64,000 bases of DNA from a virus (IMGVR_UViG_2775507133_000001:24278-88277), one strand, 5' to 3'. Shown: positions 1 through 64,000, numbered from the stretch's first letter. The notes: a model not told the origin generated them from the sequence alone. Made by a program: numbers and translations.

Positions 1-1437
1 GGTGTCCGGCCAGTCCGTGGCCGGCGTGACGGCACCGATCTGCGTGGGCACCGCGGGCGGGATGTTCTTCACCCAGTTCACGCGGACGCCGATCTCGGCG
101 AACTTGTCCTCGATGCAGCGGGCGGGCAGGTCACAGATCTGCGAGCCGCTCCTGCGCGCGATGTCGGCGAGGAACATGTTCCTGGCCCACCACGGCATCG
201 CCACTTCCAGGTTAATGCGGTCGCACAGGTGCCACCGCTCGACCATGTCGGCGACCTGGAGGGCGAGCGCGCCGTACACGGCGGTGAAGCTGGCGAAGCT
301 CGGCGCGGTGGTGACGGGGGTGGCCTTCGCGCGGGCCTGCGCGTACATGGCGCCCTTGAGGCGCATCTCGTAGGCGACCATCGCGCGCCGGATGTAGAAG
401 GTGTTCAGCTCCGGGAAGAACCGCTGGCTGAGGATGCCGGACTGCACGCAGACGCCGTACGCGGTGCAGCGCACCTCGACCGGGTCGACGCACGGGATCT
501 TGAAGCAGGGCTTCGTCGGGTCTCCGTCGACGGCGCTGATGTCGTCGGCCTCGGTCCACTCCCACGACATCGCGTTGATGTCGAGCTCCGGCGTCATGTA
601 GTAGCGCAGCCCGCCCCGGGACAGGGACACCTCCGGGAGGTCCCACAGGTTGTCCGGGCACGAGTACTCGACGAAGTCGTAGATCGTTTCGCTGGGCGCA
701 CACCATCCGCCGCTCGCGACGAGGTCACCGCCCTTGAGGCGCCGCTGGTCGGAGGCGGTGAGCACCGTCATGGTGCCTTCCTCGACCGAGCCGGCGTCGT
801 TGACGATGAGGTCCTTCGCGAACGGCAGCTGGTAGCTGGCCGCGAGGGCCTTCCCGCCGTTCGCGACGAGGCCGGCGACGCGCGTCACGGACTCGGTGAG
901 CCCGTCCATGTCGAGGGTGGAGCCGAGCGTCGACCCGGGCACCTCCGCCGACGCGGTGATCGTGATACCGGTGCCGCCGTTGCGGGGAACGATCTGCCGC
1001 GGCGCGTGCTGCCGCACCAGGCCGAGGGACAGCCGCGGCTTCGGCACCACGACACCCGCCGAGGCCGTGACCGGCTCCTCGCCGCCCGGCTCGGCGGCGG
1101 GGTCCTCATCGCCGGCCGGGGGCTCCACGGTGGTGTCGGTGTCGGCGGCGAGCTGCTGCGGCGCGGCGGGGGCGTGGTCGTCGAGGCCGATCTCCGCCGC
1201 GAGCGTGTCGAGTTCGGCGAGGGCGTCCTGCACCTGCGACAGCCGCGCCGTCCGCTCGGCCTCCATCGCCTTGATGCCGGCCGCGAGGGCGCGCACGGCG
1301 GGCATGGACTCCAGGTCCAGGTCGGGGTTGGTGCGCATCGCCTGGAACGCCTCGCGCGCCGCCGCGATCTGCGTGTCCAGGTCCTCGGCGGACAGGGTGG
1401 CGATGTCGTCCGGCAGCTCGTACGGCTGGTCGGCCAT
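1..1437 (-). CDS. Major capsid protein (3' end runs off window)
   Basis: Translated manually: MADQPYELPDD...LVASGGWCAPSETIYDF...LPEVSLSRGGLRY...CFKIPC. The GGWCAPSET motif is typical of Cys-rich actinophage capsids. GGAG RBS upstream; lies downstream of the protease and portal genes. Confidence 0.85.
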   Translation of the reverse strand, partial: MADQPYELPDDIATLSAEDLDTQIAAAREAFQAMRTNPDLDLESMPAVRALAAGIKAMEAERTARLSQVQDALAELDTLAAEIGLDDHAPAAPQQLAADTDTTVEPPAGDEDPAAEPGGEEPVTASAGVVVPKPRLSLGLVRQHAPRQIVPRNGGTGITITASAEVPGSTLGSTLDMDGLTESVTRVAGLVANGGKALAASYQLPFAKDLIVNDAGSVEEGTMTVLTASDQRRLKGGDLVASGGWCAPSETIYDFVEYSCPDNLWDLPEVSLSRGGLRYYMTPELDINAMSWEWTEADDISAVDGDPTKPCFKIPCVDPVEVRCTAYGVCVQSGILSQRFFPELNTFYIRRAMVAYEMRLKGAMYAQARAKATPVTTAPSFASFTAVYGALALQVADMVERWHLCDRINLEVAMPWWARNMFLADIARRSGSQICDLPARCIEDKFAEIGVRVNWVKNIPPAVPTQIGAVTPATDWPDT

Positions 1438-1562
1438 GAGTGACTCCTGTGTGATTCGCAGGAGCCAGGCCCTAAACCATCCGGCTGAAAGGGCATATTA
1501 GCTGCCCACACGGCCGGGCCGGGCCCTTGTGCAGGGCGAACGGCCTGGCCGCGCGGGCAGGG

Positions 1563-1841
1563 TCAGGCGGTGTCGTCGTCCGCGGGCGCGGCTTCGGTCG
1601 CTTCGGTCGCTTTCACCGGCTCGCCGTCGGGGGCGGGTTCGGCTGGCTCGGGCGCCGGGTCCGGGTTGGGGTCGATCACGCTGCCCGGGTAGTTCCCGTT
1701 TACCGTGCGGGCCTTCGCCACGTCGTGGGTCTGGAACACGACCGCGCCGTCACCTCCGTTGAGGATCACCCGGTACAGCGTGGCCGGGACCCGGCCGCCG
1801 GACGCGCTAACGGTCGTCTTGTTCTTCGAGCAGCCGCACAT
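1563..1841 (-). CDS. Small Cys-rich head-region protein (MCGCSK...)
   Basis: ORF track; N-terminal CxC motif; position between protease and capsid genes. Confidence 0.7.
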   Translation of the reverse strand: MCGCSKNKTTVSASGGRVPATLYRVILNGGDGAVVFQTHDVAKARTVNGNYPGSVIDPNPDPAPEPAEPAPDGEPVKATEATEAAPADDDTA

Positions 1842-2011
1842 CAGCTGGCCCCCACCTCACGGACCTCGCGGCCCGCGACCTTGTTGGCGACGGCCTGCGC
1901 GGTCGCCTTGTACGGGGTCGGCCCGAAGACGCGCCGCCCGCCCTCGACGACCTCGTACTGTGCGGTCTTCGCGCCGGTCGTCTGGCGCTTGCTTCCGCAG
2001 TTGCATCCCAT
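1841..2011 (-). CDS. Small Cys-rich head-region protein (MGCNCG..., 56 aa)
   Basis: MGCNCG start with GGGAA RBS; such proteins are common next to actinophage capsid genes. Confidence 0.7.
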   Translation of the reverse strand: MGCNCGSKRQTTGAKTAQYEVVEGGRRVFGPTPYKATAQAVANKVAGREVREVGAS

Positions 2012-2013
2012 GG

Positions 2014-5000
2014 TCAGTTCCCTCCGGTGGTGGCGGTGGTGGGCTCGTCGAGGAGAGTGGCGAGCTGCTCGGCTTCGGCGCGGGCGGCGGCCCGCTCGCT
2101 GAGGCGCCGCTCGAGGGCGGCCGCAAGCCCGTCGAGAGCGTCGGGGTCGGCGAGCACCGTGGCGAGCGCGCCCACGTCGGTGGCCGGCGACTCGACTGTC
2201 CGCTCGTGCACCGGCTCGGGGCCGGTGTCGGCCGTAGCGGGTTCCTCGAGGGCCGCCGCGGCGGCGGTGATCGCGATGTTCGACCGGTCGATGACGGCGG
2301 CGACCTGCTCCAGGCCCGGCTGCTGCGCCGACGCGGCGAGCCGCGACGGATGCCCGGGACTCGGCACGGACAGGACGGCCTTCAACTGCCAGCTGCCGTC
2401 CCGGGCCTGCGTCATGTGGTAGCTGGGCTGGCAGGCCCGGTACACGAGGCTGTCCCACGCCGACAGCCACTCGCCGGCCGCCCCGGAAAACCACATGCCG
2501 CGCTCGTTGATGCCGACCGTGACCACGGCGCCAACGGTGCGGGAGTCGTCGAACTGGCAGACGTCAGTCTCGCACTCGAAGCCGTCGCGGTGGTGGCCGA
2601 CGTTCATCGTCATCGGGCCGACCGCGACGGTGCTGCCGTCGTCGAGCTGGAGCTTCGTCCGCAGGAAGTACGAGGTGTCGATGCCGCGCTTGGCGAGCTT
2701 CTCGATGGTGACCTTCCGGCCGTGCAGCTCGTGCGGCACACCGGCCTGCGCGACCCAGCCGTAGGCGCGGCCGTCGACGACGTGGACGCCGCCGCTGTCC
2801 GGGGGGAGTTCCTCCTCGGTGGGCTCCCGGAACCAGGCGGCGGGGAACGGCTCGCGGGCCTGGACGACGCGCAGCGCCGACGCGACGAGTTGCGCGCCGT
2901 GCTGCTCGTAGCGGGCGTCGAGGGCTTCGACGGCGGCGCGCTGTTCGTCGGTCAGTTCGCTGCTGGCCGCGATGTCGCCTTCGGGGAGGGTGGACGCGCC
3001 GACGTACTGGCCGCGCGCGATCCGCACGATCCGCCCCGCTTCCAGGGCGCGCGCGAAGTGCGAGTGCACCGCGGCCGGGTCTAGGCCGAGCGCTTCGGAC
3101 ACCTCCCGCGCGGTGACCGGGGTCGGGCTGGAGCACACGTACGCCACGACCTGGTCGTGCTCGTCCCCCGAGGCGGCGGCCACGGCGGGCGCGGACGCCA
3201 TCTGCTCGGGCGGGTCGAGGACGATGCGGGCGTCCGCGAACGCGGGGATGCTGACGAGGGTCGCGCCCCGCACCCGCGCGTCGGTGATCCGCAGCAGGTA
3301 GTCGCCGGCGGTCTCCTCGTGGACGACGACACCGTCCTCGGGGTCGGGGTCGTCCGCGGCGGCGGTGAGCTGCGCGCCGAACACCTGCCGGGCGGTGGCG
3401 CGGGAGATCGCACCCCCGCTGCTGGTGAACACGCTGATGGTGCGCGTGGAGTGGGTGAGCTCCACCCCGGACGCGGTCACCTCGGGCCGGGTCTGGGCGG
3501 TGATCTGCCAGGCGCCGTCGTCGAGGCGGATGATGCTCGCCGACGCGAACGACGCCGCCAGCATCAGCGGCTCGTCCTCGTCGTCGCCGTCGGTGGCGGT
3601 GTTGTCGACGACTTGGATACTCACGTCGTCCAGGTCGACGCTCACGCCGAGCGCGGCGGGCGGCTGCTGGTCGAGGAGCGAGCACACCTCCCACCCGGCC
3701 TCCGTCGTCGGGTACATGGGGCCGCGGCCGGTGAGGCGGTCGCCGTCCCGGCCGAGTTCGGCTATCGCGCCGGCGAGCCGGGCGCCTTCGTGGGCTTGCC
3801 CCAGCCGGTCGGCGTAGTTGAGGGGCCACGGGCCGGTGTCCCAGCGCAGCGCGCCCTCCGCGAAGATCCTGCCGTCTCCGGTGCGGCGGCCTTCGTAGGC
3901 GAGCGCGCTGTCGTCGGGGGTGGTCCAGGTGCGTACGGGCGGCGGCGCCGGTTCGACCGCCTCGGCCTGAATGCTGTCTGCCATCGGTTCCTCCTGGGCG
4001 AGGGCGAGCGGGATGTCGACGTGCTCGCCGGCGAACGCGACCCGCAGCCGGTCGAAGCGGATCGGCCCGACCCGGTCGATCAGGTCCGCGAACCGGTCGG
4101 TGTCCGCGCTGTAGATCGCGGTGACGTGCGGGTGCCACGACGAGTGCTGGTCGGGGATCTCCGGGAGCGGCTCCAGCGCGTCGAACACGGCGTAGGCGGC
4201 CGCGTACCGCATGTCCTGCAAGGTGAGGGCGTCCGGGTCGCGGTTGTCGCGGTCGTCGCCGACGGACCACACCCACACGGGTTCGTCGCCGTGCGGGTTC
4301 CAGTGGGCGGCGCCGAAGACGTGCGCGGCGATCGGCGCGGTCTGCGCGTAGTCCGTCACCGACTCGGCGAGCGACACCCGCTGCTCGCTGGACCAGTCGT
4401 CGGCGTCGCCGAGGAACATCAGCGTGCAGTGGAGTTCGTCGGCGAGTTCCCCGTCTTCGAGGGCCAGGCGCTGCGCGTCCTCTTCGGCGGGGATGAGCGC
4501 GATCATCGCGCCGGTGTGGGTGGTGGCCGCCGCGGTCAAGGTGGGGGCGGGGCGGCGGTCGGCGGGCCCGACCAGCAGGCTCGCGGGCAGGCCCATGCGG
4601 TCTCCGATCTGCCTGCGCACCCTGTCGGCCTTCGATTCGGAGACGCTGGGGCGCGGGCGGTCCTTCACTCCTACGGATGCGGTGCGCTGCTCGGGTGCCA
4701 ATCGAAGGACGCACCGGCAGTTGACGGTGAGCGCGGCCGGGGCGAGGGGGTCGCCGGGGTAGCGCATCGGGAGGCCGCCGACGGTGAACGCCTCGTCGAC
4801 CAGGCGCAGCGCCCCGTCGACGTCGTTGTGGGCGTGCCGCACCCGCGCGTCGTGCCGGGTCACCCACTGCTTCACCAGCGGCCGGTCAGGGGCGGTCAGC
4901 GCCTGCCCTGCGGCGAGGGTGGCGGCGTTCCAGGCGCGAGTGGCTTCGGTGCGGGCGATGCGTTCCTCCCGCATCTCCCCCAGCTCGGCTCCCTCGCGGG

Positions 5001-5463
5001 AGAACGCTTCACGCAGCCGCGCCCGCAGCGCGGGTATGTCCTCGCCGGCGTCGAGGCCGGCCGCCAGTTCGGCGACCGCCGCGGCGGTGAGCCGGTCCCC
5101 GACGGCGCGGAGCAGGTGCTCGGTGTCGGTGACGTACGAGCCGAGCGACGCCGGTAGCTCGTCGCCCTGGTCGTGCCGCTCGGGGAGGTCGGTCCAGCCG
5201 TCGGGGAGGGTCTGCCCGCTGTCGGTGGCGGCCTGCTGGGCTGCTTGCTCGGCGACGCCGAGGAGGCGCCGCACGAGGCGCGGCATCCGGGCACGCCACA
5301 TGCGGCCGATCGCGGACAGGGAGAACCGGGCGGCGACGATCTCCATGGCCGTGGCGAGTTCCCTGCTGATCTCGGCGGCGACCTCGTCGAGGACCTGGCG
5401 GACTTCGTCGGCTACGTCCTGCTCGGCCTGGTCGAGGCGGGCCGCAAGGTCAGGCCGGGCCAT
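2014..5463 (-). CDS. MuF-like minor head protein fused to a 2H phosphoesterase domain and a capsid maturation protease-like region
   Basis: RIARTEATRAWN...KQWVTRHDARVRHAH...PGDP...NCRC (MuF); LHCTLMFLG and PHVTAIY (two HxT motifs); EGRRTGDGRIF and GATLVSIPAFADA (protease-like). Confidence 0.8.
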   Translation of the reverse strand: MARPDLAARLDQAEQDVADEVRQVLDEVAAEISRELATAMEIVAARFSLSAIGRMWRARMPRLVRRLLGVAEQAAQQAATDSGQTLPDGWTDLPERHDQGDELPASLGSYVTDTEHLLRAVGDRLTAAAVAELAAGLDAGEDIPALRARLREAFSREGAELGEMREERIARTEATRAWNAATLAAGQALTAPDRPLVKQWVTRHDARVRHAHNDVDGALRLVDEAFTVGGLPMRYPGDPLAPAALTVNCRCVLRLAPEQRTASVGVKDRPRPSVSESKADRVRRQIGDRMGLPASLLVGPADRRPAPTLTAAATTHTGAMIALIPAEEDAQRLALEDGELADELHCTLMFLGDADDWSSEQRVSLAESVTDYAQTAPIAAHVFGAAHWNPHGDEPVWVWSVGDDRDNRDPDALTLQDMRYAAAYAVFDALEPLPEIPDQHSSWHPHVTAIYSADTDRFADLIDRVGPIRFDRLRVAFAGEHVDIPLALAQEEPMADSIQAEAVEPAPPPVRTWTTPDDSALAYEGRRTGDGRIFAEGALRWDTGPWPLNYADRLGQAHEGARLAGAIAELGRDGDRLTGRGPMYPTTEAGWEVCSLLDQQPPAALGVSVDLDDVSIQVVDNTATDGDDEDEPLMLAASFASASIIRLDDGAWQITAQTRPEVTASGVELTHSTRTISVFTSSGGAISRATARQVFGAQLTAAADDPDPEDGVVVHEETAGDYLLRITDARVRGATLVSIPAFADARIVLDPPEQMASAPAVAAASGDEHDQVVAYVCSSPTPVTAREVSEALGLDPAAVHSHFARALEAGRIVRIARGQYVGASTLPEGDIAASSELTDEQRAAVEALDARYEQHGAQLVASALRVVQAREPFPAAWFREPTEEELPPDSGGVHVVDGRAYGWVAQAGVPHELHGRKVTIEKLAKRGIDTSYFLRTKLQLDDGSTVAVGPMTMNVGHHRDGFECETDVCQFDDSRTVGAVVTVGINERGMWFSGAAGEWLSAWDSLVYRACQPSYHMTQARDGSWQLKAVLSVPSPGHPSRLAASAQQPGLEQVAAVIDRSNIAITAAAAALEEPATADTGPEPVHERTVESPATDVGALATVLADPDALDGLAAALERRLSERAAARAEAEQLATLLDEPTTATTGGN

Positions 5464-5653
5464 CGGGCACCTCCCGCCGCGGGTTGGGGCACGGGTCCGG
5501 GAGCGGGATCACGGTGACGGTGGCCTTCCCCCGGTACGAGATGTGGTCACTGCCGTCCATGTGCACGGTGACGTCGCTGATGCGGGTCGCGGGCAGCACC
5601 CGCACGCCCTGGCAGTCCGGGCACAGGTCGACGTGGTCGACGCGTTCAGCCAC
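5450..5653 (-). CDS. Hypothetical protein (CxxC)
   Basis: ORF track; overlaps both neighbours as in an operon. Confidence 0.55.
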   Translation of the reverse strand: MAERVDHVDLCPDCQGVRVLPATRISDVTVHMDGSDHISYRGKATVTVIPLPDPCPNPRREVPDGPA

Positions 5654-5843
5654 GGCGGTCCTCCTGGTCGTCGGGGTCGTCGTGAACCTCGCACACGCTG
5701 ACCTTGCTGATGCGGGTGACGCCGGTCGGGAACAGGCCGAGCACGTCCACCGAGACGCCTGTGTTGGCCTTGCAGCGGCCGCACCAGGCCGGGCGGCCCG
5801 GGCCGGCGACGACGGTCACGTTGACGCGCAGGCCGGCGCTCAC
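5646..5843 (-). CDS. Hypothetical protein (WCGRC zinc-ribbon-like)
   Basis: GTG start overlaps the portal stop (GTGA). Confidence 0.55.
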   Translation of the reverse strand: MSAGLRVNVTVVAGPGRPAWCGRCKANTGVSVDVLGLFPTGVTRISKVSVCEVHDDPDDQEDRRG

Positions 5844-7636
5844 GCGGCGAGCCCCAGGCACTTGGAGAACCGCAGCACGGCCTCGGTCTCGTCGTACTGG
5901 TGGGACTTGCGGGCGGCGATCAAGGCCCGCGTGTAGTCGTCGAGGGCGAGCACGAGGCAGGGGCCGTCGACGCCGTACCGCTCGGCGACCTCGGGGACGC
6001 GCACCCACACCCCATCGAGCAGGTGGTAGACGTCGATCATGTCCGGGTCGACCGGGTACACCGTGTGGAGCTCCCCGGCCTTGATCTCGCGGGCCCGGCC
6101 GCGTTCGCTGCGCGGGCACGGCGGCTTGTTCCGCAGCCGCTCCCCGGCGGTGACGAGGGCGGCCCAGATCAGGGCGTCAGCGGCGGCCAGGAGGCCGTCG
6201 GGGATGCGGGGGCCGGACGAGGCGGGCAGCGTGTCCGGGATGCTGGTGGTCTCGTCTACGGGCAGGTCGCTCACGTTGTCCTCGTTCTCCTCACCGGGGG
6301 GCGTGTCTTGCGCGTCGTCGTCGGCCGCCTGCTTGCGGCGGGCCTGCTCCTCCTGGGGGGTGGGGGCGTCGGCCTCGTCGAAGCCGGTCTCGCGGCGGGC
6401 GGCTTCGGCACTGATGAGGCCGGCCTGGAACGCCTCCAGCGCAGTCTGGGCGCGGTTGGCCTGCACGCGGAGCTTGCTGGTGTCGAACCAGACGATCCAC
6501 TCGTTGGCGTCGTCGACGCCCTGCGCGCGGAGCATGGGGCGCAGCCACTGTGTGGTGAGGGCGTGGCACACGATCCGCAGCCGCGGTTCGACGCCGAGGC
6601 GGATCGCTTCGGCGGTGAGCGCCCACGCCCCCCAGTGGTTGACGTCGCCGAGGCCGAGGAGGATCTCCGCGGGGACTTCGAGGCCGTTGGCGAACCGGCG
6701 GATCGTCTCGTCGCGCAGCTGGATCGCCAGCTCGTCGAATGTCGACTCGAACGTCTGCCACCGGATGTCGCTGATCGACTCGGCGGGCACTTCCAGGATG
6801 ATCGGGACGGTCGCGGCGGCCGAGTCGGGTTCGCGGATCGCGGTCGCGGCGACTTCCAGGAAGATCTGGATCAGGTCGTCCTCGGCGTCACCGGCCTGCC
6901 CGGGCTGAGTGGGGAAGCGGGTGCCCTTGGGGACGAGGAGGACACCGCGGCCGGTGATCCGGGACCGGGCGATCGCCGATATCGCCGCGTTCAGCAACTG
7001 CAACTGCTCCAGCAACTGGAGGCTGGCGCGCACGGGCGAGTCGGCTTCGATGTGCCGCCAGGGGGCGGGCTTCCACACGCGGATCGCGATGGGGTCGGTG
7101 GAGTCGGGGTCCATCGCCTCGTCGAGGGCGGGGATCTCGAGTTCTTCGCCGTCGACCTCCGCGACCAGGCTGCCGCCCTGTTCCTCGCGGACCTCCAGCG
7201 TGGACAGGACGTGCCACGAGTACGAGGTGTTCTCCCCGTCCGTGGCGTCGTCCTCGTCCTCGCTGAGGTCGTCGTCTTCGTCGCGGGGACGGATGACGAT
7301 CCATCCCTCGCCGGCGGTCACGAGCTGCGGCCCGAAGTCGCCGAGGAGGTTCGACTGGCCGTCGGTGCCGCCTGCGATCTCGCGGACGATCTGCGTGGCC
7401 AGGTGCTCGTCGGGGGCGCGTTCCACGGTGTCGTCGTCGGTGCGGCGCCCCGCGTACAGGGTGGCGCCGGACATGGCGTTGCCGACCCACTCGCCGGCGA
7501 ACCGCACCTCCGGGGTGTCACGGAACGCTTCCCAGGCGCCCGCCTGCCACTTCTCGTCGGGCTTGCGTCGGCGGCTGTTCGCCGAGGACGTCTTGACGCT
7601 GTACCGCGCGGCTGCCGCGCTCACCTCGCGGGGCAT
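5840..7636 (-). CDS. Portal protein
   Basis: WQAGAWEAFRDTPEVRF, GEGWI, RVWKP..ADSPVR, GVLLVP, GLEVPAEILLG..NHW; lies between TerL and MuF. Confidence 0.8.
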   Translation of the reverse strand: MPREVSAAAARYSVKTSSANSRRRKPDEKWQAGAWEAFRDTPEVRFAGEWVGNAMSGATLYAGRRTDDDTVERAPDEHLATQIVREIAGGTDGQSNLLGDFGPQLVTAGEGWIVIRPRDEDDDLSEDEDDATDGENTSYSWHVLSTLEVREEQGGSLVAEVDGEELEIPALDEAMDPDSTDPIAIRVWKPAPWRHIEADSPVRASLQLLEQLQLLNAAISAIARSRITGRGVLLVPKGTRFPTQPGQAGDAEDDLIQIFLEVAATAIREPDSAAATVPIILEVPAESISDIRWQTFESTFDELAIQLRDETIRRFANGLEVPAEILLGLGDVNHWGAWALTAEAIRLGVEPRLRIVCHALTTQWLRPMLRAQGVDDANEWIVWFDTSKLRVQANRAQTALEAFQAGLISAEAARRETGFDEADAPTPQEEQARRKQAADDDAQDTPPGEENEDNVSDLPVDETTSIPDTLPASSGPRIPDGLLAAADALIWAALVTAGERLRNKPPCPRSERGRAREIKAGELHTVYPVDPDMIDVYHLLDGVWVRVPEVAERYGVDGPCLVLALDDYTRALIAARKSHQYDETEAVLRFSKCLGLAA

Positions 7637-7638
7637 GG

Positions 7639-7971
7639 TCAGTGGCCCAGCGAGTCGTCGAACCGGTTGGCGAGGGCCTGCGCGCCGGCGACGGCGAACC
7701 ACTCGATGCCGTGCACGAGCCAGGGCGCGTCACCCCAGCTGTCGGTGGCGAGGAGGTAGACGAGGAGCGTCAGGCCGGACAGCCAGAACCCGAAGCAGTA
7801 GATGCACGACACGAGCTGCACGATGAAGCCGCGCGCCCGGCTGTCGACCTTCTTCGCGTGCCAGAGGCCGAGGCGCTGCCGCGGGCCGTCGAGGATCGTG
7901 TCATGGACACCAAGTTGTGTCGCTCGGTACGCGGCGAAGCCGAGCAGTGCGAGCACGGGCAGAGAGATCAC
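7639..7971 (-). CDS. DUF1360-like membrane protein
   Basis: AAYRATQL..HDTI, LVSCIYCFGFW, and hydrophobic helices. Confidence 0.7.
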   Translation of the reverse strand: MISLPVLALLGFAAYRATQLGVHDTILDGPRQRLGLWHAKKVDSRARGFIVQLVSCIYCFGFWLSGLTLLVYLLATDSWGDAPWLVHGIEWFAVAGAQALANRFDDSLGH

Positions 7972-8012
7972 GGCCGCCTCCGGTGAAGATCCCCAGGTCA
8001 AGGACGGCGGCC

Positions 8013-8052
8013 ATGGTACTTCGCACGAACTGCTGCGAAGTGCCGCGAAGTG
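8013..8052 (-). promoter_or_regulatory. Putative leftward promoter (-10 TACCAT) with GCGAAGT repeats upstream of the head operon
   Basis: atggta at 8013-8018; acttcgca...tgcgaagt inverted repeat plus a second gcgaagt 10 bp later. Confidence 0.4.
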
Positions 8053-8174
8053 CACGACAGCTCGGGAGGTCGTGCGGTCCCTGAGGGCGTCGGAGTACGA
8101 CGGCTTGACCTCCATGTAGGTGCAGAAGTTCTCCGCACCCGGTGCAACCTCTGGGCCGAGGCCGCCGCTGGGAC

Positions 8175-8318
8175 ATGGAGGCGTTGTTCTTCGGGGACGT
8201 CCGCGACCAGATGGAGATGGTCGACCTGGACCTCGACGACTTCGAGAAGGTCTTCGCGGAGCTGGCCGAGATACCGGTGCACAGCGTGTTCCACGACCCG
8301 GCGGGGGTGCGCGGCTAG
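8175..8318 (+). CDS. Small acidic protein (47 aa; not in ORF track)
   Basis: MEALFFGDVRDQMEMVDLDLDDFEKVFAELAEIPVHSVFHDPAGVRG; strongly GC3-biased codons. Confidence 0.45.
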   Translation: MEALFFGDVRDQMEMVDLDLDDFEKVFAELAEIPVHSVFHDPAGVRG

Positions 8319-8614
8319 AACAGGGGCAGCGTGCCGAGCCCGCCATCATCAACACCCGCGACGAGCCGCACACCCTCCTGTCGGAGGCTGCTGGCCAGCG
8401 CCTTCTCGTTGTCCTCGAACTCAAGCTGATCTGCGGAAACGGGCAGGTCGACAATGTCGAGGGAGCCCGGGCACGACACGAGCGCGGTCCCGTACAGGCT
8501 CACGCGCTTCGGCGGGTCGTGGCGGGCCAGACGGCCCTTGCTGAGGCGTCCGGCGACCGGGCCGGCCGCGATGTGGCGGCCGCAGTCCTTGCACTCGATG
8601 CGCGGCAGTTTCAC
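8315..8614 (-). CDS. Hypothetical zinc-binding protein
   Basis: VKLPRIECKDCGR...RH...SCPGS. Confidence 0.55.
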   Translation of the reverse strand: MKLPRIECKDCGRHIAAGPVAGRLSKGRLARHDPPKRVSLYGTALVSCPGSLDIVDLPVSADQLEFEDNEKALASSLRQEGVRLVAGVDDGGLGTLPLF

Positions 8615-9115
8615 GCGGTCCAGTGTGCCCGCCGCGCAGGTCAGCGGGGGGCCTCGAAGTACTGGGAGGCCACCAGCGGCCAGCGAGGGAGCCCAGGACC
8701 CTTGTCCGGCAAGGCCAGGCAGTGCACTACGAGCCGGGTAGCCACTGATGTCGGAGGCCGCAGATAGGGTCTCCATTCGTGGGGGCGTTCAGTTCGGCTG
8801 CCGCGCTTTGTCCACAGGCCCGTCATTTAGATCACGGAAAGGCGATATACATGGGGCGCCCGGACGCAAGGGTGAAGGCAGCCATGATCGGACACTAATT
8901 CGCGATCAAGGGGTTTCATTAGCCCACCACCCAGGTAGGGTCTCGAAACCCCCAGAGAACACCCGTACGACAAGTCACTGCTTTGTATCTGGCCGTATGG
9001 GTATTCCTCTGGGGCATGACGCCCTGGTCGCCCTTCACGGGCAGTGCGGGGTGGGCCGCTTGGCCGAGCAGCCCACCCCTTGTTGATCTATCCACCTGTG
9101 CAGAGGAGAGATCTG

Positions 9116-9331
9116 GTGGAAGAACGTACCACCGAGGAACAGGAGTGCCCCGACAAGGGGTGTCCTAACCGGAATCCTCAGCCGATCGGCTGGCGGACTC
9201 GAATGGTGAACCGAGCGCGAACACACGGCCCTCTCGCCGTGATCATTTCGCAGGTGATCTATTACGGGCTGCGAGTGGCTGAGGAAGTGGCGAAGATCGT
9301 GAGCCACGGCGGATTCGGCGGAATCACGTAG
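9116..9331 (+). CDS. Hypothetical small protein
   Basis: AGAGGAG RBS before GTG at 9116; hydrophobic C-terminus. Confidence 0.45.
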   Translation: MEERTTEEQECPDKGCPNRNPQPIGWRTRMVNRARTHGPLAVIISQVIYYGLRVAEEVAKIVSHGGFGGIT

Positions 9332-9339
9332 AACCACGA

Positions 9340-9711
9340 TCAGCCGGATTCCCCGCTTCGGCGGGGGCCGGCCTCGACGGGACCTCGGTGGGGCATGTCG
9401 CCCTGCCAGGTCTCGTCGACGCGTTGCGTCGGCTCGTGGGCGCTGCGCCGCGCTACTGCGAGGCCGGGCTGTGGCCACTGGTACAGGGCGATCCGCGTGG
9501 CGGTGTCGCCGCGCAGGTCGACCTCCACCTGGTAGCGCACTGTGCCATCCGCCCAGTCCTGGCGTGCGATCACGGAAGCGTGACGCCACTGCCCGCCGGA
9601 CATCACCCGCAGCGCCGGCCGGTCGGTGCGGGGCCACGTCCACACCGTCGGCCGGGGCCCGTCCTGGGGTCGCCAGGGGCGGGCGGGTTCGGCGTCGGGG
9701 ATGCTGCTCAC
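9340..9711 (-). CDS. Hypothetical protein (SH3-like beta-rich)
   Basis: ORF track; GQWRHASVIARQDWADGTVRYQVEV. Confidence 0.6.
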   Translation of the reverse strand: MSSIPDAEPARPWRPQDGPRPTVWTWPRTDRPALRVMSGGQWRHASVIARQDWADGTVRYQVEVDLRGDTATRIALYQWPQPGLAVARRSAHEPTQRVDETWQGDMPHRGPVEAGPRRSGESG

Positions 9712-9754
9712 ACCCCCGATGTTGCCTCACTGGCCCGGGGGGCGCGCGGGCAGG

Positions 9755-11314
9755 TCAGCGGATGCGCTGGGAGTACGGGGAAGCCGGCCGGTTGCCGGTG
9801 GGCTGGGGGGCCGTCGGCAGGGGTGCGTGGGCGATCGCCCCGGCGTTGGCTTCGGGGATCAGGCCGTACACGAGGACGCAGGAGGCGTCGATGCGGCCGG
9901 GGCTGTCGGGGTCGGTGGGCTGCCAGGTCGCCCACTCGCGCTCCAGGTCGGGGAACACCCCCCGCAGCCGGACCTTGTCCTGCACCATCTGCTGCGCGAT
10001 CGGCTCCGCGCGCAGCAGCTTGCCCTGCTTGGCGCGCACGGGGTGGATCGCGGGCATGAGGACGTTCTTCGGGATCTCCCCGTCCCGCTGGAGCGTCTCC
10101 CACGACGTGCGGATGGCCAGCACACACATGTCGCGGCCGAAGTTCCACTCCACGTAGATGATCGACGCGTTCGTGCGGTGGGCGAGGCGGCACGCGGCGG
10201 TGGACCACTCGGCCGAGGACATCGGCGCGGAGACGTCGTCGGTGACCCACACGCGGCCGTCGTCGCCGAGGAACCCGCCGATGACGCCCGCGGTGTCCCG
10301 GCCGCCGCCCGAGGGGTCGATGCTGACGGCGATCTTCTGCGGCTCCACCGGTGTGCCGGTGTCGCGGAGCAGGCGCAGCAGTTCCTCGGACACGAGCGCT
10401 CCCTCTGCGGGCTGGGGGTCGCCCTGGTACAGGGCGTGCCAGTCCCGGACGATCGACGTGGTCTTCTTCTGCGCCCACCAGGCGCGCAGCCGCGCCGTGT
10501 CGCGGGTGGGGATCTTCGGGTGCGGCAGGGGCTCGCCGGGCTCCCGGCCGAGCGGGTCGGGCCCGAACTTGGGGTCGGCGACCGCGGGGAGGTGGATTAC
10601 CTTCCACCGGCCGCCTTCCTCGATCCGCCCCTCTTCCTCGAGGCGCCGGCCGGCGAAGTCGTCCGGGTGCCATCGGGTCTGGATCGCGACGACAGCGCTG
10701 CGGTCGGGCTGGAGGCGGGACAGGGCGGCCGAGGAGTACCAGTCGTGCAGGGCACGCCGTGCGGCTTCCGACTCGGCGTCCGCGCGGTCCTTGTGCGGGT
10801 CGTCGATGATCAGCAGGTTCACGTCGAAACCCGTGAGACCCTTCCCCACCGACACGGACCGGCAGCCGCCGCCCTTCGTGACCTCCCAGTCCTGCATCGC
10901 ACCGGAGCCCGGCTTCAGACGCAGGTCCCACTCGTCGCCGAACTCTTCGACGTAGCCGCGGATCCTCTTGCCCCGGCGCAGCGCCAGGTCGTCGCCGTAC
11001 GACGTGACGGCGACCTTGTCCCGGCCGAACATGCACAGCCACCAGAACGGAAACCACTCCGCGACGCACGTGGACTTCCCGACCTGGGGCGGGGTCAGGA
11101 TCAGCAGCCGGTCGACGTCGCCCTGGGCGACCTCGGCGAGCGCCTGGCCGATCAGCTTGAGGTGCGGCCGCATCCGGAACCGGCGGTCGAGGCCGCGGGC
11201 GAGCGTCACCGGGTCGCGCAGCAGGTCCGCGCTCATCGCCCGGCGCGCGGCCTCCAGCTGCCGGTACACCTCCTCGTCGTCCAGGTGCTCCAGCTCGTCC
11301 ACGGCCGTCGTCAC
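9755..11314 (-). CDS. terL: Terminase large subunit
   Basis: PPQVGKST Walker A, LLIIDDPHK Walker B, IQTRWH, LYQGDP, SIDPS nuclease, SPGRIDA. Confidence 0.93.
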   Translation of the reverse strand: MTTAVDELEHLDDEEVYRQLEAARRAMSADLLRDPVTLARGLDRRFRMRPHLKLIGQALAEVAQGDVDRLLILTPPQVGKSTCVAEWFPFWWLCMFGRDKVAVTSYGDDLALRRGKRIRGYVEEFGDEWDLRLKPGSGAMQDWEVTKGGGCRSVSVGKGLTGFDVNLLIIDDPHKDRADAESEAARRALHDWYSSAALSRLQPDRSAVVAIQTRWHPDDFAGRRLEEEGRIEEGGRWKVIHLPAVADPKFGPDPLGREPGEPLPHPKIPTRDTARLRAWWAQKKTTSIVRDWHALYQGDPQPAEGALVSEELLRLLRDTGTPVEPQKIAVSIDPSGGGRDTAGVIGGFLGDDGRVWVTDDVSAPMSSAEWSTAACRLAHRTNASIIYVEWNFGRDMCVLAIRTSWETLQRDGEIPKNVLMPAIHPVRAKQGKLLRAEPIAQQMVQDKVRLRGVFPDLEREWATWQPTDPDSPGRIDASCVLVYGLIPEANAGAIAHAPLPTAPQPTGNRPASPYSQRIR

Positions 11315-11318
11315 AGCG

Positions 11319-11930
11319 CTACGCCTCCTCGTCGTCGTCGGGGTCGTCTTCGTCGTCGCCGCCCTCGACCGCGCGGATCCTCTGGTTCACCGACGCGGCC
11401 AGCTCCCCGAGCCGGGCACGCCGCTGCTCCGGGGCCATCTGCGCGAACTCCTCGAAGTGCTTCGCCAACGCGGTCGAGCCTTCGCCGGTGACGGCGATCG
11501 TCTGCGTGGGGTCGCCGAAAAGGACGCGCCGGTGCCGCATCGCGACGTCCATCAGCCGGATGAAGTCGCCGGGCGACAGTTCCTCGGGGCGGAGCGTCTG
11601 GAGCCGGCCGACGAGCTTGCCGACCGCCGCGCCGAGGATCTTCGCGTCGTTCTCGGCGGCCTTGCGGCGCTCCTCCAGCCACATGGCCTCGTACTGGCGG
11701 TCCAGGTGCCGGTCGTACGCCTCGACGCGCTCCCGCCACCGGAACCAGGCCGCCAGGTTCCTCACGTGCCCGTACGCGAGTGTCAGCCTCTGCGCTGCTT
11801 CTGTCAGGGTGCGGGTGCGGCCGAGGTCCCGGTAGGTGGCGAACTGACCGTGTTTGTGGGCTGACTCCCCGGGCTGGCGTTCCCAGGGGTCCAGGGTGGG
11901 GTCGAGGGTGATGGGCTGGCGTGTGCTCAT
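11319..11930 (-). CDS. Terminase small subunit-like protein
   Basis: PWERQPGES...FATYRDLG..RT...WRERVEAYD; directly upstream of terL. Confidence 0.7.
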   Translation of the reverse strand: MSTRQPITLDPTLDPWERQPGESAHKHGQFATYRDLGRTRTLTEAAQRLTLAYGHVRNLAAWFRWRERVEAYDRHLDRQYEAMWLEERRKAAENDAKILGAAVGKLVGRLQTLRPEELSPGDFIRLMDVAMRHRRVLFGDPTQTIAVTGEGSTALAKHFEEFAQMAPEQRRARLGELAASVNQRIRAVEGGDDEDDPDDDEEA

Positions 11931-12142
11931 GTGGCCCGTGCCTCCCTGTTCACGGTGCGGTCGTACCGGTAGTGCCACAGGGGTCCGTCGTCGCCTGGGT
12001 TCAGGGCGCGGACGTACATGAGTCGGTCGCCGTCGGGGTTGCGGAGTTCGTAGGTGTGGGGCGGGTTCCAGGGGTCGCCGGGGATGGCGAGGAGCCGGCC
12101 GTCGGCTGGGCCGCCTACGAACTGGACGCCGACGCCGCTCAT
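11927..12142 (-). CDS. Hypothetical protein (FVGGPADG)
   Basis: ORF track; ATGA overlaps at both ends. Confidence 0.6.
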   Translation of the reverse strand: MSGVGVQFVGGPADGRLLAIPGDPWNPPHTYELRNPDGDRLMYVRALNPGDDGPLWHYRYDRTVNREARAT

Positions 12143-13077
12143 GCCGGGTCGCTCGGGGTGTGGTTGGGTCCGGACAGGTACTCACCCGCCAGGCGTTCGA
12201 GGAGCTTCCAGCCCTGCCCCTGCTCGATCTCGCCGCGTCCCTCTGCTGCGGCTATCGCCTTGTTCAGGGTGACGGCGGCCGGGGCGGGGAGTGTGCGGGC
12301 TCCGAGGACGGTCTCCAGGCCGACGTTCCCCGAGTGGAGGTGGGTGCCGTCGGGGGCGGTGTAGCCGTCGGCGAGTTCGTCGAGGTGGCGTTCGACGATC
12401 GCGAGGATGGCGTGGAGTGCGGTGGCGACGTTGCCGACCTTGTGGGCGGCGTGGGTGGACGCGAGCGTGTCCAGGGTCCGCTCGTAGTCGGCGCGTGCGG
12501 CCAGCCAGGACTCGTTCTGGCCGACGCGGGCCTGGTCGAACGCTTCGCGGGCGGCTTCGAGCTCGGACGGCAGGAAGATCAGGGACACGGTGGCGAAGTC
12601 GAGGTTCGCTTCCGAGAGGCCCTCGGGGCTGACTTCGGCGAGGAGCTGGAGCTGTGCGTCGTCCAGGCCCGAGTAGGCGCGCCAGTCGACGTCGTCGAGT
12701 TCGTCGTAGAGCTGCTTGAGGGTGGCGGGGTCGTCCTCGCCTGCGATGGCGTTGTGGGACAGCTGGATCGCGACGAGCTGCTGCCGGGTGAGCTGCTCCT
12801 CGATGAGCATGCAGTCGATCTCGGTGAGGCCGGCTTCCGCTGCGGCCTTGGTGCGGTGGTTCCCGGACAGGATCAGCTCCTGGCCCTCCGCGTACTCGCC
12901 GCCGTTGTAGATCAGCGGGGTGGAGGTGAGGCAGCCGTCGCGGCGGATGTTCTCGACGAGGCGGTCCCACTCCTCCTTCCGCATGAAGCGGGCGTTCACC
13001 TCAAGGGGGGTGAGGGTGCGCGGGTCGCGGCGGACGAGGCGGGGCCGGAACAGCGGGGTGGTGGTGTCGGTCGTCAT
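12139..13077 (-). CDS. ParB/Srx N-terminal-domain protein
   Basis: NARFM...LVENIRRDG...ILSGNHRTKAA...LSHNAIAGEDD; ATG overlaps the stop of the upstream MTase/GNAT gene. Confidence 0.85.
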   Translation of the reverse strand: MTTDTTTPLFRPRLVRRDPRTLTPLEVNARFMRKEEWDRLVENIRRDGCLTSTPLIYNGGEYAEGQELILSGNHRTKAAAEAGLTEIDCMLIEEQLTRQQLVAIQLSHNAIAGEDDPATLKQLYDELDDVDWRAYSGLDDAQLQLLAEVSPEGLSEANLDFATVSLIFLPSELEAAREAFDQARVGQNESWLAARADYERTLDTLASTHAAHKVGNVATALHAILAIVERHLDELADGYTAPDGTHLHSGNVGLETVLGARTLPAPAAVTLNKAIAAAEGRGEIEQGQGWKLLERLAGEYLSGPNHTPSDPA

Positions 13078-14429
13078 CGCAGGTCCTTGCCGTGCTTGGT
13101 CTTCCACAGGGACAGGGCGTCGTCCAAGTCGTAGGCGCCGAGGGGGCCGCCGTACTGGAGCTGGTAGCGGTGGATCCCGTCGCCGGGGTCCTTGCTGCTG
13201 GCTTCGGTGCGTTTCTGGAGCTTCACGCCAGGGATGCCGCGCCCGTACTTCGCGCTGTTGGGTCGGTCGGTGAACGCGGTGGTGGCCCAGCCGTCGATGC
13301 GCTTGGAGAGGCTGCGCTGGATGAGGACCTGCGCCTCCTTCGTGGAAGCGGCCATCACGATGAGCTTGGCGAGGCGCCGGTAGCGGGTCCACGACACGGG
13401 GAAGTCCGACATGAGGTAGGCGGTGTTGGGGTCGAACTTCGGCGGCAGGTACGCGAACGCGCCGATCAGCTTGCCGTCGACGGCGACGCCGCACGCGATG
13501 AGCGGGCTGCCGGGCTTGATCGACTTGGACATGAACTGGGAGCGGATGCCCGCGAACTGGCCGCCGGTGAGGACGTGGAGGCTCATGCGGTCGCCGAGCG
13601 GCTCGTCGGGGCCGATCTTCGGCATAGGGATCGCCTCGACGGGCTGGCGGGGGCGGACGATGCGGCGGGGCCCGGCGGCGGCGTACACGTAGATCGGCAG
13701 GCCGCGGTTCGCGGTCTGGACGACGCCGGCGAGGCGGTCGCGCAGCTCGGGGCGTTCGATGTGCAGGCCGAGGACCCAGTTGGGCCGGTCCTGGACCTGC
13801 TCGATGATGCGTTCCTTGCCGTCCTCGGTGAGGTCGTCGAACGACGGCTCGGGCCAGTGGAACGCGGCGTCGATGGACGCGAACTGCGCCTGGTAATCCT
13901 TCGCGTAGAACGGGGGGAACATCACCACCGGGGCGTCGGGGGGCACCTCCTGGTCGAGGTAGTCGCGGACGTCGCCGGCGTAGAACGAGCCCAGCTTGGT
14001 TTCCAGGGCGCGGAGCTTGGTGGCGGTCTTCTCGTGCATCCGCGCCCATTGGTCGCGGGTGGCGTCCATCATCCGCCGGTAGTAGGCGCCGTCCTTACCG
14101 ACGTACTGGAGGAAGCGGGTGCCCAGCATCAGCGTCGCCATGAGGTCGGCGCGGTCTTCCAGGTACGGGTGGAGCCAGCCGAGGGTGTCCTCGTACTCCT
14201 CGCGGAGGGTGAAGTTGAGCGGGTCGCCGGCGAGGTACCAGCCGAGAGCGCACGAGTACGCCTGGATGTCGTTGCCGTGGACGCGCCGCTGGTCGCCGAA
14301 CCGGGCGTGGAGGACGCGTTCGATGGTGAAGTTGCCCGAGCATCCGACGTAGATGTCGTCGCCGGGCCAGGTCCCGGCGTGCTCGTAGATGATCGACCGC
14401 AGGGGCGCGGGTATCGATCCGTGGAACAT
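13074..14429 (-). CDS. Adenine-methyltransferase-fold protein fused to a GNAT/Mom-like domain (putative DNA-modifying, anti-restriction enzyme)
   Basis: DIYVGCSGNFTIE (motif I-like), VHGNDI (motif II), VMFPPFY (motif IV-like); C-terminal GVAVDGKLIGAFAY...YLMSDF...RLAKLIV...TTAFT resembles a GNAT fold. Confidence 0.6.
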   Translation of the reverse strand: MFHGSIPAPLRSIIYEHAGTWPGDDIYVGCSGNFTIERVLHARFGDQRRVHGNDIQAYSCALGWYLAGDPLNFTLREEYEDTLGWLHPYLEDRADLMATLMLGTRFLQYVGKDGAYYRRMMDATRDQWARMHEKTATKLRALETKLGSFYAGDVRDYLDQEVPPDAPVVMFPPFYAKDYQAQFASIDAAFHWPEPSFDDLTEDGKERIIEQVQDRPNWVLGLHIERPELRDRLAGVVQTANRGLPIYVYAAAGPRRIVRPRQPVEAIPMPKIGPDEPLGDRMSLHVLTGGQFAGIRSQFMSKSIKPGSPLIACGVAVDGKLIGAFAYLPPKFDPNTAYLMSDFPVSWTRYRRLAKLIVMAASTKEAQVLIQRSLSKRIDGWATTAFTDRPNSAKYGRGIPGVKLQKRTEASSKDPGDGIHRYQLQYGGPLGAYDLDDALSLWKTKHGKDLR

Positions 14430-14514
14430 GGGCCGCTCCAATGAAGTCCGTGGCGCAGGCCCGGGGTGCAACCTGCGGGTTTGGCCCATTGTGAGTGGTC
14501 TTGGGGGGTGCGAA

Positions 14515-14546
14515 GGGCCCCTCACCGGGGGCGTGGCGAGGGGCCC
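14515..14546 (-). other. GC-rich hairpin just 3' of the tRNA-like gene (processing, attenuation or terminator signal)
   Basis: gggcccctcacc...ggcgaggggccc inverted repeat. Confidence 0.45.
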
Positions 14547-14553
14547 TGCATCG

Positions 14554-14628
14554 TGGAGCGCCGGCCAGGGCTTGCACCTGGATCGCCCGACTGGAAGTCG
14601 GGCCGTGTTACTTACTACGCACCAGCGC
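14554..14628 (-). tRNA. tRNA-Gly(UCC)-like RNA with non-canonical D and T loops
   Basis: GCGCTGG TG CGTA GTAAGTAA CACG G CCCGA CTTCCAG TCGGG CGAT CCAGG TGCAAGC CCTGG CCGGCGC T CCA: 7-bp acceptor stem, 5-bp anticodon and T stems, TCC anticodon, U73, encoded CCA. Confidence 0.88.
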
Positions 14629-14659
14629 GGGGTGGCCGTGAAGCGATCGGCCGCTTCGG

Positions 14660-14689
14660 ACGTTAGAGGCCGAGCCCATGGGGGATCAA
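14660..14689 (-). promoter_or_regulatory. HrdB-type promoter driving the tRNA-like gene and MTase/GNAT-ParB-terminase genes
   Basis: TTGATC-N18-TAACGT on the minus strand, about 30 nt upstream of the tRNA 5' end. Confidence 0.55.
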
Positions 14690-14735
14690 GAACGAAACAA
14701 TGGCCGGGTTAAGCGTGCTGCGGCGGACGCTTGCT

Positions 14736-15356
14736 TTACTTACGTGATCGCTGCCGTCGCAGCATCAAGGAAGCGATCCCGGTGGCCAATGTCAGGATGA
14801 ACGCGCCGCTCGTTACAACCAGCAACCAGACAGGCGTACCCGCCCCGGCAGCGACCCCTAGGCCAGTGGTGCAGGTGGCACTGAAGACGGCCAAAGACCG
14901 CGGGCTGAGGGACACAATCCAAACTGGGGTTACCGGTGCCTCGGTGTCGTCACGGGCCTCGGCTGCGGCTTTGGCCGCGGCCATGATCTTGGTGGTGGCC
15001 CGCGCGCCGCGCAAGGACAGCCCGATGGCGAACTTCATGCCGTCGATCCAGCGCAGCAGTCTCCCGCGCTTTGGCCCCTTGAGCATCGGCCACAGCTCCG
15101 CTCGCCACGACTGGTACAGCTCGGAGCGGTAGGCCTTGGGCACCTGGATGCGGGCGAGCTGGAGCACGACGAACGGGATGCGCAGCGGCACCTTACGCAG
15201 GAGCGCCATCGTCGTCTCGTAGATGACCGCGGCGACGATCGCGCAGATCATCGCGACCGTCCACCCGTTGACGTCGTGGCCGATGAAGGTGCCGCCGTGG
15301 ACTTCGACGCCGGGCGCGGCGGCCGCGGGCAGGAGGGAAATGGTCACCGGGCTCAC
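14736..15356 (-). CDS. Membrane protein partnered with PadR
   Basis: ORF track; hydrophobic segments; GTGA overlap with padR-like gene. Confidence 0.65.
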   Translation of the reverse strand: MSPVTISLLPAAAAPGVEVHGGTFIGHDVNGWTVAMICAIVAAVIYETTMALLRKVPLRIPFVVLQLARIQVPKAYRSELYQSWRAELWPMLKGPKRGRLLRWIDGMKFAIGLSLRGARATTKIMAAAKAAAEARDDTEAPVTPVWIVSLSPRSLAVFSATCTTGLGVAAGAGTPVWLLVVTSGAFILTLATGIASLMLRRQRSRK

Positions 15357-15772
15357 CGCCCCATCAGGGCGGAGGCGAGCGCACCGTTGACGACTACGAG
15401 GAAGCTGCCAGCGATGCAGCCCGGGGTCACGCGCCAGGTGGGCTGCCAGCCGGGGCGCCAGGCGGGCGACTTCGCCGGGGGGCGGACGGCGTTGCTGTAG
15501 TCGACGAGCGCGGCGTGTGCCGCGACGGCGCCCTTGCCGGTCATCTGGAAGTAGCGGCGGGCGGGCCGCCGTTCGGCCTTGGCGACCTCGGGATCCTCGG
15601 ACTCCTGCGTGATCCAGTCTTCCGCCTCCATGCGGGCGAGCGCCGGGTACAGGGAGCCGCTGCCGATGCCGGCGGCCTTCATGATCTCCGTGGCGAACAA
15701 CTTCGCTTCGGGATCTTCTAGGAACGTCTGGATGATCCGCACCATCGCGGGTGTCAGATGCTTTTGGTCCAT
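15353..15772 (-). CDS. PadR-family transcriptional regulator
   Basis: GIGSGSLYPALARME..WI...RPARRYFQMTGKG. Confidence 0.88.
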   Translation of the reverse strand: MDQKHLTPAMVRIIQTFLEDPEAKLFATEIMKAAGIGSGSLYPALARMEAEDWITQESEDPEVAKAERRPARRYFQMTGKGAVAAHAALVDYSNAVRPPAKSPAWRPGWQPTWRVTPGCIAGSFLVVVNGALASALMGR

Positions 15773-15881
15773 ACAGCGAGGCTACACCTTCTTTCTGTCC
15801 GATAGAAGCAGTCCTATCGGACCGAAAGGAGCGCAGCCCAGTGGCCGTTTCGGGCTGGGAGCAGGGAGGGTCGGGGCCACC

Positions 15882-16823
15882 TCAGCCTTGCCAGCAGGCG
15901 ACGGCCGCGACGCGCGGGGACCGTTCGGCCTCCGCGATGATCTCCGCCATGGACAGGTCCTTGCGGAAGCGGTGCCCGATCTTCTGCTCGATGCCGGCGA
16001 GGCGGGCGGCGGGCTCCGGGTTGAGCTGCGCGGACAGGACGAGCGCCGGCCGGGACGCGAGGACGCAGAACATGCACGACAGGCGGGGCATCCCGGCGAG
16101 GTAGGCGGGGTGCTTGCGCCGCCCGGAGGTCTCGACGGCCATCCACACGTCCAGCTCCGACCAGGCGTGCACCGGGTACCAGACGTCGACGTGCCGCAGG
16201 GTGTTCGAGGCGCCCCAGCCGGGGCCCACGCCCTTCGGTACCGGCTGCTTGCGCGCCTTGTACTTCTCGGCCTTGGCCCGCTTGGGCACGCACGTCTCGC
16301 AGGGGCAGGTCCAGGCGCCTTCGTGGGAGAACGCGAGGAGCTTGCGGCGGGCCGGTGACTCCTCGGCGCGCAGGCCCATGACGTTGAGGATGCGGACGCG
16401 GCCGGTGTGCCCGGCGTCGAGGGCTTCCTGGACGAGGCGGGTCATCAGGGTGCGGACGGGGCCTCGCTTGAAGTCGGAGGTGCACCACCGGTTGTCGGCG
16501 TCGGGGAACATGCCGCGTTCCTCGATCCGGTCGATGAGGTCGCCGCCCTTCCTCGCGACGACCTCGAACCGCAGGCCGTACGCGGCGGCGTGCTCGGCGG
16601 CCAGCTCGCGGGTGCCTTCCCACTCGGCGGAGCCCAAGTCAGCGTGGACGCACACGATGCGGTCGGCGACGCCGGCCGCGCGGGCGTGCTGCACGAGTTC
16701 GTGCAGCATCGCGATGGAGTCCTTGCCGCCCGACAGGTTCGCAATGATCCACGTGTACGACGCCAGGTCGGGGACCTCGGTGCCGAAGCCGGGCAGGTCG
16801 AACGCCAGTTGAGCGGTGGGCAT
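15882..16823 (-). CDS. PAPS-reductase-family (PP-loop) protein
   Basis: NLSGGKDS, HADLG..EW, RWCTSDFK, GLRAEESPAR, HPAY..GMPRLSCMFC. Confidence 0.88.
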   Translation of the reverse strand: MPTAQLAFDLPGFGTEVPDLASYTWIIANLSGGKDSIAMLHELVQHARAAGVADRIVCVHADLGSAEWEGTRELAAEHAAAYGLRFEVVARKGGDLIDRIEERGMFPDADNRWCTSDFKRGPVRTLMTRLVQEALDAGHTGRVRILNVMGLRAEESPARRKLLAFSHEGAWTCPCETCVPKRAKAEKYKARKQPVPKGVGPGWGASNTLRHVDVWYPVHAWSELDVWMAVETSGRRKHPAYLAGMPRLSCMFCVLASRPALVLSAQLNPEPAARLAGIEQKIGHRFRKDLSMAEIIAEAERSPRVAAVACWQG

Positions 16824-16955
16824 CGCGGACCTTCCTGGGGGTGGTGGGGTGGTGGAAGCCGGCCGGTTGAGGGCTTGGACGCCGCATGGACGTCCGGGGA
16901 GCTTCCGCGTGGAGTGGGGTGAAGCAGAGGGGGGTGAGGTGCTTAGATCGGCAGT

Positions 16956-16990
16956 GAGGGCCGGGGAGCGCTGCCTGCTCCCCGGCCCTC
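16956..16990 (-). repeat. Conserved-loop hairpin, copy 1 (loop AGGCAGC on the transcript)
   Basis: gagggccggggagc-gctgcct-gctccccggccctc, perfect 14-bp stem. Confidence 0.85.
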
Positions 16991-17000
16991 GCCTGTGCTG

Positions 17001-17858
17001 TTACGCGCGGGTGGCGGAGTGGCCGCGCGGCGACTCCTCGACCGGGGCGGGCGGCCAGGCGCCCATCTCCTTCAAGTGGTCGTGGACGGTGACGCCCCGG
17101 TGGGGGGTCCAGCCGCACGCGCAGTACGGAGCGATCCCGACCATGGGCGGGACGACCGGCCGGTGGTCACCGTTGCACGTGGCGCAGTCGTGGTCGGGGT
17201 CCTCCATCGGGTGCGTGGCCAGGTCCCGGCCGCTCGGCCGCGCGTGCGCGTGGGCCGCCTGGTCCTCCTGGTCCTCCGGGGCGGTCTCGGGCGCGGCGAG
17301 GACGTGGATGGCGGAGGCGGTGCCGCCCGGGCGGGGGCCGGAGCAGATGTACTCGCCCCACTCGTCGTTCACGCGCTTCCCGGTCCTGTCCCAGATGAGC
17401 AGCCGCTGGCACTGGGCGCAGGGCCCGGCGTCCTCCCCCGGTGTACCGGTCGGCCGGTCGGCCGGGGCGGGAGCCGGGGTCTCGCGGTCGGGGTTGTCGG
17501 GCAGGTCGACGCGGAGCGTGCCGATCAGGTCGGGGACCTCCTTCCAGTCGGCGGCGAGCAGGCCGGCCGTGCCCCGGTTGAAGTGGAGCATGTCCAGCAG
17601 GACGTCGCGGACGCGGGCGCGAGCACTCTCGCTGAGCCTGTCGCGGGTGGCGTCGTTGAACTTCCACAGCTGCGTATCGCCGTCGTGGATCGCGGTCGGG
17701 GTGCCGCCGTTGATGCTGAGGGCGGTCGCGGTGGGCAGCTCGTCCCAGATGACGTGGGCGATGAGCAGCAGGCCGCGGTCGAGGACCTCGCGGCGGGCCT
17801 TGGCCGCGTCGCGGTAGGCGTCCTCGAAGTACTCGCTGTAGAAGCCGGTGTCCGGCAT
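17001..17858 (-). CDS. Hypothetical protein with array-shared domain A and a C-terminal Cys/His region
   Basis: AGAAGGAA RBS before MPDTGFYSEY. Confidence 0.7.
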   Translation of the reverse strand: MPDTGFYSEYFEDAYRDAAKARREVLDRGLLLIAHVIWDELPTATALSINGGTPTAIHDGDTQLWKFNDATRDRLSESARARVRDVLLDMLHFNRGTAGLLAADWKEVPDLIGTLRVDLPDNPDRETPAPAPADRPTGTPGEDAGPCAQCQRLLIWDRTGKRVNDEWGEYICSGPRPGGTASAIHVLAAPETAPEDQEDQAAHAHARPSGRDLATHPMEDPDHDCATCNGDHRPVVPPMVGIAPYCACGWTPHRGVTVHDHLKEMGAWPPAPVEESPRGHSATRA

Positions 17859-17887
17859 GGGTGGGTTCCTTCTCTCGGTGGGCGGGG

Positions 17888-18556
17888 CTAGTTGGCGGGC
17901 AGGTCGGTGCACGGCCAGAACGCGGTCAGCGTGTCGGTGATGTAGGCGAGGGCGTCCGGCTCGTTCTCGAAGCAGGCGTCCGCGTCCTCGAGGCCGTGCG
18001 CGCACCGCGCGTGGAGGACGCCGGTGCTGATGGTCTGGAGCGTGACCGGCTGGTCGGCGGTGATGACGAACGTGGCGCCGCTGCCTTCGATGTCGTGGCA
18101 GTGGTAGCGGGCGGGGGTGTCGTCGTCAGCGGGCACGACCTGGTGGAGGACGGCCGCGCCGCGGCCGGTGAGGACCAGGGTCGTGGCGGAGGTGACCTCG
18201 ACCGCGTACGGCGGGGCGGGCTCCAGTCCGGCCGCGGCGCGCTTGGCGGCAACCTGGGCGGCTTCGCGGCGTCGCCGGCGGGCGATCTCCAGGAACGCGA
18301 GGCCGATCGTCTCGCGGCGGCTGGGGCCGGTGGCGTAGACGCGGCGCTCGCCTTCGGTGGCGCGGGCCTCCCAGGTGTCGGGCTCGTCGGGCTTGAGGTA
18401 GACCGCCAGTTCCTGGTTGGGGCCGTGCAGGTGGGCGGGGAGGTCGTCGGGGTAGCTGCCGGGCACGGTGAACAGGTAGCCGAGCAGGCCGAAGGGGGGC
18501 GGGAAGCGGCCAGCGCCGTAGATCACGAGGTGCACGTCGGGCAGGTCGGTGGTCAA
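17888..18556 (-). CDS. Hypothetical protein
   Basis: ORF track; GGAG RBS with TTG start. Confidence 0.65.
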   Translation of the reverse strand: MTTDLPDVHLVIYGAGRFPPPFGLLGYLFTVPGSYPDDLPAHLHGPNQELAVYLKPDEPDTWEARATEGERRVYATGPSRRETIGLAFLEIARRRRREAAQVAAKRAAAGLEPAPPYAVEVTSATTLVLTGRGAAVLHQVVPADDDTPARYHCHDIEGSGATFVITADQPVTLQTISTGVLHARCAHGLEDADACFENEPDALAYITDTLTAFWPCTDLPAN

Positions 18557-18581
18557 CGGGGTCTCCGATCGGGAGGGGTGG

Positions 18582-18608
18582 GGCCGGGGGCGCTGCCTGC
18601 CCCCGGCC
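18582..18608 (-). repeat. Conserved-loop hairpin, copy 2
   Basis: ggccgggggc-gctgcct-gcccccggcc. Confidence 0.85.
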
Positions 18609-18621
18609 GTAGGGGCGGGGG

Positions 18622-19524
18622 TCAGGCGGCCAGCGCGGCCAGGTGGGCGACCGCGTGAGCCAGGGAGTAGGCGCCGGTCACGGTGACGCCGGTGGGGGTG
18701 CCGACCAGGTCGGTCTGCTCGGCGGGCACGATGAGGTGCTTCTCCCCTAGCCCGAGGGCGGCCGCCACGGGCTGTTCGATGTCGCGCACGGTGCGGACTG
18801 TCCCGTCGAGGCCGAGTTCACCGATCAGCACCACGCGCTGGGTGATGTCGGCGGGGAGCAGCCCGACCGCTTCGAGGGCGACGGCCGCCGTGGCGAGGTC
18901 GGCGGCGGGCCCGCCCGAGCGGATGACCAGCCAGTCCGCGGTGATGTCGAGCGACCCGGTCGGCAGGGTGTAGCCGCTGTTGATGATGGCGGCGCGGATG
19001 CGGTCGCGGGTCTCGCGCGCGTAGGTGTCCCTGGTGCCGGTGATGTCGATGCGCGGGGTGGCCGCGGGCGCGAAGATCCCGCTGATCACGCGGAGGCCTT
19101 CGGGGGTGGGGAACCGGGTGTGGGCCACCTTCCGCTGGCCGGTCCCGTTGGCCGGGGCGGGAGCTCCGGGCAGGCGGACCAGGCGGTAGGGCAGGCCCTG
19201 GGGGGCGATCGGCCAGCGGGCGGCGCCGGCCATGCCGCCGAACGGCATGACGTCGGCGAGGATGCCGTCGACCTCGTCGGCGACCTCGTCGGGCAGGCCC
19301 TGACCCGCGCTGGTCGGGGCGTGCCAGATGGGGAGGCCTTCGGCGTCCTGGACCTCGTGCAGGTCCCGGCACTTGGCGTTGATGACGAGCGTCGCGGCCT
19401 GCGGCAGGTGGCCGCGGACCAGGTGGCCGATGTACGCGGTGGCCTTCGCGTACAGGTCGAGGCGGGCGGCGGCCGCCGCGTCGTAGGCGGCCGCGTATGC
19501 CGTGCCGGGGTCGGTGGTGGTCAC
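18622..19524 (-). CDS. Protein with C-terminal ComM/YifB (Mg-chelatase ChlI-N, Lon-like) domain and no ATPase domain
   Basis: RETRDRIRAAIINSGY...ADLATA...IGELGLDGTVR...LIVP. Confidence 0.8.
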   Translation of the reverse strand: MTTTDPGTAYAAAYDAAAAARLDLYAKATAYIGHLVRGHLPQAATLVINAKCRDLHEVQDAEGLPIWHAPTSAGQGLPDEVADEVDGILADVMPFGGMAGAARWPIAPQGLPYRLVRLPGAPAPANGTGQRKVAHTRFPTPEGLRVISGIFAPAATPRIDITGTRDTYARETRDRIRAAIINSGYTLPTGSLDITADWLVIRSGGPAADLATAAVALEAVGLLPADITQRVVLIGELGLDGTVRTVRDIEQPVAAALGLGEKHLIVPAEQTDLVGTPTGVTVTGAYSLAHAVAHLAALAA

Positions 19525-19605
19525 AGCGGTTGTCCTTCCGTTCGAGGGGGTCCAGGCGGTTCCTGGGCGGGCGGCACGTGCCAGGTGTTCGTGCCGCCTG
19601 CGCAG

Positions 19606-19634
19606 GGGCCGGGGGCGCTGCCTGCCCCCGGCCC
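19606..19634 (-). repeat. Conserved-loop hairpin, copy 3
   Basis: gggccgggggc-gctgcct-gcccccggccc. Confidence 0.85.
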
Positions 19635-19647
19635 GGCGCGGGGGTGG

Positions 19648-20508
19648 TCAGGACGCGGCGCGGTCGAACGTCTGGAGCAGGCGCACGGTCTCGGCGATGG
19701 TGGCCACGCAGTAGACGCTGACCTCGGGCACGTCGAATTCGTGCATGTTGGCTTCGGGCACGATCACGGTGGTGCAGCCGCTGGCGATGGCGGCGCGGGC
19801 GGCCGCGTTGATGTCGGCCACCAGCCGCACCCTGCCGCCCAGGCCCAGCCCGCCGACGAACGCGACCTCGTCCAGGGCGGCCGGGCGGTAGTGCCCGGCC
19901 GCGCCGAGGATGGCGCAGGCGATCGCGAGGTCATGCGAGGCGTCCAGCGGGCGGCCGGTGACGGTCTCGACGGTCACCGTAAGGCGGCCGGTGGGCCACG
20001 GGCAGCCGCCGTTGGTGATCGCGGCGCGGACGCGGTCCCTGGTCTCGCGGTCGTGGGCGACGCCGGTGAGGGCGAATGAGCCGAGGCCGGGGCTGACCGT
20101 CGCGTGGATCACGGCGGCGGCGTCGGAGGCGGCTCGCACCTGCGCGCGGCCGATGCGGGTGTCGGCGGGCCAGGCGACGCCGAGGCCGCGGTGGTCGGCG
20201 TCGACGACCACGCCCGTGCGGTACAGGGCGTCGCCCACCACGTAGTCCGGGGTGACGATGTCGTCGAGGACGTCGCCCGGGCGCGCATCGAGGACGGCGT
20301 ACCGCAGGTTGAACGGGTTGCCGTCCTCGATGAGCGTGCCGGTGTCGATGACGCCGTTCCGGGCCGGGCGGGGGGCGCGGGGCCCGATGGCGTCGGCGGT
20401 CTTGGCGCACTCGGTGCAGTAGGCGACCGTGCCGCCCCATCCGTCGGTGCTGGGCCAGGTGTTGCCGCAGCTCGTGCAGCGCTTCGTGAGGGGGGTCGTG
20501 GTGGTCAT
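19648..20508 (-). CDS. Zinc-ribbon protein with C-terminal ComM/YifB N-domain
   Basis: CTSCG..CTEC; RETRDRVRAAITNGG..WP..RLTV...HDLAIACAIL...GGLGLGGRVR...VIVPEAN. Confidence 0.8.
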   Translation of the reverse strand: MTTTTPLTKRCTSCGNTWPSTDGWGGTVAYCTECAKTADAIGPRAPRPARNGVIDTGTLIEDGNPFNLRYAVLDARPGDVLDDIVTPDYVVGDALYRTGVVVDADHRGLGVAWPADTRIGRAQVRAASDAAAVIHATVSPGLGSFALTGVAHDRETRDRVRAAITNGGCPWPTGRLTVTVETVTGRPLDASHDLAIACAILGAAGHYRPAALDEVAFVGGLGLGGRVRLVADINAAARAAIASGCTTVIVPEANMHEFDVPEVSVYCVATIAETVRLLQTFDRAAS

Positions 20509-20549
20509 CGGGTTCCTCTCGGTTCGTGCGTGGGTGGTTGAGGGGGGTT

Positions 20550-20580
20550 GGGGCCGGGGGCGCTGCCTGCCCCCGGCCCC
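20550..20580 (-). repeat. Conserved-loop hairpin, copy 4
   Basis: ggggccgggggc-gctgcct-gcccccggcccc. Confidence 0.85.
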
Positions 20581-20588
20581 GGGGTGGG

Positions 20589-20864
20589 TCAGGCCGGGCG
20601 GTGGGCCCGGATGACCCGCATGTGGTAGCGGCGGCTGATCTCGTTCACCGCGATCAGGCGGACCTGGGCCTTGACCGGGTCCATCTCGCCGGCCTCCAGG
20701 GCGCGGATGATCGGGACGGTGTTGTCGTGGACGCAGATGGCGCCCGTGCGGGTGCCGTGGTTGCCGCTGTTGAAGAGGGCGCGCAGGGGGCTGATCTGCT
20801 CGCGCAGGTAGGCGGCCAGTTCCTTGGCGGTCAGGGTGGTGGGGGTGATCTTGCGGACCGGCAT
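20589..20864 (-). CDS. Hypothetical protein, first gene after repeat copy 1
   Basis: ORF track; AGGAG RBS. Confidence 0.7.
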   Translation of the reverse strand: MPVRKITPTTLTAKELAAYLREQISPLRALFNSGNHGTRTGAICVHDNTVPIIRALEAGEMDPVKAQVRLIAVNEISRRYHMRVIRAHRPA

Positions 20865-20889
20865 GGCGCACTCCTGGGTGGTAGTTGGT

Positions 20890-20985
20890 GTTTTGAACTA
20901 CTTCCATCCTTCCCTAGTTGGCTTTGGCTAGCCAGTTTTACCAAGCAGATTACGTAAAGAATCTCAAAAGAGATCGCGGCTGTCA
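20890..20985 (-). promoter_or_regulatory. ~95-bp promoter/operator repeat, copy 1
   Basis: gttttgaactacttccatccttccctagttggctttggctagccagttttaccaagc; minus strand TGGCTA-N17-AAGGAT. Confidence 0.85.
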
Positions 20986-23868
20986 GGCGGCGACCAGCTC
21001 GCCATGGATGACCGCCCGCAGCCGGGACGCGATCCACGTTCCGACCGCCGGGCTCACCGCGTTACCGAACCCGTCCACCTGGTTCCGCGCGCTCCCCCAC
21101 ACCTTGAACGTCCCCTTGCGGCCAGCGAAGTCGACGTCGAAGCCGCAGCCGACGCCGACCTCGCTGGGCTTCATCATCCGGAAGAAGCACTCCTCCAGCG
21201 GCAGGTCGGCCAGCGACGCCTGCCACTGGGCGACGAGCAGCCCGGTCGTGTCCCGCGTGGTGAGCGTGCCCAGCGGGTCGGTCACCGGGTGCGGCGCGGT
21301 CTCGTCGCCCTTCGGCCCGTTCTGCTTGAACCAACCGGCGCTCAGCAGGCCCGGGATCTGGTCGGAGGTGACCGTGGGCATCGCCTCGGCGTGCACCGTG
21401 GGCAGCGTGTTCTTCCGGAACGGGACGATCCCGGATGACACCACGGCGAGCGTCTCCGAACCGACCTGCGTGGGCAGCGGGATGTGCGCGCCCCGGGGGC
21501 CGCCCTGGTAGTTGTCGACCGCGAGGAACACCGCCTTCTCGTGCGTTGCGGTGACCGTGTCCATCGGGCTGAGGATGTGCTGGCCGTCGCCGTTGTGCCG
21601 GTGCGCGGCGATGATCTGACCGGCCATGAGGAGCGCGGTCTCCTGCTGGCTGGTCTGCGTGGACATCGGCTGCCACGGGTGCCGCTCGATGCCGTGCACC
21701 GACTTCGCGGGCATCAGGACCGCCGGGTACTGGGCGAAGCGCTGGCGGCAGCGTTCGGCGCGGGCGAGCGTCGTCTCGGCGAGCGGGACGTCCCGGTCGC
21801 CGATCTTGGTTCCCAGGTCGGACAGGTCGAGGGCGACCAGCGAGGGCGTCATCGGCGGGACGACCTCGCGGCGGCAGCTCGGGCAACGGTAGTTGTACTG
21901 CTTGCCGTAGCAGACCGACCCCGAGGCGGGCACGCCCGTCTTCCACGACCAGACCGCTTCCACGGTCTTGTCGCAGTGCTGGCAGAACGACGCCGGCCGG
22001 TGGTCGAGGTCGGGGGTGGGCAGCGACTCGTCCCAGAACGCGATGTAGAGCCGGTCGCGGCTCTGGGGGACGCCGAAGAACTGCGAGTTCAGGTACAGCA
22101 CCCGGTAGCGGTAGCCCAGCTTCTCGAACTCGTGGAGCCACCACCGGTAGGTGCTGCCGTCGCCGATCTTGGGGCGGCCGAGGATCGCCGGCCCCCACGA
22201 CTGGAGGCCGGTCGTGCACTCGACGAGGATCAGCCGCGGGTGGTGCCGCCCGGCGTACTGCAGAACGCACGTCGCGGTCGCGCGGTCCCGTTCGGAGCGC
22301 GTCACCCGCGCCTCGAACTCCGGGTCTTCCAGCTCGAACAGCCCGAGGCCCTGCTCGTACGCCCTCTGCGTGTTCGCCTGGGAGTGGTTGACGCAGTTGT
22401 GGACCAGGACGCCGTCGACCACGTACGTGTGGTCCTCCTCGACGGTCATGTTGTAGACCGTGACCGTCTCGCCCGGGGCGATGGCGCCGCTGGCCTTGCC
22501 CCACCGGAAGCCGTCCGCATCACGGTGCTTGGGCTTCCGCTGCTGGGTCAGGTGCGCGGTGACCGTCCAGCGGGGGCTCTGTCGCACCGTGCGGCCTTCG
22601 ATGACCGCCGTGGCCTTCGGCCGCTGGTAGTGGACCGTGGCGTAGTAGCCCAGCGAGGTCAGCAGGAGACGCACGCCGACGGTGAGCTGCTTGGACACCG
22701 ACATCGACTGGACGCGCAGGCCGTCCCGGCTGATGTGCCCGTCGGCGGACAGGTAGCCATCCAGGAAGGAACGGCGGATCTCTTCGGGCGCGAACAGCAG
22801 CCAGGTCGGCAGCTTCTTGCCTGCGGCGCCGTGGCCGAAGTGGTCGGCCAGGAAGGCGGCGAGGCCCACCCGGTTGACGTGGAAGGTGTCGGTCGTGCGC
22901 TGCCGGGTGCGGTTCCACGGGAGGCCGGTCCGTGCCGCGAGTTCCTCGGCGAGTGCGTCGCTCTCGTCGTGGCTGGCGCAGATCGTCACGCGGGACCACA
23001 CGTTGCCCCGCTCGGGTCGGCGGGCGAGCCACCCGTCGCCGACCCACCGGCCGAGCACCCACGCGACGTCGGCGGTGACCGTGCCGAGCCCGTCGACCAC
23101 GGGCAGGGCGTCGGTCTCGCCGGTGAGGATCGGGGTGCCGACCCACTCGCCGGCCAGGGAGTCGGCCCGCACCTCACGCGGTGCGCCGAGGACGAGGAGT
23201 GCGCGCCTGTTCGCGTTCGCCTGGCTGCACTTCCGGGAGCAGAACAGGCGGGCCGTGCTGGTGTTCCTGAACTGCGGGGCCGGGCCGCCGCATTCGAGGC
23301 AGCGTGCGCCGTCGAGCGGCTGGTACCTACGGCGAGGCTGGACGGCGCGCGTGGCCGTAGCCGCCATGAACGGGTGGTCCGGGGTGCAGGTGATCGCGGT
23401 GGTCGCGTTGACGGTAACCGTGGGCCGGTCAACCGCCGAGGTGTGCGTGACCGGGCGCCAGCGCGACCGGTGCGTCCACACCTCTTCGCCGACCTTCACG
23501 TCCTCGATCGGGATGAGCCCGCGCCGGGTGAGCACGAGCGCCCCGGCGGCGAAGCAGGAGACACCGGCGGCGAGCAGGTCGGCCGGGGGCAGGTCCCGCG
23601 CGGAGTGGTAGTCGGAGGCGTCCGGGTCGACCAGGTCGGCGATCCAGTGCTCGGCGGTCGGGTGGTTCGTCTCGTGGACCCGCACTTTGTACTCGTTGTG
23701 GTTCGCCGCCATGATCGTGTCGAATCCGGCGTCCTCGATGCCCTTGGTGAGCCCGCCGAAGCCGCTGAACAGGTCGCACGCGGTCAGGGAGTCGTGGCGG
23801 AAGACGCGCCGTCTCCTTGCCGGCCGGTGGGCAGCGATCCGGAACTTCTTCCTCTTCACAGAGGCCAT
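20983..23868 (-). CDS. DNA (cytosine-5) methyltransferase containing an intein
   Basis: DLFSGFGG, S-C catalytic site split by the intein, GVPQSRDR, QVDGFGNAVSP. Confidence 0.92.
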   Translation of the reverse strand: MASVKRKKFRIAAHRPARRRRVFRHDSLTACDLFSGFGGLTKGIEDAGFDTIMAANHNEYKVRVHETNHPTAEHWIADLVDPDASDYHSARDLPPADLLAAGVSCFAAGALVLTRRGLIPIEDVKVGEEVWTHRSRWRPVTHTSAVDRPTVTVNATTAITCTPDHPFMAATATRAVQPRRRYQPLDGARCLECGGPAPQFRNTSTARLFCSRKCSQANANRRALLVLGAPREVRADSLAGEWVGTPILTGETDALPVVDGLGTVTADVAWVLGRWVGDGWLARRPERGNVWSRVTICASHDESDALAEELAARTGLPWNRTRQRTTDTFHVNRVGLAAFLADHFGHGAAGKKLPTWLLFAPEEIRRSFLDGYLSADGHISRDGLRVQSMSVSKQLTVGVRLLLTSLGYYATVHYQRPKATAVIEGRTVRQSPRWTVTAHLTQQRKPKHRDADGFRWGKASGAIAPGETVTVYNMTVEEDHTYVVDGVLVHNCVNHSQANTQRAYEQGLGLFELEDPEFEARVTRSERDRATATCVLQYAGRHHPRLILVECTTGLQSWGPAILGRPKIGDGSTYRWWLHEFEKLGYRYRVLYLNSQFFGVPQSRDRLYIAFWDESLPTPDLDHRPASFCQHCDKTVEAVWSWKTGVPASGSVCYGKQYNYRCPSCRREVVPPMTPSLVALDLSDLGTKIGDRDVPLAETTLARAERCRQRFAQYPAVLMPAKSVHGIERHPWQPMSTQTSQQETALLMAGQIIAAHRHNGDGQHILSPMDTVTATHEKAVFLAVDNYQGGPRGAHIPLPTQVGSETLAVVSSGIVPFRKNTLPTVHAEAMPTVTSDQIPGLLSAGWFKQNGPKGDETAPHPVTDPLGTLTTRDTTGLLVAQWQASLADLPLEECFFRMMKPSEVGVGCGFDVDFAGRKGTFKVWGSARNQVDGFGNAVSPAVGTWIASRLRAVIHGELVAA
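22396..23556 (-). mobile_element. Intein with LAGLIDADG homing endonuclease (387 aa)
   Basis: Begins CFAAGALVLTRRG; WVLGRWVGDG and FLDGYLSADG motifs; ends VYNMTVEEDHTYVVDGVLVHN followed by C. Confidence 0.93.
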
Positions 23869-23941
23869 GCGGTCACTCCTTGTTGGGATGGCGAGCGCCG
23901 CCCCGGTCGGGGCGGCGCTTGTAGGTCGGGCAGGGGGGCGG

Positions 23942-24193
23942 TCAGCGCATGCGTCGGGCGTGGATCAGCTCGGCGGCCGTCCGCAGCGAGCTGAGGCCGG
24001 CGGTGATGCCCTCGGCCGGGTGGTTGATGACGCACTCCTTGCCGTCGATGCGGCTGACGGTCCAGGGCAGCAGGTCGTTCGTTGCGCGGTCGACAACGTC
24101 GAACCACTCGACCCGGCCGAAGTAGGCGGGGGTTCCGTACACCTCGGGCCTGGTCGGGGACTCGGTGCGATTCGGGGTGAGCATCACGTTCAT
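23942..24193 (-). CDS. Hypothetical protein
   Basis: AGGAAGG RBS before MNVMLTP. Confidence 0.6.
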   Translation of the reverse strand: MNVMLTPNRTESPTRPEVYGTPAYFGRVEWFDVVDRATNDLLPWTVSRIDGKECVINHPAEGITAGLSSLRTAAELIHARRMR

Positions 24194-24264
24194 GGGGGCC
24201 TTCCTGGGGGGCGTGTTCGGGGCGATGGAGGGAGGGGGCGGCCGACGGGCCGCCCCCGGTCGGG

Positions 24265-24540
24265 TCAGGACTTGCGGCGGTTGACGACGGAGAGGGTCAC
24301 GCCCTTGGCGGCGAGGGCGCGGCAGATGTTTCCGCGCACCCAGCCGCCGCGGTCCTCGCTCCCGAACTCGGCGAGGAACTGGAGCCGCTTGGGGTTGTCG
24401 GCGTAGATGCTGAACTCGTCTGCGAGTGCGTAGGCGAGCGTCCGGCTGTCCCAGCCGCTGTGGAACAACTCGTCGGACGCCTCGGTGTCGGGGAGGTCGA
24501 GGTACTCGGCGATCAGGGTCTGTGCAGGCGCCTGGCTCAC
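24265..24540 (-). CDS. Hypothetical acidic protein, first gene after repeat copy 2
   Basis: ORF track; AAGGAG RBS. Confidence 0.7.
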   Translation of the reverse strand: MSQAPAQTLIAEYLDLPDTEASDELFHSGWDSRTLAYALADEFSIYADNPKRLQFLAEFGSEDRGGWVRGNICRALAAKGVTLSVVNRRKS

Positions 24541-24570
24541 GGTCTGCTCCTTGGTGGGCGATTGGTGCGT

Positions 24571-24664
24571 GTTGAACTACTTTCATCCTTCCTGAATACA
24601 ATTTGCCTAGCCAGTTAGGAATAACTGGATAGAGTAAAGTGACTACAAAGAAATCGCAGGTCAG
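24571..24664 (-). promoter_or_regulatory. Promoter/operator repeat, copy 2
   Basis: gttgaactactttcatccttcctgaatacaatttgcctagccagttaggaataactggatag...gaaatcgcaggtcag. Confidence 0.85.
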
Positions 24665-25050
24665 CGGCTTCTCAGGCGGAACATGCGATGACCGTCGTCG
24701 GCGAGTTCGAAGCCTCGCCGGCCGTACCAGGCGAGCAGGTCGTCGCTGTGCAGGCCGACCTTCCGCTGGGGCTCGCCGAAGTCGGGCACGAACGGGCAGC
24801 AGTGCAGGCCGATGCTCTGGTGCCCGAACCGGGCGATCACATCGTCCAGGAGGCGGCCGCCGATGCCCCGGCCCCGCCATTCGGGCCGGACGGCGATCTC
24901 CTCCAGCCACACGTACGTGTGGAGCTGGACGGCCACCGCGTAGCCGTGAGGAGCGCGCTCCGGGCCGATCTGGAAGTGGTACTCGTGCCCCTGGTGGACG
25001 TAGGTGACGCGGACGCCGGACTCGGCGGCGCTCGAGGGGGCTCGGGACAT
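24661..25050 (-). CDS. GNAT family N-acetyltransferase
   Basis: IAVRPEWRGRGIGGRLL...WYGRRGF. Confidence 0.85.
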   Translation of the reverse strand: MSRAPSSAAESGVRVTYVHQGHEYHFQIGPERAPHGYAVAVQLHTYVWLEEIAVRPEWRGRGIGGRLLDDVIARFGHQSIGLHCCPFVPDFGEPQRKVGLHSDDLLAWYGRRGFELADDGHRMFRLRSR

Positions 25051-25077
25051 GGCGTGCTCCTTCCTGGGTGAGGGGTG

Positions 25078-25959
25078 TCAGGCGGACGCGGGCCGGAACG
25101 GGATCTGCGGCATGAGGTCGTCGTCGAGGGCGTACCAGCACCAGGCGTGCCCGCCGACCGCGTACCGGCCGTCGGTGTTCGGGTGGAGGACCTCGACGGC
25201 CTGTGTGCGGTGCTCGCCGCCGAGGCGCATCCAGGAGACGACGACCACCACGGTGTGCCGGGCGCCGTCGACGGTGCCGGTGAGGACGTGCACGGTGTCG
25301 GTGGAGCCGTGGCCGTAGCGGCGGGCCTCGCGGCGGGTGTCGGCCGCGATCCGGCGGACGGTGGGCAGGTCGAACCACGGCCGGACGTGTCCGCCGCGCT
25401 GGTCGGCGGGGTCCAGCAGAGCCGGGTAGCGGTCGCGGTCGTTCGCGCACACCAGCGCCTCGACCATCTGCACCTCGCCGGCCGCCTCGGCAGGGGCGGG
25501 CTCGATGGTGAGTGCGGCCGCGCGGGCGAGGTCGAGCGCGAAGGCCCGCCTCCGGTCACGGTCGGGCAGCTCATCGCACAGCGGCCACCAGATGTCCCAG
25601 TTGGACTCGTCCAGGTACGCGGTCCAGCCGCTCAGGTCGTGCAGGGCGTTCCCGGCGTCGGTCTGGCCGACCGCTTCGGTGAACGTGCGCTCCTCGCCGG
25701 CCTGTGTCCAGTACCGGCCGGTCGGGAACAGGGAGCCGTCCTCGCCTTCGACCAGCTCAAGGCGGGCCGCGCCGAACGGGGCGTCCGACTCGTGGCCGGT
25801 GAGGATGTCGCGGACCCCCGCGGCGGTGACGACGGCCATGGTCCGGCCGAGGTGTTCGGTGGCCCGGCGGGCGTCGTTCAGGGCCTTGTCGACGGCCGCG
25901 CCGAGGGCCTGGCTGGTGGGGAGGTGGTAGGTGGGCCCGGTGGGGCGCTGGATGGCCAT
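25078..25959 (-). CDS. Hypothetical protein with array-shared domain B at the C-terminus
   Basis: GAGG RBS before MAIQRP; ends DGRYAVGGHAWCW. Confidence 0.7.
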   Translation of the reverse strand: MAIQRPTGPTYHLPTSQALGAAVDKALNDARRATEHLGRTMAVVTAAGVRDILTGHESDAPFGAARLELVEGEDGSLFPTGRYWTQAGEERTFTEAVGQTDAGNALHDLSGWTAYLDESNWDIWWPLCDELPDRDRRRAFALDLARAAALTIEPAPAEAAGEVQMVEALVCANDRDRYPALLDPADQRGGHVRPWFDLPTVRRIAADTRREARRYGHGSTDTVHVLTGTVDGARHTVVVVVSWMRLGGEHRTQAVEVLHPNTDGRYAVGGHAWCWYALDDDLMPQIPFRPASA

Positions 25960-25988
25960 GAGGCGTCCTCGTTTCGTCGGGGTGGAGG

Positions 25989-26918
25989 TCAGTGGGTGCG
26001 GGCGGCCGGAAAGGTGATCCGGTACAGGCGATCGGTGTCCGGGTCGGGGACGTGCTGCCACCCGGCGGCAAGGGGGCCGAGGGGGCTCGCGGTGTCGAGG
26101 GCCTGGCGCAGGATCTCGTCGGCCGTGCCGAGCGTCTCCGTATCGAACGGGCCGGTGTCGTCGGCCAGGTCGAGTTCGCGGTCCCCGGCGTACACCGCGC
26201 AGATGCGGGCGAGGTCGGCGAGGTCGACGAGCGCGGACGTCGCCTCGGGGACGAGCGTGCGCAGGGCGGCGAGGGCGCGGGCGGCAGCGACCGCGAGGGG
26301 CTCGGTGGGCTGCTTGTCGCGGGTCAGGCCGCACAGGCACTCGGTCTCGTGCCAGTCCGGGCTGTAGCCGCACACGCAGTCCCAGGTGACCACGCACCAC
26401 GGCCACTCCCAGCCGCCTATGGGGTAGCGGCCGTCGTCGGCAGGGTTGATGACGTCGACCGCGCTGGAGCCCTCGTCGTGCACCCACTGCCAGCGGATGC
26501 AGATGACGGCCGCGCGGGCAGCGGCGCCTCGGCCGCCGCGCGGCTTGTTCTGCGTCTTGCGGGCCGCCCGGCGGGTCTCACGGTTCACCGGGACCGGGGT
26601 AACGGTCGGGACCTTGCCGCGCCAGCGGACGCGAACGGCGACCGCGCGCGGGGCCCGGTCGCCGTCCTCGTTGACCACGTACGTCTCGCCCGTGTCGAAG
26701 ACGTGGACCGTGTCTGCGCCGCCCGCGTGGCCGTCGATGACGTGGATGGTGTCCACGCAGCTGTACCCGTAGTCGTCGGCCATGCTCAGCGTCCCCGCCG
26801 AGACTTGGCGGGCGGCGTCGAGGGTGAAGCGGGGGCACCGGCCGGTGTCGGTGGCGATGCAGTCGTAGGGGCCGATGATGCTGTCCAGGGTGACGCGCGT
26901 TGCGACCTCGTCGTACAT
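25989..26918 (-). CDS. Hypothetical protein with shared domain B (N-terminal) and domain A (C-terminal)
   Basis: ORF track; DGRYPIGGWEWPW. Confidence 0.7.
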   Translation of the reverse strand: MYDEVATRVTLDSIIGPYDCIATDTGRCPRFTLDAARQVSAGTLSMADDYGYSCVDTIHVIDGHAGGADTVHVFDTGETYVVNEDGDRAPRAVAVRVRWRGKVPTVTPVPVNRETRRAARKTQNKPRGGRGAAARAAVICIRWQWVHDEGSSAVDVINPADDGRYPIGGWEWPWCVVTWDCVCGYSPDWHETECLCGLTRDKQPTEPLAVAAARALAALRTLVPEATSALVDLADLARICAVYAGDRELDLADDTGPFDTETLGTADEILRQALDTASPLGPLAAGWQHVPDPDTDRLYRITFPAARTH

Positions 26919-26995
26919 GGCGTGTGCTCCGTTCGGATGTGAGCCCGGCCGGGACCCGTGGGGGTCCCGGCCGGTGGACTGTGCAGGTCAGGCGG

Positions 26996-27175
26996 TCAGT
27001 TGTTGCTGAGCGGGTTGATGGCGGTCGTGTGGTCGTGCCCGGTCTGGGCGCGGTCGTGGGCCATGCCCCCCGGGCAGGTGGCGAGGTGTCCGGCCCAGCC
27101 CTTCGCGGGGCCGTCGGGTATCACCCGGTACACGAAGCAGCGCTGGTTGCAGAACTTGCAGTAGGCGCCGGCCAC
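26996..27175 (-). CDS. Small Cys/His protein
   Basis: AAGGAG RBS; YCKFCNQRCFVYR...HLATC. Confidence 0.6.
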   Translation of the reverse strand: MAGAYCKFCNQRCFVYRVIPDGPAKGWAGHLATCPGGMAHDRAQTGHDHTTAINPLSNN

Positions 27176-27192
27176 GGCGGTCTCCTTTCGGG

Positions 27193-27603
27193 TCAGAACA
27201 GGCGGGGCGGGGTGGTGGGCGGGAGGGCGCCGAGTTCGGGGACTTCCTCGCCGGTGTTCTCCAGGTACCAGGCGGCGAACATCGTGCGGTGGCACCAGTT
27301 CTCCGGCTTGTTCAGCCGGTCGAAGCAGAGCAGGACCAGGCGGTCGGCGCCGGCGCGGGCGGCGAGGCCGGCCAGCTCCGTGTAGATCCGGTCGATGCCC
27401 TGGCCGTTGAGGAGCCGCCGGTAGTGGAACTCGTACGCGTCGCGCGGCAGGTTCTGCGCGAGCAGCTGCCGGGTCGGCGTGATGAGGCGTGCGTGCCCGG
27501 CGAGCTGGTAGCCGAGGGCGAAGCGCGGTGCGCCGGCCGTCGTGCGGATCGGTGCACCCATGCCTGGCGTGAACTCCTGGTAGGTGCAGGTGGCGAGTTG
27601 CAT
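27193..27603 (-). CDS. DUF488-family protein
   Basis: LVLLCFD...WCHR motif. Confidence 0.75.
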   Translation of the reverse strand: MQLATCTYQEFTPGMGAPIRTTAGAPRFALGYQLAGHARLITPTRQLLAQNLPRDAYEFHYRRLLNGQGIDRIYTELAGLAARAGADRLVLLCFDRLNKPENWCHRTMFAAWYLENTGEEVPELGALPPTTPPRLF

Positions 27604-27625
27604 TCGGTCCCTTTCGGGGTGGTGA

Positions 27626-27718
27626 TTGGTACTGCCTTCATTCTTCCCTACTCGGCTAAAGCTAGCCAGCTTATCCGAGCCGACTAGGTAAAGAAGGTTC
27701 AAAGATGTGGCGGGTCAG
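27626..27718 (-). promoter_or_regulatory. Promoter/operator repeat, copy 3 (divergent)
   Basis: ttggtactgccttcattcttccctactcggctaaagctagccagcttatccgagccgactaggtaaag. Confidence 0.75.
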
Positions 27719-28542
27719 GTGGCGGCGAACAGGTCGAGCTGGCGGGGCTGGCGCTGGTGCCATCCGTGGGTGGGCAGCGGCCCGCCGGCCGCCGCGTCGA
27801 GGACCAGGAGTACGGTGCGCACGCTCGTCCCCGAGGGCGCGAACGCGTCGTCGGGCAGCGGCGCCCAGGTGCCCTCCGCGAGGGAGACCAGCTCGCGGAA
27901 CTCGGTGGTCGCGCGGTCGCTGTGCCACATCACCGACTCGGGCAGGACCGCGACGAGCGTCCCGCCGTCGTCGAGGAACCCGAGCGCGTGCCGGACGTGC
28001 TGCACGGCCGCCGAGAACGGCGGGTTCATCAGCACCCTGTGGTAGCCGTGCGGGCAGTCGAGCGGGTCGAGGTCGAGGAAGTCGGCGTGCACCACGCGGC
28101 GCGCGGCGCCCTGTCCGTTGAGGACGCGGATGCGGCGCTCGTCGATCTCCACGCAGTCGACGACGCCGCCGCTCTCGGCCGCCGGCCCGGCGATCGAGCC
28201 GGTCCCCGCCGAGGGCTCCAGCACGCTCATGCCGTCGCGGACACCCGCGTGGGCGAGCATCTGGTCGACGACGCTCTCCGGGGTCGGGTACCAGCCCTGC
28301 TCGAAGCGGCTCGGGAACTCGCGGGTCGCCAGGCACGCGCGCATGAACGCCTCGACCGGGAACGGGAAGACGTGCGCGCGGACCTTCTTGCGGCCGTCCC
28401 ACCGGCCGCCGATCTCGGTGAGCACCTTGGCCACCTGCTCGTACAGGGGCCGGTCCAGCTCGAACGGGATCTGCACGCGGTCGCCGGCGATGACGGTGCG
28501 GGGGTCGGCGAGGACGTCGTGGACGCCGCTTGGGATCTCCAT
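27715..28542 (-). CDS. N6-adenine (amino) methyltransferase-like protein
   Basis: GWYPTP, VLEPSAGTG, DCVEID, HADFL, VLMNPPF, F..SGT.VRT. Confidence 0.85.
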   Translation of the reverse strand: MEIPSGVHDVLADPRTVIAGDRVQIPFELDRPLYEQVAKVLTEIGGRWDGRKKVRAHVFPFPVEAFMRACLATREFPSRFEQGWYPTPESVVDQMLAHAGVRDGMSVLEPSAGTGSIAGPAAESGGVVDCVEIDERRIRVLNGQGAARRVVHADFLDLDPLDCPHGYHRVLMNPPFSAAVQHVRHALGFLDDGGTLVAVLPESVMWHSDRATTEFRELVSLAEGTWAPLPDDAFAPSGTSVRTVLLVLDAAAGGPLPTHGWHQRQPRQLDLFAAT

Positions 28543-28686
28543 TGCGGTCCTTCCTGAGGGAGTTGGGGTGGGGCTGCCTGAACGGGGCTGAGACGGGCGT
28601 GTGGTGGCCCGCTGTGGGCCGCTGTGACCGCCTCGGAGCCCCGTTCAGGGGTTGGGGGGTTCTGGCCCCCCTGAACGGGGCTTAGG

Positions 28687-28986
28687 TCAGTAGAGGCGGC
28701 CGGTGATGTCGGCGACGGCGCGGGCGACGGTGTCGAGGTCGTCGGCCGGGGTGACCGGCAGCGGGAGGGCGTCGCCGAGCCGGTCGTTGCGGACGAACAG
28801 CTCGCCGGTGCCGTTCACGCCGATCGTGAACGGCGTGTTGTCCCACGCCCACAGGTGGCCGGTCGTGCCCCACGGGCCGGACGCGGCCCGCCACTGGTCT
28901 CCGACGTGGTCCAGGGCGGCCCGGGCGACGTCGGCCAGGGTGAACGCGGGGGCGGTCTGCTCGTGGTAGCTGACGGGCTTCTGCAT
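28687..28986 (-). CDS. Hypothetical protein
   Basis: AAGGAG RBS before MQKPVSY. Confidence 0.65.
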   Translation of the reverse strand: MQKPVSYHEQTAPAFTLADVARAALDHVGDQWRAASGPWGTTGHLWAWDNTPFTIGVNGTGELFVRNDRLGDALPLPVTPADDLDTVARAVADITGRLY

Positions 28987-29015
28987 GGCTGGTGCTCCTT
29001 GGCTGATGGAAGGGG

Positions 29016-29046
29016 GGCGCCCCGCCCGCTGCCTGGGCGGGGCGCC
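29016..29046 (-). repeat. Conserved-loop hairpin, copy 5 (different stem, same loop)
   Basis: ggcgccccgccc-gctgcct-gggcggggcgcc. Confidence 0.85.
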
Positions 29047-29060
29047 GGTGAACTCGGGGG

Positions 29061-30269
29061 TCAGGCCGCGGCCTCGGCCAGGGCCTCGGCGGGGACGTCG
29101 GCGGGGGCCTCGGCGTCCGGGTTGACGGTCAGTCCGGAGGCGCGGACCTCGGCGACCATCTCCGCCCGGCGCAGGTTCGCCATGGCCTTGGTCGCGATGT
29201 CCTGGAGGTGCTTGATCCGCAGCCGGTGGCCGCCGATGCCGCCGGGCGTCCCGGCGAGCAGCAGGGCCAGCTCCTCCGGGTCGGTCGCGGCGAGCAGGGA
29301 GAGGATCTCCCCGGCCTGGCCCAGCTTGTCGATCTTGCCGGTGAGCTTCGCGCGGTCGGCGCTGATCCGCTCGCGCTCCTCCTCGGGCAGGTCGAGGGAG
29401 CCCGGCAGGGCGCCCTGCCCGCTGTCCTTGCGGGCGGCCGCGGCCTCGTCGGACAGGACGAAGAACGAGCCTTGCTCCTCCTGGCGCTTCTCCTCCGCGT
29501 GGAGTTCCTGCGCGAAGATCTGCGCGTCCCGGGCCGACTTGAAGTCGCCCCGGACGTACCGGGCGAGGAACCGCACCTGGTTGGCGTTGGAGAGCTTGCC
29601 GACGTACCAGGCGGTGCCGACGGGCAGCTGGCCCTTGGAGAGGGCCTCGCGCGCCTCCGGGCAGAGGGCGAGCAGGTCGATGCGCCACTGGACGTACGGG
29701 GCGCTCTTGCCGACCAGCTCGGCGATCTCGTCGATCTCGTAGCCGTTCTCGGCGAGCTTGTGGAACGCCTTGGCCTCCTCGACCGGGGTCATGTCGGCGC
29801 GGCCGACGTTCTCGGCGACGGCCATGGCGAACGTGTGGCGGCTCTCCCCGACGCCGTGCATGACGACGGCCTTCATCGTGTCGAGGCCGGCCATCTGGGC
29901 GGCCCGCCAGCGGCGCTCGCCCATGATCAGCGTGTACCGCTTGGTGTCCTCGATGTACCGGACGGTGACCGGCTGGAGCTGGCCGAGCTTGGCCATGGAC
30001 GCGGCCAGCTCCTTGAGCGAGGTCTCGTCGAAGTGCTCGCGGGGCTGGCCCGGGTCGCGGTCGATCTTCGAGGTCGGGATGGTGCGGAGCTGGGTCCGCG
30101 TCCCGTCGCCGGCCGCCTTGGGCGCCGGGGTCTTCTTCGCGGGGGCCGCCTTGGGGGCCGGGGCCTTCCGGGCGGCCGCCTTCCGGGGCGCCGCCGGCTT
30201 GCGCGCGGGCGTCTTCTTCGCCTCGGGCGCGGTCTCGGTGGTGGTGGCCTCGGCGGTGGTGGCGGTCAT
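29061..30269 (-). CDS. ParB/Spo0J family protein with Lys/Ala/Pro-rich N-terminal tail
   Basis: QPREHFD..L.ELA.S...GQLQP, LIMGERRWRA, AENVGRADMTPVEEA, HTH. Confidence 0.9.
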   Translation of the reverse strand: MTATTAEATTTETAPEAKKTPARKPAAPRKAAARKAPAPKAAPAKKTPAPKAAGDGTRTQLRTIPTSKIDRDPGQPREHFDETSLKELAASMAKLGQLQPVTVRYIEDTKRYTLIMGERRWRAAQMAGLDTMKAVVMHGVGESRHTFAMAVAENVGRADMTPVEEAKAFHKLAENGYEIDEIAELVGKSAPYVQWRIDLLALCPEAREALSKGQLPVGTAWYVGKLSNANQVRFLARYVRGDFKSARDAQIFAQELHAEEKRQEEQGSFFVLSDEAAAARKDSGQGALPGSLDLPEEERERISADRAKLTGKIDKLGQAGEILSLLAATDPEELALLLAGTPGGIGGHRLRIKHLQDIATKAMANLRRAEMVAEVRASGLTVNPDAEAPADVPAEALAEAAA

Positions 30270-30299
30270 GGCGTGTCCCTTCGCTGGCTGGTTGGGGTG

Positions 30300-30395
30300 G
30301 TTTTGAACTACTTTCATCCTGCCCGAATTGGCTTTGCCTAGCCAGTTTTAACAAGCTGATTCGGTAAAGGAACTTCTAAGAAAACCGCAGGTCAG
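30300..30395 (-). promoter_or_regulatory. Promoter/operator repeat, copy 4
   Basis: gttttgaactactttcatcctgcccgaattggctttgcctagccagttttaacaagctgattcggtaaaggaacttctaagaaaaccgcaggtcag. Confidence 0.9.
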
Positions 30396-30637
30396 AGGCG
30401 GTCCCCCTGCCCCGCGACGGCCGCCCAGTGGCCGATCTCGTCGGTCAGCCGCGCGTGGTCCGCGTCGAGCTGCGCCAGAGCCTCCGCAAGGACCTCGGGC
30501 GCGACGGCCACACTCGTGCCGCCGACCTGCACAGCCGCGCACACGATCGCTTCCTGCTGCCGCTCGACCAGCCGCCGGTCGGCCTCCAGCCGCCCGCTCC
30601 GCTCCCGCGCGCGGGCCCGCATCGTGGTGTCCTGCAT
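30392..30637 (-). CDS. Hypothetical coiled-coil protein
   Basis: ORF track; GAGGAG RBS; stop codon lies in the repeat. Confidence 0.6.
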   Translation of the reverse strand: MQDTTMRARARERSGRLEADRRLVERQQEAIVCAAVQVGGTSVAVAPEVLAEALAQLDADHARLTDEIGHWAAVAGQGDRL

Positions 30638-30706
30638 CGCCGTCTCCTCGCTCTCCGTGGGGTCCGACCAGGCCGCCGGGGCGCTCGAGGGCGCCCGGGC
30701 GCCGGG

Positions 30707-30901
30707 TCAGGCGGCCGGGGCTCCGACCGGCCCTGCCTCGACGTCGAAGCCGAGCGCGGTGAACCAGGCGGTCAGGGCGTCGACGACGTCGCCGCCGTTC
30801 CAGTCCTCGCCGCTGGCGATGGTCGTCTTGATCCCGTCGAACAGGTCGACGATGGCCTGCCCGGCGTCGGTGGTGATGTCGAAGTTCAGCGCATGCGCCA
30901 T
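30707..30901 (-). CDS. Small acidic hypothetical protein
   Basis: ORF track; AAGGAA RBS. Confidence 0.6.
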   Translation of the reverse strand: MAHALNFDITTDAGQAIVDLFDGIKTTIASGEDWNGGDVVDALTAWFTALGFDVEAGPVGAPAA

Positions 30902-30971
30902 GGTGGGTTCCTTCCTTCGTGCGGGGTCCGGCCCGGGCGGGCGCCGGGCCGGTGGGGGCGGCCCGGGCGGG

Positions 30972-31652
30972 TCAGGCGGCGAGGACCGCGTCGCCGGCCG
31001 GGGTGAGGCTGACCGGCTGGCCCTCGTAGAGCGAGCGGGAGTTGTCGCGCACGGCCAGGCCCTCGTCGATGGCCCACTCGACCATGTCCTTGCGGGGCTT
31101 CTCGCCGCGCTCGGTGGACACGCGGGTCTGGCCGACGCGCAGCTCCTGGAGCTTCACGCCGTTGTCGCGGATGGCCTCCAGGGTGCGCCGCTGAGCGGGG
31201 GTCACCTTCCGGGCGGGCGCGGGCGCCGGGTCGGGCTCGGGCTCGGGCTCGCCGGCCGGGGCGGGCTGCGCGGCTGCCGCCCGCGCGGCTTCCACGAGGC
31301 CCTGGGTGTCGGTCAGGAAGTGCTGGGCGGCCTCCAGGTGGAAGCGCTCGTTCTCGTTGTGGATCTGGCACGTGCTGGAGGACATGCCGCGGGTGAGCAG
31401 CCGGTGCGTGAGGCGCTTGCGCATGTCGTCCAGGGCCTCGACCAGGCCGGCCTTCTCGGCGATCTCCAGGACGCCCAGGTACGGGCTGGCGTTCGCCGCC
31501 TTCTGCATCGCGTCGCGGACCAGGCTGCTGTCCACGGCCCGGGTGGGGTCGGTCAGCGCTTCGGCCAGCCGGGCGCGGGCGGCCACGTCCATGCGGAGCC
31601 GGTGGTCGGCGAGGCCGTCGAAGATGTCTGCGAGGTCAAAGGTGGCGGTCAT
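30972..31652 (-). CDS. Hypothetical protein (C-terminal wHTH-like region)
   Basis: GGGAG RBS before MTATFDLAD. Confidence 0.65.
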   Translation of the reverse strand: MTATFDLADIFDGLADHRLRMDVAARARLAEALTDPTRAVDSSLVRDAMQKAANASPYLGVLEIAEKAGLVEALDDMRKRLTHRLLTRGMSSSTCQIHNENERFHLEAAQHFLTDTQGLVEAARAAAAQPAPAGEPEPEPDPAPAPARKVTPAQRRTLEAIRDNGVKLQELRVGQTRVSTERGEKPRKDMVEWAIDEGLAVRDNSRSLYEGQPVSLTPAGDAVLAA

Positions 31653-31682
31653 GTCGCTCTCCCATGCTGGCCGGGTTGGTGT

Positions 31683-31778
31683 GTTTTGAACTACTTTCAT
31701 CCTGCCCGAATCGGTTTGCTATATCCAGTTTTAACAAGCCGATTCGGTAAAGGATCTTCTAAGAAAACCGCAGGTCAG
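31683..31778 (-). promoter_or_regulatory. Promoter/operator repeat, copy 5
   Basis: Close to copy 4; ccgaatcggtttg...caagccgattcgg inverted repeat. Confidence 0.9.
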
Positions 31779-32551
31779 GCCGCGATGGCGCCCTGCTCGG
31801 GGGCCTCGGCCGGGCGGCGCTGGCCGTCCCGGCGGGCCTGCTGGGCGGCGAACAGGGCGGCCTCGCGCGGGGCGTGGCAGGAGGGGCACAGCTCCTCGAA
31901 GCGCGGCTGGCCCGGCTGCCGCCGCCGGCCGTGGTCGAGGAGGCGGGTCCGCTCGTGCCGGGGGGCGTGGCACTCGGTGTCGGTGCAGGCGGCCGTGCGG
32001 GGCTCCTGGTAGCCGATGCCCCGGTGGTAGTGCGCCCGCCAGGCCTCGAAGCTCTCAGGGGCGAAGTACCCGTCGGTGTCGGCCAGGCCGTCGGAGACGT
32101 AGCGCCCGTACAGGGCGCGCTCGGCGTCCTCGTCGCACACGTGCGCGGCCGGGCGGAACGCTTCCTTCGTGTAGTGGTCGACGTCGGGGCTGGCGGGCAG
32201 GTCGCCGGGGGCGGGCCGGTCCGGGTGGCGGAGGTCGTGCGCGCCGGTCATGGCCAGGTAGTAGTCGTACTCGCTCACCCGCTCGGCCGCACCCAGGCAG
32301 TCGTCGCAGATCTGCTCGTCCTCGCCGGCCATCAGGGCGGGCTTGATGCCGCACTCGGTGCAGGGCGCGTACTTGTTGTCGAACGGGGAGTGGTACGCGC
32401 ACATGTGCTTGCCCTTGTACGTGTGGATGGCGTAGGCGGCCTCGCCGTCGGCGCTGGCGCAGCCGCGCTGCCAGGTGTCGCCCTTGCAGAGGATGTCGTC
32501 GGCGGGGAAGCGCAGGCCGGCCGTGATGTAGGGGAGGAGGTTGGCGCTCAC
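31775..32551 (-). CDS. Cys-rich hypothetical protein
   Basis: ORF track; several CxxC motifs. Confidence 0.65.
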   Translation of the reverse strand: MSANLLPYITAGLRFPADDILCKGDTWQRGCASADGEAAYAIHTYKGKHMCAYHSPFDNKYAPCTECGIKPALMAGEDEQICDDCLGAAERVSEYDYYLAMTGAHDLRHPDRPAPGDLPASPDVDHYTKEAFRPAAHVCDEDAERALYGRYVSDGLADTDGYFAPESFEAWRAHYHRGIGYQEPRTAACTDTECHAPRHERTRLLDHGRRRQPGQPRFEELCPSCHAPREAALFAAQQARRDGQRRPAEAPEQGAIAA

Positions 32552-32581
32552 GCGTGGGTCCCTTCTGTGCGGGGTGGGGTG

Positions 32582-32676
32582 GTTTGATCTACTTCCATCC
32601 TTCCCGAATCGGCTCGTGCTAGCCAGTTTTAACGAGCCGATTCGGTAAAGGAACTTCTAAGAAAACCGCAGGTCAG
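32582..32676 (-). promoter_or_regulatory. Promoter/operator repeat, copy 6
   Basis: Perfect 14-bp inverted repeat ccgaatcggctcgt / acgagccgattcgg (32604-32645). Confidence 0.9.
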
Positions 32677-33734
32677 GCGGCCTTCACCCCCGGGTTGACG
32701 AGCTGCTCGACCTGGGCGATCGCGGAGGCCATCGCCATTGTCGAGGCTGCCCGGTCGCGGTGTTCGACCATGATCCGCCGGTGCTCGACGGCCCGCTGCC
32801 ACATGCTGCCCTCGGCGAGCGTGTCGCCGCAGGCGACGAGCGCCTTCGGGCCCAGGCCCCAGACGATGACGTTGACCGCGCACCCGGCCGCGGCGAGCGG
32901 GTCGATCTCCTGGGCGAACCACGTGAACGCTGCGGGGTCGAAGCCCATGCCGCGCAGGTGCTGGGCGGCCGACCGGAACATGCCGCCGGTGCCCGCGCAC
33001 GGGTCGGCGAGCGAGTAGCCCTCGTGGATCACGCCGGGGTCGTTGCCGATGATCTGGGCGGCCATCATGTCGCACACCTCCGGGGGCGTGTGGTACTCCC
33101 CCAGGCCCTGCCGGGCGGTGTTGTGGCGCAGCGCGGTCACCGTCCACGACATGAGGTCGATGTAGCTGTTCGCCTCGGGATCCTCGTGACCGGTGTGGTC
33201 GAGGGCGTGCGCGTCGAGGGCCGCGTGGAACGTGGCGCGGATCGCGGCCAGCTCGTGCTTGGTGTGGTCATCGCGGTCCGCCCACTCGAACAGTACCCGC
33301 GCGGTGTCGATCAGGTCGGGGCGGCGCATCCACCAGTACGCGGAGACCTCGCGGACGCACGCGAGGATCTGCTGGGCGTCCAGGCCCCGGAAGAAGTCGG
33401 CGAGGGTGCGGGGGGCGCCCTTGAGCGGCCACAGGGCGAGAGTCGCGACGACGCCGAGGGGGATCTCCATGCGGTTGCCGCCGTGCGCGTGGTGCCAGGC
33501 GGTGGCCACGGCTTCGCCGAACTCCGCGCCGCCGGTGGGGCGGGAGACGAACTCGGGCCGCCGCCGTCCGCCGGCCGCGACCGGGGCCGGGGCGGGCGCC
33601 GGGGCGGGGGCGGGCGCCGGGGGCTTGGCCGGGCTGGCGTACTGGCCCGCGGTCGGCTTGGGCAGGGTGATCGTCGTCTCGGGCTTCGGGGCTTCGGGCT
33701 CGCCGAGGTCGGCGAACAGGTCGAGCTGCTGCAT
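32673..33734 (-). CDS. N-6 DNA methylase (HsdM-like) protein lacking the NPPF motif
   Basis: GEYHTPPEV, ADPCAGTGGM, AQEID, AVN, GDTL; no NPPF/Y before the stop. Confidence 0.8.
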   Translation of the reverse strand: MQQLDLFADLGEPEAPKPETTITLPKPTAGQYASPAKPPAPAPAPAPAPAPVAAGGRRRPEFVSRPTGGAEFGEAVATAWHHAHGGNRMEIPLGVVATLALWPLKGAPRTLADFFRGLDAQQILACVREVSAYWWMRRPDLIDTARVLFEWADRDDHTKHELAAIRATFHAALDAHALDHTGHEDPEANSYIDLMSWTVTALRHNTARQGLGEYHTPPEVCDMMAAQIIGNDPGVIHEGYSLADPCAGTGGMFRSAAQHLRGMGFDPAAFTWFAQEIDPLAAAGCAVNVIVWGLGPKALVACGDTLAEGSMWQRAVEHRRIMVEHRDRAASTMAMASAIAQVEQLVNPGVKAA

Positions 33735-33801
33735 CGGTCCTCCGTTCAGGCATGGGTCCGGCCCGGCACCCTCTCGGGTGCCGGGCCGGTGGGGGCGGGG
33801 G

Positions 33802-34074
33802 TCAGAACTGTTCGAGGACGGTGAGGGCGACGCCCATGTGCCGGGCGAAGTCCCAGGGGGCGATCTGCTCGATGTCGGCATCCTCGATGGCCTCGGCGAT
33901 GACCTTGGCGATGGGCTCGGCTTCCCGGGGGAGCTTCTTGGAGACCAGGTCGCCGGCCAGGCCGACGTAGCGGACCGCGATGCCGGGGTGGAGCTCGCTG
34001 ACGTAGAGGCCTTCGTACTGTTCGGCGAGGAGGTCCGCGAGGCGGTCGTTGTCGGCGGTGAAGATGGCGTCCAT
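33802..34074 (-). CDS. Small acidic hypothetical protein
   Basis: ORF track; GGGAG RBS; first gene after copy 7. Confidence 0.7.
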   Translation of the reverse strand: MDAIFTADNDRLADLLAEQYEGLYVSELHPGIAVRYVGLAGDLVSKKLPREAEPIAKVIAEAIEDADIEQIAPWDFARHMGVALTVLEQF

Positions 34075-34102
34075 GCCGGGCTCCCATTCTGTTCAGGTTG
34101 GG

Positions 34103-34198
34103 ATTTTGAACTACTTTCATTCTGTCCGAATTGGCTTTGCCTATCCAGTTTTAACAAACTGGATAGGCAAAGAAACTCCCAGGAAAACCGCAGGTCAG
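34103..34198 (-). promoter_or_regulatory. Promoter/operator repeat, copy 7
   Basis: Perfect 17-bp inverted repeat ctttgcctatccagttt-taac-aaactggataggcaaag (34135-34172). Confidence 0.9.
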
Positions 34199-35325
34199 GC
34201 GCCGCACAGGGCGAGCAGGTCGAGCTGCTCCGGGCCGCTGATGTCCGCCTCCAGCGCCGCCGGCCGCTCCTCGGCCGTCCACTGCATGTCGGGCAGCTTC
34301 GGCTTGGGCTGCGGGCTCACCGCTTCCTCGCGCAGCTCGTCGACCACCTGCTCGGGGATCCCGTACACCCTGACCTCCATGTCGGTGGGCACCCACCCGG
34401 CGGGCACCCGGGACAGCGCCGGGTTGCTCACCTCGTTGACCTTTTGCCACGCGCGGAGCATCCGCGCCTGACGCTCCTCCCAGGCGTACAGCTCCTCCTG
34501 CGCCTCCATGAGCGCGATGCGCTGCGCCTCCCGCCGCACCTCCTCCTGGTTCCACTGGGCCATCCGCCGGTGGGCCTCCGCGCCCCGGAACAGCGGGGGC
34601 AGCTCGGCCAGCTCCTCGCTGCGCGTCTTGTCGGCCGGGACCGGCTGCCACTTCCGCCACAGGCGCGCGGCGGTCCGCCCGTCGGCGGTGACCAGGATGC
34701 GCCGACGGCCGACCGCGTCGGGCTCGCCGATGACGAGGAACCCCGCCTCCACGAGCGGGCGCAGCCGGTGGTCGGAGACGACGCGGCCCGGGGCGCCCGG
34801 CATGTCCTGCCGCCGCAGGGTGCCGTCGACCGGGTGCCGGTAGAGCAGGCTGTCGGCCGCCGCGAGGACCAGGTCCGCCTGGCCTTCGGACCAGCCGAGG
34901 CGTCCGGCCTGGGTGCGCTCGAAGCGCCGCTGGACCCGCTCGTCGACCTCGGGCAGCGGGGTGGGCGGCGTACCGGCCGGGGCCGGTTCCGGCTTCGCCG
35001 GCTCCTCGAGGGCCGCCGCCGCGGCGGGCGGCACCTCGCGGACCCTGCCGCCGTAGTTCGCGACGGTCGTCATCGGCCGCTCCTTCTTGTCGTAGCGGAC
35101 CGAGACCCGGTACGGGTAGCCCGCCTCGTCCGAGAGGTGCTCGATCTCGTCGGCGTGCTCGGCGATCACCTCGTCCGCGTGGGCGGTGAGGACGACGACG
35201 AACGTGCCGATGCGCTCGCCGTTCTGGTAGTCGCCGGTGACGCGAAAGTCGCGGCCGCGGCCCTGGGTGAGGCCGAGGCCCCGCAGGATGCGGGCGATCG
35301 CGGTGACGTGAGGCATGGCGGCCAT
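34195..35325 (-). CDS. Hypothetical protein
   Basis: ORF track; GGAAGG RBS; C-terminal EQLDLL. Confidence 0.7.
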   Translation of the reverse strand: MAAMPHVTAIARILRGLGLTQGRGRDFRVTGDYQNGERIGTFVVVLTAHADEVIAEHADEIEHLSDEAGYPYRVSVRYDKKERPMTTVANYGGRVREVPPAAAAALEEPAKPEPAPAGTPPTPLPEVDERVQRRFERTQAGRLGWSEGQADLVLAAADSLLYRHPVDGTLRRQDMPGAPGRVVSDHRLRPLVEAGFLVIGEPDAVGRRRILVTADGRTAARLWRKWQPVPADKTRSEELAELPPLFRGAEAHRRMAQWNQEEVRREAQRIALMEAQEELYAWEERQARMLRAWQKVNEVSNPALSRVPAGWVPTDMEVRVYGIPEQVVDELREEAVSPQPKPKLPDMQWTAEERPAALEADISGPEQLDLLALCGA

Positions 35326-35353
35326 GAGACGTCCTTCCGGGCTGGTTGGTGTG

Positions 35354-35431
35354 GTTTGAACTACTTACATCCTTCCCTATATGGCTTTGCCTAGCTAGTT
35401 TTACCAAACCAATTAGGCAAAAAATCTTCTA
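35354..35431 (-). promoter_or_regulatory. Promoter/operator repeat, copy 8
   Basis: gtttgaactacttacatccttccctatatggctttgcctagctagttttaccaaaccaattaggcaaa. Confidence 0.85.
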
Positions 35432-36322
35432 TGATGCCGGGCCCGCGAGGTGGGCGCGCAGGGCGCCGCCGGCCGCGAGGACGCGCTCGGTGGTCCAGCC
35501 GGACCCGGTGAGCGTCAACCGGCCCCACTCCCGCAGCTCCCGGTCGCGGGCGACGATCCGCACGCTGTACGGCGAGACGGCCGCCGCGAACCGGTAGGCG
35601 CCGACAGGCTCGGGGGCCAGCTGGATGTCCTGCCACCAGCGGACGGGCACGCGTTCCTCGTCCGCCCCGTCCGGGCCCGGGCAGGCGTGGCTGATCGCGT
35701 TCAGCAGCTCCTCGTCGTGCGTGCACGCGCCGCCGCCGCAGTGGAGCATCGCAACCCCGGTGGAGGCCACGGCGAACGAGTGCCGGGTGAACGACGCCCG
35801 CGCCTTGGAGCGGATGCTGACGCCGACGGCGGGGACGCGGGTGGTGCGCTCCAGCCAGAACCCGTCGCCGTGCTCGTCGACGTACGCGCGGCCGACCTCC
35901 CAGCCGTGCACGCGCACGACGTCCTCCCACGACCAGGGCCGCCGGTCGCGGTAGTCGCGGTCGTCGGGGCCGAGGGTGGGCCACAGCCGCCACCCGGCCG
36001 GGCCCGCGAACATGGCGTCCGGCGGGTACACCGGTTCGACGCGCACCAGGACGCGGGGCGCGTTGAACGGAACAACTGTGCACTGGTCGTGCAGCGCGGC
36101 CAGCAGCGGGCAGGCGTCGCACTTCCCGCCGTTCACGCACGGGCCGAAGCCGCCCCAGCGGGCGCGGCGCGTGTCCTGGGACTCCAGCAGGGCGGCCCAC
36201 CGCTGGGGGCGCAGCGCGCACTGGGCGGCCTGCCCGAAGTGCGCGTTGAGCGACAGGCGGTTCCAGCCCTTGCCGTCGGGGCCGCCGGGCGCGGCTTCGG
36301 GGGCGGTCAGGTGGATCGGCAT
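35429..36322 (-). CDS. Hypothetical protein
   Basis: ORF track; AGAAGGAA RBS. Confidence 0.7.
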   Translation of the reverse strand: MPIHLTAPEAAPGGPDGKGWNRLSLNAHFGQAAQCALRPQRWAALLESQDTRRARWGGFGPCVNGGKCDACPLLAALHDQCTVVPFNAPRVLVRVEPVYPPDAMFAGPAGWRLWPTLGPDDRDYRDRRPWSWEDVVRVHGWEVGRAYVDEHGDGFWLERTTRVPAVGVSIRSKARASFTRHSFAVASTGVAMLHCGGGACTHDEELLNAISHACPGPDGADEERVPVRWWQDIQLAPEPVGAYRFAAAVSPYSVRIVARDRELREWGRLTLTGSGWTTERVLAAGGALRAHLAGPAS

Positions 36323-36380
36323 CGGGTTCCTTCTCTCTGGGGTGCGGGCCCCGGCCCGGGTTGGGCCGGGGCGAGGGTGG

Positions 36381-37037
36381 TCAGCGGGTGAAGCGGTCGG
36401 CGTTCACGGCGATCCAGCAGGCCAGGGACAGGGCGGTCGCCGCGCACTCCTGGGCGAGAGGCAGACCGGCCGGGGCGGAGAACAGCTCGTCGAGGTACGT
36501 GCCGTCGCCCGCGTACAGGGACGCGGTCCACGGCTCGTCGTGCTGGTCGGCGGGGCGGGCCGCGTCCTCCCCGGAGTGCAGCAGGACCTTCGTCCCGGTG
36601 TGCGCGGCGGCTTCGGTGTCCGCCCGGTCGACGGCGACGAGGACGTAGGACACGCCGCCGTCCTCCGCGTGGAACGAGGGGAGTCCGAAGGCGGCCAGCG
36701 CGGCGCGCAGCTTGTCGCCTTCGGTGGGGCCGCTGTCGGCTGCGGCCTGGGCCGCTTCCCGGTACATGGCGCCCAGCTCGGTGCCGGTGGCGTCCGGTCC
36801 GGCGGCGAGGCCGGCCGTGATGAACGCGGCGCGCAGCCCGGTCAGGTCGTAGTCGCGGAGCCGGGTCATGACGCGCTCGGTCATGCCGAGGTGCGCCTCG
36901 CAGGAGGCGAGGCCGAGTCCGCTGGTGGCCTTCACGGTGCGGGTGGCCCGGGTCTCCCTGTCGAGGATCTGGCAGGCGATGCAGGGCATCGTGAACCAGC
37001 TCGGGGAGTCGTCGGTGCGGGTGGCGAACGTGATCAC
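36381..37037 (-). CDS. Hypothetical protein with array-shared domain C
   Basis: ORF track; AGGAG RBS. Confidence 0.7.
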   Translation of the reverse strand: MITFATRTDDSPSWFTMPCIACQILDRETRATRTVKATSGLGLASCEAHLGMTERVMTRLRDYDLTGLRAAFITAGLAAGPDATGTELGAMYREAAQAAADSGPTEGDKLRAALAAFGLPSFHAEDGGVSYVLVAVDRADTEAAAHTGTKVLLHSGEDAARPADQHDEPWTASLYAGDGTYLDELFSAPAGLPLAQECAATALSLACWIAVNADRFTR

Positions 37038-37060
37038 GGTTCTCTCCTGTTTGGGGCGGG

Positions 37061-37570
37061 TCAGCTGGTGGTGGGCGCGCTGCCGTGGCGGCGCAGGTCG
37101 GTGGCGACGGCCGCGGCGAGGCGGTCGTGCTGGCGGTGGAGCTTGATCAGGCCGGTGAACGCGGCAGCCATCACGTCGTCGTCGCGGGAGCTGAGGTGGC
37201 CCAGCTCGACGAGCGCGAGGCGGCGGGCGCGCAGGTCGCGGTCCGCGGCGGCGACCTGGTCGCGGCTGGTGGTGAGCGGCCGCATCGTCGGGAGGGCGCC
37301 GGTCACCGGGGCGGTGGCGTAGCCGAGGACCGCGACCGGGACCATGAAGTCGTCGCGGGTGAGCATCTCGGTCGCCTCGGCGAGGGCGTCGGCCGCTTCC
37401 TGGGGCAGCTGGCCGGGCTCGTCGACCGGGTACGCGGTCAGGGCTATCGCCGCGTCCTCGATGGCGCCGGCCAGGGCGTCGATCAGGTAGCGGTGCGGGT
37501 GGTAGGCGCGGCCGCGCACGACCCGGGCGAGGGTCATCAGGCGGCGGGTGGTCAGCAGGTATGCGGACAC
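37061..37570 (-). CDS. Hypothetical helical protein
   Basis: GAAGGAG RBS before GTG. Confidence 0.6.
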   Translation of the reverse strand: MSAYLLTTRRLMTLARVVRGRAYHPHRYLIDALAGAIEDAAIALTAYPVDEPGQLPQEAADALAEATEMLTRDDFMVPVAVLGYATAPVTGALPTMRPLTTSRDQVAAADRDLRARRLALVELGHLSSRDDDVMAAAFTGLIKLHRQHDRLAAAVATDLRRHGSAPTTS

Positions 37571-37590
37571 GGCGCGCTCTCCTTCCTGGG

Positions 37591-37935
37591 TTATGCGGCG
37601 GCTACGAGGTGGGCGGCCACGGAGTGGTAGCAGCGGACGGAGCGCAGGCCGGCCGGGCAGTTGCACTGGCCGGTAGCTGCGGTCCGGTACAGCTCGGTGC
37701 CGTCGTCGGAGACGACGAGGAAGATCCGGTTCTGGCGGAGCGGGACGATCGCACCGAGCTCCAGCAGCTCCATCGCCTTCGCGGTCTGCCACTTCGGGTG
37801 CGTGGTGTCGGTGCGCGCGGCGCGGCGCAGCTTGGCCCGGCATTTGGGGCCGTAGCCGTCGGGGGTCGGCTTGCGGAGCGGGCGGCGGCACTTGAGGCAT
37901 CTCCCGTGTTCGGTCGCCTTCGTGTGTGCGCGCAC
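37591..37935 (-). CDS. DUF6011-like plus SWIM zinc-finger protein
   Basis: GRCLKCRRPL...GYGPKC and CNCPAG...CYH. Confidence 0.75.
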   Translation of the reverse strand: MRAHTKATEHGRCLKCRRPLRKPTPDGYGPKCRAKLRRAARTDTTHPKWQTAKAMELLELGAIVPLRQNRIFLVVSDDGTELYRTAATGQCNCPAGLRSVRCYHSVAAHLVAAA

Positions 37936-37962
37936 GCCCGTTCCCCTTACTGGTTGGTGGTG

Positions 37963-38057
37963 GTTTGAACTACTTCCATCCTTTCCTGAATCGACTTTGC
38001 CTAGCCAGTTTAAATAAGCTGAGTAGGCAAAGGTTCAGTCAAGAAAACCGCAGGTCA
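37963..38057 (-). promoter_or_regulatory. Promoter/operator repeat, copy 9
   Basis: gtttgaactacttccatcctttcctgaatcgactttgcctagccagtttaaataagctgagtaggcaaag...gaaaaccgcaggtca. Confidence 0.88.
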
Positions 38058-38073
38058 CAGGGCCTGCGGCTGG

Positions 38074-38919
38074 CTACTGGCTGGCGGGGCGCACGCAGTC
38101 ATCGTGCCGGTGGCAGTTGCACCGCCCGCACCCGGCGCACATCATGTCGGCCTCCAGGTCGCAGAACCCGCAGCCGCCCGTCAGCTCCAGCTCCAGGTGC
38201 TCGACGATCTCCGCCCGGTCGCGCGGGTTCTTCGGGTCGAGCGGCCGCGTCGCCGGCCGCTGCCGGTGGGCGCGCACCCGGTCGGCGATGGCCCGGGCTG
38301 CCGCGGCCGAGTCCGCCGCGCAGTCGACGAGGCCGCCGTCGCCCGTGCTGAACACCGGGCCGCCGACGGGCTCGCCGTTATGGTCGTGCACGCACACCGT
38401 CCAGCCGGTGTGCGCCGACGGCATGCGATCGATCGACGGGCTGCGGTCCCCGACGCTCAGGTGCAGCCCGTCCCGCACCCGGTCCGGGGCCACACCGTCC
38501 TCGAGCGCGATGGCGTAGCTCATGCCGACGTCGTCCGTGTACGCGGTCAGGCCGTGGACGGCGAGCGCCTCCAAGAGCACCTGCCCGGCCGTGACGACCG
38601 GGTCGGCGAACCACTCGGCGACCGCCTTCGCGCACTGCACGGCCTCCAGGTCGAGGGCGCGCGGCACGGGCGTGGCGTACGCGGTGCCGGTCTGCGTGAA
38701 GTCGGGGCGGCCGTCGGGCTCCCAGGCGTCCGCCGAGAACTCCACGCTGTCGGGGGCGGTGCCGGTCCAGTCGATGACGATGTGCTCGCGGTCGAGGGCC
38801 TCGGCGGGGCTGACGGACGCCGGGTAGGCGACGATGAGCTGCTCGTCGTCGTGCCAGTGCCCGGCCATGCCGGCTTCGGTGAGCGCGGCGAACACCGTGG
38901 TGGACACCAGGTCGAACAT
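38074..38919 (-). CDS. Hypothetical protein with two copies of domain C and a Cys-rich tail
   Basis: MFDLVSTT...; tail CGFCD..CAGCGRCNCHRHDDC. Confidence 0.7.
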   Translation of the reverse strand: MFDLVSTTVFAALTEAGMAGHWHDDEQLIVAYPASVSPAEALDREHIVIDWTGTAPDSVEFSADAWEPDGRPDFTQTGTAYATPVPRALDLEAVQCAKAVAEWFADPVVTAGQVLLEALAVHGLTAYTDDVGMSYAIALEDGVAPDRVRDGLHLSVGDRSPSIDRMPSAHTGWTVCVHDHNGEPVGGPVFSTGDGGLVDCAADSAAAARAIADRVRAHRQRPATRPLDPKNPRDRAEIVEHLELELTGGCGFCDLEADMMCAGCGRCNCHRHDDCVRPASQ

Positions 38920-38966
38920 GGGCGATCCCTTCATGCGGTCGGGGAGGGGGCAGGGGTGGGGGCCGC

Positions 38967-39620
38967 TCACAGGGTGCGCTCGACGATCACGATGTCCCAC
39001 GCGGCGGTGGCGACGGGCACGGTGAACGTCCAGCGGCCCCGGTAGGTGCGGCGCCGGTCGTCCTCGCTGACGCCCTCGACGAGCGCCCACCACTCCGCGC
39101 TGTCCGCCTCGGGGAGGATCCGCACGCCGGTGTCGATGACGTGCAGGCGGGCGCCGAAGTGGCGCAGGATGTCGCCGGCCTCGACGAGCATCCGAGGGGT
39201 CTCGACGGGCACCGGCAGGCCCGCAGCGGTGCGGGCGGTCTCGGCTGCGGCCGGGTCGGCGAGCGCGTAGCCCAGCTCGATCGCGGTCTGCTCGGCGAGG
39301 TCGACGCTGCGGGTCCAGTAGCCCTCGGAGTAGTCGCGGGCGGGCTTGCCGAGGTTGCTGTACGGGTGGAACGCGCCGTGCTGCTCGGTGATGGCCACCG
39401 GCATGACGACGACGACGAACGCGACGACCTGCTCGGACTCGACGACCAGGATGTCTCCGTCGGCGGCCTGGTCGCGGTCCACGGCCGTACGGGCGTCGGC
39501 GCTGCTGGCGAAGCGCCACACCTTGGGCGGCTTGATGGCATCGGCCTGGGCGCGGGCGGTGTCGACGGCCTCGATGATCTGGCCGAGCTGTTCCGCCGCG
39601 CGGATGAGGTTGCTGCTCAC
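38967..39620 (-). CDS. Hypothetical protein, first gene of the array
   Basis: ORF track; AAGGAAGG RBS; contains DGDILVVESEQVV. Confidence 0.7.
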   Translation of the reverse strand: MSSNLIRAAEQLGQIIEAVDTARAQADAIKPPKVWRFASSADARTAVDRDQAADGDILVVESEQVVAFVVVVMPVAITEQHGAFHPYSNLGKPARDYSEGYWTRSVDLAEQTAIELGYALADPAAAETARTAAGLPVPVETPRMLVEAGDILRHFGARLHVIDTGVRILPEADSAEWWALVEGVSEDDRRRTYRGRWTFTVPVATAAWDIVIVERTL

Positions 39621-39649
39621 GGTCTGTCCTTCCTTGCCTGGTCTGTTGG

Positions 39650-39735
39650 GTTTTGGACTACTTCCATTCTTTCCTGAATCGACTTTGATTAGCCAGTTTT
39701 ACCAAGCCTGCTCAGTAAAGTATCGTTCAAAGATC
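39650..39735 (-). promoter_or_regulatory. Promoter/operator repeat, copy 10
   Basis: gttttggactacttccattctttcctgaatcgactttgattagccagttttaccaagcctgctcagtaaag. Confidence 0.82.
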
Positions 39736-39793
39736 GGCGCCGCCCTGCTGGTTCAACCGGTTTGCTTCAACCGCCTCGTGAAAGACTGACGCC

Positions 39794-40126
39794 ATGCCCA
39801 AGCCCAACTTCGGACCCCGCACCCTGCCCGAGTACAAGCCCAGCCAGGAGGTCCGCGACGCCCTCCGGGCCTGGCTCGAAGCCGTCGACCTGGAGGAGGA
39901 GCGGCGCAAGGCCGCACGCAAGGCCCTGGCCGACGACCTCAAGGCCGACCCCGACCTGCCGTTCGCGTCCATGGCGGCGCACCCGATCGTGCCGTGGTCG
40001 GAGGCGATGCTCCGCATCATCGGCGCGGAGTACGGCGTCCAGCCCCGCGTCCCGAACAAGGCGTGGAAGCGCAAGCCGGCCGAGGACACGCCTCCCAACA
40101 AGGGCACCGAGGCTGAGGGCAAGTAG
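39794..40126 (+). CDS. Small helical putative DNA-binding regulator, divergent from copy 10
   Basis: ORF track; helix pattern PFASMAA..PWSEAMLRII plus basic tail. Confidence 0.6.
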   Translation: MPKPNFGPRTLPEYKPSQEVRDALRAWLEAVDLEEERRKAARKALADDLKADPDLPFASMAAHPIVPWSEAMLRIIGAEYGVQPRVPNKAWKRKPAEDTPPNKGTEAEGK

Positions 40127-40137
40127 CGGGCAGCACG

Positions 40138-40168
40138 AAGGGCCGCACCCCGGCGGGGTGCGGCCCTT
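40138..40168. terminator. Hairpin between convergent genes
   Basis: aagggccgcacccc-ggc-ggggtgcggccctt. Confidence 0.75.
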
Positions 40169-40183
40169 AGTCGTTCCCCGGCG

Positions 40184-40438
40184 TCAGCCCAGCTTGATCA
40201 TCAGGCCGATCGCCAGGGCTAGGATGACCGCGACCGACAGCGCCCTCTCCCAGGGCTCCATGTCGCTCCAGCCCTTCGGCGCGTACTCGACCCGGATCAC
40301 CTCTTCACCGTCCGGGTGGTGCCCGCCGTGGAACAGGCGCCGGTGCTCGTGCCCCTCTGCGCGCGCGGCCGGCTTCGTCTCCATCGGCTCCGACGTCGTC
40401 CGGCACTGCGGACAGCGGTACGCGTACGGCCCGCCCAC
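40184..40438 (-). CDS. Small zinc-finger membrane protein
   Basis: YRCPQCRTTS...HRRLFHGG; C-terminal TM helix. Confidence 0.6.
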   Translation of the reverse strand: MGGPYAYRCPQCRTTSEPMETKPAARAEGHEHRRLFHGGHHPDGEEVIRVEYAPKGWSDMEPWERALSVAVILALAIGLMIKLG

Positions 40439-40557
40439 GGGCGCCCCCCTCACTCGCGTGTCGTCACCGCTCATGATGGAGGACTTGCCCCTCAGCTGGC
40501 TCACGATTCGGCCCCTTTCACACCTCGGACGGACTGTTCGAGCCACGCGCCGGCCGG

Positions 40558-41649
40558 TCACTGGACGTCGTCCAGGCGCTCGACTTTCCACGCGGACGGG
40601 CCGCGCTCGGGGTCGGCCACGGTCCGGTGGCCGCGCGCCACGTCCGCTTCCGTCCACCCGGCGGGGAGCTTGCGGCGGCGTCTCCACCCCCTCTCCAGGC
40701 GGCTCTCCGCTCGCTCTCCCCCCGGAGACTTTCGCACGTCAGAGCCACTCTCCGGGGGCGGAGAGTCCTCCTGGCCGCTTCCGGGGGAGGGGAGCGGGGG
40801 CAGCTCGTCGCGGTGCACTCCGGAGCGCCCCGCGACCCCTCCCGCGCGGAACGTGCGGGAGGGGTCGAAGCCAGCCTCGACGAGGACCTCCCGGAGCTGC
40901 TTGTCGCCGGCGTCGGCCAGGCCGGGGAGGCGCTCCCGCATGGCCGGTCGGAGGACCTGCAAATGCACCCCGTTGTCGTCGCCGATCAGCTCCCGGATGA
41001 GGGCAGTCAGCGGGGGCTCCGCGAGGTCCTGGCCGTCGGCCTCCTGGGGGGCCGTCGCCGGGGCCTGGCGCAGCAGTCGGGCCAGGCCCTTCCTGCGCCC
41101 GGCCGGGGCCGCTTCCGGGCCCTTCTGCGAGGCCTGTCCGGTCCCCTGCGGCTCGGCCTTGCCGAGGAGCCGGTCGAACATGCCCGCGCCGGTCATGACC
41201 GAGCCCTGGAACCACCCCCACGCGAGGGGGATCCACGCGGCGGCGCCGTAGTCGGCGATCGTGTGGACGGCGCCCGCGACGACGAGGACCACTCCCCCGA
41301 GCCGGGCGGGCAGCGAGAGCTTCTCGCCGTGGCTGCCGTCGAGCCAGCCCCACAGCAGGCGGGCGAGGGTCCGGTTGCCGGTGCCGAACGCCCGCGCGAC
41401 GCGTGCGATGCCGCGGGGGGTGCGACGCGCAACGCGTGCGATGCCGCGCAGGGTGCGACGCGCGACGCTGGCCGCTGGCTGGCGGCTGGCTGCGATGCCC
41501 TGGCGTGCGAGGCCTGCAACGGCCTTGGGGTCGGCGTACGGCCGCAGGTCCGGCAGGGCGAGGGCCCGCTGCTTCACGGGCCGCTCCCCCGGCTCGGGCT
41601 GCTCCCCCGCTGCGACGGGCGCGTTGCGCTCGGGGACGTCGGTGGTCAT
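40558..41649 (-). CDS. Membrane protein with C-terminal HTH-like region (Spd-like cluster)
   Basis: ATGA overlap; TM segments; IGDDNGVHL...GVHRDELP. Confidence 0.6.
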   Translation of the reverse strand: MTTDVPERNAPVAAGEQPEPGERPVKQRALALPDLRPYADPKAVAGLARQGIAASRQPAASVARRTLRGIARVARRTPRGIARVARAFGTGNRTLARLLWGWLDGSHGEKLSLPARLGGVVLVVAGAVHTIADYGAAAWIPLAWGWFQGSVMTGAGMFDRLLGKAEPQGTGQASQKGPEAAPAGRRKGLARLLRQAPATAPQEADGQDLAEPPLTALIRELIGDDNGVHLQVLRPAMRERLPGLADAGDKQLREVLVEAGFDPSRTFRAGGVAGRSGVHRDELPPLPSPGSGQEDSPPPESGSDVRKSPGGERAESRLERGWRRRRKLPAGWTEADVARGHRTVADPERGPSAWKVERLDDVQ

Positions 41650-42068
41650 CCGCCCGCCAGGTGCACTGCGATGGCGTGGATGCGCTGGGCGAGGGTGCCG
41701 AAGCCTCCGCCTGCGCCGGCCATGATGTGGACGAGGATGATGCCGATCACGGCAACCTGCCTGCGGGTGAGGCCCACCCAGATCAGCACCGCCAGGAACA
41801 GCAGGGCGATGCCCGACAGGGTCACGCCGGGAACCACGGCGGTGGCCAGGCCGACCATGTCGCCCATGATGAGCTTGGGCACCACGTTGAAGGGCCAGCC
41901 CGCGGCCGTGTACGAGGCCCCGGCGAGCATGCTGAGGCCGAGCGTCCACCACCAGCCGAGCGGCTTGCCCTTGGCTTCGGGGTCCCTCTTCCTAGTGCCG
42001 AGGATCAGCACGGCGGTGATCACGAGGGCGAAGGAGACGATCCCGATCGGAGGGATCAGGGAGTTCAC
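41646..42068 (-). CDS. Multi-pass membrane protein
   Basis: AAAGGA RBS; about four hydrophobic helices. Confidence 0.7.
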   Translation of the reverse strand: MNSLIPPIGIVSFALVITAVLILGTRKRDPEAKGKPLGWWWTLGLSMLAGASYTAAGWPFNVVPKLIMGDMVGLATAVVPGVTLSGIALLFLAVLIWVGLTRRQVAVIGIILVHIMAGAGGGFGTLAQRIHAIAVHLAGG

Positions 42069-42082
42069 GGGCTGTCCTTTGC

Positions 42083-42898
42083 TCAGGTCTGGATGGGGTT
42101 GCCGTACAGCAGGGCGCCGATGGCGATGCAGACGGTCAGGCCGCGGGTGGCCCACGCGATGAGGAACCAGGAGCGGCGGGTGGCGCGGTCGAGGCCGACC
42201 GCGACGGCGGCTGCAACGGCCCAGAAGTAGACGTCGGGGCTGTTGCGCCACGTGCCTTCGTGCTGCGCGACGCTGGCCGTGACGTCGGTGAAGAACTGCG
42301 GGATGCCGAAGAACCAGCCGGCCGCGAGGCCGCTGCCCGCGTACAGCGCCCACTTCTTGTGAGGGGGGATCGCGCCGACCAGCTCGGCCAGGGAGCGCTT
42401 CTCGGGGCGGACGAACGGGGTCGCGGTGGCGAACCGGGGCCGGGTGGGCTCGCGGTCCGGGCGGCGCAGCCGCGTGGCCCACTTCCGGTGCGGCCTCTCC
42501 CCCACCGTCTCGTCGTCGGTGTCGGCCTCGTCGGCGTCGGGCTCGTCGTCGGTCTTCTCGACGAGGTTCAGGCGCGGCGCGGCGGGCTGGTCCGCCGGGG
42601 CGTCGCCAGGGGCGGGCTGCGGAGCGGCCGGGGCCGCGGGGGCGGCGGGCGGCTCGCCGAGCGGGGGCTTGTCCTGCCGCCACCATTCCGGGAGACGGTC
42701 CCCCGGGTGCGGCCCGGGTGCGGGCGCGGGGATGGTCGGGGGGTGAGCGGGGCGGGGCGGGATCGCCACGGCGGGCACCGGCGCGGGGGCGCGCTGGGGC
42801 TCGTCCTCGGCGGCGTGGCCGGCGGGACGGGCGCCGAGCCTGCGGAGCGCCGCGCGGACCGCCGTCTCGCCCTTGTCGAGGTCGGGCTGGTCGATCAT
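42083..42898 (-). CDS. Pro-rich membrane protein
   Basis: AGGAAGG RBS; C-terminal TM helices ending GALLYG. Confidence 0.65.
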   Translation of the reverse strand: MIDQPDLDKGETAVRAALRRLGARPAGHAAEDEPQRAPAPVPAVAIPPRPAHPPTIPAPAPGPHPGDRLPEWWRQDKPPLGEPPAAPAAPAAPQPAPGDAPADQPAAPRLNLVEKTDDEPDADEADTDDETVGERPHRKWATRLRRPDREPTRPRFATATPFVRPEKRSLAELVGAIPPHKKWALYAGSGLAAGWFFGIPQFFTDVTASVAQHEGTWRNSPDVYFWAVAAAVAVGLDRATRRSWFLIAWATRGLTVCIAIGALLYGNPIQT

Positions 42899-42974
42899 CG
42901 CGGGTCTGCCTTCCTGGCGCGACGGGTGTTGCGTTGCGCGTTGCAACACCCGTCGCACCGCTGGTCAGGGCGTT

Positions 42975-44054
42975 TCAGTCGAGTTCTGCGACGTCGTTGG
43001 GGTGGAAGTGGAGGCGGCCGTCGTCGTCGCGGCGGGCCGGGGTGAGCTTGTTGCGGTGCACCCACGAGCGGACGGTGCCGGGCGTGACGCCCTTCTGCCG
43101 TGCGACCTCTTGGGCGGTGAGGAGCCGCATGTTCTCGTCGGTCGCGACGACGCGCAGTGCGTCGTCGACGGCCGAGGCGAGTTCGGGCGTGATGGCCTTC
43201 TGCACGACCGCGGCGGGCCGCATCGGGCCCTGGGGTGCGGCCGGGGTGGCGGGCTCCTCGAACAGGCGCAACGCGTCGTCGGAGTGTGCGTCGAGCACGA
43301 ACTGCTCCCGCGCGGGCATCGCGTCCAGGGCGGGCGTCGCCTCGGGTTGCTGCGGCGGTGCGGGCAGCTCGGGCGCGGTGGCCGGGGCGTCGCCGTACAT
43401 CGCGTCGAGGACGCCGGCGGCGCCCCGCACAACGCGCTCGTCGTGCACTGCGATGAGCTGCGCGGCGGCCGTCGCAGTGGTCGGCCGCAGGGTGCGCTCG
43501 AGGCGCCACACCGCTGCCTGGTGCCACCACTTCGCGCGGGTCGAGGCGTGGTGCCGGGCGAGCGACCCGTGCCAGCTGATCTTGTGCAGCGTTGCGGCGT
43601 CGCGCATCGCGCGACGCTCGTTGCGGCGTTGCGCGTCGGCGTCGACGCCGGTGCGGTACTGGAACAGGCGGCGCGCGATGAGGGCGAGGCCCTCGGCGGC
43701 GAACGTCATCGACAGCGGGGTCACGGCGAACACCGCCGACTCGGCCCCGTTGCGGGCGACGTACGCGCCCGTTGCGGCCGCGGCGGCGGGCACGAGCCAG
43801 ACACCCGCGCGCACCAGGTGCGGGGTCGCCTGGCCGAGCATGGTCAGCGCGACCATGACGACGGCGAGCGTGACCGCGCCGCCCTCACCGAAGGCGATCA
43901 CGCCGAACGCGGCCGTCTTCCGGTGGAACACCGCGGTGATGTTGCCGTAGGTGCTCCACGCGCCGAGCACGCCGGCCACGACCATGGGCACGGCGGCCAG
44001 GGCGAGAACAGCGCTCTGGCCTCTCGTAAGGTCGCGCACTTCGGGCTCGCACAT
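42975..44054 (-). CDS. SpdB/DUF2637-like membrane protein with C-terminal HTH
   Basis: About four TM helices, coiled region, LLTAQEVARQKGVTPGTVRSWVHRNKL. Confidence 0.65.
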   Translation of the reverse strand: MCEPEVRDLTRGQSAVLALAAVPMVVAGVLGAWSTYGNITAVFHRKTAAFGVIAFGEGGAVTLAVVMVALTMLGQATPHLVRAGVWLVPAAAAATGAYVARNGAESAVFAVTPLSMTFAAEGLALIARRLFQYRTGVDADAQRRNERRAMRDAATLHKISWHGSLARHHASTRAKWWHQAAVWRLERTLRPTTATAAAQLIAVHDERVVRGAAGVLDAMYGDAPATAPELPAPPQQPEATPALDAMPAREQFVLDAHSDDALRLFEEPATPAAPQGPMRPAAVVQKAITPELASAVDDALRVVATDENMRLLTAQEVARQKGVTPGTVRSWVHRNKLTPARRDDDGRLHFHPNDVAELD

Positions 44055-44118
44055 GGGTCTGCTCCTTCGGCAGTTACGGGGGCCGGGCCCCGGCGGGGCC
44101 CGGCCACGTGTTCGGCGA

Positions 44119-44298
44119 TCAGCGCCAGCGCCGGGCTCGACTCCGCTCGTCGACGTCGTGCTGCTGCTGCGGCTCGCCGGCGACGGGCTTCCCGTCGTCC
44201 TTGACCCAGCCGCCTTGCGACGCCTTGTAGGTGGTCTCGTGACCCCGCAGCCGCGGGTCGTCCGGGCTGATCGGCTTGGTGAATCCGAGCTTCTTCAT
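44119..44298 (-). CDS. Small hypothetical protein
   Basis: MKKLGFTKPISPDDPRLRGHET..., TGATG overlap. Confidence 0.55.
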   Translation of the reverse strand: MKKLGFTKPISPDDPRLRGHETTYKASQGGWVKDDGKPVAGEPQQQHDVDERSRARRWR

Positions 44299-44468
44299 CA
44301 GCGGCCACCGCCAGCCGCGATCTTGGCGAGGCCCAGCTGCACGGCGGCGTCGCCGCGCGCGCGGGTCTCCTCGGCCGGGGTGCGCCGGTCCTGCTGGCAG
44401 GCGGCGACCGTCGCGGGCTCCGACGCCACCTTGTTCGGCGTGCTCGTGCTGATCTGGCGGGGGCTCAT
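44298..44468 (-). CDS. Small hypothetical protein
   Basis: MSPRQIST..., ATGA overlap. Confidence 0.5.
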   Translation of the reverse strand: MSPRQISTSTPNKVASEPATVAACQQDRRTPAEETRARGDAAVQLGLAKIAAGGGR

Positions 44469-44752
44469 CCGCGCACCGCCTTCACCGCGCGCGCCGCGTA
44501 TCCGGCGGCCGTGTCACCGGCCTGGACGTCGGGGAACAGGTCCAGCACCTCGGCGTAGAACACCGCGCCCTGCGCCTCGGTCCGCTCCCGCACGAACGCG
44601 GCGAGTTCCGCCTCGCTGTACGGGGCTCCGCTCGCGCGGCGCTGCAACTCGCCGGCCAGCTCGGCCGCCTTGGCGTGGATCTCGTCGCTGACCTGCCCGG
44701 ACCCGGCCGGTTCCTCTTCGCGGGCGCGGGGCGCCCCACTACTCTTGCTCAC
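44465..44752 (-). CDS. Hypothetical protein
   Basis: ORF track; AGGAG RBS. Confidence 0.55.
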   Translation of the reverse strand: MSKSSGAPRAREEEPAGSGQVSDEIHAKAAELAGELQRRASGAPYSEAELAAFVRERTEAQGAVFYAEVLDLFPDVQAGDTAAGYAARAVKAVRG

Positions 44753-44915
44753 GTTCGCACTCCTGGTAGCTCAGGTGGGCGACCGGCGCCGGGCGGCCTT
44801 CCACAACACGCCCGGCGCCGTTCTTTGTTGACGCACGGCACCGGCGGTGCCGCTTGCCTCGACTTTATGGGACCCCATAAAGTCAGCGCAAGCGGCTACC
44901 CGCGAAGGGAGCGGG

Positions 44916-45251
44916 ATGGCTGAGGAACGGGACAGCACGGAGGAGGCACGGCGGGTGGCTGACGCACTGCGTGCCATCGAAGAGATGGACGACCCGGACC
45001 GGCAGGCGAGAGCGATCACCGAGGTCTTGCGGGTCCAGGTGGACAGCGCGCCGACCTTGAAGGAGTTGCGCCGCGCCTGGGTGCTGGGGAAGCGGGCCGA
45101 GAAGGTCACCTACAAGGTGATCGCCGAGACGCTCGGGGTGTCGATCTCCACCGTGCAGGACATCGAACGCGGCTACTCCGGGTCCGGGAAGAACCGGCCG
45201 CGCACGGGGAGGCGGAAGCGGGCAGCGAGCGACGGAGACGGCGAAGCCTGA
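44916..45251 (+). CDS. HTH regulator divergent from the Spd-like cluster
   Basis: LKELRR...VTYKVIAETLGVSISTVQDIERG. Confidence 0.8.
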   Translation: MAEERDSTEEARRVADALRAIEEMDDPDRQARAITEVLRVQVDSAPTLKELRRAWVLGKRAEKVTYKVIAETLGVSISTVQDIERGYSGSGKNRPRTGRRKRAASDGDGEA

Positions 45252-45338
45252 AACCGCGCGCCGGTCGCAACTCGTCGTGTTCTTCGGTCGTTGATCAGCC
45301 CGACCCGACCACGCTTCGTCCACCCAGGAGTCATGACC

Positions 45339-45875
45339 ATGCGTAGAGCCCTGCTGTTAGTCGTCGCCGGCGTCGCGTCCGTCGGCCTGCTCACCGCGTG
45401 CGGGGGCGGTGACGACGACGCGTCGTCGAAGCCGAGCCTCACCATCTCGGCGGAGCCGCTGAACCCGGACGGCGGCTCGATGCCGACGTCGGTCACGGCG
45501 CAGCAGGTCCTCGCGCGGCTGTCGGGCAAGGTGAGCGCGGCGAAGCCGGGCACGGTCGTCACGGCCGAGAACGACAAGAACAAGCTGATGGGCCGCCCGC
45601 ACCAGTACACGTCGAAGGTGACGTTCACCGACTCGCGTATCGCGGCGTCGGACACCGAGGGCCTGGACAAGGACGACTCGCTGCGGGGTGGGGCGGTCGA
45701 GGTGTTCGGGTCGGCGGAGGACGCGAAGGCCCGCTCGGAGTACATCCAGTCGGTGACGAAGTCGATGCCGATGCTCGCCGAGTACCACTACCTGGACGGG
45801 CCGGTCCTGGTGCGGGTGTCGCACTACCTGACCCCGCAGCAGGCCGGCGAGTACGAGGCGGCCCTGCACGGCTGA
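45339..45875 (+). CDS. Lipoprotein
   Basis: Signal peptide with lipobox LLTAC; contains a TTA codon at 45357. Confidence 0.8.
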   Translation: MRRALLLVVAGVASVGLLTACGGGDDDASSKPSLTISAEPLNPDGGSMPTSVTAQQVLARLSGKVSAAKPGTVVTAENDKNKLMGRPHQYTSKVTFTDSRIAASDTEGLDKDDSLRGGAVEVFGSAEDAKARSEYIQSVTKSMPMLAEYHYLDGPVLVRVSHYLTPQQAGEYEAALHG

Positions 45876-45910
45876 CGCGCGCCGTATTCTGGGCGTGCGC
45901 GTCCACGCAA

Positions 45911-45947
45911 CGAAGCCCCGGCGGCTGCCCTGCCTGCCGGGGCTTCG
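45911..45947. terminator. Hairpin between convergent genes
   Basis: cgaagccccggc...gccggggcttcg. Confidence 0.7.
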
Positions 45948-45953
45948 TGGTGT

Positions 45954-46271
45954 TCAGGGGGAGGGGTCGGTGTCGGGGTCGTCGACGAGGCTGAGGGTGA
46001 CCTTGCGGACGAGGCGGACGCCGCTGTCGGGGTGTTCGCGGCGGCGCCGCCGGTAGAGGTCGACGGCGCGGTCGCGGTCGGTGAGGTCGCGGGCGAGGGT
46101 GCCGTAGCGGTCCTTGATGCGGGCTTCGATCTGCCAGCGGGTGGCGGGCGGGGCGGTCTCGGGGCCGTCGATGCCCGCGCGGTCGATGCGGGCACGAAGC
46201 CGGTCCAGCTCGTCGTAGAGGGCGTCGAGTTGCTCGCTGGTGAGGTCGTCGAGGTGGGTGCGGTCGGTCAT
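45954..46271 (-). CDS. Hypothetical protein (LDDLTSEQLDALYDELDRL)
   Basis: ORF track; motif familiar from Streptomyces phage early genes. Confidence 0.65.
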   Translation of the reverse strand: MTDRTHLDDLTSEQLDALYDELDRLRARIDRAGIDGPETAPPATRWQIEARIKDRYGTLARDLTDRDRAVDLYRRRRREHPDSGVRLVRKVTLSLVDDPDTDPSP

Positions 46272-46501
46272 CGCAGTCCCTTCGGTGCGGGCCCGTACGG
46301 GCTGGCCCAGGCCGGCCGGTCCGGGCGGAAGCGGACGGAACGCAGGTAGTCGGCCAACCGCTGCATGTGGGCGGCGGATTCCCGGATCTGCTCGGCGGCC
46401 CAGGCGAGGAGTTTCCGCAGCCGCTGGAACCAGGTGCGGGCGGCGTCGAGGGCGGCGCCGACGGCGCGGGCTTGCTCGGGGGTCAGGAGGGTGATGCGCA
46501 C
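46268..46501 (-). CDS. Hypothetical protein
   Basis: ORF track; ends DRPAWASPYGP. Confidence 0.6.
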   Translation of the reverse strand: MRITLLTPEQARAVGAALDAARTWFQRLRKLLAWAAEQIRESAAHMQRLADYLRSVRFRPDRPAWASPYGPAPKGLR

Positions 46502-46561
46502 GGGTTCTCCGGGGTGTGGTCGGGGCCCGGCCGTCGGATGGCGGCCGGGCCCGGGCGGGGG

Positions 46562-46999
46562 TCAGTCGGCGGGCTGCTTGTAGGGGTGCCAGGCGACGGT
46601 GTCGCGGTGGTGGAGGTTGCGGGCGACGATCGCCGGCCAGTCGGTGTGCTCGTGGTCCCGGGGGGCTTCGGGTGTGCGTTCCCAGTCCTGGAAGCCGATG
46701 TCATCGGCGAGGAGGGCTTCTTCCAGGCAGGCGCCGCACACGCCTTCGGCTCCGCTCCACTCCAGGTGGTCGGGCTGGTAGTCGGGGTGGACGGTGGCGT
46801 GCCGGGCGGCGGCTTCACGGAGGAGGCGGCGCCAGTCGACGGCCTCCGCGACGCGTTCGAGGATCGCCGTCGCGGCGTCCTTCACGGCCTCGTAGTCGGC
46901 GTTCGGTATGGACACGCACTCGCCGATCAGGCCGTTGAAGACCTGCGCACCGATGGCGTCCTGTAACAGGCACTCGATCACGCGGCGTCGGTTGGGCAC
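46562..46999 (-). CDS. Hypothetical protein
   Basis: ORF track; AGGAG RBS. Confidence 0.6.
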   Translation of the reverse strand: MPNRRRVIECLLQDAIGAQVFNGLIGECVSIPNADYEAVKDAATAILERVAEAVDWRRLLREAAARHATVHPDYQPDHLEWSGAEGVCGACLEEALLADDIGFQDWERTPEAPRDHEHTDWPAIVARNLHHRDTVAWHPYKQPAD

Positions 47000-47002
47000 G
47001 GG

Positions 47003-47218
47003 TCAGGCTCCTATGGGCTCGATCTGGATTCGCTGCGGGGGGACGCCGGCCTGGAGCTGCCGGTACAGCAGCTGGAGGCGGGCCCGGGCCGCTGGGTCGC
47101 GGCGGCTGAGCTGGGTGCGGGCCGGGGCGGGGAGGGCGTCCCAGCAGTCCCAGCACAGGTACTGGCCGGTGCGGCGCCGCCCGTCGCACGCGGGGTTGGG
47201 GCACGGGTAGGTGGTCAC
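47003..47218 (-). CDS. Small zinc-finger protein
   Basis: CPNPAC...LCWDCWDALP. Confidence 0.6.
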   Translation of the reverse strand: MTTYPCPNPACDGRRRTGQYLCWDCWDALPAPARTQLSRRDPAARARLQLLYRQLQAGVPPQRIQIEPIGA

Positions 47219-47508
47219 GACGCTCCCTGCGCGGAGCCGATGGTCTGGACGGTGCTGACGAGCCACACCATGGCGACCTGCTCGGCGTGCTGACTGCTGT
47301 AGCCGCGGCGGGTGAGTTCATGGCGGATGCCGTCGGCGTGGTCGAAGACGGGCGCGAGCATCTCCGCGACGGCCATCAGGTTCGCGACAAGCACGTTGCG
47401 CTGCTCGGCGATCTCCTCCGGGGTCGGTGCCTTCGGCGTCTGCGGCGGGGGGTTCTGGCCGGACATCATCGCCATGAGGCGCTCCAGGCCGGTGGGACGG
47501 TCGGTCAT
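47215..47508 (-). CDS. Hypothetical protein
   Basis: MTDRPTGLERL..., 4-bp overlaps. Confidence 0.55.
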   Translation of the reverse strand: MTDRPTGLERLMAMMSGQNPPPQTPKAPTPEEIAEQRNVLVANLMAVAEMLAPVFDHADGIRHELTRRGYSSQHAEQVAMVWLVSTVQTIGSAQGAS

Positions 47509-47795
47509 CGGCGGTCCTTCGCGTCCGCGTCGAGGGCGGCCTGTACGCGGGCGGCGATGCGGCGCAGCTCGGTGGTGGCGTGCACGGCGGCGCTGATGTC
47601 GGGGGTGCTGTCGATCTGGTCGGCGGCGGCGTTCAGCACGGCGGCGATCTCGGCGTCGGCGACCTTCATGACGGCGTCGGCGAGGCGGGTCCGGTCGTCG
47701 CGGCGCTGCACGAGGGCGTAGGGGTCGGCGGCCAGGAGGGCGGCGAGGTAGTCCTCGCGCCGCTCGTCGGGGGCGGGCTGAGGGAGGGTGGTCAT
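47505..47795 (-). CDS. Hypothetical protein
   Basis: ORF track; 4-bp overlaps. Confidence 0.55.
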   Translation of the reverse strand: MTTLPQPAPDERREDYLAALLAADPYALVQRRDDRTRLADAVMKVADAEIAAVLNAAADQIDSTPDISAAVHATTELRRIAARVQAALDADAKDRR

Positions 47796-47970
47796 CGGCT
47801 GTCCTTGTGTGGGTGTTCGGGGCGCCGCTTCCAGATGCGGGCGGCGTCGTTCCAGGTGCGGATGCGGTTCCAGGTGGGGGCGGGCGCGTGGTTGAAGGTG
47901 AAGACCTCCATCGCGCGCCAGGTGCGGGCGTGCCGCCGCCGCTTGAGGCGGCGGCGGACACAGGGCGGGA

Positions 47971-49149
47971 TCAGTCGCACTGCCGGGCCTGCTCGCGGGC
48001 GCGGTCGTGGGCTGCGGCGCGCGTGTTGTGGAGGTTCACGGCGAGCGGCGCACCGTCGGCCATGACGTAGCCGTACTGGGTCCACTGACCGGTGCCGGTG
48101 GCGAACGTCCAGCCGACCGGGCTGACGGTGCCGGGCACCTCGACGGGCTCGAAGCGCTGGGCGGTGGGGCACATGTCGCGGACCATGCGGCGGATGGCGA
48201 CGATGCCGGTGTCCGGCTCGCTCACGCCGGCCGGGGGTTCGCCGCCGTCGTGCGGCCAGTGCGGGTCCGCTTCCGTGATCGGGGCCATGGGTTCCCCGCA
48301 GTCCGCGCACTTGCGGGACTTCACCCAGCCGCTGCCGTCCCTCGCCGGGTGCTCGGTGGTGACGTCCCAGGCGATGTGCTCGCAGTCGAGCACGCCGCTC
48401 TGGTGGAGCGCGGCGAGCGCCTGGGCCTGCCCGGCGGAGCACATCTCGGCGAACCGCATCCCGGGCCAGCACGTGAAGCAGGTCGCGGCGTGCGCGGCCG
48501 CCGCGTCGTACGCCGCGGTGGCCGCGTCGATCAGCGACATCGGCTTGGTGTCGGCCGGGGCAGGGTCCTCGGGGGGTGCGTACAGGTGGCCGCGCGCCCA
48601 GCCGATGTGGGCGAGCTTCGGCTGGCCGCACTTCACGCACGGCGGCTCACCGGCGAGGAGCTGGTCGCGGATCTTGAGGCAGTGCTCCACGGTCGCGGCC
48701 TCGACGATCAGGCGGTGCTCCTGCCAGTCGTACAGGGTCGCGAACACCCCGGACCGGCCGATCGTGTAGCGCTCACCGCGGAACTTGTCGCAGCCGCACG
48801 TGTCGATCGTGCACCCGCCCATGGCCGTGTTGTGCCAGTTCAGGGTGTGCGTGCAGTTGAAGCAGGGCGACGACAGCCGGTCCTGCGTGGTGGGCGGCTC
48901 CTGTCCGCCGATCCACGCGGCGAGCGCGTCGGCGTACGCCTGCCGGGCCTGCCCCGCCTGCGTTTCCAGGTCGGTCGCGGTCCGGTCCAGGCCGGCCAGG
49001 TGCGGGGCGAACTCGTGGGCCTTCGCGGCGATCTGCGGGGGCAGCAACTCCACGAGGCGCAGCGCGGTGCGTTCCTGCCCGGGGCGCGGGGTCAGGCACA
49101 TCTGGAGGAACTCGCGCAGCGCCTCGGGGGTCTCGTACTGCTGGTCCAC
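47971..49149 (-). CDS. Multi-zinc-finger hypothetical protein
   Basis: AAGGAG RBS; CFNC.H...H..C..CGC, CVKC, CFTC, CADC. Confidence 0.6.
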   Translation of the reverse strand: MDQQYETPEALREFLQMCLTPRPGQERTALRLVELLPPQIAAKAHEFAPHLAGLDRTATDLETQAGQARQAYADALAAWIGGQEPPTTQDRLSSPCFNCTHTLNWHNTAMGGCTIDTCGCDKFRGERYTIGRSGVFATLYDWQEHRLIVEAATVEHCLKIRDQLLAGEPPCVKCGQPKLAHIGWARGHLYAPPEDPAPADTKPMSLIDAATAAYDAAAAHAATCFTCWPGMRFAEMCSAGQAQALAALHQSGVLDCEHIAWDVTTEHPARDGSGWVKSRKCADCGEPMAPITEADPHWPHDGGEPPAGVSEPDTGIVAIRRMVRDMCPTAQRFEPVEVPGTVSPVGWTFATGTGQWTQYGYVMADGAPLAVNLHNTRAAAHDRAREQARQCD

Positions 49150-49217
49150 TCGGTGGGCTCCTTCGTAGGGTGGGTGCGGGCCGCCCCCTGGTGACAGCAG
49201 GGGGCGGCTGCTCGTGG

Positions 49218-50048
49218 TCATGGGGCGGTGGTGCCGGTGGGGGTGTCGCTGTAGGACTCGCGGGTGCGGCCGGCCCCGTCGACGTCGGGCTCGCGGTCGT
49301 CCTCGGCCTGTGCGCGCTTCGCCTGTGCGCGTGCCGTCTCCGGGTCCGGCCAGCAGTAGGTCTCGTCGTGGGCGAGGGACCACGCCATCTGCCAGCCGTC
49401 CGGCGTCCACGCGCGGCGCACCATGCTGTCGCCGGGGTCGTGCAGGACGGCCCACTGGGTGCCGTCGTACGCCGGGTCGAGGCGCACGATCAACGGCGTG
49501 AAGTTCGGCGGGACCGGCGGCAGTCGGAACTCGGCGGCGTTGTGCAGCCGCTCCATCAGCCGGTCGATCCGGGCTAGCAGCTCCCCGTTGCGCTCGCGGA
49601 GCCTCTGCACCTCGTCGCGGGCCTCTGACCAGGACATGTTGCTGGCTTGGGCTGCCTGGTTCGCGAGGCCGGCGAACCCGGCGAGCTGCTTGTTCTGCCG
49701 TTCGAGGTGGAAGATCAGGCCCTCACGCTCGTGCGGCCGCCGCCGCTTCGCGCGGCGCTTCGCCGACTCCCACGCCAGGTGCAGCCGACCGTTCTTGTGG
49801 ACCAGGTCGTCGGCCTGCTCGGCGGCGGCCAGGCACGCGGCGACGATCAGCTCGGACGGGGTGCCGGACGGGAACTCGATCGTCTCCCCGGCGGCGGGCT
49901 CGGTCAGGCTGGACGCGCCCTCGTCGCTGTGGACGCCCCACACGGCGCCGTTGCAGCGCAGCAGGCCGAGCGGGTTGTCCGGGTCGCCGGTCCAACCGGC
50001 TTCCTCCAGCGCCTCGACGACGTCCAGGCGCGGGTTCCAGGTCTTCAC
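49218..50048 (-). CDS. Hypothetical protein
   Basis: ORF track; AAGGAG RBS. Confidence 0.65.
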   Translation of the reverse strand: MKTWNPRLDVVEALEEAGWTGDPDNPLGLLRCNGAVWGVHSDEGASSLTEPAAGETIEFPSGTPSELIVAACLAAAEQADDLVHKNGRLHLAWESAKRRAKRRRPHEREGLIFHLERQNKQLAGFAGLANQAAQASNMSWSEARDEVQRLRERNGELLARIDRLMERLHNAAEFRLPPVPPNFTPLIVRLDPAYDGTQWAVLHDPGDSMVRRAWTPDGWQMAWSLAHDETYCWPDPETARAQAKRAQAEDDREPDVDGAGRTRESYSDTPTGTTAP

Positions 50049-50069
50049 TGCGGGTGTCTCCTTCGGGTG

Positions 50070-51104
50070 TCAGGTGCCGAACTGGCGGCGCCGGGTGGCG
50101 TCGGTGTGCTCGGCGTGGAGGCAGTCCGGGCATCGGGCTGCCGGGTCTCGGTCGCGGAACTCACGGCCGCAGCCGCAGGTCCGCAGAGGGGCCAGGGGGT
50201 CCGTGGGGGGCGGCTGGAAGGCCGCTGGAACGTCCTGGCGGGGCTCGGCGGGGGTGGTGGGGACCGGCATCAGCAACGGGCCCTGTACGGGCTTGCTGCG
50301 GCCCTCGCGGGGCCTGCGGCGGGCCAGGGCCTCCCGGTGGGCGGAGCAACGCTTCCCGGCGCGCATCAGCGGCACCTTGCACACCTCGCACCGGCCGAAC
50401 GGCTCGTCGTCGTCCTGCTCCGGGATCTGCTCCCTCGAGGCCGACTCGCCCCCAACCACCTCAGGTTGAGGAACTACCTCAGCCACCTCTTGGGGAACCC
50501 CATGGGTAATACCTGGGTTGTTCGTGCCTCCGTGGCCCGAACCGGTAGTGCCACTGTGGCCCGAACCCCAACGTGCCTCTGTGGCACGAACCGGGTCGTC
50601 GTCCGTCGGCTCAGGTTCGTGCCTCTGTGGCCCGATCTGGTTCGTGCCTCTGTGGCCCGAACTCTCGTCCACGGGATTCGTGCCACTGTGGCCCGAACTT
50701 CCGTCCGGGGTACGCCGGCGGGCGGTCGCCTTGAGGTAGTCCTCTGCGGCCCTCCAGTCCGGCCGCACGTTGTCGCCGGGGATGGCATAGAGCGCGGCCC
50801 GTCCACGGCGACGCTCGCCGTCGACGAGCACCACGCCCGCCCGTATCCCGGCGTCCAGGTACCGGCGAGCGTCCTGCTCACGACAACCGGCCGCCTTCGC
50901 CAGGTCCTGAATCCGGATCGGCTTGCCGTCCCGGAACCGGAGCTGGCCCGAGGAAGCGGCCATCGCACGCAAGGCGTACAGCATCGTCAGGAAACCGCCC
51001 TTGAGGCCGCGGGGCATCTCCCGCGACCACCTCCAGGCCAGCGCGTTACCGAAGGAGTTCGGCACCGCGCCTTCCTTGCGGTCGTCCTGCTCGTCCACGC
51101 TCAC
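50070..51104 (-). CDS. Putative replication initiator (N-terminal HTH, internal repeats, C-terminal zinc ribbons)
   Basis: IQDLAKAAGCREQDARRYL HTH followed by SGH(S/R)GT repeats that overlie DNA iterons. Confidence 0.65.
   Translation of the reverse strand: MSVDEQDDRKEGAVPNSFGNALAWRWSREMPRGLKGGFLTMLYALRAMAASSGQLRFRDGKPIRIQDLAKAAGCREQDARRYLDAGIRAGVVLVDGERRRGRAALYAIPGDNVRPDWRAAEDYLKATARRRTPDGSSGHSGTNPVDESSGHRGTNQIGPQRHEPEPTDDDPVRATEARWGSGHSGTTGSGHGGTNNPGITHGVPQEVAEVVPQPEVVGGESASREQIPEQDDDEPFGRCEVCKVPLMRAGKRCSAHREALARRRPREGRSKPVQGPLLMPVPTTPAEPRQDVPAAFQPPPTDPLAPLRTCGCGREFRDRDPAARCPDCLHAEHTDATRRRQFGT
50519..50698. repeat. Six iteron-like quasi-palindromic repeats (GTGCCWCYGTGGCMCGA), putative origin
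   Basis: Copies near 50521, 50545, 50571, 50615, 50640 and 50676. Confidence 0.8.
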
Positions 51105-51222
51105 GGGGTCATCTCTCTGGTCGTGCTGGTGGGGTGGTGTCCTGCTCAGATCGTCGCTCGATCTTTAAACTTTTGCAAGTCTCACCACTTTGGTAACTCT
51201 GGCCATGCCTTACACTCTGGCC

Positions 51223-51432
51223 ATGGACGCGAAGACCCCCGAGATGCAGGCCGACGGGATCCAAGACCTGCCCTTGACTCACGCGCGGGCGCAGCTGACG
51301 CAGCTCATCGAGGACGCCCGAGAGCGGCAGGTCTTCACGGCTCTCACCGAGCGGGGACGTCGCCGCATCTGCTTGGTCACGCCCGAGTTCGTCGACCGCG
51401 CGCGCCAGCTCATGGCCGAGCACGGCGACTGA
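51223..51432 (+). CDS. Phd/YefM-like antitoxin-fold protein
   Basis: LPLTHARAQLTQLIEDAR...ALTERGRRRICLV. Confidence 0.75.
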   Translation: MDAKTPEMQADGIQDLPLTHARAQLTQLIEDARERQVFTALTERGRRRICLVTPEFVDRARQLMAEHGD

Positions 51433-51443
51433 CGGGGCGCACC

Positions 51444-51629
51444 TCACTGCTCCCCCTCTCGCGCCCAGGACGGCACGCGCCGTACGGGCTCCAGGCGGGG
51501 GCTGCTGGTGTGCCTGCGGGCGGCCCGGGCGAGGGCGCGGCGCACCATCGGCATGACGACCGGCGGGTGCCCCATGACGCCGGCCGCGCAGTTCATCACC
51601 ACGAACACGAACAGGCCGAGCAGCATCAC
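51444..51629 (-). CDS. Small membrane protein
   Basis: Hydrophobic N-terminus; GTGA overlap. Confidence 0.45.
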   Translation of the reverse strand: MMLLGLFVFVVMNCAAGVMGHPPVVMPMVRRALARAARRHTSSPRLEPVRRVPSWAREGEQ

Positions 51630-52228
51630 GTGACCACCCACCGGTACGGCGGGAAGCCGGGCGGGGGCGGTGCGACGGTGGTGTGCGCTTGGATCACCTG
51701 CGTGCCGGGCGCCGGGGGAGGCAGGACGCCGGGGATCGGCGCGGGGCTCGGCCAGGGGTAGTCGTCGACGGGGCGGCACTCGCCGACTGCGTACGCGTGG
51801 TGGCCGCCCGAGAGCGTGGCGAGGGGCCACATCTCGGTGTCCCACATGCGCCGCCAGCGGGGCACGAGCGCGTACCACCAGTGCCCGGGCTCGTCGGCGG
51901 TCCACGCCTCGATGGCGACGTCGCTCTGGCGGCGCTGCCAGATGGCCTGGGCGATGACGAGGATGTCCGTGTGCTGGGGGTGCTCGTAGCGGGCGACGAG
52001 CGCGCCGGCCATGCGGTGCGCCGGGCCCCGCACGAGGGGCGGGGCCTGGGAGGACCGCAGGTAGCCGGGGAAGGTCTCCAGGGTGCCGAGGCCGAGCAGC
52101 AGCGGCTCGTCGAGGTGGTAGGTCTGCGCCCACGTGTGTTCGAGGCTGCCGTCTTCGCGGCGCGCGGTGATCCGCACGACGGTCGCCGGCATGTAGCGGA
52201 CGGCGGTGATCTCTTCGTCACGCGTCAC
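51626..52228 (-). CDS. Hypothetical protein
   Basis: GAGGAGG RBS before GTG. Confidence 0.6.
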   Translation of the reverse strand: MTRDEEITAVRYMPATVVRITARREDGSLEHTWAQTYHLDEPLLLGLGTLETFPGYLRSSQAPPLVRGPAHRMAGALVARYEHPQHTDILVIAQAIWQRRQSDVAIEAWTADEPGHWWYALVPRWRRMWDTEMWPLATLSGGHHAYAVGECRPVDDYPWPSPAPIPGVLPPPAPGTQVIQAHTTVAPPPPGFPPYRWVVT

Positions 52229-52400
52229 GGGGTCGCCTCCTCTCGGCGGACCAGGCCGAGGACGACCGCGCTGGTGCACGGCCAGCGCACGCCCCACTCG
52301 CCGGTGAGCGTGCTGATCGTGCAGCGGGCGCACACCCGGTTCAGGGCGCGGCCGTCGGTGAAGCTGACCATCGGCCGGTGCCCGAAGTCCTCGCTGCGTC

Positions 52401-52805
52401 TCACCGGTTCGCCTCCCGGCTGGCTGCGGCGGCCGCCCGGTTCAGCATCCGCATCCACGCCTCGAACGGGCGGGTGCGGAGCAGCACCACGGGGTCGACG
52501 ATGCGGACGACGACCGCCGCCTTGCACATCCACGAGACACCGGGTGCCAGGCAGTCCGGGTCCGGGGTCAGCTCGTCGACGGGCAGCACCTCGTACAGGG
52601 CCCCGTCCGGGGCGAGGGCCGCGTACACGCGAGCGACGTCGCGGCTGGTGGTGACGTACACGCGGTCGCGGCGGGCGTGCTCCGGGGAAGCGCCCAGCTC
52701 CTGCGCGGTCGCCGTCAGCGACTTCTCGATGCCGGTCACCGCGGGGGGCAGCAGCCGGTCGTCGAGGCGGAGGCCGGGCACGCCGCCGTGGTAGAAGCGG
52801 GTCAC
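52401..52805 (-). CDS. Arr-like ADP-ribosyltransferase-fold protein
   Basis: RFYHGG..GL...D.LLP, DRVYVTT, A..YA, LYEV.P...L.PDPD. Confidence 0.6.
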   Translation of the reverse strand: MTRFYHGGVPGLRLDDRLLPPAVTGIEKSLTATAQELGASPEHARRDRVYVTTSRDVARVYAALAPDGALYEVLPVDELTPDPDCLAPGVSWMCKAAVVVRIVDPVVLLRTRPFEAWMRMLNRAAAAASREANR

Positions 52806-53239
52806 AGGAATGCCTTCCGCACGAGGCCGGCCGCTGCGGTGAGGACTGCGGCGACCGAGGCGATGTACTCCGCGCTGCTGGCGCGCAGTGCGGCCTGCCA
52901 CAGGGCCATGGCCTGCGGCTTGTCGTTGTTGGCGACGGCGACGATGAACCGGACCGCGAACAGGTCCTGCGCGTCCGGGGCGCCGTCGGGGCTGGGCAGC
53001 TGCTCCACGGACCAGTACTGGTCGCGGGCGAGGTCGGGCGCCTGGTCGCCGTACAGCTTCACGAGGGCCTGGCGGCCGGTCTCGGCGAACGCGACGCACG
53101 CCGCGTACATCTGGAACTGGCCGGGACCCGCCTGCTCACCGACCTCGCTCACCGCGCGGAACGCGCCGTCGTAGTCCTCGTCGATGGCGCAGGCGAGCGC
53201 CACCATCACCAGGTTGGCGAGGCGCTCGTCGCCCATCAC
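52802..53239 (-). CDS. Hypothetical protein
   Basis: ORF track; overlapping operon structure. Confidence 0.6.
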   Translation of the reverse strand: MMGDERLANLVMVALACAIDEDYDGAFRAVSEVGEQAGPGQFQMYAACVAFAETGRQALVKLYGDQAPDLARDQYWSVEQLPSPDGAPDAQDLFAVRFIVAVANNDKPQAMALWQAALRASSAEYIASVAAVLTAAAGLVRKAFL

Positions 53240-53562
53240 CGGGCGTCCGCCGTCTTCACGGGGCGGCCGTTCTTGCCGCGCATCCTGATCCCGGCCCGCT
53301 TGAGGCGCTGGTAGACGAACGAGTACGAGTAGCCCTTGCCGGTGCGCTCCTGTATCTGGCGCACGCTCAGCCCTTCCCGGTACAGGCTGGCCATGTACCG
53401 GGCGAGTTCATCGACTTCGAGCTGGCGCCCGCCGGGGCCGTGCACGGGCACGCCGGCCGCGTGGAGGCGGCGCCAGGCGGTCGTGTAGCTGACGCCGAGA
53501 TCGTCGGCCACGGCGCGGATGCAGCCGAGCTCGTCGTAGAGGGTGGCGACGTCCTTGGACAT
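53236..53562 (-). CDS. Tandem HTH DNA-binding protein
   Basis: IRAVADDLGVSYTTAWRRL and GLSVRQIQERTG..YSFVYQRL. Confidence 0.8.
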   Translation of the reverse strand: MSKDVATLYDELGCIRAVADDLGVSYTTAWRRLHAAGVPVHGPGGRQLEVDELARYMASLYREGLSVRQIQERTGKGYSYSFVYQRLKRAGIRMRGKNGRPVKTADAR

Positions 53563-53757
53563 CGGAGTGACCTTTCACTGCGGGGAGGTTGGGGGCCGGG
53601 GCCGCTCGAGGTGGCGGCCCCGGCAGGGGTCAGGCCCAGAGGACGAGGGCGACGGCCGCGCCGAGCACGGGCGACCACGGGCCGATCACCGGCACGAACG
53701 CGGTGACCGCCCACACGACCAAGCCGAACGCCAGGCCGACCATGAACTTCCGGCCGG

Positions 53758-54498
53758 TCACTGGACGACCCCCGCGGCGCGGGCCTCGCGCAGCCACTTC
53801 GCGTACGGGCCGGTGATCGCCGCGTACAGCTCCTCATCCGTGACCCGCGAGGGGTCCGGCGCGGGGAAGAACGCCGCGTTGTCGACGAGGCGGCCGGTCA
53901 GCAGATCGAGGCGGCGCAGGAAGTTGACGCGGTACCCGAACCCGACGAACACGAAGAACAGCGGCTCGGTCGCCGCGCGGCGCAGTGCGTTCTCGGCGGC
54001 CTCCCGGGAGTCGGGGTCGCCGTCGGTCTGGAACACGACCAGCGCGGGTGTGTCGCTGCCCTGGTGCTCCAGGCGCACGAAGTCCATGGCGGCCGCGTAG
54101 TTCGTGCCGCCCCACCGGGCGCGCTCGTGGGTGCGGTTGATGACGCCGGCGTAGGAGTTGAGGCTGACGACCGTCGAGGGTTCCGCGTCGGTCGCGAAGT
54201 AGGTGAGCGGCACCCGCCCGTCGTCGTCCAAGTTGGCGGACAGGGCGAGGACCTGCTCGGCGAGCCGCTGCATGGCGCCGCTGCGGTAGTACTCGAGCAT
54301 GCTGGACGAGTGGTCGAGCACCAGGTGCACGGCCGCCCGGTGGCCGGCCAGCCCGTCCTTCTCCAGCGACGTGGCGGCCTTCTTCATCAGCGACACCATG
54401 GGCGTCGCCAGCACCGGCGGCCGCGCGGGCACCGGCTCAGGCTGCACCTGGGGCTGGGCCGGGGGCTGGGGCTGGGTCTTGCGCTTGAATCCGAACAC
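53758..54498 (-). CDS. vWA domain protein of the Ter (TerF-associated) type
   Basis: RAAVHLVLDHSSSM..YY.SG.MQ.LAE..L.LS.NLDDDG, GGTNY, VFQTDG, VDNAAFF. Confidence 0.85.
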   Translation of the reverse strand: MFGFKRKTQPQPPAQPQVQPEPVPARPPVLATPMVSLMKKAATSLEKDGLAGHRAAVHLVLDHSSSMLEYYRSGAMQRLAEQVLALSANLDDDGRVPLTYFATDAEPSTVVSLNSYAGVINRTHERARWGGTNYAAAMDFVRLEHQGSDTPALVVFQTDGDPDSREAAENALRRAATEPLFFVFVGFGYRVNFLRRLDLLTGRLVDNAAFFPAPDPSRVTDEELYAAITGPYAKWLREARAAGVVQ

Positions 54499-54538
54499 GA
54501 TGGGATCCGCTCCTACATGGGATGGGGGCGGGCACGCG

Positions 54539-54796
54539 TCAGGCGTGCCCGTCGTCGTCGGTGAGCTGGGCCCGCTGCGCGTACACCTGCACGGTGTGTG
54601 CCTGGCGGCGGGCCCGGTACGTCTCGGCACACGTCTTGTGGGAGGGGCGGCCGCCCTCGTCGCGCAGGCACGTCGGGCCCTTGCAGAACCGGCACGGGCG
54701 CGGGCGCTGCGCCCAGTGCCGCTTCGGGTCGGACCAGTCCAGGACGCCGCTGGCAGGTAGGAACTCATCCGACGCCAGCAACTTCGCTCGCGGCAT
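54539..54796 (-). CDS. Small zinc-finger protein
   Basis: LDW...HW...PCRFC..PT.LRD..G.P.HK.CAE. Confidence 0.65.
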   Translation of the reverse strand: MPRAKLLASDEFLPASGVLDWSDPKRHWAQRPRPCRFCKGPTCLRDEGGRPSHKTCAETYRARRQAHTVQVYAQRAQLTDDDGHA

Positions 54797-55133
54797 GGCC
54801 GGCCTCCCTCCGGAGGGCGTTGAGGCGACGCGCGGTCTCGCGGCGGCGGCGCCGCTGCTCACGCCGCCGCATCAACTGCCGTTCCTTGGCGTCCAAGCCG
54901 CCCCACACGCCGTACTGCTCCGGGCCCGACATCGCGGCGTTCAGGCACGCCTCGATCACCGGGCAGCCGACGCAGATGCGTTTGGCCTCCTTGACGAGCA
55001 GCACGGCCACGCCCGTCGGGAAGTCCTCCGGGAAGAACACGGTGATGTCCTCCGCGTCCCGGCACGCGCCCTGGTCGGACCAGTGCGGGGCGCGCGGCAG
55101 CGTCTTGGGTGCGTAGCGGCTTGGACGGTGCAT
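54765..55133 (-). CDS. whiB: WhiB family transcription factor
   Basis: W...GAC...FFP...AK.IC.GCPV...CL..A...YGVWGG. Confidence 0.92.
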   Translation of the reverse strand: MHRPSRYAPKTLPRAPHWSDQGACRDAEDITVFFPEDFPTGVAVLLVKEAKRICVGCPVIEACLNAAMSGPEQYGVWGGLDAKERQLMRRREQRRRRRETARRLNALRREAGHAASEVAGVG

Positions 55134-55375
55134 CAGCGGTCCGTCTCCCCGCCCGGGTACGCGACCCGCTGGAAGACGATCGTGTCCTCGTCGGCCACGA
55201 CCGGCGGGGCGGCCTGGGCCGGTTCGGGCACGCCGGCCGGACCGGTGGCGCGGTGGCGGCCCGTCGCCCGCAGCCGCCACCACAGCCACGCCGACGCCAG
55301 CGGCGAGGCCACGAGCAGCCACCACCAGGCGATGTTCTCGGCGATCCAGATCAGGACGTCCAGCAGCAGGTTCAC
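55133..55375 (-). CDS. Small membrane protein
   Basis: GGAGG RBS; TM helix followed by GRHR. Confidence 0.55.
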   Translation of the reverse strand: MNLLLDVLIWIAENIAWWWLLVASPLASAWLWWRLRATGRHRATGPAGVPEPAQAAPPVVADEDTIVFQRVAYPGGETDR

Positions 55376-55806
55376 GACTGGGCCTCCCGCATCGCACGGT
55401 CGACCTGGTGCGCGCCCTCCACACAGCCCGGGATGTTGCAGGACCTCGACAGGTACCCGACCGGCTCGCGCCGGTAGTGCAGCCGGAACGCCACCCGGTA
55501 CGCGGTGTCGATGCGCCTCAGGTAGCGGACGACCGGCGTGCCGTTGGCCTCGCGGGTCCCCGTCCACCGGCGGTGCCCGCCCTCGACCGGCTCGGACTGC
55601 CGCTCGAACGCCTCCCGCACCGACCGGTACAGCGGCCGCCGGCCCCGCACGTACGGGGGCAGCCCGATCTGCCTGCGGACGCGGGCAACGCGGGACTCGT
55701 CCCGGATGCCGAGCTGCCGGGCAACCGCCCGGTTCGACACGTCGTCGGCGGCGAGCAGCGCCCGCATGATCCGCTCGTCGCTGACCTCGACCAGCGCCTG
55801 CCTCAT
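55372..55806 (-). CDS. HTH plus degenerate HNH-like protein
   Basis: SNRAVARQLGI; H..WTG...G.P...AYRVAF...C..PGCV...H. Confidence 0.65.
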   Translation of the reverse strand: MRQALVEVSDERIMRALLAADDVSNRAVARQLGIRDESRVARVRRQIGLPPYVRGRRPLYRSVREAFERQSEPVEGGHRRWTGTREANGTPVVRYLRRIDTAYRVAFRLHYRREPVGYLSRSCNIPGCVEGAHQVDRAMREAQS

Positions 55807-56336
55807 GACTTCACCTCCGGCCAGGGAACCTTGCTGAGGGCCGCCCGCTGGGCGGCAGGCATCGAGAACTCAGGGCAGCCGAGCTGGTCGAGACCGGCGT
55901 GCCGAAGCCACCACGCGTCGCACTCGTCGTCCGTGGCGAACTCGCGCTGGGCCCGCTTGTACGCGGCCAGCGCCATCGGCACCTTGTCGCCGGACCCCTT
56001 GCCGGTCGCGTAGCTCTTGAGGGTCGCCGGGGTGACCAGCGCGTACGGCACGCCGTTCTTCCGGAGGAGGTTGCGGACGACGCCGTGGACCATGCCGGTG
56101 AACCCGGCGCCCTTCGCGTGCGTCGGCAGGTCCTCGATGACGACCAGGTCGGGCAGCGGGCCGAGCCCGTACGCCTCGCCGCCGATGGCGAGCTGCACGG
56201 CCTCCTCGATCTGTGTCAGCCGTCCGTCGCCGTCGGTCTGCTTCGTCTTGACGGTGGTCGTCGACCCGTCCCGGTAGGCGATGCCCGTCCCCGTCAGCGA
56301 CAGATCCAGACCCACCACGGTCTTCGGCGTGCTCAT
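55803..56336 (-). CDS. RuvC-like Holliday junction resolvase
   Basis: VVGLDLSLTGTG, LVVIED, P.TLK.YATGKG...K, DDECDA. Confidence 0.85.
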   Translation of the reverse strand: MSTPKTVVGLDLSLTGTGIAYRDGSTTTVKTKQTDGDGRLTQIEEAVQLAIGGEAYGLGPLPDLVVIEDLPTHAKGAGFTGMVHGVVRNLLRKNGVPYALVTPATLKSYATGKGSGDKVPMALAAYKRAQREFATDDECDAWWLRHAGLDQLGCPEFSMPAAQRAALSKVPWPEVKS

Positions 56337-57070
56337 CGGGCACCGCCGTCCCGCAGCCACAGCGGGCGCACCGCGACGTAGTCCGGGCCGATCGGCGCGG
56401 GCACCTGAATCCGCGTGAGGACCAGGTCGTCGGGGTCCGTGACGCCGAGGTTGGCCTTCGCGTCCAGGTAGCGGCCCGGCAGGTCCTTGATGTCGAGCTG
56501 CGCCGGGGTCGCCAGGTGGTCGGCGATGACGGTCACCTCCCGCTCGAGGTGCCAGCCGATCACGACGACCTTCGCCGTGCGGGTCGGCACGTCGACGCTG
56601 TTCACGTACACGGCGGTGGTGTGGCGGGGCTCGTCGAGCGCCAGGAGGTAGCGGCGCCCGAGCAGGGTGATCCGCCACGCCTCAGCGCCACCGTCGGCGT
56701 AGCCGTCGACGTAGCCGCGGGCGCGCAGCCCGCGCAGCTCCTCGGTGGGGTCCTCGAACGATGTGCCGCCGGCCAGGGCCCGCAGCACGAACTCGGCCGG
56801 TTTGCCGAGCGGGTGCTCGGTGGCGTGCTTGACGGCGCGGATCTGCGCCAGCCGCCACGCGTGGGTGCTGCGGGTCGTCGCCGCCGAGCACGGGCACGCG
56901 GCGACGTACGGCATCATCTCCGGGTCGGCGACCAGGCCGTGGCACTGCTGGACGCTCGTCGCGCCCTTCTCGCACAAGCGGGCCGAGCAGCACGGGCAGT
57001 TGGCGCACAGCTTCGGCTGCGGCGGCTCGTACAGCGGCCCGAACGTCTCGTCACAGCTGGTGGTGGTCAT
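56333..57070 (-). CDS. Cys-rich hypothetical protein
   Basis: ORF track; CANCPCCS..LC, CPCS. Confidence 0.65.
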   Translation of the reverse strand: MTTTSCDETFGPLYEPPQPKLCANCPCCSARLCEKGATSVQQCHGLVADPEMMPYVAACPCSAATTRSTHAWRLAQIRAVKHATEHPLGKPAEFVLRALAGGTSFEDPTEELRGLRARGYVDGYADGGAEAWRITLLGRRYLLALDEPRHTTAVYVNSVDVPTRTAKVVVIGWHLEREVTVIADHLATPAQLDIKDLPGRYLDAKANLGVTDPDDLVLTRIQVPAPIGPDYVAVRPLWLRDGGAR

Positions 57071-57285
57071 GAGTCCTGTCCTGGGGTCTCGTGTCCGCAG
57101 CGGAAGCAGCGGCGGGAGCCGTCCGCGCGCATCGCGTGCGGGGTCCGGCGGTTCTCGCGCGGGCAGGTGTCGAAGTCGGCGATGTCGGCGCCCTCGATCG
57201 GGGCGGGCCGCTCCAGCGCGGGGAGCGGGGCGGGGGCCGGGCCCGCGCGCAAGGCGCGGACCCGGCTGATCAAGGCGGCCAGCAC
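57067..57285 (-). CDS. Small zinc-ribbon protein
   Basis: CPRE...H...CFRC. Confidence 0.55.
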   Translation of the reverse strand: MLAALISRVRALRAGPAPAPLPALERPAPIEGADIADFDTCPRENRRTPHAMRADGSRRCFRCGHETPGQDS

Positions 57286-57287
57286 GG

Positions 57288-58226
57288 CTACCGCCTCGTG
57301 GCCTTGTTCTTGTCGCGGTGGCGGCGCCGGGGCCTGGCCCGGCCGCGCTTGACCGGCAGGCGGGGCGGCGGGACGTCCTGCGACGCTTCCGCCGCGCGGG
57401 CGGCGGCCCGGGCCTCCGCCTCCAGCGCGAGGGCCTCGGGGGTGAGCGCAGCGAGGATCTGCGTGTGCCCCTCGTCGGCGGCCCGCTCGACCGCGACCAG
57501 GGCCCGCAGCTCAGCGGACTTCGGCAGCAGCTTCGCCGCGCGCCGGATCGCCGTCTTGAGCAGCATGTCCGGGAACCGCGTGTGCCACAGGCTGTTCTTC
57601 TGCCCGTTGGCCTCGGCCCGCTGGTACGCCTTGCTGAACTCGTCGCGGATCGCTTCGGCTTCCTCGACCGTGACGATCGCGACGTCCGACCGGGCGCCGC
57701 CGTCGAGCCACGCGAAGGTGTACGCGAACAGCGGCGTGCGGTCCTTCGGCGAGCCCAGCTTCGGCCGGTGCGTGAAGTCCTGGCCGACCGGCGCGGTGGG
57801 CACGTAGTCCCACTCGTCGCCGTCGTACACGACCTTCGCGACGATCGACTTGACCATGCCCGACCGCCACATCAGCTCGATGTAGCCGTGGTACGTGGCC
57901 AGGAAAGTGGCGATCCCGTCGTCCGCCGTGATGACGGCCTCTTCACCGTCGGGCAGCAACCCAAATCGGGCGGCCGTGATGACGGCCTGTCGGACGCTCG
58001 CCGGCGTGCACTTCCGCAGGCCCGGCAGGACCGGCCGCAGGACCGCCAGGAACCGGTCGACGCTCACGTGCGCGGGCAGCGCGGCCGCGATGTCCGCGCG
58101 GAACTGCTCGGCGTCGTGGTCGCGGCCCGCCGGGGTGTCCTCGTCGGCCTGCCCGGGCGGGATGCCGTCGCTGCTGGCGGCGGCCGCGCGCTGCTGCACG
58201 CGCTCCTTCAACGTGGTCAGGCTCAT
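57288..58226 (-). CDS. recT: RecT family recombinase
   Basis: ALPAH...RFL, CTPASV..A...A.FGL.P, Y.GYIEL..RSG, W...F..M..KTAIRR..K.LPKS. Confidence 0.9.
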   Translation of the reverse strand: MSLTTLKERVQQRAAAASSDGIPPGQADEDTPAGRDHDAEQFRADIAAALPAHVSVDRFLAVLRPVLPGLRKCTPASVRQAVITAARFGLLPDGEEAVITADDGIATFLATYHGYIELMWRSGMVKSIVAKVVYDGDEWDYVPTAPVGQDFTHRPKLGSPKDRTPLFAYTFAWLDGGARSDVAIVTVEEAEAIRDEFSKAYQRAEANGQKNSLWHTRFPDMLLKTAIRRAAKLLPKSAELRALVAVERAADEGHTQILAALTPEALALEAEARAAARAAEASQDVPPPRLPVKRGRARPRRRHRDKNKATRR

Positions 58227-59326
58227 CGCAGCCCCGCCTTCGGGACGCGCAGCACCCGGCCGCGGCACGCCTCGTACACCTTGGGGTACTTCTCCTTGAG
58301 CAGCGCCACGTCGACCTGCTCGACGGTCTTGCGGCACTCGGCCGCGACCTTCGGGTACTCCTTCTGGAGCTTCTTCGCGGACACGTTGCCGTCCGGCGCG
58401 TACGACCACGCCTTCTTGCCGTCGACCTGCGCGACGGCGGCCTTGCCGCCGCAGATCAGCCGCATCTCGTTCTCGACCGCGGTCTTCTGCCCGTCCAGCT
58501 CCTCGATCTGCTCGATGAGCCGCTTGCGCCGCGCGAGGAGCTTCTCCGCCTTGACGCGGGACACCTCGATCACGTCGCCGGGCTTGACCTTCCACAGCTG
58601 GCCGAGGAGTTCCGTCGTCGCCTCCAGCCCGTCCGCCTGCGGCGGGCGGCCCTCGATGACGTGCCGCTGGAACCACGTCCCGCACACGTCGATGAGGGTC
58701 TGGATCAGCTCCTCGTCCCGTTCGATGCGGTGGAAGCGCAGCGTGTTTCCGCCGACGAGGGCGACGGCCCAGCCGTACGGCCAGCCGCCGACCGCCATGT
58801 TCCAGTGCACCTGGAGGGCGGGCGCGTCGGGCACCCCGTCCTTCCAGTCGTCGAGCTGGTAGGCGGAGCGGTTTTTCAACTCGACCGGGGCGACGACGGT
58901 GCCGGTGTCCGGGTCGAGCGCGTACCTGTCCACGTTCGACCGCATCCATGGCCGGTCGACGTGCGCCAGCGTTCCCGGCGTTGGCACGGCCGGGATGCCG
59001 GTCTTCTTGGTGAAGAGGTGGGAGATGAAGTCCTCGATCTCCAGGCCGATCTCGGCATACTCCGCGACCTGGTCGTCGAGCGGGACGGGCCGGCCGTGCT
59101 TCTCCTCGAAGACATGGCGCGGGCCCGCGTACTTGTTGAGGCCGAGGATCTTCGCGACGTCGGAACCGCCGATGCCGGTCCGCCGGACCTTCTCCCAGCG
59201 GCGCCGGAAGTCGGGGTCGTCGAGGTCACCGGCGGGCAGCAGCAGCCGCGCGGTCGGTGCCCCGTACGCGAGATCACCGCAAGGTGCCTCGGGTGGAGTC
59301 CACGTGTGGGTAGCCTGTTCAGGCAA
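58223..59326 (-). CDS. YqaJ-like (lambda Exo family) exonuclease
   Basis: RRTGIGGSDVA.ILG..KY, G..IE, H...PWM..NVD, VELK, QVHWNMAV.G. Confidence 0.9.
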   Translation of the reverse strand: MPEQATHTWTPPEAPCGDLAYGAPTARLLLPAGDLDDPDFRRRWEKVRRTGIGGSDVAKILGLNKYAGPRHVFEEKHGRPVPLDDQVAEYAEIGLEIEDFISHLFTKKTGIPAVPTPGTLAHVDRPWMRSNVDRYALDPDTGTVVAPVELKNRSAYQLDDWKDGVPDAPALQVHWNMAVGGWPYGWAVALVGGNTLRFHRIERDEELIQTLIDVCGTWFQRHVIEGRPPQADGLEATTELLGQLWKVKPGDVIEVSRVKAEKLLARRKRLIEQIEELDGQKTAVENEMRLICGGKAAVAQVDGKKAWSYAPDGNVSAKKLQKEYPKVAAECRKTVEQVDVALLKEKYPKVYEACRGRVLRVPKAGLR

Positions 59327-59400
59327 CGTTCCTTCTCTCGGGTCGTTGTGTGCGGACTCGGGGGCGCGGGCTGTCGCGTAGCTCGCGGCCCCGATCGCCG

Positions 59401-59715
59401 TCAGCCGACGGCACTTCTCCGCCTGGTGGCGGAAGGCTTGATCGCTGCGAGGGCCGCGACGGGCGCCTGCTGCGTGACCGGCTCGCGGCCGGGCAGGACG
59501 TCGTCGGGCAGCTCGGGCAGGACGCTGAACAACCCCTGAATGAGCCTCAGCTCGCAGTCGCAGAAGGCGACCGAGCGGCCCAGCTTCTGGTGCGGGAGCG
59601 TGGCGAGGTTGTCCTCCAGGAACCGCACCCGGCACTTGAGCTTCTCCGCAGCCTGTTCCAGGTCCCAGTTCCGGACCTCGGTGCATACGCAGTAGTCGCG
59701 CCGGGTGAACCTCAT
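59401..59715 (-). CDS. Excisionase-like HTH protein
   Basis: WDLEQAAEKL...LPHQKLGRSVAF; ATGA overlap with the cro-like gene. Confidence 0.6.
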   Translation of the reverse strand: MRFTRRDYCVCTEVRNWDLEQAAEKLKCRVRFLEDNLATLPHQKLGRSVAFCDCELRLIQGLFSVLPELPDDVLPGREPVTQQAPVAALAAIKPSATRRRSAVG

Positions 59716-60029
59716 GACGCCTGCCGCTCCTTGATGACCGGCTGCGCCTCGGGTACCGGCGGCTCGTCGTCGAGCTGGGTGACGCCGGCCGACGGCTGGA
59801 GGTCGGCGACCGAGCAGCCCAACACGCGGGCCATCGAGCGGAGCCGCTCCGGGGTCGCGTTGCGGCGGCCCGCCTCGATGTCGCACAGCAGGGACACCGA
59901 GATCCCGACCGCCTCGGCCAGCGCCTTCTGCGTGAGGCCTGCGTTCTCGCGGGCGTCCGTGACGGCCTTCGGAGAGTGGTGAAAGGGAGCGCCGTTGCGG
60001 CGCCTGAGTCGGGGTGGGTGTTTGATCAT
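59712..60029 (-). CDS. Cro-like XRE regulator
   Basis: ARENAGLTQKALAEAVGISVSLLCDIEAGRRN. Confidence 0.9.
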   Translation of the reverse strand: MIKHPPRLRRRNGAPFHHSPKAVTDARENAGLTQKALAEAVGISVSLLCDIEAGRRNATPERLRSMARVLGCSVADLQPSAGVTQLDDEPPVPEAQPVIKERQAS

Positions 60030-60160
60030 GCGAACACCCTATGCGAAGGTTCGCGAAGTGTTGCGAAGTTACTCGCAATTGTGGCGCCGATCACACGCCG
60101 ACACATAGTGCGCGCTACGTATGCGGACCGTGTAGCGAATTACTGCGTAGTTATGCGAAC
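60028..60160. promoter_or_regulatory. Immunity switch: divergent promoters and operators with GCGAA repeats
   Basis: GCGAA at 60030, 60043, 60053, 60063, 60135 and 60155; inverted repeat ttgcga-N6-tcgcaa. Confidence 0.65.
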
Positions 60161-60169
60161 CTCTTGAGC

Positions 60170-60667
60170 ATGGACGCGAACCCCCCCAATCCCCCGCCGG
60201 AGGCGGTGCTGCTCCAGCAGGCCGCCAGGCGGGCCCGGCTGTCGGCCCGCCAGGCAGCCAAGCGCGCGAGTATGTCCGACGCCCGCTGGCGGCACATCGT
60301 CAACGGCTACGAATCTGTCGGCCGGGGCATGAAGATCCCGGTCACCGCCCCGGCCGAGACCCTCGCCCGCATGGCCCAGGCTGTCGGCGTGACTTCGCAG
60401 CAGCTGGACGAAGCTGGGCGCCCAGACGCAGCCGAAATCCTCAACGAGCTGGCCCCGCCACCGCCCTCAAGCGACTCAGCAACGCACGCGGATGCGGGCG
60501 CCGGCGGCCCATACGGGAACGACCCCCATTTGGACGCGATCACCGCACTGCTGGCATCACTGCCGCCCGAGGCTCAGGACGAGGTGCTGCGCCGCCTCGG
60601 CCGAACGCACCCGTCTGCACACCCTGAGCACGCAGAACCCGCGCCCGAGCAACGCCGCACCGGGTAA
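60170..60667 (+). CDS. Immunity repressor (XRE-like)
   Basis: LSARQAAKRASMSDARWRHIVNGY...TLARMAQAVGVT..QL..AGR; divergent from the cro-like gene. Confidence 0.8.
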   Translation: MDANPPNPPPEAVLLQQAARRARLSARQAAKRASMSDARWRHIVNGYESVGRGMKIPVTAPAETLARMAQAVGVTSQQLDEAGRPDAAEILNELAPPPPSSDSATHADAGAGGPYGNDPHLDAITALLASLPPEAQDEVLRRLGRTHPSAHPEHAEPAPEQRRTG

Positions 60668-60758
60668 AACGTCACACTTCGATCACGAACGCACACGCGC
60701 GGCTTGAAAGTTGCATGTGCGTTACATAACCCCTCCATGGCATATGCAGGGGGTTTAT

Positions 60759-61544
60759 GTGACTGACGTGATACTCGCAGGAGTACTCGGGGCGGTTGTC
60801 CTCGCAGTGATCTTGCTCTACAGGGAACACCGCTCGAACGCGGAGCTGATCAACCAGCTCCGCGCCGAGATCACCGCATCGAAGATCGCAGCACTTCAGG
60901 CCGGACTGCAGACGCCCATCCAGCCGCCCACCGAAAAACCCGAGCCCGTCCGTCGGAAACGACACTTGGCGCTCTACATCGGCGGGGGCGTCGCCGCCAT
61001 CCTCAGCTCAATCGGCACGTGGGTACGCGACTTATGGACGCACCACCGCCGCGCCCTGATCACAGGTACCGCGATCGCCGTCGCCACGACCTCCTCCGCC
61101 CTCGTGTACACGATGACGTCCGACAGCCCTGAGCCGGCCGACGCCCGTCCGCCCGCCGTCACCCGGCCGTCATCAACCGCCGCATCGCCAGCGCCCACCG
61201 CGTCCGGCCAGGACCGCCCGAGCCGTGGCAAGAGCAGCACTTCGACGCCTGCCAGCGCCAGGTCGGTAGCACCGACGGCGTCGATCCTGAGCGGCGACAC
61301 GACCACTTTCAGGGAGTCCTCTGTCCCTCTCGGCAAGCCCAGCTCCGCCGCTAGGCCCTCGGCCAGCTCAGCTGGGGCCACGGCAGCACCTACCGGCAGC
61401 GAACAGCCGCTCCCGGAGAAGCCCAGCCCGTCGCCCTCCGCGCCATCCAACCCGCCCTCTCAGTCCGGCGGCGGAGGACATCCACCCGCCAGCGGCGAGT
61501 GCCTACTCCGCATCGAACTGCCGATTCTCCACCTTTGCGTCTGA
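60759..61544 (+). CDS. Membrane protein with Ser/Pro-rich extracellular tail
   Basis: TM helices; RRKRHL.LY.GG; terminal CL..LP...C; TTA codon at 61032. Confidence 0.65.
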   Translation: MTDVILAGVLGAVVLAVILLYREHRSNAELINQLRAEITASKIAALQAGLQTPIQPPTEKPEPVRRKRHLALYIGGGVAAILSSIGTWVRDLWTHHRRALITGTAIAVATTSSALVYTMTSDSPEPADARPPAVTRPSSTAASPAPTASGQDRPSRGKSSTSTPASARSVAPTASILSGDTTTFRESSVPLGKPSSAARPSASSAGATAAPTGSEQPLPEKPSPSPSAPSNPPSQSGGGGHPPASGECLLRIELPILHLCV

Positions 61545-61773
61545 ACCGGCTCGCCCGGTCGTGGCTGGAATTGACCTCACGCTCTCCGCAACAGGCAGCT
61601 TGCCCGTCACGCCGGGCCCTCGGAGCGCCCTATTCGCCCCAAAGGCCTCACCTGAAGCTCTGAGTTTCGGCCATGGCGCCGCCACGAATGAGCCTGTTGA
61701 TCCATAAATATGAGTTGCACGCCTCCGGATTGCATCGTTGAAAATGGTTCGATCCGAAACTAAGGGGGCTAAC

Positions 61774-62148
61774 GTGATTCAGCATGTCTTGTCGGGGATA
61801 GTGGGAGCTCTGATACTCGCCGAAATCCTTTTGTACCTGGGCTGGCGAAGGCACAGGCAGCTGATCATCCAGCTCCAGGCCGAGATGGCAGCGCAACGGC
61901 TCATAGGACTCGGCTCAGCTGACGCGGCTAATACCGCCGCTCAGCCGCAACGCGAGCAACCCCCCGGGCGGCGGCTCAGACTGCACGACTCGGGGGCTCG
62001 CGCCACGTCACCGGCCGCCAGCACACCGCGGCTCCCGCCTCCCGCGCAGGCGCCGCCCCCGGCATCCGGTCAAGACCACGCCGGTACCGATCACGCCGAC
62101 GGCGGCTGCACGCCGATCAGGCGGGGATCCCTCACCCTGCTGGAGTAG
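61774..62148 (+). CDS. Shorter paralog of the preceding membrane protein
   Basis: N-terminal TM + QLIIQLQAEMAAQRL aligns with ELINQLRAEITASKI. Confidence 0.55.
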   Translation: MIQHVLSGIVGALILAEILLYLGWRRHRQLIIQLQAEMAAQRLIGLGSADAANTAAQPQREQPPGRRLRLHDSGARATSPAASTPRLPPPAQAPPPASGQDHAGTDHADGGCTPIRRGSLTLLE

Positions 62149-62197
62149 CCAACTAGGCTTTTCCGCTGGCGGGTTACTTGCCACCCCCCACGCTCAA

Positions 62198-64000
62198 CTA
62201 CATCGCGGACTGGCGCGGCAGTGTCGCCCGGTCCGGATGCAGCGAGCAGATCCGCAGCGCATTCGCGCGCGCCGAGGCATAGGCCGCGCGCACGGCCTCC
62301 GCATCCGGGCCCCACGCCCGCGCCTCCGTCTCAGCCGCGGGCCCTCGCAGCCACTGCGCCGACGAGTGCGCTGGCTCCTGTGTGTACGACTCCTCGAAGT
62401 CCCACGCCCAGCCGCCGCGCACCTCGTGGACGCCCGGGTCGGTCACGGTCTCCGACCCGTCCGCCGCGTACAGTGCCGGACCGGCCTGCCAGATGTACGC
62501 GCGGGCCGGCAGCTCGCTGCGCACCCGCCGCAGCCCGTTGTCGGCGCCCGTCTGCCCGCCGGTCGTGCGTATCCACCAGTCCGTCGTCATCCGCTCGACG
62601 TGCACCGCGCCTCCGCGCTCCCTCGCCCAGCGCTCCGCCAGCTCCTCCGCGTGCCCCGCGTCCCAGAAGCCGAGCATGTTCCCACCGACATGCGCCACGT
62701 ATAGCGTGCGGCCCGGGTCGCGCACCGGCACGTGCTCCAGGACCTCGTCCCGCACTCCGCCACCGCCGCCGAGGCCGAGCGCTTGGTCGATCGTGAGGAG
62801 CGCCTCCTCGTGCGCGCCTCGCAGCAGGTGCCCGTACGTGTCACTCGTCGTCTTGATCGACTCATGGCCCAAGCGCCGCTGCACGAGGGTCAGCGGGTGC
62901 CCGGCCGAGATCAGCGCGGCCGCGTGGCTGTGCCGCAAGTCATGGAACGTCGGCTGCTTCCACTCGGGCAGCAGTCCCTCCGTCTTCGCTTTCTCCACGG
63001 CCCGTATCCACTTCTCGTAGAACGTCGAGTAGACCAGCCGCCCGCCGGTCGGCCCCTGAAAGAGCAGGTCATCGTCAGCCATCGACGTGAGGCCCAGGTC
63101 GAACAGCTCATTCCACACGCTCTCGCTGATCTCAACCGTGCGCCGGCCCGCCCTCGTCTTCGGCGGCCCCAGGTAGAAGCCCTCGCCCTTCTTGCCCTTC
63201 TTCCAGGCGCGGGCAACGCGCAGCTCGTACTGGCCGGGCTTGCCGCAGCGAGCGTGCCTGCGGGCCAGCGCGGTGACCTCGCCCCAGCGCATCCCCGTCG
63301 CATAGGTCAGCCGCACGAAGATCCGGTCCTGCGGCTGGGTCAGCTTCGACACGATCCCGGCAACCTCGTCGGGTTCCAGGAACTCGATGTCCTCACCGTC
63401 GTCGTCGTCGATCCCGTCATCGTCGGTGCGGGGCAGAGCCGTCAGTTCACACGGGTTGCGCTGGCGCAGCGGGGGCTCCGCCTGCACCGCGTCCCGGAGG
63501 ATCGACGACAGCAGGCCGTGCAGGTTCTTCAACGTCTTCGGCGACATCGGCTTGTGCTTCGAGCCGCGCCACACCTTCGTGCCCGCCATCTGGAGCACCC
63601 ATGCCGACACGGTCGCCTTGGAGAAGTGCTCGGGCGAGCGGACGTCGCAGTGGCCGAACGTCGGCAGGATGTACGTCTCCAACTCTCGAAGACAGTCGGC
63701 CTTGTACTTGTCGCTGGCCCCAGTGCGCAGCTCGATGGACTGCCGCGCGTAGTTGTCGAACCGGTAGCGCAACTCTTCCTCGCCGACGGCCGCCTCGTCG
63801 ACGTAGCCCTTGCCCTTGATCCACCCGGCCGGCCAGTGCTGTCCAGCCTCGTCGACGGCCTGCTTGAAGACCTCAGCGGACACTGGGTCGTCGAACCGTT
63901 CGGTCTGCCAGGCTCCCTTGGCGGCGCCGCCGAGGCGCCACTTCACCTGGTAGCTGGTGACCTCACCGGCCTTGTTTCTGCGCTCAACAACGCTCGCCAT
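62198..64000 (-). CDS. int: Tyrosine integrase with ~190-aa C-terminal extension
   Basis: TGMRWGE, PKT, HDLRH, RLGH, DTYGH catalytic set. Confidence 0.93.
   Translation of the reverse strand: MASVVERRNKAGEVTSYQVKWRLGGAAKGAWQTERFDDPVSAEVFKQAVDEAGQHWPAGWIKGKGYVDEAAVGEEELRYRFDNYARQSIELRTGASDKYKADCLRELETYILPTFGHCDVRSPEHFSKATVSAWVLQMAGTKVWRGSKHKPMSPKTLKNLHGLLSSILRDAVQAEPPLRQRNPCELTALPRTDDDGIDDDDGEDIEFLEPDEVAGIVSKLTQPQDRIFVRLTYATGMRWGEVTALARRHARCGKPGQYELRVARAWKKGKKGEGFYLGPPKTRAGRRTVEISESVWNELFDLGLTSMADDDLLFQGPTGGRLVYSTFYEKWIRAVEKAKTEGLLPEWKQPTFHDLRHSHAAALISAGHPLTLVQRRLGHESIKTTSDTYGHLLRGAHEEALLTIDQALGLGGGGGVRDEVLEHVPVRDPGRTLYVAHVGGNMLGFWDAGHAEELAERWARERGGAVHVERMTTDWWIRTTGGQTGADNGLRRVRSELPARAYIWQAGPALYAADGSETVTDPGVHEVRGGWAWDFEESYTQEPAHSSAQWLRGPAAETEARAWGPDAEAVRAAYASARANALRICSLHPDRATLPRQSAM

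What the first reader, a model, noticed from the sequence alone, without database searches (positions are those of the whole stretch)
12139..14689. Candidate tRNA-dependent DNA hypermodification system: dedicated tRNA-Gly + MTase-fold/GNAT fusion + ParB, upstream of terminase
Seen in sequence: a promoter-like TTGATC-N18-TAACGT precedes a tRNA-Gly(UCC)-like gene (14554-14628). This is followed by a 451-aa protein with degenerate adenine-MTase motifs (YVGCSG, GND, FPPFY) and a GNAT/Mom-like C-terminal domain. A translationally coupled ParB-like gene and TerS/TerL come next. Established: GNAT-fold enzymes such as FemABX use aminoacyl-tRNAs as donors, and Mu Mom is a GNAT-fold enzyme making N6-carbamoylmethyladenine. 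I recall a report that Mom uses Gly-tRNA-Gly; this should be verified. Inference: the phage encodes its own glycyl donor RNA for an enzyme that glycylates DNA bases. The MTase fold may flip the base or add a second modification, and the reaction may be coupled to packaging, protecting virion DNA from restriction.
Basis: partly seen in the sequence, partly recalled or inferred. Interest (0 to 1): 0.93.

Follow-up and report, generated by a model that had tools for sequence, protein, structure and literature searches.

The report
Phage enzyme with its own glycine tRNA
A prophage carries a small operon of an odd, apparently non-decoding glycine tRNA, a fused methylase-like/acyltransferase-like enzyme and a ParB-like partner; the trio recurs in over a hundred phages and most likely uses tRNA-carried glycine to decorate phage DNA against host restriction.

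Summary
Window 14554-14628 (-) is a tRNA-Gly(UCC). It is followed by a 451-aa DAM-like (PF22555) + GNAT-like (PF22559) fusion, a translationally coupled ParB-like gene, then TerS and TerL.

Of 143 non-redundant homologous loci (30-92% protein identity; Actinomycetota, Bacillota and other phyla), 118 have a same-strand tRNA-Gly-like gene within 350 nt upstream, and about 9 more have one nearby. A ParB-like gene follows in 143 of 148 loci.

The tRNAs keep what glycyl-tRNA synthetase reads: G1-C72, C2-G71, G3-C70, U73, C35 and C36. They are relaxed where decoding matters. The wobble base is U, C, A or G, with at least 20 switches on the tree, and positions 32-38 can pair in 86 of 93.

Mu Mom is experimentally shown to move glycine from Gly-tRNAGly onto DNA adenine (Nat Commun 2026). 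A Mom subclade also has a tRNA-Gly(UCC) gene just upstream.

Best reading (about 0.7): a dedicated glycyl-donor tRNA for tRNA-dependent DNA hypermodification. DNA as the acceptor, and the product, are inferred. My literature searches found no description of this linkage.

The parts
14660..14689 (-). Promoter-like element upstream of the tRNA: TTGATC, 18-nt spacer, TAACGT.
   Evidence: Read directly. It matches 7 of 12 consensus positions and the scan did not list it. A TAnnnT -10-like hexamer at this place is conserved in 10 of 10 close relatives, while the -35 is shared by only 3 of them.
14554..14628 (-). Non-canonical tRNA-Gly(UCC) with encoded CCA; the proposed dedicated glycyl donor.
   Evidence: ARAGORN and Rfam at 39.1 bits. 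It has G1-C72, C2-G71, G3-C70, U73, C35 and C36. Its D loop lacks GG and its T loop reads UGC instead of UUC. The MFE fold gives an 8-bp anticodon helix capped by a UCC triloop. Homologous elements occur in about 127 of 143 related loci.
14509..14550 (-). GC-rich hairpin of about 13 bp immediately 3' of the tRNA's CCA. It may be a terminator or a processing/stability element; its role is unknown.
   Evidence: strand folding of 14425-14556: -58.6 kcal/mol, z = -2.57.
13614..14426 (-). DAM-like domain of the fusion protein (residues 2-272). It has a GCSGN motif, the conserved D54, and [F/Y]PPF in place of (D/N)PP(Y/F).
   Evidence: PF22555, E 6.9e-105. Column statistics are. hhalign places FPPF on E. 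coli Dam DPPY, though the score is not significant. The Atlas feature score is 0.92 to viral clusters carrying PF02086. An intein sits right after FPPFY in homologue P0014.
13089..13592 (-). GNAT-phage-like domain of the fusion protein (residues 280-447).
   Evidence: PF22559, E 1.9e-56. Invariant G323, L356, K394 and Y395; near-invariant R296, D342, S363, E365 and R397.
13074..14429 (-). Whole 451-aa DAM-like/GNAT-like fusion gene. The ATG at 14429 is preceded by GGAG.
   Evidence: Homologues start at the same MF(H/Q)G.
12139..13077 (-). ParB-like partner gene (312 aa), translationally coupled by an ATGA overlap.
   Evidence: It lies directly downstream in 143 of 148 non-redundant loci. Invariant motifs are NAR, SG(N)HR, QLSHN, GxDD and GLDD.
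11927..12142 (-). 71-aa ORF coupled to the ParB-like stop codon by an ATGA overlap; no family match.
11319..12185 (-). Terminase small subunit. The true start is probably internal, near 11930.
   Evidence: phrog_6299, E 5.7e-23, on residues 96-262 of the 288-aa ORF.
9755..11314 (-). Terminase large subunit.
   Evidence: phrog_38, E 2e-82; Pfam Terminase_6N.

Best explanation
The cassette is a three-part phage DNA-hypermodification module.

1. From its own promoter the phage makes a tRNA-Gly that is no longer built for the ribosome. It still carries every known recognition element for bacterial glycyl-tRNA synthetase and a CCA end. The host GlyRS therefore charges it with glycine (inferred).

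2. The DAM-like/GNAT-like fusion takes the glycyl group from this tRNA and puts it on a base in double-stranded phage DNA. The most likely site is N6 of adenine, as Mu Mom does. The DAM-like domain has lost the catalytic D/N of motif IV but keeps the PPF adenine-stacking motif and a nucleotide-pocket G and D. It would supply sequence recognition and base flipping, and the GNAT-like domain the acyl transfer (inferred).

3. The ParB-like protein, made in fixed ratio by translational coupling, acts as loader or activator on dsDNA, as in ParB-dependent phage thymine dioxygenases (inferred by analogy).

Expression beside the terminase genes would mark progeny DNA before packaging and protect it from restriction.

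A private, ribosome-poor tRNA gives the enzyme a donor pool that need not compete with translation. This is the logic of the staphylococcal non-proteogenic tRNAGly used by the Fem transferases.

Shown here: the anatomy, the conserved linkage and the selective pattern in the tRNA. Inferred: charging, glycyl transfer, DNA as the acceptor, the product, and the ParB role.
For: Linkage:
- I collected 162 loci, 148 non-redundant.
- Of the 143 with at least 350 nt upstream, 118 have a same-strand tRNA-Gly-like gene within 350 nt. That count includes 3 intein-bearing genes whose true start is 28-99 nt after the tRNA.
- Five more have one farther upstream within 3 kb. One is cut by a contig end (L133). 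Two have it downstream (L110; L160, weak at E 0.006). One has it 4.3 kb upstream (L148).
- Sixteen have none.
- In about 1.1 Mb of these loci ARAGORN called no other tRNA species except two dubious 89-nt tRNA-Arg.
- The host has about one tRNA-Gly per Mb.

Selective pattern, in 117 distinct tRNA sequences:
- GCG/CGC at positions 1-3/70-72 in 115, and U73 in 117.
- C35 and C36 are invariant in the 91 aligned sequences.
- C50-G64 in 100.
- Pairs 1-72, 2-71 and 3-70 never vary, while pairs 4-7 covary freely. 96.6% of cells are paired, against 71% in shuffles.
- These invariant positions are the published glycine identity set: U73, G1-C72, C2-G71, C35 and C36, plus C50-G64 and G10 for the Thermus-type enzyme (PMC9976931, passages).

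Relaxed decoding positions, in 93 distinct ARAGORN-called tRNAs:
- Position 34 is U56, C23, A12, G2, with at least 20 state changes on a 130-protein tree.
- Positions 32-38 are Watson-Crick pairable in 86 of 93, against 17 of 83 other host tRNAs.
- U33 is lost in 26 of 93, and position 37 is a pyrimidine in 20 of 93.
- Several have 6- or 8-nt anticodon loops.
- The host already has canonical tRNA-Gly GCC, UCC and CCC.

Precedent: Mom transfers glycine from Gly-tRNAGly to N6-adenine in dsDNA, and all isoacceptors work.

Independent echo: in two samples of Mom-family loci, 11 of 12 tRNAs found were tRNA-Gly(UCC) on the same strand. Ten of these lay 120-290 nt upstream of the mom homologue, in 7 distinct loci.

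Enzyme: the Pfam domains; [F/Y]PPF never has D or N; an intein sits at that motif.

Partner: a ParB-like gene is adjacent in 143 of 148 loci. Phage ParB homologues activate a DNA-modifying enzyme on dsDNA (PMC13229309, abstract).

Staphylococcal non-proteogenic tRNAGly carry TGC or TGT instead of TTC in the T loop (PMC7826273, passages). The window tRNA has TGC, as do 20 of 117 in the family.
Against: - No biochemical or modification data exist for any member.
- The GNAT-like domain shows no significant sequence relation to Mom. hhalign gives 3.1% probability, E 0.014, over 23 columns. Against a single Mom sequence the probability is 0.4%. The Atlas hit to a partly Mom-annotated cluster scores 0.88, which is a lead only.
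- A profile of the whole protein finds nothing in the PDB by sequence.
- The fold, the relative position of the two active sites, and ParB binding could not be modelled.
- Sixteen of 143 loci, mostly at 30-40% identity, have no tRNA within 3 kb. A complete 51-kb phage genome (G001) has none by the model. The tRNA is therefore dispensable in some lineages. L015, a 92%-identical relative, also lacks it.
- The odd T and D loops are not universal: TTC in 85 of 117 and GG in the D loop in 52 of 117.
- The Mom-linked tRNAs look canonical, with loop CUUCCAA. A private tRNA therefore need not be non-decoding.
- One lineage (L161/L162) keeps the tRNA and the DAM-like domain without a GNAT domain. This does not fit a simple 'GNAT does the transfer' picture.
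- The tRNA sequences used for pairing counts were chosen by ARAGORN, which biases the percentage paired upward.
Confidence: 0.7

Rival explanations
1. The tRNA is a glycyl donor for the fusion enzyme, but the acceptor is not a DNA base. It could be a protein (for example the ParB-like partner or a packaging protein), a nucleotide precursor or another small molecule.
For: GNAT-fold aminoacyl-tRNA transferases act on peptidoglycan precursors, lipids, proteins and natural products (Fig. 5 legend of PMC13219725). The acceptor was not tested here. The GNAT-like domain has no detectable sequence relation to Mom.
Against: The fusion to a Dam-like domain keeps the PPF base-stacking motif under strong conservation, and an intein sits at it. 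A ParB-like partner is obligatory. The cassette lies next to the terminase genes. The only tested enzyme family that also has upstream tRNA-Gly genes, Mom, modifies DNA.
Confidence: 0.1
2. The fusion is an ordinary anti-restriction DNA methyltransferase (m6A) with an accessory acetyl-CoA-dependent GNAT domain. The tRNA is linked for another reason, such as transcript processing or stability or promoter sharing.
For: Database names: 'putative antirestriction adenine methyltransferase', 'methyltransferase' and 'DNA methyltransferase'. G32 and D54 of the nucleotide-binding motifs are conserved. Many phage methyltransferases carry ParB-like domains (phrog_498 hit).
Against: The catalytic D/N of motif IV is absent in 108 of 108 homologues. 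There is no Pfam PF02086 hit. A processing signal would not need C35, C36, U73, G1-C72, C2-G71 or an encoded CCA, which are the conserved parts.
Confidence: 0.08
3. The tRNA is the target or a decoy, not a donor. Either the GNAT-like domain acetylates Gly-tRNAGly like the TacT toxins, or the phage tRNA soaks up or replaces tRNAGly hit by host defences such as toxSAS FaRel2.
For: TacT recognises U73 plus G71, a pair specific to tRNAGly (PMC9976931, passage). FaRel2 targets tRNAGly (title and abstract start only, PMC11559606). Both U73 and G71 are invariant here.
Against: This does not explain the Dam-like fusion, the obligatory ParB-like partner or the late-gene position. A replacement tRNA for translation should keep a decoding-competent loop, which most lack. 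The Mom family shows the same linkage, and there the tRNA is known to be the donor.
Confidence: 0.07
4. It is an ordinary phage tRNA kept for codon usage, or an attP/attB remnant, and lies next to the fusion gene by descent only.
For: Phages often carry tRNAs, and tRNA-Gly genes are common integration sites in actinobacteriophages (PMC10865867, Table 2 passage). Close relatives share synteny by descent.
Against: The linkage holds from 92% down to about 34% protein identity and across phyla. The tRNA sequences differ and carry compensatory changes. Anticodons include ACC. Positions 32-38 pair in 86 of 93. The tRNA is whole and internal in virion genomes such as Jeon. In a complete 62-kb phage genome it is the only tRNA found (G066). 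No other tRNA species accompanies it.
Confidence: 0.03

Closest known systems
Phage Mu Mom (Pfam PF25680): GNAT-fold enzyme that makes N6-carbamoylmethyl-adenine from Gly-tRNAGly
   Same: It is a phage, late-expressed, anti-restriction enzyme that acts after replication on dsDNA and uses tRNA-carried glycine (PMC13219725). Some Mom-family genes also have a tRNA-Gly(UCC) gene directly upstream.
   Different: There is no significant sequence similarity and no PF25680 hit. Mom is a stand-alone dimer of about 240 aa with an HTH-like insert. Here the GNAT-like domain is fused to a Dam-like domain and paired with a ParB-like protein. Mom accepts all host isoacceptors. Here a private tRNA with a non-decoding anticodon arm is the rule. 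The chemistry of this family is untested.
Non-proteogenic tRNAGly(UCC) of staphylococci, used by FmhB/FemA/FemB
   Same: These are dedicated tRNAGly species that GlyRS charges but EF-Tu and the ribosome use poorly, and that serve a GNAT-fold aminoacyl transferase. They have TGC or TGT instead of TTC in the T loop (PMC7826273). The window tRNA has UCC, TGC and no GG in the D loop.
   Different: Those are cellular genes that serve cell-wall synthesis. Here the tRNA is virus-encoded, sits in the same cassette as its presumed enzyme, and varies freely at position 34. The T- and D-loop oddities are present in only part of the family. EF-Tu affinity was not assessed.
ParB-dependent phage thymine dioxygenases (5mYOX176/ParB176)
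   Same: A phage ParB homologue without an obvious DNA-binding domain is encoded next to a DNA-modifying enzyme, which needs it on dsDNA (PMC13229309, abstract).
   Different: The enzyme class is different (Fe/2OG dioxygenase).
Dam / D12-class N6-adenine DNA methyltransferases (PF02086)
   Same: The order of motifs is shared: a G-rich motif I, an acidic residue after strand 2 (D54), and a PP[F/Y] motif IV. hhalign places FPPF on DPPY. Atlas features score 0.92 to PF02086-bearing viral clusters.
   Different: The motif IV D/N is replaced by F or Y in 100 of 108 homologues and is never D or N. PF02086 does not hit. A methyltransferase activity is therefore doubtful.
TacT/AtaT-type GNAT toxins acting on aminoacyl-tRNA
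   Same: They are GNAT enzymes that read tRNAGly through U73 and G71.
   Different: There the tRNA is the target and acetyl-CoA the donor. They have no DNA-directed domain and no ParB partner.

Membership tests
PF22555 + PF22559 fusion family ('putative antirestriction adenine methyltransferase') | Both Pfam domains score above their gathering scores, in this order. | tested here: met
   350.6 and 190.8 bits against a cut-off of 27. The same architecture is seen in the listed homologues.
PF22555 + PF22559 fusion family ('putative antirestriction adenine methyltransferase') | A ParB-like gene lies directly downstream. | tested here: met
   ATGA overlap in the window. Adjacent in 143 of 148 non-redundant loci.
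Mom family (PF25680) | Sequence membership, by Pfam Mom model or profile similarity. | tested here: not met
   No PF25680 hit even at E 10. hhalign probability is 3.1% profile to profile.
Mom family (PF25680) | GNAT fold with the essential residues R111, S124, D149 and R151. | not testable with these tools
The only sequence hint is YL(M/L)SDFP aligning with WLHDDMP in a non-significant alignment.
Mom family (PF25680) | Uses Gly-tRNAGly to modify adenine in dsDNA. | not testable with these tools
   Only comparative evidence is available: the conserved tRNA-Gly linkage.
Dam / D12 N6-adenine methyltransferase (PF02086) | Motif IV (D/N)PP(Y/F) with a catalytic D or N. | tested here: not met
   Position 171 is F69, Y31, C3, A3, H2 of 108, never D or N.
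Dam / D12 N6-adenine methyltransferase (PF02086) | SAM-binding motif I and the acidic residue of motif II. | tested here: inconclusive
   GCSGN with G32 in 108/108 and D54 in 107/108 are conserved. Their equivalence to the Dam residues rests on motif order, not on a significant alignment.
Canonical elongator tRNA-Gly | Cloverleaf with the GlyRS identity set: G1-C72, C2-G71, U73, C35 and C36. | tested here: met
   The identity set is taken from PMC9976931.
Canonical elongator tRNA-Gly | Open 7-nt anticodon loop (positions 32-38 unpaired, U33, purine at 37), T loop TTC, and G18G19. | tested here: not met
   In the window tRNA, C32-G38 and U33-A37 can pair and the MFE fold has a triloop. The T loop is TGC and the D loop lacks GG. 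Family-wide, 32-38 is pairable in 86 of 93, against 17 of 83 host tRNAs. That these features are needed for decoding is established knowledge and was not tested here.
Non-proteogenic tRNAGly (staphylococcal type) | UCC anticodon, TGC/TGT instead of TTC in the T loop, and poor EF-Tu binding through the T stem. | tested here: inconclusive
   UCC and TGC are met in the window. TGC occurs in only 20 of 117 family members. The T stem is C49-G65, C50-G64, A51-U63. EF-Tu affinity was not computed or measured.
ParB/Srx superfamily | ParB N-terminal domain with the GxxR box. | tested here: inconclusive
   Pfam ParB_N scores 17.8 bits, below the 26.3 cut-off. ParB-like PHROGs hit down to 3e-13. SG(N)HR is invariant in 49 sequences. 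No HTH domain was found.

The most novel reading that the evidence does not exclude
A widespread, previously unrecognised class of phage DNA hypermodification in which the virus encodes its own cofactor RNA. This is a tRNA-Gly that has been released from decoding and kept only as a GlyRS-chargeable glycyl carrier.

The Dam-like domain would not be a mere base-flipper. It would be a methyltransferase fold repurposed so that its adenosine pocket holds the glycyl-A76 end of the tRNA in place of SAM. Glycine would then be delivered to the flipped base and give a modification chemically distinct from Mom's.

The lineage that keeps the tRNA and the Dam-like domain but has no GNAT domain (L161/L162) would fit this reading.
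Probability: 0.2. Interest if true: 0.95.

Novelty: new variant of a known kind. Interest (0 to 1): 0.88.

Why it matters
tRNA-dependent DNA hypermodification has been shown for one enzyme, Mom. If this reading is right, the strategy is used by a second family unrelated in sequence. That family has 818 clusters at 50% identity and occurs in phages of Actinomycetota, Bacillota and other phyla.

Phages would also have evolved private, non-decoding tRNAs as cofactors for it. That would be a new job for viral tRNA genes, which are usually explained by codon usage.

It would also:
- give annotators a rule: a tRNA-Gly with a closed anticodon arm beside this fusion is not a translation gene;
- explain why the 'methyltransferase' lacks its catalytic residue;
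- offer a compact three-gene cassette for site-directed aminoacylation of DNA.

It is directly testable, because cultured SEA-PHAGES isolates carry the cassette.

Tried and rejected

Sequence and profile comparisons.
- A profile of 108 homologues against PDB sequences gave only chance hits with E of at least 0.22.
- hhalign to Mu Mom, to a 39-sequence Mom profile and to E. coli Dam were all non-significant. I use them only for motif placement.
- NCBIfam had no model for the fusion or the ParB-like protein.
- One search used an out-of-frame reference for the C-terminal part by my mistake and found nothing. One search repeats it in frame.

Expression. No RNA holder was listed among public runs, and two soil metagenome runs hold only a small share of words.

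Controls that failed.
- Relatives of E. coli Dam in viral contigs: none found.
- Relatives of the window's portal protein in viral contigs: none found.
- The Mom loci therefore served as the out-group sample, and they turned out to carry tRNA-Gly genes themselves.

Search sensitivity.
- The RF00005 whole-record search missed the annotated Jeon tRNA (0 first-look candidates). Its negatives are therefore weak.
- The same caution applies to the R1 negatives for G001, G002, G004 and G005.
- A bare pattern of acceptor-stem complementarity plus CGCT occurs by chance about 1.1 times per shuffled locus. It was not used as evidence, and the L152 candidate stays unresolved.
- Model R1 was built on the RNAalifold consensus. 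That consensus lacks the D stem and closes the anticodon loop. It was used for detection only.

Short 'Dam-only' proteins from the representative search (P0209, P0210, P0240, P0244, P0249, P0256) look like truncated or frameshifted fusions, not a separate architecture.

Tree. FastTree on 130 rows. Nineteen of 148 loci were left out because the match was partial, interrupted by an intein or held a stop: L052, L056, L057, L058, L061, L064, L076, L077, L082, L090, L096, L103, L138, L155, L157, L158, L159, L161, L162. The counts are parsimony minima on an unrooted quick tree.

Rejected reading: attP or integration remnant. See the rival explanations.

Literature. Four searches, one for the Pfam and NCBI names (0 papers) and one for the carrier phages found no paper describing a tRNA gene linked to this fusion or to mom homologues. 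In the Mom paper's main text, 'tRNA gene(s)' occurs only in Methods, and 'ParB', 'fused', 'adjacent' and 'upstream' do not occur. Its supplements, and those of the other papers, were closed and may hold gene-neighbourhood data that bear on novelty.

Full report
WHAT IS THERE

The window is part of a prophage in an 8.36-Mb Streptomyces-type genome (G000, contig C5). All the genes below lie on the minus strand, in this order:
- a promoter-like element at 14689-14660;
- a tRNA-Gly(UCC) at 14628-14554;
- a GC-rich hairpin;
- a 451-aa protein at 14429-13074;
- a 312-aa ParB-like protein at 13077-12139;
- a 71-aa ORF;
- TerS, then TerL at 11314-9755.

The portal gene (5840-7702) and a MuF-like gene lie further downstream. 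Upstream lie a membrane protein, a PadR regulator and a PAPS-reductase-family gene.

ARAGORN finds this one tRNA in 64 kb, and Rfam confirms it at 39.1 bits.

The 451-aa protein matches two curated Pfam families end to end: PF22555 'DAM-like-phage1' (E 6.9e-105) and PF22559 'GNAT-phage-like' (E 1.9e-56). Its stop codon overlaps the ParB-like start (ATGA), and the ParB-like stop overlaps the next start in the same way. Only the promoter is weak by consensus (7 of 12; not listed). A TAnnnT -10-like hexamer is nevertheless conserved at that spot in 10 of 10 close relatives.

THE RECALLED PRECEDENT IS TRUE

Silva et al. (Nat Commun 2026, PMC13219725) show that Mu Mom, a GNAT-fold enzyme, transfers glycine from Gly-tRNAGly to N6 of adenine in dsDNA. 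An on-base rearrangement to N6-carbamoylmethyl-adenine follows. All three E. coli isoacceptors work, while Gly- or Ala-tRNAAla do not. I read the abstract, the discussion, the structure section, the metagenome-mining method and searched passages.

THE CO-OCCURRENCE TEST

I collected homologous loci in four ways:
- the protein alone against viral contigs;
- a 14-sequence alignment against viral contigs;
- the same alignment against one genome per species;
- cultured phages.

This gave 162 loci, of which 148 are non-redundant, at 30-92% protein identity. By record title the hosts include Streptomyces, Kitasatospora, Embleya, Nonomuraea, Micromonospora, Actinoplanes, Kutzneria, Nocardiopsis, Neobacillus and Cytobacillus. 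MAGs of Clostridia/Oscillospiraceae, Selenomonadaceae, Synergistaceae, Chloroflexi and Dormiibacterota are also represented. The family is large: 818 clusters at 50% identity with E up to 1e-3, and 268 with E up to 1e-30.

I searched with ARAGORN on all loci and with a covariance model built from 91 of the tRNAs. Among the 143 non-redundant loci with at least 350 nt upstream, the result is:
- 118 have a same-strand tRNA-Gly-like gene within 350 nt of the start codon. This includes three genes split by an intein, where the true start is 28-99 nt after the tRNA.
- 5 have it 433-2763 nt upstream.
- 1 is cut by the contig end (L133).
- 2 have it downstream (L110; and L160, where a D-arm-less copy follows the ParB-like gene, E 0.006).
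- 1 has it 4.3 kb upstream (L148).
- 16 have none. These are mostly the most divergent proteins, but also L015 (92% identity) and L054 (57%).

Other points from these loci:
- Mycobacterium phage Jeon's own GenBank annotation shows tRNA-Gly(tcc) immediately before the homologue.
- Gordonia phage Jollymon has a copy that ARAGORN misses because the T arm is degenerate. It keeps the acceptor stem, U73, CCA and a CCC anticodon loop.
- Apart from two dubious 89-nt tRNA-Arg calls, no other tRNA species appears in about 1.1 Mb of these loci.
- The host genome has about one tRNA-Gly per Mb.
- In a complete 62-kb phage genome (G066) the linked tRNA is the only tRNA found.
- The ParB-like gene follows directly in 143 of 148 loci. 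The five exceptions are truncated copies.

WHAT SELECTION KEEPS IN THE tRNA

Conserved features:
- In 117 distinct sequences, positions 1-3 and 70-72 are GCG/CGC in 115. The discriminator is U in 117, C50-G64 is present in 100, and CCA is encoded in 65.
- C35 and C36 are invariant in the 91 aligned sequences.
- On a hand-given cloverleaf, 96.6% of cells pair, against 71% in shuffles and about 40% with slid partners. Pairs 1-72, 2-71 and 3-70 never vary, while pairs 4-7 and the other stems change on both sides. The sequences were picked by ARAGORN, so the percentage paired is biased upward.

The invariant set equals the published glycine identity set: U73, G1-C72, C2-G71, C35 and C36, plus C50-G64 and G10 for the Thermus-type GlyRS (Giege and Eriani 2023, passages).

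The positions that serve decoding are free:
- In 93 distinct ARAGORN-called tRNAs the wobble base is U56, C23, A12, G2.
- It changes state at least 20 times on a 130-protein FastTree tree, while positions 35 and 36 are invariant in the 91-sequence alignment.
- ACC is not a normal bacterial anticodon (established knowledge).
- Positions 32 and 38 can form a Watson-Crick pair in 86 of 93, and positions 33 and 37 can also pair in 70. The figure for 32-38 in the other tRNAs of the host genome is 17 of 83.
- U33 is replaced in 26 of 93, and position 37 is a pyrimidine in 20 of 93.
- Several copies have 6- or 8-nt loops.
- The window's tRNA folds with an 8-bp anticodon helix capped by the UCC triplet. 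It lacks GG in the D loop and has UGC instead of UUC in the T loop.
- The host has canonical tRNA-Gly GCC, UCC and CCC with U33, A37, A38, GG and TTC.

The simplest reading is an RNA kept for being glycylated, not for reading codons.

The T-loop TGC is also the hallmark of the staphylococcal non-proteogenic tRNAGly that feed the Fem transferases and bind EF-Tu poorly (Rietmeyer et al. 2021, abstract and passages). In this family, however, TGC is present in only 20 of 117.

AN UNPLANNED INDEPENDENT CHECK

I sampled Mom-family loci as an out-group for the tRNA scan.
- In 80 loci (410 kb) ARAGORN found four tRNAs. Three were tRNA-Gly(UCC) on the same strand, 120-280 nt upstream of the mom homologue. 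The fourth was a tRNA-Ala on the other strand.
- In 49 relatives of one of these, all eight tRNAs found were tRNA-Gly(UCC) on the same strand, seven of them 130-290 nt upstream.
- Together this makes seven distinct loci.
- These tRNAs have canonical CUUCCAA loops.

So the one family whose use of Gly-tRNAGly is proven also recruits a tRNA-Gly gene to the same position. The searched main text of the Mom paper does not mention this. Its supplements were closed.

THE PROTEINS

Dam-like half, in 108 homologues:
- G32 is invariant.
- C30, S31, N33, T35, E37 and R38 are nearly invariant, and D54 is 107/108.
- Motif IV reads [F/Y]-P-P-F, with F69, Y31, C3, A3, H2 at the first position and never D or N.
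- hhalign places this motif on DPPY of E. coli Dam, in a non-significant alignment.
- Atlas features point to D12-class methylase clusters at 0.92.
- Inteins occur in several homologues. In P0014 the intein begins right after FPPFY, which marks the motif as functionally central.

The domain therefore looks like an adenine-flipping methylase fold that has lost the residue needed to activate N6 for methyl transfer.

GNAT-like half:
- Invariant residues are G323, L356, K394 and Y395. Near-invariant residues are R296, D342, S363, E365 and R397.
- No significant relation to Mom was found.
- An Atlas hit at 0.88 to a cluster in which 21% of members carry the Mom family is a lead only.

ParB-like protein:
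- It has invariant NAR, SG(N)HR, QLSHN, GxDD and GLDD motifs.
- It resembles the ParB-like N-terminal domains fused to phage methyltransferases (phrog_498).
- A 2026 PNAS paper shows phage ParB homologues acting as activators of a DNA-modifying dioxygenase on dsDNA (abstract).

MECHANISM AND ODDS

I put about 0.7 on the following model. The phage tRNA is charged by host GlyRS. The fusion enzyme transfers the glycyl group to a base in phage DNA, most likely adenine N6. The ParB-like partner assists. The whole serves anti-restriction.

Shown here: anatomy, linkage and the selection pattern. Inferred: charging, transfer, the acceptor, the product and the ParB role.

Points against or unexplained:
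- Sixteen loci lack the tRNA.
- There is no detectable Mom homology.
- There is no structural model.
- One lineage (L161/L162) has the Dam-like domain fused to a TerS-like tail without a GNAT domain, and still follows a tRNA-Gly-like gene. This keeps open the bolder idea that the Dam-like pocket itself holds glycyl-A76.

The rivals are scored separately: another acceptor, a plain methylase, the tRNA as target or decoy, and an ordinary tRNA or att remnant. None explains both the identity-set conservation and the Dam-like/ParB context.

NOVELTY

The protein domains are catalogued in Pfam, and sources name the protein a 'putative antirestriction adenine methyltransferase'. My searches found no paper that links it, or mom homologues, to a dedicated tRNA gene.

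The kind, tRNA-dependent DNA hypermodification, is known from Mom. The architecture, the private non-decoding tRNA and the ParB partner make this a new variant of it. Cultured phages carry the cassette, so the prediction can be tested directly.

Noticed in passing
L222 2806-2879, L225 2800-2873, L227 2724-2797; L272, L279, L289, L299 (tRNA ends 130-290 nt before the mom homologue): Bona fide Mom-family genes (PF25680 relatives, 66-69% identical to Mu Mom) in seven distinct viral contigs have a canonical-looking tRNA-Gly(UCC) gene on the same strand just upstream. Eleven of the twelve tRNAs found in 129 Mom loci were Gly(UCC).
   Followed up: partly
G000 contig C13:211329-211400 (locus L163 7330-7401, minus strand): The host chromosome holds a second non-canonical tRNA-Gly(UCC), with 32-38 pairable and TGC in the T loop. 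It lies between a malate dehydrogenase gene and an MFS transporter gene and is not next to any DAM-GNAT gene. Near-identical copies or parts occur in 34 of 61 sampled Streptomyces genomes, often several per genome. Five such genomes have no DAM-GNAT homologue. Partial repeats suggest it may serve as an integration site.
   Followed up: partly
Homologues P0014, P0015, P0018, P0028, P0042 and others; loci L058, L077, L103: Inteins (Hint domain, about 250 aa) interrupt the fusion protein in several lineages. In P0014 the intein starts immediately after the FPPFY motif.
   Followed up: partly
L161 and L162, 2909-4059: A variant cassette. A tRNA-Gly-like gene sits 92 nt before a 356-aa protein made of the DAM-like domain plus a TerS-like C-terminal tail. 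There is no GNAT domain. A canonical ParB (ParB_N + HTH_ParB) is divergently upstream, and TerL is downstream.
   Followed up: partly
L121 1478-1626; L151 2771-2922: Two tandem tRNA-Gly-like genes precede the fusion gene. In L151 they carry different anticodons (CCC and ACC).
   Followed up: no
window 20983-23868, 27715-28542, 29061-30317, 15882-16823 (all minus strand): The same prophage also carries a 961-aa DNA-methyltransferase-like protein with an internal insert that matches unrelated families (possibly an intein). It further carries a second methyltransferase-like protein, a second ParB-like protein and a PAPS-reductase/DndC-like protein. This is a heavy investment in DNA-modification genes.
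   Followed up: no
window 14509-14550 (minus strand); Jollymon L001 about 4905-4945: A strong GC-rich hairpin follows the tRNA's CCA end. In Jollymon it is terminator-like and has a T run. It may end a separate tRNA transcript or act as a processing or stability element.
   Followed up: partly
window 2014-5463 (minus strand): A 1149-aa protein combines MuF-like head-morphogenesis matches with segments that match RNA-ligase and protease families of PHROGs.
   Followed up: no
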